This document shows, in pieces, positions 1 to 64,000 of a DNA stretch of 64,000 bases. How positions within the stretch are numbered: position 1 is the stretch's first letter; each line of letters opens with the position of its first letter. Position numbers and translations under genes: made by a program. The stretch comes from Sphyrna mokarran. Taxonomy: Eukaryota. The DNA lies in assembly GCA_024679065.1 (NCBI GenBank), contig JAGIQG010000008.1, forward strand, positions 85,746,001-85,810,000, in the 5' to 3' direction. The notes beneath the pieces are model-generated. The model searched no databases. It was not told where the DNA came from and saw nothing but the letters and a program-made list of their open reading frames with translations.

Positions 1-957
1 AACGTTGGTTAGGCCTCACTTGGAATACTGCGTCCAGTTCTGGTCGCCGTACTATCGGAAGGATGTGGAGTCCTTGGAGAGAGTGCAGAGGAGGTTTACC
101 AGGATGCTGCCTGGTATGGAAGGACTGTCTTATGAGGAACGATTAAATAGACTGGGGTTGTTTTCCCTTGAAAGACGTCGGCTTAGAGGGGATCTCATAG
201 AGGTGTATAAGATTATAAGGGGTATAGATAGAGTAAATGGAGGTAAACTTTTTCCGCCTTTAGAAATGGATAGGACGAGGGGTCATGGCCATAGGGTGAG
301 GGGGGCTATGTATAGGACAAATATTAGAGGGCAGTTTTTCACACAAAGGGTAGTGGGGGTGTGGAATGCACTGCCGAGTAAGGTGGTGGGAGCAGGCACA
401 CTGGGGCTGTTTAAGGGTCTCTTGGACAGCCACATGAGCGGTATGCAGATAGAGGGATATAGTAGGACTGTTTAACTACGGCTTTTTCCACAGGTAATTC
501 GGTCCATACTTGACCAACATTGAGCATGCATTCGGCAGGTGGTGCGGGTACAGCTCTTGGATGTTGATTCATGGGTTGCCTGGTACTTCATGTCGTAAAT
601 GAGTGCTTTATGTGGACCATCTGAAGGGCACCATGACAGCTCAGAGACTATTGATGTGGCTGTGCAGACACTTGGAATTGGGCTGGTGTCTGCGGGAGTT
701 TGCGCGTTCTCCCCGTGGTTGCGATGGTTTTCTCCGGGCACTCCGGTTTCCTCCCACAACCCAAAAATTCGCTCTTAGGCTGATTGGGAAACAAATTGTC
801 CCTATAGTGTGAATTTTCCATATTAGGAATAATATATATAGTATATAGGAATAATATAATAGGATAATGGATTTGCTACTATATAGTTATGACGGCGGCG
901 CGGGCTCGTTGGGCCGAAGGGCCTGTTTCCCATGCTGTGTTGCTCTTAAAAAAAAAA
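1..957 (+). mobile_element. CR1 LINE 3' part (RT C-terminus, ORF 5-475) plus ~480-nt 3' UTR containing a V-SINE-like body
   Basis: ORF has the CR1 signature VRPHLEYCVQFWSP...RLRGDLIEVYKI...FFTQRVVGVWNALP. It is followed by a V-domain-like segment (gtctgcgggagtttgcgcgttctcccc...tttcctcccac) and the CR1 terminal hairpin ggctcgttgggccgaagggcctgttt. Confidence 0.9.
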
Positions 958-989
958 GATTTTCTATTTTTCAGAGAAGGTGGTGATAG

Positions 990-1500
990 ACATAAGATGT
1001 AGAAGCAGAAGTAAGCCATTCGGCCCATCAAGGTGCCTCATCATTCAATGAAATCATGACTGATCTGATAAATAATCCTCAACTCCATTTTTTTGCCTTA
1101 TCCCCATAACCTGTGATTCCTTTATTGATTAAAAACTTATCTATCTTAGCCTTGAACATATTTAATAAGCCGGCTTCTACAGCCCTCTATGGAAAGAATT
1201 CCCTTGATTCAGTAATGTCTGAGAGAAGAAATTCCTCATCTTTCTCTTAAATGAGCAACGCCTTACTCTGAGAATATGCCCTCTGGTCCTAAACTCTATC
1301 ACAAGGAGAAACAATCTCTCAGCATCTATCTTGTCAAATCCCTTGAGAGTCCTATTTGTCTCAATATGGTCACCTCTCATTCTTTTAAGCTCCAATGACT
1401 ACAAGCCCTACCTACACAAATTCTCTTCTCCATGCCCTTTGAAACAAAGACCAATATTCCATTTGCCTTCCCTATTACTGGCTGAAATTGCATGCCAGCT
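990..1500 (-). mobile_element. Decayed CR1 LINE 3' fragment
   Basis: ORF 1177-1395 (KRMRGDHIET...RTRGHILRV...FFSQ) matches the CR1 RT C-terminus; CR1 tail at ~990-1040. Confidence 0.8.
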
Positions 1501-2002
1501 TTTTGTGATTTATGATCCCCAAATAAATATTCTGCTTGTGTTCTCCTAGTGAGAATAATGGCAACCTCGGAATGTTTTACAGAATGGAATTCTAATTTGG
1601 GGATTAGTTAGAATAATTTTACAAGCCTTGAATCTTAGAAGGTGTTTTTAATCAGTTTTGTATGCTTCTTTATGAGAATTGAGCAACTTGGTAGTTATAC
1701 TGAGGACCAATGTACTGTTAAAGTCTGTCATAAACTTGCATGAAGCCATCAGAGAAGAATTTGTATTGGTTGATTGGGAAATAAGCTTGTGCTGCTGCAG
1801 TATAGTGTGAAATATGAGTAGAGTGACTACATCTCAATTTAATAATAGTTTAATAATAACCTATTGTCGTCATCAGTTTTGCCCATTTGTCATTGTACAT
1901 TGTGTTTGTAGAATCAAATGGAGAACGTATTTTATCCAGAAGCAGGATTTCCTTTGATTTGTGAATAATTTTCATTTTTGCATTCCCACCAAGTTTTATT
2001 TG

Positions 2003-2273
2003 ATTTATTGGTGTCACAAATAGACTTGCACTAACACCGCACTGAAGTTCCTGTGAAAATCAAGCACACTGTGACACCTGTTTGGGTATACTGAGGGAGA
2101 ATTTAGCATGACCAGTGCATCTAACTAGCATGTCATTTAGAATGTGGGAGGACACCGGAACACCCAGAGGAAACCTACAGAGACATGGGGAAAATATGAA
2201 AATTTCACACAGACAGTGACCCAAGCAGGAAATTGAACCTGGGTTGTTGATGCTGTATGTCACCATGCCGCCC
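2003..2273 (-). mobile_element. tRNA-derived V-type SINE (variant with ...cttcattgcagtgttaatgtaagcctacttgtgacac tail)
   Basis: V-domain (tgtgggaggacaccggaacacccagaggaaacc on +) and a tail shared with copies at 37539, 44835 and 53630. Confidence 0.8.
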
Positions 2274-2400
2274 ATTGTGGGGATCATTGGAATGAAGATT
2301 TAACATTTCTTCAATCTCTGTTTCTTTGCTACTAAATATTTTATGCTATGATTTGTAGCATTGCTTACACTGAAATATATCTTCATGCAATGTTTTATTT

Positions 2401-2850
2401 CAAAGAACAAAACACCACGGGAAACAGGCCCTTCGACTCAACGAGCCCGCATCGCCACCTAGATGTTTCCACTTCTACCCGTGATCCTTGTCTATGTTTA
2501 CAGGTCTATGTATTGAAACCAAATTTGAGACAATTTAGGAGAATTTGTTCTGCTAATTAGCTTAAGAGCACATCTTTGGGATATGGAGGAAACCGGAGCA
2601 CCCGGAGAAAACCCATGCAAGCTTGGGGAGAATGTGCAAACTCCCACAGACACAGGCCCAAATTCATGTATCTGCATAGCACAGCGATAGTCACTGAGCT
2701 GTCGTGTTGCCCATCAAATGGTCCAGGTCAAGCGTACACTAACGACATGAAGCACTAGGATACTCTTGAAAAATCCAAGAACAGCCTTCTCACGACTCAT
2801 CGCGTGTATGCCCCTTGTTAGACAACAAGGCGGACCAAAGTACCTGTAAG
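2401..2850 (-). mobile_element. 5'-truncated 3' UTR copy of the V-domain-containing CR1 family
   Basis: Aligns by eye with 476-957, 28227-28690 and 59208-59537; ends in the (ttctttg) tail. Confidence 0.8.
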
Positions 2851-3659
2851 ATCAGATCAGATTTAGATCCGAATTATACTGTAAATGACAGAATCTACTC
2901 CACGTTTATTTGCCAACTTCATTAGACAAATAATCACCAATGGGAACATATAGCAGAGAAGTTAAAAAGAAATTGCCATTGCTTAAGGTAGCAGGCAAGA
3001 GATGGTGAGCAGGTGCAATATTTTGGTCTAACCAAGATTAAAAAAAAGTGTAGAAATTGGAAAATATAACATTACTTAGTCCTTTGCCTCAATTTGTTAT
3101 ATGGGTGAATTAGTATCCTTTAATCCGCCTGCGTGTTCAGTTGGACATTGAAAGTCCCATAACACCCTTTAAGAAGAATGGAGAGTTCTTCTAGCATCAT
3201 GTAATAGTGATTTTTCCAAACCCACAGAAAATGCCCAGAAAGATGTTGATTTTGGCATTTTTTTCCATGAGAATTGCAATTTCTAATTGAGACAGTGATT
3301 TCCAAATACAGCCTATTTTTAAGAAGCTTGATAGTTCATTTTCTTTGCATCACAGAATTCTTATTTTGTATTAGTTATGATTAATTTAGATCATTTTGTC
3401 ATTTTCTGGATTAAACATATTCAAAATTCACAAAAGGGTATGCCTATTTTGGCTGACTATTGCCAAATATCTTCATTCTGTCTACCAGTACAGTCCTACA
3501 AATGAGGTGTCAACCTGATGAAACTGCAATGCAGAAGTACTTATTTGCCAAAATGCAGAATCAGCATACATCTGAAAGAGCAAAGCAATTCTACAACCAA
3601 CAGGTCAGCTCAATGCTCTGTGGTCTGGAACATCGTGCAATTATCTTTTCCTGAATGAA

Positions 3660-4690
3660 TATTGGTGGATAATAGACAACAAACAGGAGGAGGAGGCTCC
3701 GCAGGTATTCCCATCTTGAATGATGGAGAAGCTCAGCCCATCAGTGCAAAAGGTAAGGCATTTGCAACTATTTCTGGTAACTGATCCATTCAGCTTCCTC
3801 TAGAGGTTTCCAGTATCACAGATGCCAGTCTTCAACCAAGGAGATGCCGAAGGCATTGGAAGCTGCAAACGCTATGGCTACTGACAATTTCCAGCAATGG
3901 CACTGAAGAATTGTGCTCCAGAATTTGCCGTGCCCAGGCAAGCTGTTCAAATGCAACTATAACAATGTCATCTCTAGCAATGTGGAAAATTGCTCTGGCA
4001 TGTCCTGTCCATAAAAAGCAGGACAAACACAATCTGATCAATTAATGTTTCATTGGTATACACTCGATCATCAGCATAGTGACGGAAGGTGTTGTCGAAA
4101 ATACTATCAAGTGACACTTGCACAGCAATAAACGGCTCACAGATGCTCAGTTTGGATTAAACCAGGAGCAGTCAGCACCGACCATAACCTTAATACAAAC
4201 ACGGGGACATAAGAGCAAAACTCAAAAGGTTAGATGAGGATAATCACCCTTGACATCAAGACTATATTTGTCCTAGAAAAACTGAATAAATGAGAACCAG
4301 AAGGAAATTTGTTTTCTGATGGTTGGAATTATACCTAGCACAACATTGTTCGAGATCAATCACTCATCCCTGGGACATTACTGCAGGAGTTCCTCTGAAT
4401 TCTGTGTCCAATCATCTTCAAGTGCTTCATGAGTGACTTTTTCTTCTTTATAAGATCTGAAGTGAGGATTATGGATGATTGCGTAATGTTCAGCGCTATT
4501 CATGACTCCTCAGATACTGAAGCAATTCATGTCCACATGCAATAAGACTATGACAATATCTCGCGTTGCATTGATAAGTGCAATTAACATTCATTCCATG
4601 CAACCGCCAGGCAATGATCACCTCTAACAGGAGAGAATCCAACCTTTAACATTCACTCTCTACACCACCGACGCACAGTGGTAACAGTGT
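3660..4690 (+). mobile_element. Old L2/CR1-clade LINE fragment
   Basis: Degenerate RT-region sequence (ggaggaggctcc...catcttgaatgatgg; tgtggaaaattgc; gcaggagttcctc); same family as 34290-35445. Confidence 0.6.
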
Positions 4691-5659
4691 ATACCGCAGT
4701 ATCAATATATATATCTTTCATATTATATATGTTTAGATTTCATGATTGATTCCTGAGAGAAAATAAATAATGGTCTCAGGTGCTGAATTTTTCAGCATCA
4801 TTTATATCACATTACATTATTAACTAAGTTGCATTGTATAATCTATCCCTTTTTTTTGAAAGCACGTTATAATTTTTGAAGTGAAATTACAATATTGTAC
4901 AATGTATACGGGTAATTGCCTATCCCTCTTGGTTTTTTGTATATAGTTAAATGTTTATTCCCAAATAATTAGGTATATATGGTTACGTATGTTCCTGTGT
5001 TCCTGTTCATTCGATGTAAAATGCTTTTGATTTTTTTTTTGATTAATGAAATCAAACCAGTGCGAATTGTTTCAATCTTACGAGTACTTCAAAAACAAGA
5101 CTGGTACATATGTATTAGTGAGAAGAGCTGTACGGTGAGATCATAAGATAAACATCCCATGTGATATTCTATCTGCAAAATACAACCATGTGATTGAAAG
5201 CATGTCATTCAATGTTTTGCAATAGATTAAGAGAAATTATGTGCTCTGGTGTCAGCTCCTGAGCAAAACGTGGGTGAATAATATAAGCACCGCCTGGTGG
5301 CTGACTTGCATAAAGGCTCTGTCAGTCTTGAGAGAAATGGATGTTGACTTGGCAAGGACTCTCCCGAATCCCCGCCCGAAAACCTGCTTAAACAACCACT
5401 TCCTCCATTTAGGTAGGACCTACCTTGCACTTTTGCTAAAGTTATGGTGGGTGATGGAAAAACAGTGGAAGTTAACCCTAGATTCAATTCCCGATTTCTG
5501 TCGAACTGCTTGATTTCAACTCAATAGTCGCGACAGCAGAGAAAATGATTCTTCGTACTCTCGATCTCTTGTGGGAATTGGAGACGTCTTTAAACGTTTC
5601 ACAAATTATAAAACTCGGCAGATAATAGCTGTGTACATATCTGCTCGAAATGTTATATT

Positions 5660-6180
5660 AAAAAAATTAATACATTGTATACAACATGTTATTATGTACT
5701 AAACTTCGGACACTGGAGAGTGTGCAAAAACATATTTTTATCGGGATAATACAAGAAGTGTGAGGTTAATCCTGTCAGAAAGAATGAACAGGCTGAAATG
5801 AGAAAGCTGAGGGTTGACCCAGTGAAAGTTTTAAAAGTATAAAATATATTTCGTAGAGTAGACGCAGAGAGTGAGTTCCCAATAGTTGGAAAGAGCAAAA
5901 CTAAATGCCGTTAATGTAAGCTAAGAAAGTCAGAATACCGAGGAAAACTCCACACTAATCTATGGATCTGGCTGCTAAAATGAGGTTAATATCTTGATGC
6001 ATGAAAGGGAAAATTGGATAAGCAAGCAGAGAAGAGGGGAGAGGGTTGGTGGAACAGGATAGAGGGCTATGATGAGAGAGTTAGGCGAGAAGAGGATGGG
6101 AGAACGTCCCAAATGAACCCTAACGGCAACATAGATTGCTGGACTGCCCGGCCCTGTCCTGTTCTGCATAGTACTCCACA
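5660..6180 (+). mobile_element. Highly decayed CR1 3' fragment
   Basis: Residual RLRGDL-like segment (gctgagggttgacccagtgaaagtttt) and a degenerate CR1 tail. Confidence 0.45.
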
Positions 6181-7589
6181 TAATGTAACACTTCATTTCG
6201 AACGACCTCTTGAACGGATGCAGCACTGGGTAGTGAGGCTGGAACCTGCCTCAGAAAACAGGCAGCAGATTGACAAAGAAACCGAGTGGGTGAAGGATTT
6301 GTTGGAATAAGCTTTTCGACCAAATGTAGTCGAAAACAACTTACCTGTTCCAATATTAATAAATGATCGACGCGTGTAATATTTAAAAAACGAGCGTTGG
6401 ACCATCTCGCTTGCGAAATTAGTTGAATCAATTTTGCAAACCGGGGAGGTTTTGTACAGAATCAAGAAATGCACTGTGTCCAAAGTGTTTGCAGTCTGAG
6501 CGACATCTTTACACACGGCTCTGGGATCGAGTGGAGTTAAATAACGCTGAATGAAGATTGGGATAAAGATCTCCCCCCACCCCGCTCCCCACCCCCGCCA
6601 TTCCCTTATGCTGAGCTTTGATCTCTGGCTATTTCTGTTGGCCTGCGGCTAATGTCATTCACAGAAGGCCTAAAGTCCCCGCGGGTTAAGATATCAAATT
6701 ATTCACATTTGTTTTAAAACGATATTAAAAATGACACGCACAAAGTCCCCAAGCCGTTGTAACCCCGAGTCCATCCTCTAAACACACAATTATGAAAGTA
6801 GTCTTTACAAAAACGACTTAAACCAGCATTAAATCCGTTTCTCGGGATTGTTTGCAAATTTGAATGAAGGTTGCTCACTGTTCCCCAGACTAAATGTTCT
6901 CTGTTTCCAACTACATTTTAATTTGGCTAAAACACGCTTTTTTGGGAGAGGGGAGGGGGCTAATGACCTGTTGCTTTTACTCGGACACTTGGTTTGTTTG
7001 ACTGCGTCTCTGGTCTTTGTAATATTGACGAGGATGAATTAAATTGGAGCGCCGCGGTTTACAGTGTGCCATTATTTTGGGATCCTTAGCAATGTTTTGG
7101 AGATCACGTTGCGCCAATCTATCCATTCTGCTTTGAAAGGCACATTTCAGCGACCTTGGACTTGATGAATTCCTGCTGCTAAGCCTGGTCTCTGGAGCTT
7201 GTTTTTTTAAAAAAAAGGTGTGGGGGGCTTCAGACTGAAGGCTTTAGTTTTACATGTCCGAACGATTGTGAGCGGTAGATGAGATCAAGATAGTTCGAGA
7301 GCGATAAGGGTAATATATTCCATGCTTACCAACTACTTTTGTTAATTTCAGAGTGTTCGGAATAAGAACATGGGACTTAAGCCGGGTTTTATTTTAACAT
7401 CGGTTTTTTTTTCATTATAAAACAAATTCAATGGTCACTGCCACTTGTAAGACTAGAAAGCATTTTCACTTCTGGTCTTTCGCAAATCTACAGGACGTCT
7501 GACAGCCATCAAAATGTTTTGTTGAAATGTAAGGTTGCCGATAAATTTGAGACTTGGGTCAACTGATGTGATTTGGATTGTGTTCACAA

Positions 7590-7810
7590 AATTATTGCGG
7601 TGCAGAAGGAGGCCATTTGACCCATCATGTCTGCACCGGCTCTCCAAACGAACATTATGGCTCAGTGTAATTCCCCTACCTTTTCCCCGTACCTTGCACA
7701 TTGTTTCTATTCAAGTAATCATCCAATGTCCGCTTGAATATCCCTGTTGAACCTGCCTCCACCTACAATTCCAGGCGGTGCATTCCAAAGTGAGCCACTG
7801 GCGGTGTAAA
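7590..7810 (-). mobile_element. CR1 3' tail fragment
   Basis: gcagaaggaggccatttgacccatc...tgcctccacc...gcattcca, the typical reverse-complement CR1 end. Confidence 0.65.
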
Positions 7811-8168
7811 AAAAACGTTTTGACTTGAAAGTTAAATAGGGACTAGGATACCAGGAAAATTCCATTGGATTTTATCTACTGAAAACAAGGCAAGGAGTTA
7901 TAATATCAGCCGGTACCGCCGACAGTGCAGCACTCTCCCTCAGTGACAGTCTCAATTAGAAGCTCTGATTGGGAATGGTGGAGACAACTCAAAATGCTCT
8001 CAAACGGAGGCACAGTCATACAGTGTGCCAAACAGTCCTCTGAATCAAATCTCTGCTTATTTCTATGTGATTTAAACACTCACAGTTAAACTTCTCATTG
8101 TTACAAGTCACCGGCAGGAGTACTAGAATTACTGCAGAAAAGCGAAAACTATTTTTTATAAATATCTT

Positions 8169-8174
8169 TTTATT
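8169..8174 (-). terminator. Candidate myod1 polyadenylation signal AATAAA
   Basis: tttatt on + strand, ~460 nt downstream of the stop, at the end of an AU-rich 3' UTR. Confidence 0.55.
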
Positions 8175-8636
8175 TCGTATTTCTTGAAACAGTCTTGGCA
8201 TTCACACAGATAATATATATAAATATATAAATTTAGTTTGGCACATCAAACCAAGCATTTCTATAAACAAGCGACATTAAATATTTCAATGGTTGGCAAA
8301 AGGCAACTCTTATTTACAAGTATACACAAAGCTTTACAAAAAAATGGTCCACGTTGTGTTTTGTATATTTTGATTTTTTTTCTTGGGATGCATTTCAAGA
8401 AGAAAAAATAGGGAAAAAAAGAAACACGTTTTTGTTCCTAAATGCAGACAAGTATTAAACTTTTAGATTTTAGTACATGTGATTGGAGATTCTCAGTCTG
8501 TTCTTGGACGACTTGTTCCCCCCACCCCCTCCCTTTTTGGTTAGGAAACATTCTCTCCAGTGCCGCCTTCTCTTGAGCCGGGTTCAATCCTCATCGCCGA
8601 TGTCCAGAGCCGGGGCTGGCCGTCGTCCTCGGTCCT

Positions 8637-8878
8637 CTATAACACCTGATAGATGGGGTTGTCAGTGGGAATCTCGGTGCGGGTCCCACTGTCGGGCGAT
8701 GGCATCATGCCTGTGGGGTCGTTCAAAGTGGCCCCTTCCCGGGGAGATGTGGGACTCCCCATCGTGCCACCGGGGACTATCATCACCGGACACGTGGGAC
8801 GATCCGTGCAAATCCTTTCGACGATGTTGGAGAGACAGTCCAGGCTTGAAATGACGGAACTTTTGCCTGTTCTCGAAT
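8637..8878 (-). CDS. myod1: MyoD1 coding exon 3 (helix III; ends IYQVL*)
   Basis: Acceptor ttgtgttttag|AT. Phase-1 join gives D-SRTGKSSVISSLDCLSNIVERI...PIYQVL; stop TAG at 8639-8637. Confidence 0.97.
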
Positions 8879-9391
8879 CTAAAACACAAGACAATGAGAT
8901 GGTCAAAGACTCGACTGAACGGAGCTCATGAGCCAAAGAGCTATAGAAATAGCACATCATTTCGTAACTACCGAATCGAATCCAACTTCCCAACTAATAC
9001 AGAGGGAATAAAGGTAAAATCCTGACACTAGAGACAAAATCATTCCTGTTTCATACTGGAGGGCAAAAAATATAAATGCAGTGTGGGAAGTATTTCTGAA
9101 AAACAAATAGTCTTTCATGATTTCCCTCCACACCACTTGTCAGATGTGTCAAATTGAGAGCGTTTTGCTTTTCTCTCCCTCCCGCCCCCCCGCCACTACT
9201 AAATGTAACGTTCTTAAACACGACTCCATACACAGGATTTACACCGAACATTTGGCTGGGAATTGGTCAGCGGATGGTTAATGCAGCTTCTTTCTCAGGG
9301 TGGGATCCCGCTGCGTGTGATTTGTTTGACTTATTTTGTTGTTTTTTTGTCCCCCTCACCCAGCCACCCACACACAATCACACTAACTCAC

Positions 9392-9467
9392 CGTTTGGCG
9401 TTTCCGAGAAGTAGGTGTTGTCGAGGTGACTGCGTCTCCTGCTGCACGTGGGGCCGCTGTAATCCAA
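9392..9467 (-). CDS. myod1: MyoD1 coding exon 2 (LDYSGPTCSRRRSHLDNTYFSETPN)
   Basis: Acceptor tttgtttctgcag|TTG and donor AACG|gtgagt; 76 nt; keeps the frame between exons 1 and 3. Confidence 0.95.
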
Positions 9468-9888
9468 CTGCAGAAACAAAACACAAGGAAAAGTAGACAA
9501 GGGTCAGTCACAGTGTACCTTGCAATGATGTGTCCAGCGACTCGTGTGATGTCCGGCAACTGAGAGGTTTAAAACGGTTCCTATGAGATGGGAATTAAAC
9601 CGCATTCTTGCATCTGTTTTTTAAAGTACAGACAAAACAGTCTGGAAATCTGCCAGTAAACATTCCTTATATACAAGGAGTATTAATGTTTATATTTTTA
9701 TTTTGGTGGCGTCTATTCACAATAAATCGTGGCAAACAAAACCTTGAAAACACTTTTAGTCGTCAGAGATCAATTGTTCAAATGTTAAAGAAGGAATTGA
9801 GTTAACACTTTGCACTTCATTGACCCTATCCTATTCAATATTGATATTGTGGACGTATCTGTCCAGATATCCATCAGACATTTCTTAC

Positions 9889-10398
9889 CATTCCATCTGA
9901 GCAATTGGATCGCGGGCTGGAGGCGTCTGAGTCCACACTGTATTGATCCATAACTGAGAAGTAGTTCTCGTCCTGCTCTCTCAGGAGGGCTTGCAGGCTC
10001 TCGATGTACCTGATGGCATTTCTCAGAATCTCCACTTTGGGCAGCCTCTGGTTGGGGTTGGTGGACGTGCACCGCTTGAGCGTCTCAAATGCCTCGTTCA
10101 CTTTGCTGAGGCGCCTCCTCTCCCTCATGGTGGCCGCTTTCCTGCGGTCAGCGTTGGTCGTTTTCCTCTTGCAAGCCTTGCAAGCCCAGAGCAAGCAGCG
10201 ACCGGCTTGGTGGTGCCCACTCGGGGCTCGAATGTGCTCGTCCTCGGACGGCCCCTGGTCGGGTTTGAGGAGCCCGACGTGGACTAACCTGGGGTCTAAG
10301 TCCTCGAAAAAGTGGATGTCCGAAGTGGAGAAGCAGGGATCATCGTAGAAGTCATCGGCAGAGGAGAAAGAGCACAGAGAGGTGTCCGTTATCTCCAT
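9889..10398 (-). CDS. myod1: MyoD1 coding exon 1 (N-terminal activation domain, His/Cys region, bHLH)
   Basis: [52 protein letters not shown]...[26 protein letters not shown]|gtaaga. Total CDS 828 nt = 275 aa + stop. Confidence 0.99.
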
Positions 10399-10559
10399 GA
10401 TGGGAGAGAGGCGATCTGGGATCCTAATAAACTTCTCTTTAAAAGGATCTGTCTGTCCCCCTTTATTTTCTCGTTTCCTCTTTGATAGTGTTTTGATTGT
10501 GTTGCCTTTGGCTGTGTCGCTCGTACCGATCGGTACCTGTGCTCAGTGCAATGAAAGTT

Positions 10560-10700
10560 TTGCCCTATTTATTCCCAACTCTGGGGGTTGTGGAGTTGAA
10601 TCCTCGAACGCCCCAAATCTCCCATGAACCAATCAGATAGCTGTGGGGGGCGGCTGCCTTATTCAGGGTCCGGGGTTTCCACCTTCCCCATTGGCCCTGG
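10560..10700 (-). promoter_or_regulatory. myod1 proximal promoter
   Basis: ATAAATA TATA-like box (10572-10566 on -), CCAAT boxes (10629-10633 on +, 10694-10690 on -) and a GC box ggggcgg (~10647-10653), ~170-300 nt upstream of the ATG. Confidence 0.75.
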
Positions 10701-13700
10701 CTCTCTGTGGCTGGGTCACTCAGCCAGTCTGCTTAGTGTTAGACCATTCAACATAAAGCCCCCTCTACAAAAATAAAATACTTTCCGACTTCTCCTTCTG
10801 CCAGAATGACAAGTGCAATTTCCTTGAGCGTTTATTAAAAACAACTTATGTTAACCACTTGCGTGCATCCGTTGATTTTATTTAATGTTTCGAAAGGTTA
10901 AACTCTAACAGTGCTCCATTTCTATTTTAAACATCGCCGGCATGGCTTTGCTCATTTTTTAAAAAACACGTTTTTTTCGCATGTTTCCGTTAAAAGACGC
11001 GAACGAAATGAGCAGTGTTAAAGAGTCCCGGAACTCGGCGTTGTTTCTACATTAACTAACACTTTCAAACGAACTTCAATTAAACAGGGCAACTCCTGTG
11101 CAATCCGTTTCTTCGATGTGAACTGGTGGATGGAGAGGTAAATTATTTTGTGGTTACATCGCCCGTATCTCACGAAGCAATTGCATTTGCTTGAAGTGGA
11201 ATTATTTAGAGTATTACTTTTTAAAAATCTTTTAATCTTGTGGAAGGAGATTATCCTATTATTAAATTAAATCTAGTGTTTACATTTTAATTCTAAAATG
11301 CAGACGCATTGTGTAAAGACTAGAGAACTGTATTTTCCACTTATCTAAAGAATTTGAGATGCTGTTGAACGCTAACATCTATTTTATAACCAGATAGAGA
11401 AAAGAGTGAAAAAAACAGGGTGATTTTGCACTTTTTAATAATCTTTGTAGCCGATGACATGAGGATAGAATAACATCCTCGGTGTCTGGTTCAAAGAGGT
11501 GTATGAAAAGCAGAATGCCGCCTTCCAGAAGCGGTGCCTTCAATCCAAGCGGAGAAATTATTACACCCGTCTCCCCATCACCTCCCATGTCCCAATCCCA
11601 GGTGCAGGATATAAACTGGCAGGTTGTTTGCCAGGTCGCTTTTCCGTTATGTGTAGCAACGTGAAGCCCTTTCCTCGGGATCTCTGCCGCCAGCAACACT
11701 GGAGATTTTGGGTAAATCCGATAGATGGAGTTAACTGTCCAATGACTGATCTGTCCATAATAACAGTCCACCACCGTTCACCAATAAAAGCAGGCGAGTG
11801 CACTCCGCGTGGAATCCCCATAAGGTTTTCCCCTACACTTACGTGTGTGAATAACTATCACTCTCTGAGGGCTAGCTTTTAGTGGCTGGCTGAAATGTAA
11901 ATGCCACGCGCTGTTCTAATGAAACAGTATTTTATTTCTTTAAGACATATCTTCCTTTTGCTCATATAGGGTTGTGTGTCCGAATCCATTTCCCTCTGTT
12001 GCTCTGTCGATGTTTACATGATGCTATGTGCTCGGGTGTACCACGCGCGTTGCCCTTATCCACTGTGTGGAGGAATCGAGTGAAATCCTTGATCTCGTTT
12101 GGCCATGAATCCAATTCTGCTTTTAGTAATCGGCCGCTTTGTGCGGATCTGTTACTCCTTTTTCACTTTCTTGAATTTTACCTGAAGGTGCACATTTTTG
12201 CATTTTCAGTGAAGGACACCCCCCAAACTTGGTAACTGATGTGGGAGAGTGAGCTAGTACAGAAGTCGCCAGCTGTTTAGAACTCAGCAGCAGTGAGAAG
12301 GCAACAGTACAAGAGGAACGTCCCATCCATTCCCACATCACCTCCAAATCCGCTGACTCCAATGCTCTCCTGGATTACTTTTCAGGTTATCCAAAAACCC
12401 TCTTCCTATATCTTTCCCTAGTTCCGTCCTCAACCCCTCATATTTTAATATTCCCCTTTTAATGCATTCACGACATCGCCAGTCTGTAACCTTCTGTAAT
12501 ACAGCCTCTCTGGCCCTCTCCCTTCACCGGCCGTTAGTGGCGCCCGGCCCTCACTCTCCAAAGTTCCTCCACCTCCAACTTCCAGCTGAAGATTTCGTCT
12601 TTTTCCTTCCGATTGTCGGTCACTTCTAACCCCTCCTTCGGTTTGGACCAATTTTCTTAGCGCCCGTGTGAAGGACGTTTTTCTGATATTCATTAAGGAT
12701 TGTCATTATTATCACGCGAACCTGGCAATGGAACAATACCCGACAATGTGAGGCATACAATTACACTCAAACAATCTGCCAGGGCTCCCACTGAATAAAC
12801 AGGAACGTTTGCGAATTTCCACTTGTCTGCCTGACACTTCGTGGGATTATTTTCCTCCCCATGGCTAGCTCCGATATCTTGAATTGTATCTTCCCAAAAG
12901 CCCAGGAAAGAATTTCGACTTCCCAAGATAATGGAGCGATTACCCTCCCGTGTTCACTGTCTCCCCGTCAGAAGTCATCAACCGGCCAACTCAAATTGGC
13001 ACTGCCAGTTTACAACCTCCTGCTGCTACAGGTATTTAATGAGACTTACGCAGCACGTTTGAGAGATTCCTGCAGTAACTTGGGAATGGCCGGGGCTGCG
13101 AGCTGGAATTGTACCTGTGGAGGCAACTCTACACAACTTGTCTTCAGTTATTCATTTTTCGTCAATAACTTAAATAATATGTTTTTAAGAGATATATTGA
13201 TTCTGTCAATGACTGAGGTAGACAACGATAGAATGTTTATGGAAACATTCTGCGAGATGAATTTTAACCCATTACGAGTTACAGATGAACAAGTTGAATG
13301 CACGGCACCTGCCAATTTTAGGACATAAATTAAACCAAGCACTGATTTTCTCAGAGTTTTTATTTGATTCTGGGCACAAACAAGTCTAGGGTATCTCAAC
13401 CATTGTAAAACAGGGAGATGAATTCCACTGATATAAACGCATATATATACAAACCCACCCAGAACAACCCTAGAAACACAATTCATCTCGTTGCTGGCAC
13501 ATGGCGATTGGAGAGGCAGTTTGTGAGCCAGTTCCTCAATACAGTTTATCGAACCAATTGTAAACTCCTCCTTCGATGGAGTGTTAAGCGAGACTTTTAT
13601 AAAGGAGCTATATGAAAATATTTAGAAAATAGCTTTCAAAAAACTCTGTTTTCAGAAAATATATATTGCGATAGAATCGTTCGACTTCTCAATAGGTGGA

Positions 13701-14818
13701 AGAACCATACATGAATTTTAGTGCTAAAATATTTGTAGTGTTGACCGGATGACATTGCAAGGATGCCCGCACTTGGCATTGCTGTTGGTACCTCTGGGGT
13801 ATCAAGAGAAGACAAAGGTCCTGCGGGGAGATGTGAAGCGGTGCAGGGAAGCTGTTAAAGAGTACATTATTCCCTACTGAAACCTTGCTCCAATGCCCCC
13901 CGCCCCCCGCCGTCATTTTAAAATCCCTTCCTGGTTTCTGAAGGGGGAGGCGAATGAGGAAGAGAAAATGAGAGGATCCAGATGTCATCAAAGTTCTTCA
14001 CTACATGCATTAAAAAAACTATTTATCTTAATCCCCTGAGTTGGTACAAATCGAGAACCAGTTTATAGCGTAAAACCGAATATTACCGCAATATCCCTTA
14101 GTTATATAAAATGATTTCACACCTTCTCTAGTAAGCTACCCCACCTGTAGAGTGTATTTAACACTTTTTTTTACCTGTAAGATCCCTGCTCTGAACCGAA
14201 ATGTAATTACTGCAATGGAATAGTTCAAAGCAATGCAGTCCAGCTAAATACACTGCTAAACCTAGCTCAAGAGCAGTTAGCAAACTCGTTTACCAAAGGT
14301 GCAGCCACAGCATTTAACACATCTCGATTGTCAAATTGCCCTAATCTAAAATGACAAAAATGAAAAGCTCAACTTTTGAATTAATGTTTTCCAGATAGAG
14401 TAGGAAGCGACATAAATGCAGTGAGAGATTGGATATATACTGGATACATCAAACATACAGGCTGACAACTACTGGTCCCTTCCAGAGACTACACGCAACC
14501 AAAGCTTGTAGATAATACAGACTTTGTAACTGTCTTGGTTTTGTAATTGTGTGCAGTTGCAGGAATCTGGAAATAAAGACCGATCTCTGATGGTGCGGTT
14601 TCATTGGGATTACCCACATTGCATGTACGGAGAAAGAGGCGTCCCTTTTCTGCAGAGAATCTCTTCAGTGATAGTCCCGCGTTAGGGTATGGGCCATTAT
14701 CGAGGATAAGATTAATTGAAGGAAGATAACATTAACTGATGTACTTGGGTAAAAAGGGATAGGGGCATATATGAAACAAAATCCTGTTCTCGTCTTTAGT
14801 CATTCTTTATAATTAAAT

Positions 14819-14828
14819 CTAAAAATAG
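14819..14828. promoter_or_regulatory. Perfect MEF2 consensus site CTAAAAATAG
   Basis: Exact CTA(A/T)4TAG match ~4.3 kb upstream of the myod1 promoter; function unproven. Confidence 0.3.
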
Positions 14829-15162
14829 TAACTTAGAGTCTTAGTACCGAAATATTTTGAGTGGGTCTTTATCCTGATAGCTCTCTGTGATAATACACTT
14901 CTACCAAAAGTGTGGATTACCTAGGGCCCCAATGTAGCGTGCAGAATTTACAGAGGACAACCTTTAATCTCCGTGATTTATCAATGTTCACATTTAAAAA
15001 TCAAATCTTAAAGAACACTAGAAAACGCTATAAAATGTTTCTTTTAAATCATTAGCTTAGAAGAAGGGTTAATCTCTCTAAAGGCATGAGCTGGATGCAA
15101 TGCAGATAGAAAAGTTGTGATCTTTGGCATTTTATGGGACGTAAGACAAACTGTGACCGTTT

Positions 15163-15462
15163 TCAGGCAGGTGACTTCTGCAACTCTTCCTGCAGCCGGT
15201 CAATGAGGTATTCCCCAAAGCTAACTTGCCCTTCATCTGTACAACCCAGCCGGTTAGCGTTGGTGATCAGGTCGCCGGCTATTTTGATCTGTTGGATTTT
15301 GGGGACGAGTAGACGTTTCCGGATAAAGCTGGTGGTGTGAGGGTCCGTGCAGCTCTTGCCCAGCGCACAGAGTTCTTCCAAGAAGGTGGCCACCGTTTTC
15401 CACTGCTGGATTGTCTGATCCAGTGCTTGGCGAATGTTCTGCACCGACTCGGTCCCGGGTTT
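15163..15462 (-). CDS. Ferritin-like (ferritoid-like) gene, last coding exon (fused equivalent of ferritin exons 3+4)
   Basis: Acceptor tttcctgtttccttgcag|AAA. KPG...WKTV..FLEEL...DPH..SFI....IKIAGDLITN.NRLG...GEYLIDRL aligns with ferritin helices C-E; stop TGA. Confidence 0.92.
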   Translation of the reverse strand, partial: KPGTESVQNIRQALDQTIQQWKTVATFLEELCALGKSCTDPHTTSFIRKRLLVPKIQQIKIAGDLITNANRLGCTDEGQVSFGEYLIDRLQEELQKSPA

Positions 15463-15734
15463 CTGCAAGGAAACAGGAAAAAACAGAAACAAAGTCATGT
15501 AAGGGAGATTAATTTGGCTGCGTGGGATCTTACTGCCGGCCTGTCCTAATTTCGGCAAAGTCAAGGAAGCACACTTCTTGGGGTTTTCCGAGGCATAGCA
15601 TCGGTACAATCCCAAGGCGATATTAACATTGCAATAATTTTAACACTCCAATATATTACCGAGTGCAGAACTGTCGCATTTAGTGCACAAAGGCAGTTTT
15701 CCCTTTAGGTTGTGGACAATATTCATTAATGGGA

Positions 15735-15965
15735 TTATTGCTCACTCCTAATTGCTCTTGAATGGAGTGATCTGCATTGCTGTGGATCCAGTATCATATG
15801 TAGGCCAGATCAGGATTTCCTTCCCTATTACTGAACCAGATGGGTTTTTTTAATGACAATGGTTTCACACTCATCATTATCCATTTAATTCTAGCTTCTA
15901 GTGGATTCAAATTTCACCATTGCTCTGCTGGGATTCAAATCTAAATCCCCAAAGCATTATCTGGA
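15735..15965 (-). mobile_element. tRNA-headed SINE, family B (decayed)
   Basis: gatttccttccct...tgaaccagatgggtttt...attcaaatttcacc...gggattcaaa; reverse complement of the 35458 copy. Confidence 0.6.
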
Positions 15966-16675
15966 ATCTCCAATCTTTCCTCAACCCGCCCATTCCAGGT
16001 AGTAGTCTGGTAAAACTTTTCTGAACTGCTTCTCATGCATTTACATCCTTCCTTAAATAAGGAGGAATACTGCAAATGGTTCTCCAGATGTGATCTCATC
16101 AATGCTTTGTATAATTGTCATTTTTTTGACATCTTTTGAACCTTTTGGACCACTGTTTGCAACTCAGTATTAGTAAATAGCTGAGTAAAATAACCATTGT
16201 AGTTTCTCTTTACATGCATTGTACTTGCATGTAAAGAGAAGTTTTTGTGCTTTTATCAAACTTATGGTTACTTGTACTTTAAAAATAAAGTCATCAACTT
16301 CTAGGATATTATGTACATAATATATAAATATTTTATATACATATAAAATTTCTCAGTATTGAATAAGACAGCAATTTCAGGTGGGATATGGAACCACAAA
16401 ATCATTCTCTTTCTTTTCCTTGCCTTATTTTTGTCATTTATTTTTGTATTTGATCCATGGCCAGCAAACAGATCTCGAATCCTCCTCCCACCAATTTACT
16501 GACATGATAACATAAGGGTGAAAAACAATTCATTGCTCTACGTACTGAAGGAAAAAAATACATCTAATATTGGTTGATGACTTAGAACAAGTGAAGGACC
16601 ACAATCTGACTATAACTAATGTTTTTTTTATGAATGACCTCAGATTCACTGCTTGTTCTTTGTAGCATACCATTT

Positions 16676-16980
16676 ATAGAACCACAGAACACCGTTTGGT
16701 CCATCGAATCCACACCAACCACAATCTCACCCAAACCCTATCTCTATTACCTCATTTGTTTATCCTAGCTAGTCCCCCTGACTCTAACAGGCAATTTAGA
16801 ATGGCCAATCCACCTAACCCGCATATCTTTGAACTGTGGGAGGAAACCGGAACACCCGGTGGAAACCCACGCAGATATGGGGAAAACGTGAAAATTCCAT
16901 ACAAACAGTAACCCAAACAGGGAATTGAATCCAGATCCCTAGTGCTGTGAGACAGCAGTGTTAACCACTGTGCTACCCTT
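16676..16980 (-). mobile_element. HE1-like V-SINE
   Basis: ggcaatttagaatggccaatccacctaacc...tgtgggaggaaaccggaacaccc...cagcagtgttaaccactgtgc. Confidence 0.85.
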
Positions 16981-17201
16981 ATTTCAAGATTACTAAAGAT
17001 TCTTCAGCTACACAGAGTATTGAAAGCATTGAACTGGATGATACTGTGATAATCAAATGTATCAGAAAAATTACATTCCATGTTGGGCAACCTATATCGG
17101 TTCTGGCCACTTTGGGATGAATGCATTCTTCTTTATGTGAACTGCTATGGTACTGGCAGATCTACATGATCTGCCAGCTCGCCTTTATGCTGGCCAAATA
17201 C

Positions 17202-17348
17202 CTTAATGTCTTTGGCACAGTAGTGACCCCCTCGCTCCTTCTGGTACTCCAGTAAGATCTCAGCGTTCTGTTCCTCCTCTTCTGCTGCTTGCCGGAAATA
17301 GCTCGAAACTCTGGGCAAAGCCACATCATTTTGTTCGAAGATCTCCGC
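17202..17348 (-). CDS. Ferritin-like (ferritoid-like) gene, coding exon 2
   Basis: Acceptor tttctccttcaatgccag|GCG and donor ATTAAG|gtattt. 147 nt, the canonical length of vertebrate ferritin exon 2. AEIFEQNDVALPRVSSYFRQAAEEEEQNAEILLEYQKERGGHYCAKDIK aligns to helix B and the BC loop. Confidence 0.93.
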
Positions 17349-17537
17349 CTGGCATTGAAGGAGAAAACAGCAAACACACTGAGCGGCAATCACCAAACAA
17401 GTCAATTGGCCACCAGCTACAGGCCAAGTCTGGACTCCAGCTGTGGCACCATTATTTCACTGACAGTGATTTTATAATATTGACAGACCCAAAGTATATA
17501 GAAAATCTAAACTTCTGGAGATCAATTAGCTGTTAAT

Positions 17538-17640
17538 AAAGAAGGACTGGCATTTATGTAGCACCTTTCAGGACTATTGGATGTCTCAAAGCGTCTTACA
17601 ACCGATGAGGTGTTTTTGAAGTATATCATTGTTGTGATAT
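17538..17640 (-). mobile_element. Deu-type (AmnSINE1/SacSINE1-like) SINE 3' fragment
   Basis: aaagaaggactggcatttatgtagcacctttca...gtctcaaagcgtcttacaacc. Confidence 0.55.
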
Positions 17641-19774
17641 ACTAAGTGCAAAATATAAATATTGGAAAATACAAAAAGCTTAGCTCCAAGAACAAAAATA
17701 CACAATTCTAAAGGACTTGTTTTTCCTGTCAGTTTTTTGGAGCTTATGAATACGGATTCGCCAATGGAGTTTAGGAGTGAGGACTGGGTGGGTCTTGCCG
17801 GAGGAAGAGATAATTTCAGCACTGACCTAGATCCAGTGGCTCAGCGGGTGATTCATTTACAGGAATGGTAACAATTCTGCCTCTCTACAGCACAGCCGAA
17901 AATCCAGTGGCAATTGTAGCTGTTTTCTTTCACCCCCATACACTGTTATGATGAATTCAAAATTGAAAGGCAGTTGAAGCGGAAATTTTTACCTTTTTAT
18001 CTTGTTCACTTCAGGCGGATTTAAACTTGTTCTTAACGCCTACATAAGGTATTTCACACTATAGGGCATTTCACATTCTCATAGCGTTGCCCAATGACTA
18101 ACTTCAGAGTACGTACACAGACAGCACTTGGGAAGAAGCGGGCACTTAATGTTAACAATGTGTTTGTGTGCAACATATGATTATTGTGTGATTGTTCCCA
18201 GAGTAAAATCCTTTGAAGAATCCAAAATTACACCATGGCTAAGGTTTGAATATCTGAAGTGACTCGGACCGGCAGGGAGCTGTGCAGAAATGAACAGTGA
18301 AGAATTGTAAGTATCGCCACTGTCTGAAGCATGCAGGACGAGAGGAAGTGATCATCTAATCTCTTCAGATCCTGTAGGACATGAAGGAAAAGAGGGATCA
18401 ACAGCCCAGGAATAATTTGCACCCTCATCTACTCAGTCATAGCCAGAGCACTATTGCCTCTGTGATGCCCAAAGAATCTATTCTTGGTCCATTTATTATT
18501 GGAAATGGCCATGAACAGGCACTGAATTAGATTGTACAAATATTACCTGCCATTCATTTGCTTACGTGTGGATGTTCTTCAAGTCCAAGTATATGGTAAT
18601 GTGGGGTGCATCAGTTTTATAAATACTGTCAAATGATTAGTGAACAGCTCCACTCCTGATTCTATGATCGAGAGGCCCCACATGAAATTGCGGAAGCCGT
18701 TTAGGTTCAGGACACTTCCTGAAGAAGTGGTATTTTGGGATGCAATATTGGGTTTTCAAAACCATACAATTTTCTTGTGCTAATTATGACACTAGCCACT
18801 ACAGGCATATTGATCTCAATTTTGCCTTGCTGCGATATTCAATTAAGTGCTGCCTCAATGGTTTCCTCTCTGGCATTCAGGTCCTCTGTCCACATCTGAA
18901 TCAATGTTGTGCTGAGGTTTTATTTCCTGGCAGAATGCAAGGTGACCATCAGTGAGTATGTTCTTGGTGACTAAATGTCACCTGGTCACCCCATTCATGG
19001 CTGCTTTCATTTCTTTGCTGCTGATTGGGTGGAGGTTGATAGAACTGAAATAAGTTGATTTGATTTGTATTTTTGGGATGATCTAAATGACTCTCCACTT
19101 AGTCAGGCAGATGCCTATGTTATAGGTACCTGAGAAAGCATTTGGTTCTGTTGTCTTGCCATTTGGATGCTTCCTTTGTGGATATATTTGAACTCTGGGC
19201 TTAAAGTGATATACATATATTTTTGAAACTACGTATTACATACATTCTCTCCTCCCTACAAAGAAAAATGTCACAGTGGATCTGCTAGGTACAAAGAAAA
19301 AGGGAATTTTTGTATTTATATAGCAATGTATGACATGCACAACAATTATTTTGAAGGTGGTAATTATTGTTATATAGGCTGGTGCAGGAGCCATTTTGTA
19401 CAAGGTCAAAGAAATGCCAATGAAGCAAAAGACCTGTAATCTGTTTCTAGTGGTGCTAATTGAGGAATAAGTATTATCCAAAAGAAATCTGTTCTCTTTG
19501 ACTTCTACCCTAGAATCATTTATCCTTCTCCAAACCCCCAGAACAGCCAGACAGGATTTTGGTTTAACCCTGTGTTGAAAGAATGAAACTTCTAAAAATA
19601 TTAACAGCATAAATTAAACCTCACTATGTAGAAGCTATCCCAAGTTATAATGCAGGGATTGAAATGAAGAAAAGAATAATGAATTAAAAGCTTGGTTGAA
19701 AAGATGGGTCTTTAGATGGTCAAAAGTGGAAGGGATTTAGGGTATTAGGGCTGAGATGTTGGTACAAAGAAAAG

Positions 19775-20008
19775 TGTAATAAGTCTTCAGAGGCAATAGT
19801 CCCTTCACCAAAATCCCTTTATTCATAATTCCAACAGCAGTATACAGAGTGCTATCAGTCAGCAGTCTACCTTCGAGAGCATCAGAGTACTAACACTCCC
19901 AGTTAAATGCAAGGAAAAGACTCCCTGATTGGCTCATCAATTGACTCCTTAACTAGAGAGTTCATATTCCAATAGGCCAATCTCAATGGCCTGATTGAAG
20001 TCATTACA
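19775..20008 (-). mobile_element. Solo LTR (234 bp) inserted in an L2 remnant
   Basis: TGTAAT...ATTACA inverted termini, flanks aaaag/gaaag (5-bp TSD, 1 mismatch), AATAAA on the minus strand near its 3' end. Confidence 0.7.
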
Positions 20009-20280
20009 GAAAGTAAGGGTGATTAAAATATCAGTCAAAGAATAGATCAATGCAACAAGGAATACATGGCTGAAGGAGATTTCAGAGATCAAGTGAAGAA
20101 AAGATTGAAGACTTTAATCTCTAAACATTTAGGGCACTGGAAGCAGTATGTGCAAGCAAGGGCTGAGGTAAAAACTGGGCCAAAATGCAAGATGGAATAC
20201 AGGCCTTCCCCAGTCTCTATAGCCTTCCTGACCACACCTTCTTACCCTCAACTCTAGCTCCAGCCTCACACTTTAAGATT

Positions 20281-20509
20281 AAGCAAATTACTGCAGATGC
20301 TGGAGTCTGAAATAAAAAACAGAAAATGCTGGATAATTGTAGCAGGCCTGACAGAATCTTTGGAAAGAATAGCACTAAGGTTTCAAGTCTGGATGACCCT
20401 TCATTAGCTCTGCCAAAGAGTTATCCAACTTGAAACCTTAGTGTTATTCTCTCTCCACAGATGCTGTCAAACTTTGTGAGATTATCCAGCATTTTCTGTC
20501 TTTGTCTCA
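20281..20509. mobile_element. Palindromic (inverted dimer) Penelope-like terminal fragment
   Basis: acagaaaatgctggataat ... attatccagcattttctgt arms; same family at 48221 and 63551. Confidence 0.65.
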
Positions 20510-20519
20510 CAATACTTTT

Positions 20520-21225
20520 AGTTTGCTTCTCATCTCCAAGCCTATGCTCACCAAACTCAATATTTCCATAAAGCCCTAATGTTTTGACTCCCAGCTTATT
20601 TAATATGACCATTCATTTATCTACACTGCCTTGACCCAACCATACTGGTCATAACTCCTCCTTTCTGGACCTCTGCATATGTTTAAATTGATGGTCTACT
20701 TCGCTTTGTGTTCAGTTCCATCTTGAGTTGAATTTCAAATTTTTCATTTGGCCTGTCCAGGTTGCTAACACCCACCTCTGAAATGTCTGTTCTCATCCTA
20801 TCAAGTCCTCATTTCTGTTAAACTGCTCATCCCTGTCTTACTATTTTCTTACTCAACTTTTCTAATAACTTCCTGAATAGGCTTCGGAACTTCTATGCTT
20901 CTTAAATTCCGACTCATTCAATAATTCTACTGCTTGATTCCTATCCCACCTGAAGTTCCTTTCACCAGCAGGTCCTGTCCTTGATAAGCCCCACTGGCTC
21001 CATTCTTAAATACATTAATTTCAAAATCCTCCCCGTGCCTATACATCTCTCTGTATACTTGCTGTTTCTGTCAGGCCTACCTCATTGTTTGTTTCCTCTA
21101 TTTGACTCTGGTTTCAGCTGTTTCCCCGTCAATATACATTACATCAGTGAAGTACTTTCATTCATCACCATGTTTTTGCCTCCAGCTTGTCCCTTTCCCT
21201 CCTTCAAATTCACTTTAAAACCCAC
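20520..21225 (+). mobile_element. Decayed L2 LINE fragment
   Basis: Pyrimidine-rich L2-like 3' region (cactggctcc...atttcaaaatcctc...ccttcaaattcactttaaaacccacct). Confidence 0.45.
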
Positions 21226-21230
21226 CTTTC

Positions 21231-21529
21231 GGGGCAGCACAGTGGTTAACTCCAGGTACCTGGCTTGAGTTTTTGTCTGTGCAGAGTTTGCACATTCTCC
21301 CTGTGTCAGCTTGTGTTTACTCTGGGTGCTCTAGTTTTCTCCCACAGTCCAAAAATGTGTGGATTAGGTGGATTGGCCATGTTAAATTGCCCCTTAGTGT
21401 CAGGAGGACCAGATAGGGCAAATGCATGGGGTTATGGGGATTGGGCCTGGGTGGGATTGTGATTGATGCTGATTCGATGGGTAGAATGGCTTCCTTCTGC
21501 ACTGTGGGATTCTATAATTCCATGATTCT
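21231..21529 (+). mobile_element. HE1-like V-SINE with CR1-derived tail
   Basis: ggggcagcacagtggtta head, V-domain, gatgggtagaatggcttccttctgcactgt tail. Confidence 0.85.
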
Positions 21530-22829
21530 TTTTGGCAGCATATTTTATAACTTCTCCAATTTCTCTCCGATTCCTGCTTAGCTCTGACTCCCAATTATCA
21601 AGAAATGTGAGTTTCTGCTGTGTTTGACACTGTTACATTAATGTTGTAACAGTGGAAATCAGTCAGTCACGGTAATGATACAGTCTGTTAGATCTCCTGT
21701 AGAGCCTCAGCAACATAGGGTGCTACTTTTTAGTTCACTGTTGACGTAGTGACGTTGAGATAATCAATTGTAGTGACATACAGAGCAAAAGTCTTCACAG
21801 AAAACTATCAATAATTCTTGATATCCATTCCTAATCTTGCCCTTAACTTTCCTCGCATTCTGAAGGTCCTAATGCTTGCTACAGTGTAGTTTGATTATCT
21901 TAACAGCATTTCAATACCTGCCCAAGTCACTATTCTTCATTTTGTTGAACCAAGGACAGTCTACACACTACTTAATTAGCACAATCTCACTTCAGAAATA
22001 CAAGAGAAGCTTTCAGCTAGAACACCAAGATAACGATCTGAAGTGGGGTAAATGGCCCTTCTCTCACAAATGCCCAATTGGAATACTACAACTGATACAC
22101 AGCACAGAACAACAACTTGTATTTATATGGTGCCTTTAATGTATTAAAAAAATCCAGAGGCACTTCACAGGGCATAATAAATCAAAATGTTAGACACCAA
22201 GCTACTAAAGGAGATATTAGCACAGGTGACCCCAAAAGTTTGGTCAAAGAGGCTTTATGATATCATAAAGAAAAAAAAGGTCTTCTTCAATGTATGGTTT
22301 AATACTGAAATATTCATTGCGTTTATCAATTAGAAGATATTAGGAGGATATATGTATATATAATACATATGCTATAAATGTATAAATGTATGGATGTAAG
22401 AATACATGGAATAGTCATTGTCTTTTAAACTAATTACTGTATAATATTATGTTACACTGGAAGAGACAAATTTCCGCATGGACAATTAAGTTATATTCTG
22501 TCCTAATTTAAATGAATATGCAGTGATACAATGTCAAAAATCATACTTCAGTCACACACCACTGGCACTGTATGCTACAAATCTCAAGATGTGCCTAGTC
22601 ACATTTTTAAACTCAATTGCTTCTGTCTCCCTATAAATTAAAAATAAGCAAACCTTCTCATAACTAAGTACCATGTGATGAATAAGTCAATTTAACTTAA
22701 ATCTGCCAACTAACTATTATCATATACATCTACCAGCCTCTGGATAATATCTGTAGTCAAACATTAACTTTTGAATCAGCTATGATTTTTTTTCTCCCAA
22801 AATTAGTACTTATGTACACACCAGAGAAA

Positions 22830-23050
22830 ATCTTAATTTCCTGGAACTTGCTGCCCATGAATGAAGCTGAGATGATTAATGATTTCAAAAGGAAACTGGA
22901 GTGGACACTTGCAGGGAAAATTAAAACAAAACTAGCAGGGCAATGGAGATAAAGTAAGAGAATGGGACAGACTGAATCGTTCCTCAGAGTTGACAGAGAC
23001 TCACTGGGCTGAATGGCCTCCTTTTCTGTGTAAATGGCTTTATGATTCAC
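22830..23050 (+). mobile_element. CR1 3' tail fragment
   Basis: tggaacttgctgccc...ttcaaaaggaaactgga...gggctgaatggcctccttttctgtg. Confidence 0.6.
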
Positions 23051-24377
23051 AAAGTTAGACTCTTTATGTTTGACGATTCTTTGATAAACTCCTCCCCTGA
23101 GCACAATAATTGCTGGGTGCTGCATTTTTCAAATGAAATTCTGGCCAATCCTGTACTGACGATCCAGAGTGCTGCAGAAGATACATTTTCCAACCACCTG
23201 CAATTATTTTCAATTCAGCGCACCTATCACCCCTCCAATGAAAACCTCTCTTTGTTTTCAGCAGGGTGATTGAAGTTCAAGTTAAAGTGTACATTGAGCC
23301 AAGGGCCTCTTTTGTTTTATTACAATCCAATTTTGAATAAAAGTAATCACAGAACTTAACAAATGAAAAATGCTGACAACACTTCATCTCATTGAGGTGT
23401 GTTTATACTGTAGCTAAGTCTGAGACTGGTCACTCCAGCATACTTTGGAGCCAAGTAGCATCTTTCACATGTGGTTCGCCATCCCCCCCGCCCCAGTTCC
23501 CCCAACCCATCCCCGCACAAACATCCCTACACCCTTGGCTCTTATTTGAATTTCTTTCACTGCAAGGATGCTTTGAGAGGACATGAGAGAGGATTCAACT
23601 TCTCTAAAATAATGAATAGTTTTATAGTATGCAGGAAGCTTAAAAGACTATCCTAAGCACTTTGTAAACCCCGATTTTAGCATTGAGATTACATCTCAAA
23701 CAGAGGTCAAGCTTCTCATATCAATCTCCCGTGGAATAATGCTATTAAAATTTCAAGAAAGATGCTTGCTTGATCTAGAAGCTTAATAAATAAAACTAAT
23801 TTGGGAAAGGGCTGTTATACTGCTGCCTAGGCATTTTCAAAACTGCGCAGAATACAACTTTGTTCATTATTTATCCATTTTGGTTTAAAAATGAAATTAG
23901 CTTGTTTTCAAACACTCGCTGAAATTAAAAAAAAGTCCACATTTTTTAATTGGCTTTGCAATAAAAATGTTTTGCTTCACTGGGGTCAGGTCACTTGAGA
24001 TCCCCCCCCCCACCCAACCACTAGATTTATTCCTAGTCCTGGCAGTCTGGTTGTAAAGGACTCTTTCTGGTCCTTCTCAGCAGAAACTCCCTCAAACTGC
24101 AATTCCGTGCATCAGGGTACTGTATTGACCAGGTCCCATTGCAGGGCATTGCCCACGGTCTGGCAGAGATGACTCCAGTTACATGGATTAAAACAGCAGT
24201 TTAGTACTGAGTAATCAGGCAAAGTCTGGAGGGAGGTAATAAGACACCTCTCCCGACACTCCTGGATGTTGATGAGGGGGAGGCGGATCCGCTACCTCCC
24301 GCACTTTGCCCAACTCCATCGCAACTTCTTCCCCTTGTCTCAGGAGCTCAGCTACAGCGCATTTGAAGCCACCTTAC

Positions 24378-24545
24378 CAGAGCCTGGAAGCGGTAGGAAA
24401 CCTGGTAGAAGAGGGTGATGAGCCCGCACACCGCCTCCTCCACACTCGCATGGTAATTCTGCTTCACCCGGGTCCCCTGCACCGGCTGATGAAAGGAGCA
24501 AATGGGAAGGCAGGTTTTCTGTCGCTTCCACTTCGGCTCTGCCAT
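24378..24545 (-). CDS. Ferritin-like (ferritoid-like) gene, coding exon 1 with basic N-terminal extension
   Basis: MAEPKWKRQKTCLPICSFHQPVQGT-RVKQNYHASVEEAVCGLITLFYQVSYRFQAL|gtaagg. RVKQNYH matches ferritin QVRQNYH, and the phase-0 donor is at the ferritin intron-1 position. ATG context CAAATGG. Confidence 0.9.
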
Positions 24546-25329
24546 TTGCACCCAGAGGGAGAGAGGGAAATAATAATAAAACAACTAAATGAAAAGAAGA
24601 AGTAACAGCAGAGCTGATCGCAGGCAGCCGCAGAACATGTACTTTCCTCTTCCAGTTCAAACCGAGCTTCATCCGGCTGACGAGGCCTCAAGGGTCAGGA
24701 AGCTTAGCGATCACAAGCCTGGCATGAAATAGATTGCGACTGACGGGCGACTTGTCAGGGAGGGAGGGGATTGCAATTTAAAAGATGATCACACATTTCC
24801 CACCACTTGGCAAGCTTGTTGCTTAATCTGCTTTGAGTCATCAATATAATGCGTAAGTAGCTGGTCCATTGAACACATCCACAGAGATTGTTCAGGACAG
24901 CCCTAATCGAAGTGAAAGAAACCTGACTTGACAGATAGAACAAGGCACATCTACAACACCCTTCTGATAACTTTTGCTTAGCAATTGAAACACGAAATGT
25001 ACCCTCCCTTGATTTCTTGATTTAAAACTACTTTGTCACACTTCTGTGACAATCAGCAGATTCTTGCAGTAAAACTCTAATACTGAGTTGTCAGTAGTGG
25101 GCAAAACTCCAGTAACTATTGGATTTAATCCAAATTCCTACTCAAGTTTTTTTTAACCAACTTTTTTTCCATTTTTCCTGTTTTCCCCCATCCCTCCTAT
25201 TTTGGACTTGGGTGCCACTGATTCTCTCAGAGAGCGCTACTATCGAACTAGCCAACTATCACTCGATTCCGCAGGTGGGTTTTCTCTACCTCTTTGGCAC
25301 TGAAAGGGAGATGTAGATTTGGTCTGTCC

Positions 25330-25865
25330 CTACCTTACCAGCCAAAGAATCATGCACTGCAAGACACGAGCAGTAGTGCTGAGAGTAGCTGTGCTAAGGT
25401 TGGTCTATGCATTACTTGCATGAAGACCAAGAAAGTGACAGTTGGATGGCAATAAAGCTCTCCAATCAACATCTGGCTACAAAACATCAAGGACATAGAT
25501 CATTTGTTCTCTGAGAAAACCGCATCTTCAGGAAAGCTGGCATGGAGATCATTATCCACACAAGAATTGCATACCAATATTGGTCTTCATCAGCTCCACA
25601 CAGTCTGTGCCATAAAGCTGCAACTCTACATTACTCTGCAGTAATACCAACCACACGCAAGGCATGGAAGAGAACAGCAAAGGAGTCACAAACATTGGAT
25701 GTCCTTCACTAGTATCGTCTATATCGGACCCTGTACATGACATAGAGAAACAGCACCGCCAGCAAAGAAGTAATACAGAGACTGGTTAGAGTGACCTTAG
25801 GATGTTGTGACAGAGATGAGTAAGTCTGGCAAGATGCAAATTGAGCCACAAAGACATACATCTCA
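25330..25865 (+). mobile_element. Decayed RTE-clade LINE fragment
   Basis: Broken translation AKVGL.I...KTK / KLQLY / AWKRTAKESQTLDV / KEVIQR resembles the RTE post-RT region. Confidence 0.5.
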
Positions 25866-28229
25866 CGAATGGACACCTCTGGAATGACAGTAGAATGTAC
25901 ACCACCGGAGTGACAGTAGAAAAGACGCTACTGGAGTGACAGTAGAATGGACATCTCCAGAGTGACAGTAGAATGGACATGACCACAGTGACAATAGAGT
26001 GGACACAGCTAGAGTGACAGTAGAATGGACATGGTCACAGTGACAGTAGAATGGACACGGCCACAGTGACAGTAGAATGGACACGGGCAGAGTGACAGTA
26101 GAATGGACACATCCAGAGTGACAGTAGAATGGACACGGGCAGAGTGACAGTAGAATGGACACGGGCAGAGTGACAGTAGAATGGACTCCTCCAGAGTGGC
26201 AGTAGAATGGACATGGCCACAGTGACAGTAGAATGGACACAGCTAGAGTGACAATAGAGTTGTCACCACCAGAGTGACAGTAGAATGGACACCACCAGAG
26301 TGACATTAGAATTGACACTGCCAGAGTGGCAGTAGAATGGACATGGCCAGAGTGAAAGTAGAATGGACACAGCTAGAGTGACAGTGGGATGACACCACCA
26401 GAGTGACAGTAGATTGGACACGGCCAGAGTGATAGTAGAATGGACACGGTCCGAGTGACAGTAGAATGAACACCTCCAGAGTGACAATAGAATGGACATG
26501 GCCAGAGTGACAGTAGAATTGACACCTCCAGAGTGACAGTAGAATGGACACAGCTAGAGTGACAGTAGAATGGACATCTCCAGAGTGACAATAGAATGGA
26601 CACAGTCCGAGTGACAGTAGAATGGACACCTCCAGAGTGACAGTAGAATGGACACCTCCAAAGTGACAATAGAATGGACATGATCCGAGTGACAGTAGAA
26701 TGGACGCAGTTAGAGTGACAGTATAATGGACACCTCCAGAGTGACAGTAGAATGGACACCTCTAGAATGACAATAGAATGGACATGATCCGAGTGACAGT
26801 AGAATGGATGCAGTTAGAGTGACAGTAGAATGAACACCTCCAGAGTGACAGTAGAATGGACACCTCCAGAGTGACAATAGAATGGACATGATCCGAGTGA
26901 CAGTAGAATGGACACAGTTAGAGTGACAGTAGAATGAACACCTCCAGAGTGACAGTAGAATGGACATGGCCAGAGTGATAGTAGAATGGACACCACCAGA
27001 GTGACAGTAGAATGGACACGGTCCGAGTGACAGTAGAATGGACACAGCTAGAGTGACAGTAGAATTGACACCTCCAGAGTGACAGTAGAATGGACACCAC
27101 CAGAGTGACAGTAGAATGGACACAGCTAGAGTGACAGTAGAATTGACACCTCCAGAGTGACAGTAGAATGGACACCACCAGAGTGACAGTAGAATGGACA
27201 CAGCTAGAGTGACAGTAGAATGGACACAGCTAGAGTGACAGTAGAATGGACACCTCCAGAGTGACAATAGAATGGACACCACCAGAGTGACAGTAGAATG
27301 GACACCTCCAGATTGACAGTAGAATTGACACCTCCAGAGTGACAGTAGAATGGACATAGCTAGAGTGACAGTAGAATGGACATCTCCAGAGTGACAGTAG
27401 AATGGACACGGTCCGAGTGACAGTAGAATGGACATCTCCAGAGTGACAGTAGAATGGACACGGTCCGAGTGACAGTAGAATGGACACAGCTAGAGTGACA
27501 GTAGAATTGACACCTCCAGAATGACAGTAGAATGGACACCTCCAGAGTGACAGTAGAATGGACATGGCCAGAGTGATAGTAGAATGGACACCACCAGAGT
27601 GACAGTAGAATGGACACAGCTAGAGTGACAGTAGAATGGACACCTCCAGAGTGACAGTAGAATGGACATGGCCAGAGTGACAGTAGAAAGGACATGGCCA
27701 GAGTGACAGTAGAATGGACACCTCCAGAGTGACAGTAGAATGGACACCTCCAAAGTGACAGTAGAATTGACACCTCCAAAGTGACAGTAGAATTGACACC
27801 TCCAGAGTGACAGTAGAATGGACACCTCCAGAGTGACAGTAGAATGGATACCTCCAGAGTGACAGTAGAATGGACACCTCCAGAGTGATAGTAGAATGGA
27901 CACCTCCAGAGTGATAGTAGAATGGACACCTCCAGAGTGACAGTAGAATGGACACCTCCAGAGTGACAGTAGAATGGATACCTCCAGAGTGACAGTAGAA
28001 TGGACACCTCCAGAGTGATAGTAGAATGGACACCTCCAGAGTGACAGTAGAATGGATACCTCCAGAGTGACAGTAGAATGGACACCTCCAGAGTGATAGT
28101 AGAATGGACACCTCCAGAGTGACAGTAGAATGGACACAGCTAGAGTGACAGTAGAATGGACACCTCCAGAGTGACAGTAGAATGGACATCTCCAGAGTGA
28201 CAGTAGAATGGATCCATCGAGAGTGGACA
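25866..28229. repeat. 26-bp minisatellite array 1 (~90 units; consensus gagtgacagtagaatggaca-cctcca)
   Basis: Direct tandem repetition visible; constant ~20-nt core with a variable ~6-nt segment. Confidence 0.98.
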
Positions 28230-31200
28230 AAGAACAAAGAACACACAGCACAGGAAACAGGCCCTTCGGCCCAACGAGCCCACATCACCATTTTAACATT
28301 CCCACTTCCACCCATGACCCTTGTCTATGTTTACGGAAATCTGCATTGGAACCAAATTGGGGAGACAATTTAGGGACAATTTGTTTCACCAATCAGCCTA
28401 AGAGCACATCTTTGCGGTGTGGGAAGAAATCGGAGCACCCGGAGAAAACCCTCGCAAGCATGGGGAGAATGTGCAAACTCCCACAGATACCGGTTCAAAT
28501 CCTATATCTGCACAGCAACAGTGATAGTCACTGAGTTGTCGTGTTGCCCATCAACTGGTCCAGTTTAAGCGTACACTAACGACATGAAGCAATAGGCTAC
28601 TCTCGAAAAAATCCAAGAGCAGTCCTTCCACGACCCATTGCGTGTATGCCCCTTGTTGGACAACAAGGCAGACCGAAGTACCTGTAGGATAAAAGAGAAA
28701 TACATCAACAATAAGCACAACTTATGCAATTTTCAGAACGTCCCAAGGATCATGATCCCTATTTAAATCAGCCTACTATATCCCTCCATCCCTATTCCAC
28801 TCATGTGCCTATCTAAGTATCTCTTAAATAACTCCAGCGTGCCTGCCTCTACCACCTTAATTGGCAGTGTGTTCCATACCCCTACAACCCTGTGTGTGAA
28901 AACCTCCCTCTAACATCCAAATTATACCCTACCTCCCTTATCCTAAGCCTGTGGCTCCTCGTCATATTTGATTCCAATCCAGGAAAAAGCTTACCACTGT
29001 TTAGTCTATCTATACCCTTCATAATCTTGTACACCTCTATTAGATCTCCTCTCAGTCTCTGTCTTTCTAAAGAAAGCAGACCCAATTTACCTAACATTTC
29101 CTCGTAACCCAGTCCTTTCAAACCGGGCAGCATCCTCGTAAACCTCCTCTGCACTCTCTCCAGGGTCTCTACATCCTTCCGGTAGTAAGGCGACCAGAAC
29201 TGGATGCAGTATTCCAAATGAGGTCTAACTAACGTTTTATACAACTGCAACATTAAAGGCCAGCTCTTGTACTCTATATCCTTTCCTATAAAGGCTAGCA
29301 TACCATAAGCTTTCTTCACAATCTTTTCCACCTGTTCTATCACCTTCAAAGCTTGTGCACCTGCACCTCCAGGTCCCTCTGTATTTCTGTACTCTTAATA
29401 GGTCTACCCTTTATCATATAACTCTCCCCTACATTATTCCTCCTGAAATGCATCACCTCGCATTTATCAGGATTGAATTCCATCTGCCATACATCTGCCC
29501 AATTTACAAGCCTATCTATGTCCTGTTGTATTGCCCGACACTACTCCTCACTATCCACAAGCCCAGCCATCTTTGTGTGATCAGCAAACTTGCTCCCTCT
29601 TCCAAGTCATTTATATAAATGACAAATAGAAGAGTTCCCAGTACTGAGCCCTGTGGCACACCACTAGTGACCGACCTCCAGATAGAAAAACACCCTTCCA
29701 CTACTACTCTCTATTTCCTATTACCAAGCCAGTTACTTATCCATCTAGATACCTGTCCTTGTATCCCATTAGCCTTGAGCTTTTCAACTAACCATCCATG
29801 AGGGACTTTGTCAAACGCCTTACTGAAATCCATATAGACAACATCAACAGTTCGTCCTTCGTCAACTGTTTTTGTCACGTCCTCAAAAAATTCTACCAGA
29901 TTCATAAGGTATGACATCCCCTTAACAAAGCCATGCTGCGTATCCCTAATCAGATCGCAATGCTCTAAGTGCATATATATCTTATCTCTAAGAATCTCCT
30001 CCAACAGCTTCCCTGTCACTGACGTTAAACTCACTGGCCTATAATTTCCAGGGTTATCCCTACTACCCTTTTTAAATAACATTCACTATTCTCCAGTCCT
30101 CCAGGCTCTCACTTGTGTCCAAAGAAGAGACAAAGATTTGCGTCAGAGGCCCAACAATTTCACCTCGCATATTCCTAAGAAGCTTGGAATAAATGCCATC
30201 AGGCTCTGGAGATTTTATCAGTTTTAATGCTACCTAGAAGATTCAACACTTCCTCCCTCGTAATGGATATTTCCCTCAACTGGTCTACAGCTCCCTCCAA
30301 GACAGTACCAGTCAACAAGCCCCTCTCTTTCATGAATACTGACACAAAGTATTCATTCAGGATTTCCCCCATTCCTACGAGACCGACTTTTCCTGTAACC
30401 ACCTTTTTATTCCTAACATAGGAGTAAAAAACCTTTGGATTTTCCTTAATCCAGTCCGCCAAAACCATTTCATGCCCCCTTTTTGCCCTTCTAACTCCCC
30501 GTTTGAGCTCCCTCCTACTCTATTCCTCCAATGCTCTCTCCGTTCCCAGTTGCTTTGACCTAACATACGCCTCTCTTTTCTTCCTAACCAAGTCCTCTAT
30601 TTCCCTAATAATCCATGGCTCTCTAATCCTGCCTTTCCCATCATTCCTCTTAGCCGGCACATATATTTCCTGCAACTTTATCAGTTTTCCCTTGAAAGAA
30701 TCCCACATGCCAAACGTGGACTTCCCATCGAACAAACTTTCCCAATCAGTTTCCGTAAGTTCCTGCCTAATCTGACTGTAGTTAGCCTTCCCCCAATTTA
30801 GCACCCTCTCATTAGGGCAACAAGCATCCTTTTCCATTTGTATCCTAAAGAAGACAGAATTGTGGTCAGTGTTAGCCACATGTTCCCCTACTGCAACTTC
30901 AACCACCTGCTCTGGCTCATTACTCAGAACAAAATCCAATATAGCCCCTTCTCTAGTCAGGCTAGCTACATACTGCTCCAATAATTCCTCCAATAGTCAT
31001 CCGAACCCGCAGCTCTATGTACCTTCCAGTCCACCCCAGGGAGATTGAAATCTCCCACTATAACAACCCTATTCTTTCTGCGCCTATGCAGAATGTTTTT
31101 ACATATGCCTTCTTCCACTGTCCGCGGGCTGTTGAGTGGCCTATAATACACCACTAGCATAGTAATTGCCCCTTTCCTATTCCTCAACTCCACCCTCAGC

Positions 31201-31572
31201 AACTCAATTCCTAACTCTATATTGTCTTCCCTCTGCACCACTGTGATGCTCTCCCTAATTAACAATGCCACTCCCCCACCTATTCTCGACCCTCCTCTGT
31301 CATACCTGAAACATTTATACCCCAGGAATATTCAGCTGCCGGTGCTCCCCTTCCTTTAACCATGCCTCTGTTACTGCAACCACATCTAAGTTCCTTGCGA
31401 ACGTTAAGGCCCAAGTTCATCTGTTTTTCCTGTTATGCTCCTCGCATTAAAACAGACGCAGTCCAAATCTCCAAGTCCACTCAGAACCTCTTTCTCCTTG
31501 GTGAATACGCTCTCATTCAAACTTACTCTATCACCCATCTCGCTCCCAATCCCACTATCTACTGAGCTATCG
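28227..31572 (-). mobile_element. CR1 LINE, near-complete but frameshifted ORF2 (APE endonuclease + RT) with V-domain-containing 3' UTR
   Basis: ORF pieces: CFNARSI (EN start), [75 protein letters not shown]. Confidence 0.93.
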
Positions 31573-32075
31573 GTGACAGTAGAATGGGCAGCTCCAGAAT
31601 GACAGTAGAATGGACAAGGCCAAAGTGACAGTAGAACGGACAAATCTAGAGTGACAGTAGAATGGACAAGGCCAAAGTGACAATAGAATGGGTAAGGCCA
31701 AAGTGACAGTAGAATGGAAATGGCCAGAGTCACAGTAGAATGGACACATCCACAGTGACAGTAGAATGGACGAGGCCAAAGTGACAGTAGAATGGACATG
31801 GCCAGAATGACAGTAGAATGGACATGTCCGGAGTGACAGTAGAATGGACAAGGCCAAAGTGACAGTAGAATGGACATAGCCAGAGTGACAGTAAAATGGA
31901 CATATCCACAGTGACAGTAGAATGGACACGGCCAGAGTGACAGTAGAATGGACAAGGCCAAAGTGACAGTAGAATGGACATGGCCAGAGTGACATTAGAA
32001 TGGACTCCTCCAGAGTGACAGTAGAATGGACATGGCCAGAGTGACAGTGGGATGGACACGGGCAGAGTGACAGTA
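31573..32075. repeat. 26-bp minisatellite array 2 (~19 units, same family as array 1)
   Basis: Same gtgacagtagaatggaca core; dominant variants aggccaa and tggccag. Confidence 0.97.
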
Positions 32076-32079
32076 AAAA

Positions 32080-33290
32080 AAAAGAAAAGTAAAGTATACA
32101 AAAGTTTCAGAAAGCTCGGAGATGTTAGGGATCTAGAGGAGTATATGGCTTGTAGGAAGGAAGTTAAGAAGGAAAGTAGAAGAACAGAAGGGGTCATGAG
32201 AAGGCCTTGGCTGATAAGATTAAGGAGAAGGTGTTCTACAAATATGTGAAGAGTAAAAGGCTGAGATGTGAAGGAATAGGAACTATAAAATGTGAAGGTG
32301 GGAAAGTTTGTACAAAACCAGTAGAAATAACAGAGTTGTTCAGTGCAGACTCAATGGGCCGAAGGGCCTCTTTCTGCATGTAGGGTTCTATGGTTATTAC
32401 TTCATGTTGAAAAAGATCTGGGTGTTGTACTGCAGGCATGTGGCAGACTGGAAAGATTGAGTACGTGGACATTAAGAAAGAGGATGTGTTGGAAGTTTTG
32501 AATAGCATCAAGATAGATAAATCGATGGGACTGGATGGGATGTACTCCAGGTTACTGTGGGAGGCCAGGGAAGAAATTTCAGAACCTCTGGTGATGTTTC
32601 TTGCATCATCAATGGAGACAGGAGAGGTTCCGGAGGATTGGAGAATTGTGAATGTGGTTCCTATATTCAAGAAAGGGAATAAGGATAGCCTAAGAAATTA
32701 CCGACCGGTAACTCTAACCTCAGTGGTTGGTAAGTTGATGGAGAAGATTCTGAGGGACAGGATTAATGAACATTTAGAGAAGTTTAGTATGTCTTATGAG
32801 CCTGGTTGAGTTCTTTGAAAATGTGACTAAATACATTGAAGAAGGAAGAGCGGTAGATGTGATTTGTATGGACTTCAGCAAGGCATTTGATAAGGTCCCC
32901 CATGCAAGACTTCTTGAGAAAGTGAGAGGGCATGGGATCTAAAGGGCTGTTGCCTTGTAGATCCAGAACTGGCTTACCTGTAGAAGGAAGAGAGTGGTTG
33001 TAGATGGGTCTTTTTCTGCATGGGGGCGAGTGACCAATGGAGTGCCCCAGGGATCTGTTCTGGGACCTTGTTGTTTATAATTTTCATAAATGACCTGGAT
33101 GAGGAAGTGAAAGTATGGGTTGGTAAGTTTGCTGACGACATGAAGGTTGGTGGTGTTTTGGATAGTTTGCAGGGTGTCAGAGTTGCAGCTTAACATAAAT
33201 AGGATGCAAGGTTGCGCAGAGAACTGGCAGATGGACTTCAACCCGGATAAATGTGTAGTGGTCCATTTTGGCAGGACGCATAAGGTAGGA
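32080..33290 (+). mobile_element. CR1 LINE internal fragment (linker + RT)
   Basis: ORFs: KIDKSMGLDGMYSRLL, EDWRIVNVVPIFKKG..NYRPVTLTS, WQMDFNPDKC..HFGR; DNA for DFSKAFDKVPH and GVPQGSVLG. Confidence 0.9.
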
Positions 33291-33809
33291 AATCCTATTG
33301 ACACCAATGAGACCAGAACCAATGAGACCAATGGCAGACTGCCTCCTGTTGTAGGGAAACATGCTACAGGGGGTGGGGGAGGGGCAGAAAATCCCACTGA
33401 GAGTCTTTGCACTGTGCAAATCTTTTACTGGAACAAGTGCATGCTGACATTGGCTATTTGCCTGGATGATGTTCATTATTTGGGCAATATCATTCCTGTA
33501 GCCCTTGTTGCCTGATGACTCTTGTCGTTCCGTTGAGTTTGCTAAGGACTCGTGGACCTCAAGGACTGATAGTTATCCAATACTCAGAACAGCTTGTAAA
33601 ATTCCCTCTCCTTGTCCAGTCTATTGCTATAAAGGAGCAACTTCACTAATTTAGTGTATATGCTTACAACTGTGCCTGTGCATCATGTTTTGCTTTTTTC
33701 AATTCCTGCTTTGATTTGCCAACTATAGAATTGTGAATCATTTTTTCCTTTTGGCACGTTTTGTATTGTTCTTGAAATTTGTTTGGTCAAGGGCAATTTG
33801 TGGCATCTC

Positions 33810-34075
33810 TAAATGCTCTTGAACTGAATGGCTTGCCTGGTCATTTCAAGGCACAGTTAAGAGTCAGCAAAGGAGTCACAGGTAAGCCAGGTAAGGATGG
33901 CAATTTCCTTGCCTAAAGGACATCAGTAAACTTATCAATCAAAGATAGTTTCATTTTATATTCCAGATTTTATTAACTGAATTTAAATTCCACTCTATGC
34001 TGGAATTTGAACCCATGTCCCCAGACTATTAGTCTGGGTTCCTGGATTATTAGTCCAGTGATATTATCACTATGG
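33810..34075 (-). mobile_element. tRNA-headed SINE, family B
   Basis: cttgaactgaatggcttgc...ttaagagtcagc...tttgaacccatgtccccaga...tagtccagtga. Confidence 0.65.
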
Positions 34076-34289
34076 CTTCGTCTCAATTGGCAAGTCAAAA
34101 TGAAGCCAGAAACTGAGTGTCACTGGTGGAACCCAATCTGAGCTTCAACTGCATCAAAATCCAGGATTTCCTTTCTTAACACCAATGTGGGTCCATATAT
34201 ACCACATGGACAGTAGCGGTTTAAAATGGCGACTCACCACTACATTCCCAAGGGCAATTAGGGATGGATAATAAATACTTATCTAGGCA

Positions 34290-35445
34290 GTGATGGCGGC
34301 AGTGAGCTGCCTTCTTAAACTGCTGCAGTCCCTCAGGTGTAGATACATCCACAATGCTGCAAGGGAGGGAATACTTGGATTTTGACCCAGCTACAGTAGA
34401 GGAACAATTATATATTTCCAAGTCAAGATAGTGGCTTGGAGGGGAAATTGCAGGTGATGGTGTTCCCAGGTACCTGCTGCCCTTTTCCTTCTAGTTAGTA
34501 TTGGTTGTCCATTTAGAAGATGCTATGTAAGGAACCTTGGTGAGTTCCTGTAGTGCATCTTGTCAATGACACGTAAGGCTACAACGGTGTCTATGGTGGA
34601 GGGATTTAATGTTTGTGAAAAGAATAGCAATCAAGTGGGCTGCTTTGAACTTAATGGTGGAGTGCTGTTGGAGCTGCACTCATCTAGGCAAGTGAAGAGT
34701 ATTCCATTGTGGCCTGTGCCGGTACATGGTGGAAAGACTTTGGGGAATCTGGAGGTGAGTTATTTACTGTAGGATTCCTAGCCTTTGGCTTGTTCTAGTA
34801 ACCACAGTATTTATTTGGCCAGTCCAGTTCAGTTTCTGGTCAGTGATAGCCCCAGGATGTTCATAGTAAGGATTCATTGATGATAATGCCATTGAATATC
34901 AAGCATTGATGGTTAGATCCTCTCTTGCTGGAGATGGTCGTTGCGTAGCATTTGAGCAGCATGAATGTTATTTGCTACTTGTCAGCCCAAGCCTGGTTTT
35001 TGTCCACGTCTTGGTGCATTTGGATATGAACTACTTCAGTATCTGAGGAATTGTGAATGGTGCCAAATATTATGCAGTCATCTGTGAACATCCCCACTTC
35101 TAACCTTATGATGGAAGGATGATCATTGATGAAGCAGCTGAAGATGGTTGGGTCTAGGAAATCCTGGAGCTGAAATGATTAACCTCCAACTACCACAACC
35201 ATTTTTCTTTGTGTTAGATATAACCTGAATCAGTGAAGCATTTTCCCTCTGATTTCCATTTACTCCAATTTTACTAGGGCTCCTTGATGCCACGTTCAGT
35301 CAAATGGAGCCTTGATGTCAAGGGCAGTCACCTCACCTCACCTCTGGCATTCAGCTCTTTTGTCCATGTTGAATCAAGACTATAATGGGGTCTGGAACTA
35401 AGTGACCCTGGTGAAGCTCAAATTGGGTACCCATGAGCAGGTTAT
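34290..35445 (-). mobile_element. Old L2/CR1-clade LINE fragment
   Basis: Same family as 3660-4690 in reverse orientation (ccttgatgtcaagggcagtcac; cttcagtatctgaggaattgtgaatgg). Confidence 0.65.
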
Positions 35446-35457
35446 TGCTGAATTTAT

Positions 35458-35810
35458 GGGGAGGTGATGATGTACTGGTATTGTCACTGGACTAATAATA
35501 CAGTAATACAGGGTAATGTTCTCAGGATACAGGTTCAAATCCCACCATAGTAGGTGGTGCAATTTGAATTCAATAAAAATCTAGAATTAAAAGTTTGACC
35601 ATGACCATAAAACAATTGTTGTCAGTTGTAAAAACTCATTGGTTTCACTAATGGCCTCTATGTAAGGAAATCTGTCATTCTTACCTGGTCTGGCCTACGT
35701 GTGATTCCAGACCCACAGCAATATGATTGACTATTAACTATCCTCTTGAAAGGCCTAGCAAGCCACTCAGTTCAAGGGCAATTTGACATGAGCAACAAAT
35801 GCTGGTCCTT
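35458..35810 (+). mobile_element. tRNA-headed SINE, family B
   Basis: ggtattgtcactggacta...ggttcaaatcccacc...aaggaaatctg...ccagacccacagcaat...caagggcaatt tail. Confidence 0.8.
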
Positions 35811-37039
35811 ATAAATTTAAAAAATTATTGCATTCATTTTTGCAAATTATTTTGATGTGTTAGAAGAGTCTAGAACAGTGCACAATACTCTACATGTGTG
35901 ATCTATCCAAGGTTTTAAGCAAGCTAATTTCTTTGCTTTTCATTTCTAATACCCCAGGAAATAAATCCAAGTTCATTGCTTCATTGTGAGCAATCTGAAT
36001 AAAGCATGATGATGCTTGGTGTGTGCTGCTTAACTGTGAAGCAATACCAAAAAGGAAGCTGATGTAGCCATTGGATTGCCAATTTGCATGGGCCATAGGC
36101 CTCAGGCCTGTTTCAAGTGGGCACTCTGGATGACTGCAGGATGCATGACATATATCTGAGGTGGAATGAATAAATGCATGCCTCATAAAATATTGATTCC
36201 TTCACTGCCCATTTATTACCTGAAAATTTGTCCAATTTCTAAACCCCATGACAAAGTATTTTCGTCAATACAGTACAGCTTTTTTGGATTCAGGTGACTC
36301 TTGTTGGAGTCTGTGGCCTTTTTGCTTTCTTTCTTGCAATATTGGGTTTGACTGTATCAGTTCTCTGAATAACAGACCTCCTCTTCCTGACCATATGGAC
36401 TGGAAATGTTACGGTGTCATTGTATATTCATCATGACTTTCCAATATGCAGAGGTTTCGGAATGATTTTAAAAGTGTAAGTCAAATTGATGTCTCAGAGG
36501 AATGAAAGTAAATTGGTTCTGAAACTCTAGGGTGATTTGTGTGGTTGATTTGATGCAATAAAATTGTGTGGAAATTTTCCAAGTCTTGCTGCATTTGGAC
36601 ATGAGCTTAAAACTTTGATTAGATCACACTGGTAGAATACTGTTCTTGTATGAAAAGTCATAATAAGTTTATTAAGGACATTTAAGCTGGTTGATGATGA
36701 TAAGTCATTACATTATAAATAGATAGTGATGAAACCAAACCAAACGACATGTTAAGTTTCTTCTAGCTAAAGCTATATGTTTTCCATATTGTGCTGGTTT
36801 TATCAGTGTACTGACTGACACAAATCAAACATTGGACCAGATCCGTTGGCAGCTTGGATTCTCCAGTCATGCTGCAGTGAACAGACATCTCACTGTGTGC
36901 CAAGTTCTCCATTCTTGCTGGCAGCGGTGCCAGGGTGTGAACAGCTGGAGAATTCCAGCCATTATGTAGAAATGCAAATTGGTTAAATTAACAATTTTTG
37001 ACAAATTGTTGGCTGAAAATTATCCCAAATGATTTGTGT

Positions 37040-37270
37040 ATTCTTTACATGCTGTGTACTCTCTCTGGTTCAGCAGTTTATCTTCTGCCGCGCACTGTAT
37101 CATCTCTATTTCAGTGATATACCTGTTGTCTGTGCTGTATACCATCTCAAATTCAGTTGTGTATCTGCTGTCTGTGTTGCGAACAACTTGCTGTCTATGC
37201 TCAGATTCAGGTACATGTGTGCTGTCTGTGCTGCATACCATCTCCGGTTTAGTGGTGTATCTGCTATTTG
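37040..37270. repeat. Degenerate ~42-bp tandem repeat (ctgctgtctgtgctgtataccatctcagattcagtggtgtat)
   Basis: About 4-5 diverged copies visible by eye. Confidence 0.6.
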
Positions 37271-37538
37271 GCCTTGGCAGTCAGAAGATCGGTGAGGCCA
37301 GTACTTGGGGTAATCAAGTGTGGAATTTTCTTTCTTTTAAAGTGTGGCCCATCTTCTGTCTTTTATCTCAAGTTAGGCTCCAGAATGGGATTTGCTACCT
37401 GCGGTGCTCAGAATTACAGGAACAAATTTGTGCCCAGACTTCAGTATTTTCAAGCTTAACAGGACAGAACACCATCCTGGAATTTTTTTTCTATTTCACA
37501 ATCATGTGAATGTTCAAATCAGTTATGTTTTGTGAGTG

Positions 37539-37825
37539 GCATGGTGGCACAGCGATTAACATGACTGCCTCACAGCACCAGGGACCTGAGTTTGATTTTT
37601 GGCTTGGGTCACTATCTGTGTGTAGTCTGCATATTCTCTTGGTGTCTGCGTGGGTTTCCTCTGGCCAAGATGGTTTCTTCCCACAATTCGAAAGATGTGA
37701 TAGATAGGTGCATTGACCATGCTAAATTCTCTCAGTGTACTCGAACACATGCTGGAGTATAGTAACCAGGGGATTTTCATAGCATCTTCATTGCAGTTTA
37801 ATATAAAGCTACTTGTGACATTTTA
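37539..37825 (+). mobile_element. V-type SINE (alternative tail)
   Basis: ggtggcacagcgattaac...cagcaccagggacc head, V-domain, cttcattgcag...acttgtgaca tail. Confidence 0.8.
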
Positions 37826-39050
37826 AATTTAAATCTCACATTGAAGTAAACTTGTTTCAAGCACTGAGGTGGGACACAAGATCTGTTTTGTGTTAGAGGT
37901 CCACATTACCGACTGTATCGTGCTTGAGATTTCATAATGGGAGTCTTGATAACTCCTCTACAGCCACCAGCCTGCTTTTCCACTGGCACTTACGTGAATT
38001 CTGGGAAACTGGTCACTTGCAAATCCTTCAAAACACTGGTGGGGGGAGGGGGCATGATTCTGACATTATGATTTAAACAAAAGAACAAATTTGGTAAACG
38101 TGGGCCAAATGTTTCTCTCAGATGTGGATCTCACATAATCTAAATGAAACTAATGTGAGTATAAAAACAACTTTGATAATTGACATTTCTTCAATTGATG
38201 TGAATGCAGCTCCTTTGCGCTGTCGGGTGACAGGTACGGCATACAATAAATTCTCTTCACGTGTTCAACACTTGTCATAGAAATGGGAAAATGGTTTAAT
38301 GGAGGTGAGGGTGAGGGGATTATCCTTAACCTGAGGCTGATCTGAGGAAGCATCACTGGATCTAATCATTGCTGTATCCTGACCTGGGAGCAGGAGCTGT
38401 GAGCTCTGGGAACCTGAAATGGAAAAATGTTCCATTCCTCAGTATTAAAATTCTTCAGCCTTTCAAAAGAAAACTCATGTTACAAAAACAGAAGAGCAAA
38501 GTTTTCCACATTATGCAGGGCTCAAAAATTAATTCTGATGTATTTTATACAGCCAATGGTAAGTAAATCCAATGCAAGAATAAATGGTGAGCATTCAGTA
38601 ATAAATGAGAACAGCGAGTGAAATTCTTTACATCTGCTTTGGAGTACAGTGGTGTCATGCTGACTCTAACCCAATGCATTGTAAGCCAAATATTAAACTG
38701 TGACACTACCTCAGCACAGATCAGATTGCACACGGATTAATCCTTCAGTAACATTCTTTCACTGCAGACAAGAAAAGGAAGAATGGCTGCAACAGTGCTT
38801 CATTTTGCTTTTCTTGTGTTTGCAGTACTTCAACTGACATCAGGGCTCTGGGTATACATAAGGAGGTGGAGGTGGGGGATGGAGGGCTGATGGTGAGAAC
38901 TGAAAGGTTTTCTGGCATGGTAATTGCAGCCTTGTATCTGGGAAACCAGTAAAAATTGGGTTTTCCTTAAGACCTGCTGCAATTAATGGCAAAACATGAT
39001 TGACATCCTTTTGCCTTTGTTTCCTGGCTGTAGGCTGAGGAGGCTGCTTG

Positions 39051-39900
39051 TAGAACATAGAACATAGAACATTACAGCACAGAACAGGCCCTTTGGCCTT
39101 CGATGTTGTGCCGACTAATATAAAAAGCAATGCTCCTCCAAACTAAACCATTCCCTTCTCTTCCATATACTTATCAACTAACCTCTTAAACGCCACCAAA
39201 CTTGGCGCATCTACAACTGCTGCAGGCAGGGCATTCCACTCCCGAACCACCCTTTGGGTAAAGAACCTACCTCTGATATCCGTCCTATAACTATCACCCC
39301 TTAATTTAAAGCTGTGTCCCCTCGTGCTAGCTTTCTCCATCCTAGGAAAAAGGCTATCACTGTCCACCCTATCTAAACCTCTAATCATCTTATATGTTTC
39401 GATTAGGTCCCCTCTTAGCCGCCTCCTTTCTAACGAAAACAACCTCAAATCCCTCAGCCTCTCTTCATAAGACCTGCCCTCCATACCAGGCAACATCCTG
39501 GTAAACCTCCTCTGTACCCTCTCCAATGCCTCCACATCTTTCTTATAATGTGGGGACCAGAACTGCACACAATACTCCAAGTGCGGCCGCACTAGAGTTT
39601 TGTACAGTTGCAACATGACGTTGCGGCTCCGAAATTCAATCCCCCTACCAATAAAAGCTAAGACTCCATATGCCTTCTTAACAACCTTCTCGACTTGACT
39701 GCCTACTTTCAGGGATCTATGCACATACACACCAAGATCCCTCTGTTCATCAACACTATTAAGAATCCTACCATTAGCCCTATACTCTACACATTTATTA
39801 TTCCTGCTATAGTGCATTACCTCACACTTTTCTACATTAAACTCCATTTGCCACCTCTCGGCCCAGCTCTGCAACTTGTCCAAGTCTCTCTGCAAACTGT
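39051..39900 (-). mobile_element. Young 5'-truncated CR1 LINE (uninterrupted 250-aa RT C-terminal ORF)
   Basis: ORF 39143-39895 has no stops; (ttctatg)n tail at ~39051-39070. Confidence 0.95.
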
Positions 39901-40094
39901 AACACCAAACTGAGCAGGCAGGCCTCAGCCATTGAGTGGAGTAGGGAATGGGGTGAGATTGTAAAAGCTGGTGTTGGGGGATTGGAAATCTAAAGCTGGA
40001 TGAGGGAGATTAGAAAGATTGGAGCCCAAAAAGATCAGGTGGAGAGGTCAGAATATTCTATGCAAAGAATGTGGAGGCATTAGAGAATTGCAGA

Positions 40095-40550
40095 AAATAT
40101 TCACAAACATGGTTCGAGGGATGAGGAACTTAAGTTATATAGAAAGACTGGAGAAGTTAGAACTGTTTCCTTGGTGAAGAACATCTTTAGGGGGGATTTG
40201 ATAGAGTTTTTCAAAATCATGAGGGGTCTAGATGGAATAAATGGACAGAAAATGACCCTATTGGTGGCAGGATCGATAAGTAGCAGGTGGAGATTTAAGG
40301 TAATTGTCAAAAGTAGCAATGGCAACATGAGGAAAATTCTCTTTGTACAGTGAATGGTTAGGATCTAGAATACACTGCTTGAGGGTGTGATGGAGACAGT
40401 ATCAGTTGCAGTTTTCCAAAGGAAATTGCATCATTATCTGAAAAGGCAAAAAATTACTGAACTTTTGGGAAAAGAGTGGCAAAGGTGAATTGCTCCTTCA
40501 GAGAGCAAGCACAGACAAGATGGGCTGAATGGCCCCATTCTATCCTATGA
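40095..40550 (+). mobile_element. Decayed CR1 3' fragment
   Basis: RGDLIEFFKIMRGLD motif; tail gatgggctgaatggcc. Confidence 0.8.
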
Positions 40551-40754
40551 TACATGACATAGGCAGTGAGTCTTGGCATCAGCATGAATGACTATAACGC
40601 ATGTTTGCACCCCATGCTTGCACGGGTGAATTTTTGGCAGGATGGTTGGATAGTTACCAAAAGCAGAAACACTGGCTGTTTTTTTATTCCCGCCCAGTCA
40701 GAAGCATTATAATGATATAATGGCTCCTGAGATAATACAGCTTGTGCTTTGTCA

Positions 40755-41090
40755 GAACTTGCATGACTTTACAGCCAATGAAATATTTTTGGAACTGTGG
40801 GCATTGCTGTATTGTATAAAATGTGGTAGCCACTCCTTGTGCAGCAAGTTCCACAAACACCAATGAGATAAATGACTAGATAGTCTGTTGATTTTAGGAG
40901 CTAGGTATTGGCCAGAATGCACTGTTATGGTCTTGTGCATCCCCATTGAAAGAGCAAAAAGGGATTTGGTTTAATGGCATCTCCAACTGTATGGCAGTCC
41001 CACATTCCTACAGTGAAGTGTCACTAGATTGGGACATGAAACCACAAACCCGTCTCAGAGATGCAGTAGCCCAGAGCAGCATTGGTGATC
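40755..41090 (-). mobile_element. Deu-type SINE (AmnSINE1/SacSINE1-like)
   Basis: tttacagccaatgaa...gcagcaagttccacaaacaccaatgagataa...tttaatggcatctcc. Related fragments at 41826-41990 and 42740-42905. Confidence 0.6.
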
Positions 41091-42017
41091 AGCTGCCTTT
41101 CAGCTGGGGTGTACTTCAGGGTGTGAGAAGGAAGGATTTAAAAGTAGAAGGGAAAGGGGAAGTAAAAAGAACATAAAAAGAAACTGATAAAATAAAACAA
41201 CCATTCTAATTAATGTATTCAATAAACAGCACTTGTTGGGAACAGAGAACATAAAATTGCAGAGTGCAGTTGGTACGTGTGCTGATATTGTGCAATGGTA
41301 CTTATGTTCTGGCTGCACTCTGGAGAATGTGACCTTTCGGGTTCAGTCTATGCAACTATATTTAGTACATTATTGAAGCACTATATAAAATGTGCTGTTG
41401 GAAAAGATATAATTTGAAAGATGTGGAAGTGATGCACTGACCTTCATTTGGGCATTGTCAATGCTGTATAAAATGTGTCAGTGAAACCTTGTGCTGCAAC
41501 CCTGTGCTGTCACAATCCATGGAGGCTCCATTATGACCTCTGATATATACTTTGCCGCTACCAATGCCAAAAAGAATCAACCCACAACAATGTTCGACAG
41601 CTTCATGTGTGGCACTTGTGACACAGCCTGCCTTTGAAGTTAGCAGCACAGGTGTGCTCTATGAAGCCACCTCACCTGAAATGCATTTGTTTACTGTTTG
41701 TCCATCACCCTCTGTAAATGGAAGGATGACAAAATACACCATTTGTACTCAGAGGTTGGTCTGACTATTTCAGTGTAAATTATGATCAGCACCATGAGTT
41801 TAGGTCCCAAGCATTTAGTCAACAAAGAAAAGAAAATCTGCATTTATGTAGCATCTTCCTAAACTGCATTACAGCCATTTAATTAATATTGTAATATAGG
41901 AAATAGGTGGCTGAGCTGTGCACAGCAAGTTCCATAAACTGCAATGTGATAATGACTCATTAATCTGTTTTCAGGGTGCTGATCCTGAATAAAATCCATT
42001 TTCTGATGGATATTTAC

Positions 42018-42342
42018 AGAATCATAGAATCTACAGTGCAGAAGGAGGTTATGTGGCCCATCAAGCCTCCACTGATAACAATCCTACCCAGGTCATATCC
42101 CTGTAACCCCACATATTTACACCCCTAGTCCACCTGATACTATGGGGCAATTTAGCATGGCCAATCAACCTAATCCGCACATCTTTAGATTGTGGGAAGA
42201 AATCGGAGCACTCGGAGACATTCCCTCCATGCAGATAAGTGGAAAATGTGCAAATCCACGCAGACATTGACCCAAACCAGGAATTGAACTTGGGTCCATG
42301 GCACTGTGAGGCAGCAGTGCTAACCACTGTGCCACCATGCCA
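42018..42342 (-). mobile_element. HE1-like V-SINE
   Basis: Full head, V-domain and CR1-type tail (agaatcatagaatctacagtgcagaagg). Confidence 0.9.
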
Positions 42343-43019
42343 TCTTGCTTGGTCTGGTAACCTGATGATGGGGATTTAATTGCCTTCTTGACAGTATTAG
42401 TTGGCAGGTTGATGAACCTCCTGGTTAACTGCAGACATGACCAATCATTATCAGGTACCTGATCTAAGTGGTGAAGTCGCAGGTTTCAAAAATCTGGATA
42501 CCCATCAACAGCTCAAGGATAAGCCAGATGTGGCCACTTGAACCATGAGCAACAGCTCAAACTATGACTGTGGCTATCCAAGTCAGGCTATAGTCTATAT
42601 ACTGTACTGCTGTCCTGAGTGATCCACTTCTGGTGGCATCACAACCATTCATATTGCTTCAGCTGAAGCTGTTGGATGAACTGTTAACATCAACATCTCA
42701 ACTATAATTGCTTCTCCTGCCAAGTGCATAAAAAAGTGGTTTTGATTGAGGGATAAAGATGAATTCTTCCACTTTTTTTTTCAAAATGATGCCAGGGGAT
42801 CATTTACATACATCTGAGAGGGCAGATAGGATCTCAGTTTAGCAAAACAAAAACATTGCACTCAAATCTCTGGGGTAGCATTTGAATCCATGGCTTGTTG
42901 ACTGAAGGCAGGAGAGCTAACAATTGACACCTAACAGTTGGTATCCACTCAAGCCATTTTCTTCATCATTGTCCAATGGCTTTGCTGCCTGTGATTCCAT
43001 AGATGCTTGAGCAACATAC

Positions 43020-43350
43020 TGGGGAGAGGCAATCAGCTATTGTTCATACGTGACATCTGAATGAATGTCAGCAGGCTGATTGATTATTAAACTGGAGCTA
43101 GATCATGTCCTCGCATCAAAGTTCACACAACTACATTCTCGAGCAGGTGGCACTGGATAGCGATGGGGAGCTGGAACGCTAGCTGATTTTTTTTTTCACT
43201 CTCTTCATCCTGTCTCCAACAATTCTGGTACTCCATTTTTGACCCCAGCTGAATTAGCTAACTCAGCACAAAGCAGGAATTGAGCTTGGAAGCCTCTTAG
43301 TGTGTATGGCTGAGTGCCATACCAGACAGTACATTACCCATGGAGTTATT
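43020..43350 (-). mobile_element. Ancient tRNA-SINE (AmnSINE2-like, tentative)
   Basis: Reverse complement reads ...actcagccatacac...aattcctgctttgtgctgagttagctaattcagc; family name is from recall. Confidence 0.4.
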
Positions 43351-44834
43351 AATACAGCTGTATCTTGTGTGTCTGCACAAATTTAAAGTGAATATAATAC
43401 AAACAAACATTAACCAATGTAAAGCACTGCAATCGGAACAACTTTTTTATGTTAAATAAGGCACAAAGCCCACGGAGTCAGTCCCAGTGACAATTCTGAT
43501 TCATTACTTTGACAAAAAAGAAATTCTTTAAAGAAGTCCTTAACACGTTCAGATTTTTAGATTTTAGAATTTCTAATTTCCATTAAGAAAAATGAGAAAT
43601 AGAAAATGATTTTTCTTTTTCTTTCTTGGTCTAAGTGCCAGATACTCTGGCATAGTTTCCAATCTGGAGTGCAAATGCATTGTGAAAGTTGATTAAACTA
43701 AAATGAATGATTTGCTACAGCTGTACCTCAAGACAATACAAAATCTCACATGAAATGCTCATGGAATCTCTCCGAAAGAGTGTTGTTGCTTGGTATTCTT
43801 CCTCCATGCACACAAAACATTAAACACAGTATGAGCTATCTTTTACTAACACAAGATTGATAGATCAAATATTTCGCCAGTTGATTGATTTGGATTTGGC
43901 TTTCCAGTGGAAGATCTCTTAGGCCTTGAAATATTGCCATGGAATGCTAGCTTAGGAGCACTTGATGTGACTTTTTGCAAATCTCTCTCTGCTATTTCAA
44001 CAGAGATGTTAACCTCTTTATTTCTTAAAACGCCAGTGATGAAAATATCATACAGACTCCATTTAATGTTCATGAACGTAGTATCCCACGGTATAATTTT
44101 AATACTTTGACTTGCAATCATAGCATTTGTTAGGATCTAATTTGTCTGACATTTCTTTACACTCCCTTTGATAGCATCCTATTGCGATACCAGTTAGTTG
44201 ATTAAAAATACATCAAATCCTGGAAAGCTGACATGTAAGTATATTATACATAGTGGTCTTCCATGGTGGTCTTCCAGGTTTGAATAGATTAGATTTCCTC
44301 AATGCAAACACACCTTTATTTGATTGGTTAATATATACATTAGTCAAAGTTCTGTAATAAAATTTATTGCTGCATGTCTGTGTTTTGTTAAATGCAGCAT
44401 GTCATTTCTCATTTGCAATATATACATCAGACAAATTGGAATATAACACATTTCAGCACAAGATACAGTTGTGTTCCTCCTACAAACCCACCGCTGTGTA
44501 TTTTCTGCCTCTGTTAAAAGGTGGACGTTGTTTTTTTCTTAGCTACTCCATGCCTCTGTACATCTCTGTTTCTGAGTCATCTAACTTGTTTGCATTGGGA
44601 AATCTAAACTATTTTTGGAATACCTGGTATTTGTACATTTACTGTATGTGCACATTTGAGAAAGGTTGAAAGCAGAAGCTACCTCTATCTATTGAACCCA
44701 ACATGAAACAAAATTAGAGTCCATCTGACTCAAAGATTTTTTATTTAGTGCATACAGATGAAACATCTACCTTCAGCCATTTCAAAGCACTATTATCACA
44801 AACGTGCAAAGTATGTAGGTCAACAGATAGTTTA

Positions 44835-45125
44835 AGTTTATTTATTAGTTTCACAAGTAAACTTACATTAACACTGCAATGAAGTTGCTGTGAAAAATCC
44901 CCTAGTTGCCACACTCCAGCGCCTCTTTGGGTACGCAGAGAGAATTTAGCATGACCAATACCTCTAACCAGCATGTCTTCCAGACTATGGAAGTAAACTG
45001 GAGCACCCAAAGGAAATCCACACAGACGTGGGCGAACTCTACACGGGCAGTGACCCAGGGCCAGAATTGAACACAGGTCCCTGGTACTGTGAGGCAGTGA
45101 TGCTAACCACTGTGTGACCGTGCCC
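44835..45125 (-). mobile_element. V-type SINE (alternative tail)
   Basis: Matches the 53630-53910 copy. Confidence 0.85.
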
Positions 45126-47262
45126 TTCTACTAATTACTGTTTATGATCTAATGTGGAACAAGATTTATTTGCGCTCATCATGACAGATGCCAAAGACCC
45201 CATGAGTGAAGGGTGGAGATTTACGAGTGCTGTCCAGTTTGGGAAGAGCTTAGCTATGATCTGCATGTTGAATGCTGCTGATCATTGCAGGATGGAAAAG
45301 ATTTAATGATTTATATGAGTGGCGAGATCAATGCATCGGTGTTCTTATGATTAAATTATGAAATAAATAGCAGGCAGCTGCACACTGGAGTACGGCCCGC
45401 TGATCCCTGAAATAGTTTGGAGGCAGGCACACGGGCTATTGAATGCCAAGGTGGGCTGGTTACCAGAGCTGCCTCAGTTCTTTAGAATCTTGTCCAAATT
45501 CTGTGGCTTCCCTGTAATCCCTACCCCATGGCCCCCTTCCCACATGTGTCTGTATCTATCAGTGAACCTGGATTTTGGGTGGTGCAGTACCAGCTGCAGC
45601 CATCAACTACCGACTACTGCTACTGCTAATGAAGAGTTGCCAGCCTCTAACTGGTTGGCAGCACTCAGCAAGTGGGGCTACCACCTTCAGGTTTCTTGAC
45701 CCCTGGCGAGGCCTGCCACTGCCAAGATAAGTTCCTAACTGGCAATTAATAAGATGGGCCTTCACAAAAATTAGCTCCTGCTGGCTCTCCAGTTGGCAGG
45801 TCAGCCTCCCTCCCCCTGACTAAATACCACTCTTGGTATCCCTGTCCTTGCCTCTGGTGCAGTCCCAATTTTGCACGTCTACATCCAAGAGCTGCAAGCT
45901 GAGAGAGTGACTGACCTGGTTGGTGCTCCATACACCATTTCTCCTAATGCTTGAGAATTAATCAGAGGTAATTCAACTCTTCAATGGAAAGTAAAAGTAA
46001 GTAACTCTTCAATGGCGAACAACATCTTCTGCTCACGTTTCTTAAAAAGCGGAGGAACCAACTGAATTTTTTTTAACTTTAATATTGAGACTATCCACTT
46101 GACCTCTTCAACCCCCTTCTCTGCTCATCCCAAAAAGGTGTCTGTATACCCTGGGCTTTGTATTATATCACTGCATCTTTTCTTCCATTATCCAATCTTG
46201 AGAGTACCCAGCTCATCTCCTCTATCAGACATTAACCAAACGCAGAGTAAACTCTGTGGATAAACCAGATCTTTCTTCAGGTTTATATACTGAAGCTGTC
46301 TTGTTTGCCTGGCTGCCAATATCCTTCCCCTCCAAAAAATAAATCTCCCAACCAAATGACTCCAATCATCCTCTGGCTGCTCATTATCTACAAGTATAGT
46401 GATCCATCTGCCCCTGGGCTTCAAAATTTATACCCCATGCCTCAGTAAGGCTTTCTTTTTATCTCTGCAGTGTCTACTCTCCCTGCCCCATTATCTTCAC
46501 CATCACTGAAACTGTCATCTATGTTTATTGCTACTAATGTCTTCCTCACTGGTCTCCTGGCTCCAGCTTAATAACTCTGACTTATCAATAACTTCATTAC
46601 CTTATACTATTCTGCACACATTTCACACGCTCTCTTATTATCTTTGTTCTCACAATCTCCAGTTGCTGCCAATCTTTCAAACTACTACGTCCAAAATCGG
46701 TCTGCAATTTCACTCATCTCTGATACTTCAGCATCCAGCAGCAATATATGCAGTGCAATTTGAAGTCTGACCTTCTCTGCCCCTCTCCCATCTTTATATT
46801 TGGTGGCCATGTCTTTAGCTGTTTTTATAATGATGACCTTATGTATTTGGCCGCCTTTTTTCTATGCTTAATTTACAAAAGAAGGTGCTCCTTTAGTTTA
46901 CTTTCTCCTTTATACTTTGATGCTTTCTCTTGCAGCGATGAATGTAAAAATAGTACTGCATGTAATTACAGACTGGAGCAAAGATGAGGTGAGAATTATC
47001 TCCTCTATCAACAGGGAATAATCAAATCACTCTTCAATTGGAGTCAGTACCTATCACCAATTTTAAGAAAGTCTTATTCAGCCTCTTTCTGCAAAGAGAT
47101 CATATTCTACCAAATTGATTTGACACAGTTATTGTAAGTACAAAAGGAGGGATGCAGCGAATGAGAATTTCCAAGTTTCAGGAATCAATAAATTTCAAGT
47201 CTGATATTTTGTCTCCTTCAGACTTTTTGTTCTGATTTCAAACAATACCTTTACCTGTACTC

Positions 47263-47582
47263 AGGGGAACTGATAGCCTGCTGGTATTATTGCTAGACTA
47301 TTAATCCAGAAACTCAGCTAATGTTTTGGGACCCAGGCTTGAATCCCGTTGTGGCAGATGATGGAATTTGAATTCAATAAAACGAACTGGAATTAAGAAT
47401 CTACGATCATCATGAAACCCATTGTTGATTATTAGAAAACCCATCTGCCATTTTTACACATAACCATGTGTAGATCTGGCTGACATATGGTTGACTCTCA
47501 GCTGCCTTACAGAGCAACTAGGGATAAGCAATAAATGCTGGCCAGCCAACGACACCCATGTCCCATGAACGAATAATAAAAA
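47263..47582 (+). mobile_element. tRNA-headed SINE, family B
   Basis: ggtattattgctagacta...gaatcccg...gaatttgaattcaataaa...caataaatgctggccagcc. Confidence 0.8.
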
Positions 47583-48220
47583 AAAAATCTAAAATCATGT
47601 TTAATTTCTCCTCTATTCAATCATTTGTAAGAGAAATCAGGATTTTGAAAAATTATCATTTTGCCTGCAATGGCTACTACCTTGTACACGGATATGTGGT
47701 TCAACTCTTCACTAAACCTGTGCACTAGTTGGTAAGCCTAAACTCCATTCTCACCATTATTATTGATAATACATGGTTTTTATGAAAACCATTTGTTTTT
47801 CAAAATAACTTAGCAATGATTTGAATAAGTTGCTTCCTATGTTGTAACAGTGACTTTATTACAGAATAAAATCATTGGTTATAAAATGCTTTGGGATGTC
47901 CCAAGGTCATAAAAGGTTTTGGAAGGGGACTTTCTGGCTTCACTCACCCCAAGACTAGAAAATCCTGCCTGTGGTTAATGAACCTTTGCATGATCTCCTC
48001 CTCTGGCCATGGCAGACAGGACAAGAAAATTCTGCCCATTCTATGAATTCAAGATTTTTCTATTATACAGATATGCAAGGTGAAATACATGGTTGCAAGA
48101 CTTCACTCGATAGTTTAATTGTGAGGACAGTTCACAGAGTAGACCTGAGCCACATAGGTCTCTTCTATGCCTGATTTTTTTCTTATCTGTTTTGAACAAA
48201 CACATCTCAAATCGTACCAA

Positions 48221-48600
48221 AGCAAATTACTGCAGATGCCGGAAATCAGAAATTAAAACAGAAAATGCCAGATAAACTTACCAGGTCTAGCAGCATCTGT
48301 GGAGAGAGGAGCAGTCAATATTTTGAGTCCACGTGGCCTTTCTACAGGATTGAAGAGGAATAAAAATGTAAAGAATTATATAGTGAAGAGGTGGGTGGAG
48401 GAGGTAGGGCAGAATAGAAGACCAGGGTAGATCAAACCAAATGAGAGATTGACAAAAGTGTCATGGGCACAAGACAAAGGATGCTATTAAGGATCCAAAA
48501 ATGCTAATAGTGGCAAAAATAAAGTTAGCAAGATAATGTTAATAGGAAAATGAAAGTCAGTGCTCAATGGGAGTAAGCTGGACAACAAAAGACCTCAATT
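48221..48600 (-). mobile_element. Penelope-like terminal fragment
   Basis: agcaaattactgcagatgc...acagaaaatgc...cagcatctgtggagagag; an inverted partner lies at ~49050-49078. Confidence 0.6.
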
Positions 48601-49395
48601 TATTTCAGATGCTTCTAAGGTATGAAGCAGGAAAAGGTCTCAGACTTCTGTTCACTGTTGTGACTGACACATGGATGGAATTCAAATGAAGCCAGTCTTA
48701 TAAATGGAGAGGGTGTCCATGGAACTGTATCCCAGAAGGAAACCTATGCAGACACAGGGAGAATGTGCAAACTCTACACAGACAGTGACCCAAGCTGGGA
48801 ATCGAACTGTGCTCCTGGCACTGTGAGACAGCAATGCTATCCACTATGCCACTGCCAGTGGCATAGTGAATGTTAGTGAAGAGGTGAATGAGTGAATGGA
48901 TGGATGAGTGAATAGTATAGGGTTGGTGGATAGATGGATGTGTTGAATGGATGCATATCAGATGGTTAGGTGGGTAACATAAGAAGTGGGCTGGTGGTAG
49001 AATGGCAGATGGGTAGAGTGGTAGTGTAGATAACAAGGAGTTAGGCCCCATCTCCAGCATCTGCAGTATTTTGCTCAAAATAGAGGGCTAAGATAATAGT
49101 AATAGTAATAGTAAGTCACCCCTTAAATGCACCTACGCTATTTCTTCAACCACTCCCTGTGGTAGAGAGATCCACATTCTTACCATACTTTGAATGGAAA
49201 TTTTTTTTTAAATTCCCTTTTGAATCTCTCAGTGGCCAACATTGATGGGGTCCAGTTATGTTCTTTCCCAGAAGAGGAAACATTCACTCTGTACCACTTA
49301 ATAAAAAGTCTCATTATTAAAAATCAGCTTTCATTTTCATTCACTAACACTTGCCTCTATGTGATTTTGGAAGCTATTAAATCTTGCAGAAAAGA

Positions 49396-49566
49396 GATAG
49401 GCCTGCGGGAAGGAAAGGCCTGCAGGAATGATATAGGCCTGCAGGAAGTATATAGGTCCATAGAAAGGAAATAGGCTCAAGGGATTGATATGGGCCTGCA
49501 TGAAGGACATGGACTCCCAGGAAGGATATGGGCCCCAAGAAGGATGTAGGCTGTAGGAAGGATATG
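49396..49566. repeat. ~19-bp tandem repeat (ggatatgggcctgcaggaa), ~9 diverged copies
   Basis: Direct inspection. Confidence 0.7.
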
Positions 49567-49589
49567 CTTACTACGCCTTACTGAAGGGA

Positions 49590-52250
49590 GAAAGAAACAT
49601 GAAACCAATGTACACATGAAGTTAATAGTGCAGTTGAGAAGGGAGAATGCAGTATCACTCTCCTGGATGTAATATAGAAAGTGGTTTAATGATATAAACA
49701 GAGCAGGAAAAGTGAGCGCAGCAGCATATTTAATGATATTCTGCAGTGTGCTTTGTGCTAACCCCCTCACTCTTTTATGAAAAGCCTACATCAGTGCACA
49801 CTCAGTTAACTTGCAGGAGAACCCATTATTCTCAGACTGTGTGTTTCCTCTCACCCTTATCTGTCTACCTCTACTGACACTCCTCCTCATCTATGTACAT
49901 CAGCATGCCTATCGCTTACAATGACCTGCAATCATTTCTCTCCATCCAACTGTTCAGCACATACCATTACCCCAAGTCTATTTTTTCTTGTGGGAGAAAA
50001 GAGCACAGAATGTGAAAAAGGCAAAGCATTGAAGGTGGCACTCCAAACGTCCTGCAGCTGGAAACTGTAGAGGTGCTGGACATTACTGGCACCTTTGCTG
50101 CTGAATGTGGAGGGATTGGGATAGAACTAAATATCAGATAGCCATATGGCCCAATGCAATAAGTCATGTGGAATTGCTATATACAGTGAGTGAGGTATGA
50201 TCAATTATAACATTTTACCCTTGACTATCTTAATCCCCACAGGACCATCAAGTGTCTTGCAAGAGATACTGCATGAGAATGAAACAAATCAATGGAGCTC
50301 GCTTTGTTCTAAGGTACATCATCCCAGGATATAATAAACTGTGCACTAACCCAGGTACTCAGATTTCAGTGGCATCAGTGAGGAAGACAGTTAGCTTTTG
50401 CTGAAAAAAAGAGTCAAAATTTCGATGTTTTTCATCTTGTGCTGATCAGGATCTATTTACAAGAATGTGACAAGAATACTTGCCAGGTTGAATTTAAACA
50501 AAAACTTGGCAGTTGACTGTTCCTTGGTGTATTTTCCATGGCAACTTCTTTAATATTCAGAGTGCACTTGTCAACCAATCAGTACTCTCTTCTCATGAAG
50601 TATAACTTTGAGATTTGTTAATCTTGTTAATCTGTCCTGATGAGTGCAATATGAAAAGATTTGACAGCGTGCCTCTTTTTCAGCAATATTCAAATTCTTT
50701 ACCACCATGTGACTGATAGTTGGCTTTGTCCTGACACATCACAAGGGAACATAGATGACGGAGAAAGTAATGTCGAATTTGGGTGAATGATGATCCAAAC
50801 TCTGCTCAGCAAAATGTTGAATCTTGGGTGGCTATTGATGAAGAATGTTGATGTAAGTGACTCATCATCATCTATGTCATACTTCAGCATGTCCTATCTG
50901 TTGACACTCTATACTACACAGAACTTGCCTGCTGGGTTATGATCTGCAGAGCTTAGTCCACCATGAGCTTTAGTCTGATGCTTATCAAAGGAAGCTCCCA
51001 AATCAGTCTAGGCATTGGAGCATCTTTAGAATGGTGAAGATTTAGTCAGTGACACATCAGGTTATCATATACCAATAATCATATCGCTCCTGGATTCATT
51101 GATTGGGCTCCATTGAGCTTTAAAGCAGTCCATTAGTAAATGTGTTTCAAGGTGAGAAGAGATTAGGGAAGAACAAAAAGCACTTACCCATCCCTTTCCC
51201 CTTGCTCCGCCTCTGGTCTAGTTGTCATGATTGTGAAGCAGAGTCTCCATCCTGGGCTAAGGAACCCGTCCAATAGGCAGACAGAATAACAAAAACACAG
51301 TCATGTTTGAATCCATTATGCATCTTCCTGGCTCAGCTGCGTAACCTCCCAGTTTTCTTTGCACTCAGTCTGTAACTGAGTTACGCTCGCTTTTCTGCAG
51401 CTGCACATTTGAACTAAAAATGTTTTCTGAGGTTCAAGGTCACCGTGAGCTTACCGTCCCCCCTTTGCTGTATTTGGCATTGATCCAATGATCCAGGGCT
51501 ATCCCACAAGATTCTCCAGACTGAACATTCTCCTCTCCACAGTTCCCATTGTTTTTCAGATGAGGGGCAGCTTGTAACCCCAAATGTTGACCTCTGTAAC
51601 ACGATATGAAGTCATGATCCATGGTTTAGAAACCCCTGCCAAGAGAATGGGCTCCACTGAACAATAACCACCTGCTCACCCCCCCTCTCTACTGTGGAGC
51701 ACTAGTTCTTGTGAGGAACCAGCTGTTATTTCTTCAACTGGAGCTAGTGCTGCTCCTATTGATGTTGGTGCTCCTGCTGGCATTCTTCCTGTCACTCCAG
51801 CTGGCACTGTAGGTGCTGCTGGTCACCTAGGTCCTCATCTGAAGCTAAAAGTGAAGCAGCAACTATGCCGCTGTGATAGGTCACAGCTGCATTGTGAAGA
51901 TCAACTGTACAAACCTCCAGAAGTTGTGAAAGTAACCTCTTTGCACAAGTACTGTGAACAAAGCTTTTCACACAATCAGGCAAAAAAACAGCTGCAAGGT
52001 TTCCGTATTTATCGGCATATTTTCCTGTCATGTCTTTGACTCCCTCAAATGACAGCATGTACTTGCCTTTCTTTCATTGGCCAGTTCCATAAAGTCAAGG
52101 AAGCCTTTGAACCCATGGTTAAGTTTAAAGCCATGTTAATCTTGCCGTAACTGAGCATTTAACATATTGAAATTGACAACCCACCTTTCCCAATTGGTAA
52201 CATGCATGCAGTCTGCTGGAGGGATGGAGTTTAAAAACAGCGAGTAATGT
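49590..52250. mobile_element. Decayed Harbinger/PIF DNA transposon (Myb/SANT gene relic on +, transposase relic on -)
   Basis: + strand: W..YRKWFNDINRAGK|gtgag and EKRAQN...GGTPNVLQLETVEVLDITG. - strand: SSEKQW...KLTVTLN, resembling Harbinger transposase KVTVALNF. Confidence 0.5.
50398..50686 (+). mobile_element. Penelope-like inverted terminal unit with a degenerate minimal hammerhead ribozyme
   Basis: Inverted ends ttgctgaaaaa..gag / ctc.tttttcagcaa; internal CCAAT and TATAA; CTGTC-CTGATGA-GTGCAATAT-GAAA-AGATTT-GACAG at 50632-50667. Confidence 0.6.
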
Positions 52251-52842
52251 TGCAGCTGTGTAAGGTGCTGGTGTGGCCACAACTGGACACTGTGTTTTGA
52301 TTTGGTCTCCTTACTTGGGAAAGAATATACTGGCACTGACGGGAATAGAGAGGAGATTCACTAGGTTGATTCCAGAGTTGAGAGGGTTGATTTATAAGGA
52401 GAAACTGAGTAGACTGGAGCTATACTCAGTGGAATTCAGAAGAACAAGGGGAGATCGTAGAGAAACATAAAAGATTATGAAAGGAATAGGTAAGATAGAA
52501 ACAGGGAAATTGTTTCCACTGACAGGTGAAACTCGAACTAGGAGGTATAGCCTCAAAATAGGGGAGAACGAATTTAGGACTGAGTTGAGGAGGAACTTCT
52601 TCACACAAAGGGTTGTAAATCTGTGGAATTTCTGGCCCAGTGAAACAGTTGAGGCTACCTCATTGAATGTTTTTAAGGCAAGAATAGATAAATTTTTGAA
52701 CAGTAAAGGAATTAAGGATTTTGGTGAGAGGGCGGGTAAGTGGAGCTAAGTCCACGAACAGATCAGCTATGATCTTATTGAATGGCAGAGCAGGCTCGAG
52801 GGGCCAGATGGCCTACTCCTGCTTCTCGCTCTTTATGTTCTT
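52250..52842 (+). mobile_element. CR1 3' fragment
   Basis: ORFs WSPYL..IERRFTRLIP and FFTQRVVNLWN; tail gagggccagatggcctactcctgct. Confidence 0.9.
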
Positions 52843-53629
52843 TTAACATGCTGTAGTCAAAGGGGAAAGCAGCAGATTGGAGACAGCATCTTGAGGTACT
52901 GCCTATCACTGCTCATCTTTCATTTGTTCCCAAACCCATTTGCTCCTGTTAATTAAAATTCAGCTCCTAATCTCTCCAGTTTTATTTTGATTTGAAAATA
53001 GGCCAAGTTATCTTTCCAAAAGAGGTACTAATTGTATATGGTTTCACTGATCTTGGCAGAGCTTGCTTTACTTTTATAAATGTTCCAATCTGTTTCACTT
53101 ATTTGTTCATTTTTCTCATCCAATTCCAGTCTGTGCATGTATTTCTTGGTGAAACTGAAACAATGCAGCATTACTATTTATCTAGTCTTGACTGGAGTGG
53201 CCGGGAGAGGTGGTCATTTTTGAGGCAGGCTTACTTGACAATATTTGAAATGTAAGAACATTCATTTTTAAAAAGTAGATATTTTGATTTATTTATGTGT
53301 TTCATAATATGAAGGTTTTTATTGGCAGCTTTTCAAATTAATTTTATCAAAGCAAATAATCTCCCCAAAGTCTCTGTTCCACCACTATGTATTTTGATAT
53401 CCCTCTTCTCTCATTTACTTTCCATCTCAAATACCTCTTACTGATTTGCCTTCTTTGTCCTATCAAACTGGACAAGCTCCTTCTTTCCTGCTCCCAACCC
53501 CATCACTGCACTGAACTATTTTTGACTGGATTCCTGCCTCTTGCTATAATTTGTGACCTCAGTTCAATAATTTTACAATGATCAGCAAATACATAGTTAG
53601 AGCAATTGTAAAGTTTATAAAGTTTTGAA

Positions 53630-53910
53630 CTTTATTTATTAGTGTCACAAGTAGGCTTACATTAACACTGCAATGAAGTTACTGTGAAAATCCCCTAGTT
53701 GCCACACTCCAGCATCTGTTCGGGTACACTGAGGGAGAATTTAGCATGGCGAAAACACTGAACTAGCATGTCTTTCATACCTGGAGGAAACCCATGGAGA
53801 TATGGGATGAATGTACGAAGTCTGCACAGACGGTGACTCAAGCTGTGAATCGAATCTGGGTCCCTGGTACTGGAGGCAGCAGTGCTAACGACTGTGCCAT
53901 CATGCTGCCC
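53630..53910 (-). mobile_element. V-type SINE (alternative tail)
   Basis: tttatttattagtgtcacaagtaggcttacattaacactgcaatgaag...gcagcagtgctaac. Confidence 0.85.
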
Positions 53911-53984
53911 CTCCATCTTCCTACAGAGTTGCCTCTGGTGCCATATTGAATCATGTTTTACAAATCAACAACTTCACCCTGGAA

Positions 53985-56785
53985 AGGCATGGATGTTATG
54001 CGTGGATTGACAGGTGGAAATATGACATTATAGCCATTAGTGAAAGTTAGCTACAGGAGGGGCAGGCCTGCAATTCAATGTTCCAGGGTTCTAATGTTTC
54101 AGGCATGATAGAGGGATAAAAGGCAGGGGAGTGGCATTGTTGGTCAGGGAAAATGTTACGGTGATACTCAGGCAGGATTGATTGGGGAGCTTGTCTGCAG
54201 AGGCTCTATGGGTGGAGCTGAAAAACAGGAAGGATATGACCACATTAATGGGGTTGTATTATAGACCTCCCAATAGTCAGCCAGAACTGGGGGAGCAAAT
54301 CAGCAGAGAGATAGCTGACAATACAAGAAACAGAAAATTGTGATAGTAGGGGATTTTAATTTCCACATATAGATTGGGACCCGCATACTGTTAAAGGTTT
54401 CGATGGGGTAGAGTTTGTTAAATGTGTTCAGGAGAGTTTTCTACATCAGTATATAGAGGTGCCAACTAGAGAGGATGCGATACTGGATCTCCCATTGGGA
54501 AATGAGTTAGGGCAGGTGATGGATGTGAGTGTAAGGGAACATTTTGGATCCAGTGATCATTATGCCATTAGTTTCAACTTGATCATGGATAAGGATAAAT
54601 CTGGTCCTCAGGTTGAAGTTCTGAACTGGAAAAAGGCCAAATTTGATGAAATGAGAAGGGATACAGGAAGTATGGATTGGCACAGGCTGTTCTCTGGTGA
54701 GGATGTAAATGGAAAATGGGAAGCCTTCAAAGGAGAAATTTTGAGAGTGCAGAGTTTGTACGTTCCTGTCAGGATTAAAGGCAAAGTGAATGGATAAGGA
54801 ACCTTGGTTCTTGAGGGAGATTGGAACACTGATTAAGAAAGAGAGAGAGTTGTATGAAATGTACAGGCAGCAAGGAACAGATAGATGCACGAGGAATTTA
54901 AAAAATGCAAGAAGCTACTTAAGAGGGAAAACAGGAGAGCAAAAAGGAAACATGAGGTTCTGTTGGCAGACAGAGTGAAAGAAAATCCAAAGACCTTCTA
55001 CAGACATGTTAGAAGCAAAAGGATAGTGAGAGATAAAATTGGTCCTCTTGAAGACCAGAGTGGTAGACTGTGTATGAAACCAAAAGAGATGGGGGAGATA
55101 CTAAATGGGTTTTTTGCATCTGTATTTACTGAAGGAACAGGCATGGAGTCTACGGAAATTGGACAGGTAGGGAGGTCATGAAACCTTTACAGATTAATGA
55201 GGAGGAGGTGCTGGCTGTCTTGAGGCAAATCAGAGTGGATAAATCCCCAGGAGCGGACACGGTATTCCCAAGGACCTTGAGAGGGGCTAGTATTGAACTT
55301 GCAGGATCCTGGCAGACATATTTAAAATGTCAATCTTCACAGGGGAGGTGCCTGATGATTGGATGGTGGCTCATGTTGTTACATTGTTTAAAAAAGGTTC
55401 CAAAAGAAATCCGGGAAATTACAGGCCAGAAGTTTGACGTTGGTAGTTGGCAAGTTATTGGAAGGGATAGGATCTACAAATATTTTGATAGACAGGGACT
55501 TACTAGGGAGAGTCAACATGGCTTTGTGCGTGGTAGGTCATGTTTAACCAATTTATTAGAGTTTTTTGAGGAGGTCATCAGGAAAGTGGATGAAGGGAAG
55601 GTGGTGGATGTTGTCTGCTTGGATTTCAGCAAGGCCTCATGGGAGATTAGTTAGGAAGGTTCTGTCACTAGGTATACAGAGGGAGGTTGTAAATTGGATT
55701 AGACATTGGCTCAATGGAAGAAGCCAGAGAGTAGTTGTGGAGGATTGCTTCTCTGAGTGGAGGCCTGTGACCTCCGCAATGCCGCAAGGATTGGTGTTGG
55801 GTCCATTGTTGTTTGTCATCTATATCAATGATCTGGATGATAATGTGGTAAATTGGATCAGCAAGTTTGCTGATGATACAAAGATTGGAGGTGTAGTGGA
55901 CAGTGAGGAAGGTTTTCAAAGCTTGCAGAGGGACTTGGACCAACTAGAAAAATGGACTGAAAAATGGCAAATGGAATTTAACGTAGACAAGTGTGAGGTA
56001 TTGCACTTTGGTAGGACAAACCAAAGTAGAACGCACAGGCTAAATGGGAGGACTCTGAAGAGTACAATTGAACAGACAGATCTGGGAATACAGGTACAGA
56101 ATTCCCTAAAAGTGATGTCACAGGTGGAAAGGGCCGTAAAGAATGCTTTTGGTACATTGATCTTTATAAATCAGAGTATCCAGTATAAAAGTTGGAGTGT
56201 TATGGTAAGATTATAAAAGGCATTGGTGAGGCTGAATTTAGAGTATTGCATACAGTTTTGGTCACCTAGTTACAGGAAGGATGTAAATAAAGTTGAAAGA
56301 GTACAGAGAAGGTTCACAAGGATGTTGTTGGGACTTGAGAAGCTGACTTACAGAGAGAGCTTGAATAGGTTAGGATTTTATTCCCTGGAGTGTAGAAGAA
56401 CAAGGGGACATTTGATAGAAGTGTATAAGATTTTGATGGATATAGATAGACTGAATGCAAGCACGCTTCTTCCACTGAGGCTAGGGGAGAAAAAAACCAG
56501 AGGGCGTGGGTTGACAGTGAAATGAGAAAAGTTTAAAGGGAAAATTGGGGGCGGACTTCTTCATGCAGAGAGTGGTGGGAGTGTGGAATGAACTGCCAGA
56601 TAAAGAAGTAAATGCGGGGTCACTTTTAACATTTAAAAAAACTTGGGCGGGTTCATGGATGAGGGGAGTGTGGAAGGATATGGTTCAAGTGCAGGTCAGT
56701 GGGACTAGGCAAAAGATGGTTTGGCACAGAAAGAAGGGCCAAAAGGCCTGTTGCTGAGCTGTAATTTTCTGTGGTTCTATGTTTT
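53985..56785 (+). mobile_element. CR1 LINE, most of ORF2 (EN + RT) with frameshifts, plus 3' tail
   Basis: PTREDAILDL, SDH, VKENPKTFY, QHGFVRGRSCLTNLLEFFE, PQGLVLGP, KFADDTK, LEYCIQFWSP, QRVVGVWNELP. Confidence 0.95.
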
Positions 56786-57939
56786 TTATGGTTATTTGGT
56801 ATAATAAAATAATTTTTGTTTTTGGTTGTGACAGGGAATTTGTGAAGTTCCAGAGACATCCAGGGACCTGCTGAATTTATCAATTCCTTTTGAAATCAAT
56901 GTAAAATATTGCAAAATCCATTGATGGATTTCACAAGTCCTCCAATTTCATAGACTATCAGATTGGTCCAGAAAGTATATTTTCTTTCATTTTATAAGAT
57001 GATGATTTGTGCCAGGGTGACGAACTCCATGTTAAACATTACCTGGTATAATGCTTCCGATGCCCCATTGTGGCAAAGCAGTCACTGTCACAGTTGCTGT
57101 ATAAGAAGAGAGTGGGCTGAGAAAGTGCAGATCCACTGGCAGCTGATTTCTCTGGACGCTTTTCATGGCCATTTGATCTTTCTCCTTTCTGCTTGCCCTT
57201 CCAAACAGTCAGTCTTCAGAGGTCAAACTGTCAGCCACTATCTTCCAATTCTCAGTATCAATGTCCTCTATCTTCGTAGCTCATCTCGGAAGCCAGCAAC
57301 TTGAAAGAAAAGAAAGCATGATACACCAACGGTAATTATTAAACATTGATGTTAATGGCAACTGCACCTACAGTGCAGTGGAGTGTAGTTCTCTTAAATT
57401 TAAATTACTTTATTCAAATCATCCAAACATTTGAATTTTTAGCACAAAATTTCCAGTTCTGTTTATTTATGTTGCTTGATTCCAAATACTGGATGGTTAT
57501 TGTTTTTAAAAGCAAGGGAGAGCATGGAATTATTTCCATTATATTGTACAAAAATGTACAGCACTTATACACTTTTCCTATAAGGTGATAGTCTGGCAGC
57601 ACATTTCCAATTTAGGCTGGCACTCAAATATGCAAGATCATGGTTATCTCTGATAATTTTGGACGGATCTTCTTTGACGCAAAGCCTCTGTCTGTCCATA
57701 TAAAGACCCTATTGTTGAAGATAGGGAAGAGTGTCATGTTCCATGGAACATTGATTGGCTGGTACACTATGTGAGAGCATGTGTATCAGCTCACAGGTAG
57801 CAAAGCCTGAGCTCCCCTCAATGTTAATTAATTGGCAATTTATTTTTTAGTATGAAAAGAAATTGAGCCTCCTTTCAACAATAATCAATAGACCACAAAG
57901 AGAATATTCACAGTGTGGGAATGATTAATCATTTGAATT

Positions 57940-58262
57940 GGGGAAGCAGTATTGTCACTAGACTCATAATCTAGAGTTCCAGGATAAGTTCTGGGCATTC
58001 AGGTTCAAATCCCACCATGGTAGACAATGAAATTTGAATTCAATAAAAATAATGATCATGAAATCAATGTTGATTGATGGAAAATCCCATTTAGTTCACT
58101 AATGCCCTTTAGGGAAGGAAATCTGCCACTCTTATCTAGTCTGGTCTACATGTGGTTCCAGAGTCAAAGCAATGTGGTTGACTCTCAAATTCCTTTGAAA
58201 TGTAGGATAGTTAGGCATGAACAATAAATGCTGGCCTAGCCAAGAATATTCACATTCTGTAA
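57940..58262 (+). mobile_element. tRNA-headed SINE, family B
   Basis: Matches the 35458 and 47263 copies. Confidence 0.8.
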
Positions 58263-58799
58263 ATAAATTTTTAAAAGTTCAAGCTTGATCCCATTTGCTC
58301 TTTATAGCCTTATGACTTCTTCTATTTCAAATTTTTATTGTTATTTTCTGTGTTTTTTGTGCCACAATATAGCTACATTGCTTTTAATTGCATTTTTTAT
58401 ATCTGCTCCATAACCTTCAATATTTTTTCAATATTTTAAATGCCACCTTGGTAAGCCAAACAAGGGCTAAATGTAAAATGAATTGTGTCAGTGTAGGCTC
58501 TTTAAACTTTTTACATTATTCATATGGTTGACGAAGCAGTTACAGTTTGATAACAAGGTTAACAATCCATTCAGCTAACACAGTTGTGTTGTGATGCAAT
58601 CAATCAGACCTCTCAGGGTAGGAGTTCAACCCTCAGGCGATGGTCTGACTTCAATGGTCAAGGCCAGTTTAAGTATTCCTCATGTTTCACTCATGGAGCA
58701 ATGACCACATCTTCCCTGGACTGTCCACAAGCAATTGTGATGTGGAGATTCCAAATAAACCTACTGGATTTTAACCTGGTGCTTTAAGACTTCTTACTA

Positions 58800-59190
58800 T
58801 GCACAACCTCTGGAAGGTTGAATGGTGGAACTGAGCACTTGGGTCACAGAACAGATTGTGGTTGGTGATGTTTGCAACCATTGAGAGGAGGGGTGGTCAT
58901 CAGCTTGTAAGGTGTGGATGTATTCCAGTAAGGGCTACGAGATTTCAAATGAACGTGTGCTCTTTTTTGAGATCCTGTATCAATGGGAAGGCTTCATTAT
59001 CTGTCAGTTTGTGGTGTTCTTTGAGAAGGATGGTTTTCTTCTGGACAGTGGTTCATGTGCTAGCTTCATTGGCCACTCTATCTGTGTTGGTCTCAACATT
59101 ACAGAGGTAGTTCTTATGACTTCCCAGAGGTGAATCTCTTTGGAATATTTACTCCCAGTCCAAGCAATAAAGATTCAATAGAAAACATAC
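58800..59190 (-). mobile_element. Decayed Vingi/Ingi-like LINE fragment (tentative)
   Basis: Broken translation LRPTQIEW...LKSR.PYW...NHNLFCDP..PFNLP resembles the C-terminal region of Vingi/Ingi-type ORFs. Confidence 0.35.
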
Positions 59191-59207
59191 TCTCTGTTTA
59201 AACTACC

Positions 59208-59537
59208 ATTTGATGGATAACATGACAGCTCATGACTATCGCTGTGCTGTGCAGATACATGGATTTGGGCCTGTGTCTGTGGGAGTTTGCGCATTCTCCC
59301 CGTGCTTGCGTGGGTTTTCTCCAGGTGCTCCAGTTTCCTCCCACATCCCAAAAATGTGCCCTTAGGCTAATTGGCAAAAGAAATTCTCCCTAAATTGTTT
59401 CAAATTTGGTTTTTAATCCACAGATCTATAAACATAGACAGGGATCACGGGTAGAGGTGGGAACATCGGAGTGGTGGCGTGGGCTCGTTGGGCCGAAGGG
59501 CCTGTTTCCTGTGCTGTTTTGTTCTTTATTCTTTGTA
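59208..59537 (+). mobile_element. 5'-truncated 3' UTR copy of the V-domain-containing CR1 family
   Basis: Aligns to 2401-2725 and 28227-28560; (ttctttg) tail. Confidence 0.8.
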
Positions 59538-59794
59538 CTCTTTTCTCATCAATGTGAAATGGGACCTGAGAGATGAATGAGGATTTGCTGTATTTTCTGT
59601 CTTCTTCTAGATTAAAGGTGCATTTGAAATAGATGAGCAGACAGTTGGAATTGTGTTGTGATAATATTGTTACTTGCACAGCCAGATTTTGAATCCAGCC
59701 AGACTGATTAGGTCTCTTTATCTCTAATATTCGATATATTGATATCTGATATTGTAAAATTAGTTTAGGGTAATCTTAACCACGCACATATGTG

Positions 59795-60287
59795 TGGGTT
59801 AGGTTGATTGGCCATGCTAAATTGCCCCTTAGTGTCAGGTGAATTAGCAGGGTAAATATGTCAGGTTCTGGGTATTGGGCCTGGGTGGGATTGTTGCTGA
59901 TAAAACTCAGTGGGCGGAATAATAGAATCCTACAGTGCAGAAGGAGGCCAATCGGTCCATTTGGGGCTGCACTGACCATAATCTCAACCAGGCCCTATGC
60001 CCATAACTCCATGTATTTACCTTAGTTGGTTCCCCTGACATTAAGTGTCAATTTAGTACAACCAATCAACCTAACCCGCACATCTTTGGACTGTGGGAAG
60101 AAACCGGAGAATCTGGAGGAAACCCATACAGACATAGGGAGAATGTGCAAACCCACACAGACAGTGAACTAAGCCACAAATCGAACAGGGGTCCCTGGTG
60201 CCATGAGGCAGCAGTATTAATCATTGTGCCAACTTGCTGCCCCAAATGGCCTCCTTCAGTTCTATGGGGACTCTATGATTCTATGAT
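59795..60287. mobile_element. Nested HE1-like SINEs (antisense copy 59917-60243 inside the tail of a sense copy)
   Basis: The sense tail is interrupted at tgggcggaat and resumes at ccaaatggcctcctt. Confidence 0.75.
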
Positions 60288-61048
60288 AAAACTGTTGAGA
60301 ATTTGTTACTGCTGGCACCCTGTTGGTTGTCTCAGACCACACAATAGCTAGTGTGAGAAATGGAAAAAACATGATACTGCAACTGTAAAGGATATTCTTC
60401 TGAGTTAGAAGTTAAGATGCTTTCTTCAAGCTGAGAGGGAGATCATGCTGCTGGCCAACACTGAAAATTAAGAAGAATTCCATTCCTTACAACTAAATCT
60501 ATTCACCTTGATAAGCACAAAAGATTTTTTAAATGGAAATTTGTTTCACATTTAACACTAGAATTAAAAATTTTTAAGCTTGTGATTCTCTTACTTGAGT
60601 CATTACCCTAGCTTCCTTATTTTACTGAAGATAGATCTATTAGCTGTAACTTATTTCCATTATAATCTCCTCTGTGATGGCTGGTGATAAGATCTCATTA
60701 ATAACTGTACAAACCGAGCAGACTGGAATAGTCACTAGTGACAGTGCTGTATGAGTTATGATTAGCTTCATGAGTAGAGATGTAAATTACCATGGTAGAC
60801 CATGACTTGATTCAATTTATACCACATGTTCAGTATTTTTTTGTATTTAATTTTTTTTTACAGGGATTACAGCTGACTCCATTTCCAGTGAATACCTGTT
60901 AACTGAATCGATATTGAAAGCTCCAAAGCATTTCCTGTCTGCACCACTTTATGGTCACTCCAGCCATTGGATACTTTGAGCAGTTTGATCCAATTTTTAA
61001 GTTAGCTTTTATTCTCAGGCAAATGTTTTACCCTCTTAATTGGTTAAA

Positions 61049-61367
61049 ATCATAGAATCCCTAGATCATAGAAGGAGACATTCGGCCCATTGAGTCTGCA
61101 TCAATTCTTATCTCGTCTTACCCCGTACCCCCATGTATTTAAGCTGCTAATCCCTCTAACCTATATCTCCAGGGACATTAGGGACAATTTTTCATGGCCA
61201 ATCAATTTATCCTTCTTAATCTTTGGACTCTTGGGAGGAAACTGGATCATTTAGAGGAAACCCATGCAGACATGGGGAAAACACACAAACTCCATACGGT
61301 CACCCAAGGTGGAATTGAACCGGGGCCCCTGGCACTGTGGAGCAGCAGTGCTAACCACTGTGACACC
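61049..61367 (-). mobile_element. HE1-like V-SINE
   Basis: Head, V-domain and tail present. Confidence 0.85.
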
Positions 61368-62239
61368 ATTAATGACAGGAAGTTTATCAAGTTCTTCTCT
61401 TCTCCTCTCCAGGAAGTGCTGATTCTTGACCAGGTAAAGTTCCACTGCACTGGAGGCCCTCCGGAATCCTTCACCATAACTCAGATGGTGAAAGTAAACA
61501 GACCATTGAAGTAAAAAGCAGCTGAGTGAATCCCACCTTCACCCAGTGTATACAGTTTGCCTATCGTTCTATACAATCTTTTTTTTTAACCTCCAATCCA
61601 ACCCAACATACAATATATCCCAACTTAATGCCTTAATTCACCAGGATATCATTTGGATACCAGAAAATTTACCACAGGTAAGGGATGACAAATGGAAGCT
61701 TTCTGATTTATATGAATAAGTGTATGAATGATACCAATGAGCTGAAATTATGCCCTGTGTAATTGTGGAACCACTGACACCCCATTCTTGCATTGCACTA
61801 TGATAGAAGTGATACTCCTCATGATTCACAACATTCACTTTCTTGTTGTTCTGCTGCCTAAATCTCAAACTTTCAGGGAGTGATTAGCACCAGGGGAAGT
61901 TATTGGATGCTGGAACAATGGAATCATATCAGAGGCATTTGGATATTGGGATGGAAAAGACTGTGGCTCAGACATTCTGGCCTCCAGTTTGTTAGAAACT
62001 GGGTGGGCCCCACTCCCAAACTTGGAAGTCCCAATGCACTGATTGAGTGGTAATTGCCTGGGAAGTTTAAACTTCCAATCAGAAATTCTCCTGCTCCAAG
62101 GGACCCTCTGAAAGTCTCCAATTCTGAGTTGTCAGAGACTTCATACGGTTACAACATACTTACCTGGAAAGTTAAACAGAAAAATGCTCATTTAACTCCT
62201 GGCCAACTATCCAAATGATCTTGTCCCAAACATTTCCAC

Positions 62240-62700
62240 TGACCACACTCTTCTCCCCCACCTCCACAATTTGGTTCCTCATCTCAACTCCCATCCACCC
62301 ACCAACTTCACCCTGACCTGACCACCCGATTCTGCCTAAGCACCCCCCACTAAACACCACCCCCCAACATTACTACTCAACTCCATCCCTGACCAAACCT
62401 GACCTCATCTCATCACCTAACTCTCCCTCCCCAAGTCCCCCCAATCGAACATAACCTCAATACTCTGCCCATCTAGCAAGCCCAACCAAATGCAACCCTA
62501 CCACTTATACACATACGACCTTCTCTCCCTATCAACATTCCATCCTATCACCCTACCTAATGCCATCATACCTATTTCCCAAATGATTACCCTCTCACCT
62601 GGCAACCTATCCAATTGCCACCCTACCCAATTCCCTCATCCATCCTACCCTCTTACCTATCTATACACTTACCAATTCCCTCAGACACTCATAAACTAAC
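62240..62700. repeat. C/A-rich low-complexity tract
   Basis: Strong G depletion on the + strand. Confidence 0.6.
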
Positions 62701-63550
62701 ACTATGAAATGATGTTTAAATGTCCCAACTTTTAAATGTGTTATTGAATGCTCATCAAAATACTGCAGCTAAAGTGCTGTAAGAAGAAGGTATGGCTTCT
62801 CTACCTCTAATAATTTAATGCTTTGAAGAAGCAATTGGATTGAAGGCATGTTCCACATTTCTGAAGCAGCCGGGATTAAATGGCCCCGCTAGAAATGCAG
62901 AACTCTATCACAGTGCAACACCATTGGACTGGAGCAATAATCCAACAGTAATTGCCATTCCTTGGAAGATTCTGAAGATTCAGGTGGACAGTTTGGGTAA
63001 ATGCATGGGTTTATGGGCATTGGGCCTGGTTGGGATTGTGATTCGTGCATACCCGATGGGCCGATTGGCTTCCTTCTGCACTGTAGGATTCTAGATTCTG
63101 ACCTGTGTGACTCTTTGGATAGGTGAATTAAGATGACAGAATGAAGGCTTAATTTTCCTCAGGACATTTTGATTGTGGGATTTTATTTCTGGGTGCATAT
63201 TCTCACATTTTGGAAATGATAGTGACCCTGCTTTTAAAGCCAAAGTTGACCATGATATGCATCAGGTTCAACAATGGGCCCAGTAATGAATGAATTTCAT
63301 TTGTGAAAAGAGGCCCTTTTATAAAACACCTGAGGTTTATTCTGAGATTCATCCAATGCCATCCAGCATACCACTGCTGAAGGTATCAAATAGCATGGCT
63401 GATCATTCACAACCTTGTCTCATTCCACTTTTCAGAGTGATGGGCTCAGTGAGTGATGTATCTTAAATGCATTGTGAAACTGGAACAAACTTTCCAGATA
63501 AAATTGAATGTTTGCTTTGCACTCTCACAGTTGCCACCTTCTTTATAGGG

Positions 63551-63735
63551 TCAGAAACAGAAAATGCTGGAAAATCTCAACAGTTCTGACAGCATCTGTG
63601 AAGAGAGAACAGAGCTAACGTTTCTAGGCTGGATGACCTTTGTAAGAACTCAACTTCAGAAAATAAGATGAGATTTACAATGTTGTGGTGAGGAGGCAGG
63701 GAAGATTTTCCAGCACTTGTTTCAGATTTCACCGT
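63551..63735 (-). mobile_element. Penelope-like terminal fragment
   Basis: acagaaaatgctggaaaatctcaacag...gacagcatctgtg...gagctaacgtttc...ggatgacc. Confidence 0.6.
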
Positions 63736-64000
63736 TTACAGTGATTTTCTTTTTGCTTTATAGGATCTGTTGGAGGCACTAAAATAAAAGAATTATGAAA
63801 TCCATGGCCAAAATACAGATGTGGTTTCTCCTGTGCATTACCAACATGGCCTGTTTTAAATACTCCTCATGAACAAAAGCCAAAATCTACTTCACTGTTC
63901 CTTCGGTACCTGACCAGGCTTCATTGCAGTGAAAGGTATTTCTCTGCTGCAATATCATTCAACTGGTACCTGTCCTAAAATAATTCAGCTTCACTTCATT

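Follow-up and report, generated by a model that had tools for sequence, protein, structure and literature searches.

The window analysed here (64,000 nt of Sphyrna mokarran contig JAGIQG010000008.1, assembly GCA_024679065.1) contains, directly upstream of myod1, a real three-exon gene for a ferritin-like protein, whose orthology to avian ferritoid is well supported by sequence comparison. In birds, ferritoid is a ferritin-like protein with an SV40-type nuclear localisation signal (NLS), which carries ferritin into corneal epithelial cells' nuclei, where DNA is protected from UV and oxidative damage. By descent, the shark gene is a tail-less variant of ferritoid, and its product may likewise act as a ferritin importer.

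Gene structure and genomic position

The coding sequence, located on the minus strand like all the features given below, totals 615 nt and is translated into 204 aa, with one stop, at its terminus. The coding part of exon 1 (24378..24545, 168 nt, codons 1-56) covers the N-terminal arm and helix A and ends at the donor CTG/GTAAG, exon 2 (17202..17348, 147 nt, codons 57-105; Pfam Ferritin, E 4e-5) covers helix B and the BC loop, and the coding part of exon 3 (15163..15462, 300 nt, codons 106-204 and TGA) covers helices C, D and E. Both intron 1 (17349..24377, 7029 nt) and intron 2 (15463..17201, 1739 nt) are in phase 0, with a GT donor and a pyrimidine-rich AG acceptor. A stop codon is found in frame 5' of the ATG, the GC content is 50-58% in the exons vs. 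38-40% in the introns, and a candidate polyadenylation signal, ATTAAA (14963..14968), lies 195 nt past the stop. The product can be aligned gaplessly with a protein annotated in Scyliorhinus torazame (186/204 identical), and relatives from coelacanth, carp, turtle, lizard and birds all matched the same three exons (tblastn). The in-frame splice (168+147+300 nt) to a ferritin-fold protein proposed in the first-pass annotation is confirmed by the GT-AG boundaries, their phase and the S. torazame alignment.

Exon 2, at 147 nt, agrees in length with its FTH1 counterpart, as do the first two introns in position. No third intron was found in the exon 3 region, leaving three coding exons vs. the four exons and three introns given for ferritin H/M/L genes in the available text of PMC4117605. 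Rfam scans made without a mapped transcription start detected no iron-responsive element (IRE).

Concerning the neighbouring gene, it codes for a myogenic bHLH protein (Pfam Basic, HLH, Myf5), probably MyoD, to judge by its motifs. The region of its first coding exon spans 9874..10398, with the ATG at 10398, position 9874 not being a mapped splice boundary. The stop of the ferritoid-like gene lies 4.77 kb from this ATG, which bears out the adjacency first annotated. Synteny was compared in one other species, chicken, where the two genes also adjoin: FTL is at chr5:12,387,716-12,391,494 and MYOD1 at 12,395,624-12,398,842 (PMC8130382, Additional file 7; strand not given), i.e. a gap of 4.1 kb. 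The main text of the myod synteny paper PMC2215776 makes no mention of ferritin, and no otog exon was found among the 75 minus-strand ORFs of at least 60 aa at 33.5-64 kb.

Fold and loss of catalytic residues

As modelled by AF2 (pLDDT 81.7), the S. torazame protein superposes on solved ferritins with a Z of 21.6 and an rmsd of 1.8, which predicts a ferritin-like fold. The best PDB sequence matches of the shark protein are M and L chains.

Ferroxidase positions were mapped via the frog M chain (offset 22), with ligand numbers taken from the available part of PMC4117605. At the six positions, the shark protein has F46, E80, E81, N84, W126 and K160, i.e. two of the six ligands are kept. Among the 57 named family members (defined below), ligands E27, H65 and E107 are changed in all, Glu occurs at 46 or 126 in none and His at 84 in none, and a single one has Gln at 160. 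The acidic iron-entry sites, positions 150 and 153, which we take to be D131 and E134 of the 3-fold channel in H numbering, are occupied by S150 and R153 in the shark, and in every member Asp is missing from 150 and Glu from 153; the acidic channel residues, absent in 57/57 members, are present in 12/12 L chains. Since ferroxidase ligands and acidic iron-entry residues are replaced throughout the family, the shark protein is probably a non-catalytic subunit.

N-terminal arm and family-specific cysteines

Relative to frog M ferritin, the shark protein has an N-terminal extension of 22 aa, first annotated as about 25 aa, which contains the monopartite SV40-type NLS motif PKWKRQK (24516..24536). 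No stretch of the protein other than its core, KRQK (residues 7-10), matches K(K/R)x(K/R), and only 1.8% of 10,000 shuffled sequences placed such a match in the first 22 aa. Within these 22 aa, the motif occurs in 56 of the 57 family members vs. none of 12 mammalian L chains. As for the two arm cysteines noted at first, C16 is shared across the family (56/57), unlike C12.

C16 belongs to a C16-x2-H19 motif (24489..24500; H19 in 54/57) of candidate metal or disulfide ligands. Two further cysteines, each present in 57/57 members, map to the outer face by alignment offsets and PMC6408514: C40 (24426..24428), equivalent to human H-chain N21, and C100 (17217..17219), equivalent to F81 in the external BC loop. 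At the position of C40, 12/12 L chains have N. In the S. torazame AF2 model, arm residues 11-20 reach a pLDDT of 76, flanked by blocks at 46 and 58. C16, H19, C40 and C100 may clasp the NLS arm, through a zinc site or disulfides. A complex prediction for two S. torazame copies and zinc, in which the alignment was not used, gave a score of 0.02 and no contacts, and is evidence neither way.

Family range and orthology

The family set consists of the 57 named members used from a profile search with 82 matches, and comprises cartilaginous fishes, coelacanth, ray-finned fishes, amphibians, reptiles and birds. This range is wider than the avian one in which ferritoid is usually discussed, and databases carry the fish, amphibian and reptile relatives as ordinary ferritin light chains. 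The named members scored 222-413 bits; among the 82 matches, the top-scoring canonical chain reached 108, and none was a mammalian member of the family. Against solved chains, the family profile scored alike for M (136 bits), H (132) and L (131). In a representative search (150 rows), the full-length matches above 200 bits were already-named members only, and the Atlas gave generic ferritin clusters only. The unnamed rows of the representative search could include cyclostome or divergent mammalian members.

Bird family members bear the label "FTL" and, according to the available text of PMC13534657, avian FTL is ferritoid, with an SV40-type NLS, and forms complexes with H chains. Five named bird "FTL/FRIL" proteins, used as a stand-in for chicken ferritoid, share 45-47% identity with the shark protein vs. 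35-37% for two mammalian L chains. At 28 diagnostic sites, defined solely by contrasting 30 members from amphibians, coelacanth and ray-finned fishes with 12 L chains, the shark protein carries the family state at 19 and the L state at 5, and the five birds do so at 19-22 and 4-5, respectively. Among the 120 of 474 matches listed, a search for named H/M chains gave mammalian L chains only, and the tree (24 family vs. 8 L rows) was built without an H/M outgroup. It separated the two sets with support of 100/100 and a branch of 1.76, and recovered chondrichthyan, ray-finned and bird groups. With the root unplaceable in this tree, an AU test did not reject a clade of birds and mammalian L chains (p 0.113). 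A distant outgroup sought in a phage collection yielded one weak unannotated match (23.6%), which was left out.

Orthology to ferritoid, as first annotated, is thus argued for by the higher identity to birds, the shared NLS arm and cysteines, the position next to MYOD1 and the identification of avian FTL as ferritoid, with the tree limited to L chains and the grouping of birds with L not rejected. It follows from this orthology that the gene and its NLS motif are at least as old as the jawed-vertebrate ancestor. This part of the proposed jawed-vertebrate system of nuclear-ferritin import stands; the import system itself is not borne out, the shark protein being without the tail and positive charge of its bird and reptile relatives.

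The C-terminal tail is indeed found in 17/17 sauropsid members (38-77 aa), whereas 40/40 non-sauropsid members end 2-7 aa past position 198. A hidden tail exon at the shark locus was ruled out, as the tails of birds, turtle and lizard matched nothing there. The bird tail is predicted to be disordered (pLDDT below 50 over 238-268). Beazley 2009 is said to have found phosphorylation of the chicken tail region to be needed for ferritin binding and transport. The net charge is -1 in the shark vs. +5 to +9 in birds, for which the available text of PMC13534657 gives a peak of +7, and the difference persists without the tail.

Proposed role and alternative explanations

The explanation that we favour, and hold to be rather probable, is that of a separate jawed-vertebrate ferritin lineage upstream of myod1, coding for a non-catalytic adaptor that brings ferritin to the nucleus. 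It best accounts for the sequence evidence, namely the fold, the lost ferroxidase and iron-entry residues, the NLS arm, the cysteines and the chicken synteny. In the mechanism proposed, this ferritoid lineage would be distinct from H, M and L, and the adaptor would co-assemble with catalytic H chains in ferritin shells or sub-shells, displaying its basic arm outside, accessible to importin-alpha, while C16 and H19 would dock on outer-face C40 and C100 (zinc site or disulfides). Iron-sequestering ferritin would be moved into the nucleus, where it would limit the oxidative DNA damage that iron drives, as has been reported in the cornea of chicken, and the bird/reptile tail would be a later addition. 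The missing tail, the net charge of -1 and the clade of birds and L chains left unrejected by the AU test weigh against this explanation.

That tail, restricted to sauropsids, also fits a reading in which the ancestral tail-less orthologue is nuclear but serves a separate function (homo-oligomer, zinc/redox buffer) and the ferrying of H-ferritin came with the tail. The charge gap that persists without the tail points the same way, and the invariant cysteines suggest a conserved chemistry beyond the needs of transport. However, conservation extends over the entire ferritin core, with helix E, this core superposes on ferritins that form cages, and a disordered tail suits a regulatory add-on, not an assembly surface; we regard this reading as possible but unlikely. 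Far less credible is a reading as a diverged iron-storage subunit of L/M type, in line with the database name "ferritin light chain, oocyte isoform-like", whose basic motif is incidental: automatic names, the best PDB matches and the AU test would allow it, but the low identity to L chains, the contrasting channel residues and NLS motif counts, the three exons and the lack of a detected IRE argue against it. A role in muscle, or co-regulation with myod1, with enhancers in common behind the constant place of the gene 4-5 kb upstream and the eye role being a bird specialisation, is suggested by the similar shark and chicken spacing and by myogenic candidate matches (E-box and MEF2-like) between the two genes. 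It is nevertheless improbable, if slightly less so than the storage subunit, since the sole ferritoid function reported in the available text of PMC13534657 concerns corneal epithelium, and since the USH1C-MYOD1-KCNC1 block is conserved as a whole (PMC2215776, PMC8130382), so that adjacency needs no functional link.

Wider implications

The available parts of PMC4117605 and PMC13534657 divide vertebrate ferritins into H, M/L and mitochondrial types and treat ferritoid as a peculiarity of birds, and no published description of a non-avian ferritoid was found in a literature omitting most subscription papers. As a speculative extension of the adaptor reading, and a rather doubtful one, jawed vertebrates would ancestrally have had a fourth ferritin type, a catalytically dead NLS adaptor with its arm clasped by a C16/H19/C40/C100 zinc or disulfide site on the surface by which H chains bind transferrin receptor 1; in epithelia exposed to UV or oxidants, this clasp would switch the nuclear import of ferritin according to redox state, sauropsids having gained the tail and mammals lost the gene. 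If so, mammalian nuclear ferritin would need another entry route. If the favoured explanation holds, ferritoid would be an ancient, widespread lineage masked by "light chain" or "heavy subunit" labels, this mislabelling would skew surveys of ferritin evolution and expression, and fish or frog knockouts would open a genetic test of the nuclear DNA-protection role. The lack of mammalian members among the 82 matches also bears on work that, in its available text, assumes ferritoid in human cornea (bioRxiv 10.64898/2026.08.08.743691).

Comparison with known systems

With chicken ferritoid (FTL, ENSGALG00000028696), compared via the five bird proteins, the shark protein shares the ferritin-like core, C16/H19/C40/C100, the MYOD1-adjacent position and an N-terminal SV40-type NLS (KRPR in the bird proteins, KRQK in the shark), but its C-terminus is without their tail of roughly 70 aa and its net charge is -1, vs. 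+5 to +9. Millholland 2003 and Nurminskaya 2009 are cited for the chicken protein. The mammalian L chain (FTL) is likewise without a ferroxidase centre and carries the same database name, whereas its substitutions are different, its acidic 3-fold channel is kept, it has no NLS arm and it stands apart on a long branch. The vertebrate M chain (bullfrog, PDB 1mfr) and H chain have the same fold, with about 155 gapless aa at 32-37% identity; compared with vertebrate M/H chains, the shark protein has the N-terminal arm and a 3-aa insertion before helix E, with ferroxidase ligands and 3-fold acidic residues swapped out, and its gene has three exons and no detected IRE. Finally, "atypical" invertebrate ferritins are also predicted to be non-iron-binding and are mostly without an IRE, but no NLS arm is described for them in the available text of PMC8395497.

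Gene structure and surrounding sequence

The three coding exons of the ferritin-like gene, all on the minus strand (24545-24378, 17348-17202 and 15462-15163), join at phase 0 with GT-AG boundaries into 615 nt encoding 204 aa. This in-frame splicing, proposed in the first-pass annotation, is borne out by relatives from coelacanth to birds, which match the same three exons in the window (tblastn). An annotated Scyliorhinus torazame protein is identical to the product at 186/204 positions, without gaps, which suggests a catshark-like source for the window. Vertebrate ferritin genes are described with four exons (PMC4117605, excerpt), whereas the shark gene has three coding exons. No IRE was found for it in Rfam scans, a provisional result as the gene model begins at the ATG. 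The gene downstream encodes a myogenic bHLH, which is taken by its motifs to be myod1.

Between both genes (10400-15160), candidate motif matches were observed: myogenic E-boxes at 11599, 12270, 12583, 13306 and 14142, and MEF2-like sites at 11256, 14807 and 14819. Mammalian MYOD1 enhancers lie ~5 and 20 kb upstream, the position of the ferritin-like gene in the shark. Inverted copies of a 216-nt SINE-like repeat (16701-16916 and 21265-21480; 75% complementary) occur one per intron, either side of exon 2. A 26-bp tandem repeat occurs in two related arrays, of 90 copies at 25867-28212 and 19 copies at 31573-32075, the former beginning 1.3 kb upstream of the ferritin-like ATG; both give rise to spurious Cys/His-rich ORFs. 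Broken ORFs resembling LINE retroelements, presumably CR1/L2-type remnants, were found at 28880-31330, 39143-40009 and 54360-56525; a Pfam search of the 39146-40009 ORF returned no match.

Family composition

With exon 3 as query, 11 full-length relatives were obtained, and their profile matched 82 proteins. The 57 named, full-length, non-redundant proteins were kept as the family: 10 from cartilaginous fishes, 23 from ray-finned fishes, one from coelacanth, 6 from amphibians, 5 from turtles, 1 from a crocodile, 6 from squamates and 5 from birds. Left out were 25 proteins: records lacking a name, isoforms, fragments and a canonical L (light) chain of a marsupial, which served as control. No named mammalian or cyclostome member was present among the 82 matches, an absence that is provisional because the search was word-based and unnamed rows of a further search were left out. 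A ferritoid role has, however, been proposed for human corneal endothelium (bioRxiv 10.64898/2026.08.08.743691, in part).

In databases, the family members go under the names of light chain, oocyte isoform, and middle or heavy subunit. Against solved chains, the family profile scored nearly equally with M, H and L ferritins (136, 132 and 131 bits), and that search held no solved structure of a family member.

Core fold, active site and N-terminal arm

The core aligns with bullfrog M ferritin at an offset of 22, and the predicted structure of the S. torazame protein superposes on ferritins (Z 21.6). The active site of the shark protein is dead: PMC4117605 gives six ferroxidase ligands, and two glutamates are all that is kept of them, with F46, N84, W126 and K160 standing at the other four positions. 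Across the family, Glu at 46, Glu at 126 and His at 84 are each found in 0/57 and Gln at 160 in 1/57. The acidic 3-fold-channel pair is likewise absent from all 57 members vs. present in 12/12 mammalian L chains, picked among 120 matches listed. W126 is replaced by Leu in spiny-rayed teleosts, and C179, present in 50/57, is lost in all six squamates.

The N-terminal NLS motif noted in the first-pass annotation is present in the shark and recurs in 56/57 members (the exception being a crocodile model without N-terminus) vs. none of the 12 L chains. At codon 6 (24528-24530), inside the motif, the shark has a Trp that recurs only in S. torazame, most other cartilaginous fishes having Gly. C40 and C100 are invariant, C16 is found in 56/57 and H19 in 54/57. 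The human H-chain equivalents of C40 and C100, N21 and F81, are among the outer-surface transferrin receptor 1 contacts listed in PMC6408514. In the predicted shark structure, confidence is higher for the C16-H19 stretch than for flanking stretches. From these conserved residues, a zinc or disulfide clasp is predicted.

Relationship to avian ferritoid

Birds are reported to possess ferritoid, labelled FTL in UniProt, and to lack the L chain; avian ferritoid bears an SV40-type NLS, forms complexes with H chains and has a net charge peaking at +7 (PMC13534657, excerpt). The five named bird proteins, which stand here for the chicken protein itself, agree with this description because of their KRPR motif and net charge of +5 to +9. 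They share 45-47% identity with the shark protein vs. 35-39% with two L chains. Sharks and sauropsids were kept out when 28 diagnostic sites were chosen; at these sites, the shark protein has 19 family and 5 L states, and the birds 19-22 and 4-5. Chicken FTL lies between USH1C and MYOD1, 4.13 kb from the latter (PMC8130382, Additional file 7, in part); in the shark, the stop lies 4.77 kb from the bHLH ATG. Identity, diagnostic states and this synteny uphold the proposed orthology.

The phylogeny agreed in part: 24 family and 8 L rows separate at 100/100, but grouping birds with L was not rejected (AU test, p 0.113), because the root is free in a tree without H or M sequences. The shark gene is filed as a ferritoid orthologue by descent and a tail-less variant, with ferritin transport a proposed rather than a proven function. 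No account of ferritoid outside birds was found in the literature searched, most subscription papers lying outside it. Since the family proteins were already in public databases, what is new is their recognition as ferritoid relatives.

Proposed role and comparison with known systems

The most likely reading, held with reasonable though far from full confidence, builds on the fold, dead active site, NLS motif and synteny seen in the sequence and takes assembly, import, tissue and protection by analogy with chicken: the shark protein would be a non-catalytic subunit joining H chains, its outer NLS arm would carry ferritin into nuclei, and nuclear ferritin would limit iron-driven DNA damage. Its main rival, possible but clearly less probable, has the shark protein acting in the nucleus in a role of its own, ferrying being a later sauropsid addition. 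A muscle role fits poorly and is improbable; an ordinary light chain, a name that databases give to some family proteins, fits poorly too and is the least credible.

A tail of 38-77 aa, predicted to be disordered in a duck model, extends all 17 sauropsid members, whereas the other 40 end 2-7 aa after position 198, and no tail match was found at the shark locus; sauropsid gain is the simplest reading. In chicken ferritoid, phosphorylation in the tail region reportedly governs ferritin binding. Bird ferritoid combines this tail with a charge of +5 to +9, whereas the shark protein is tail-less and, with a net charge of -1, not basic.
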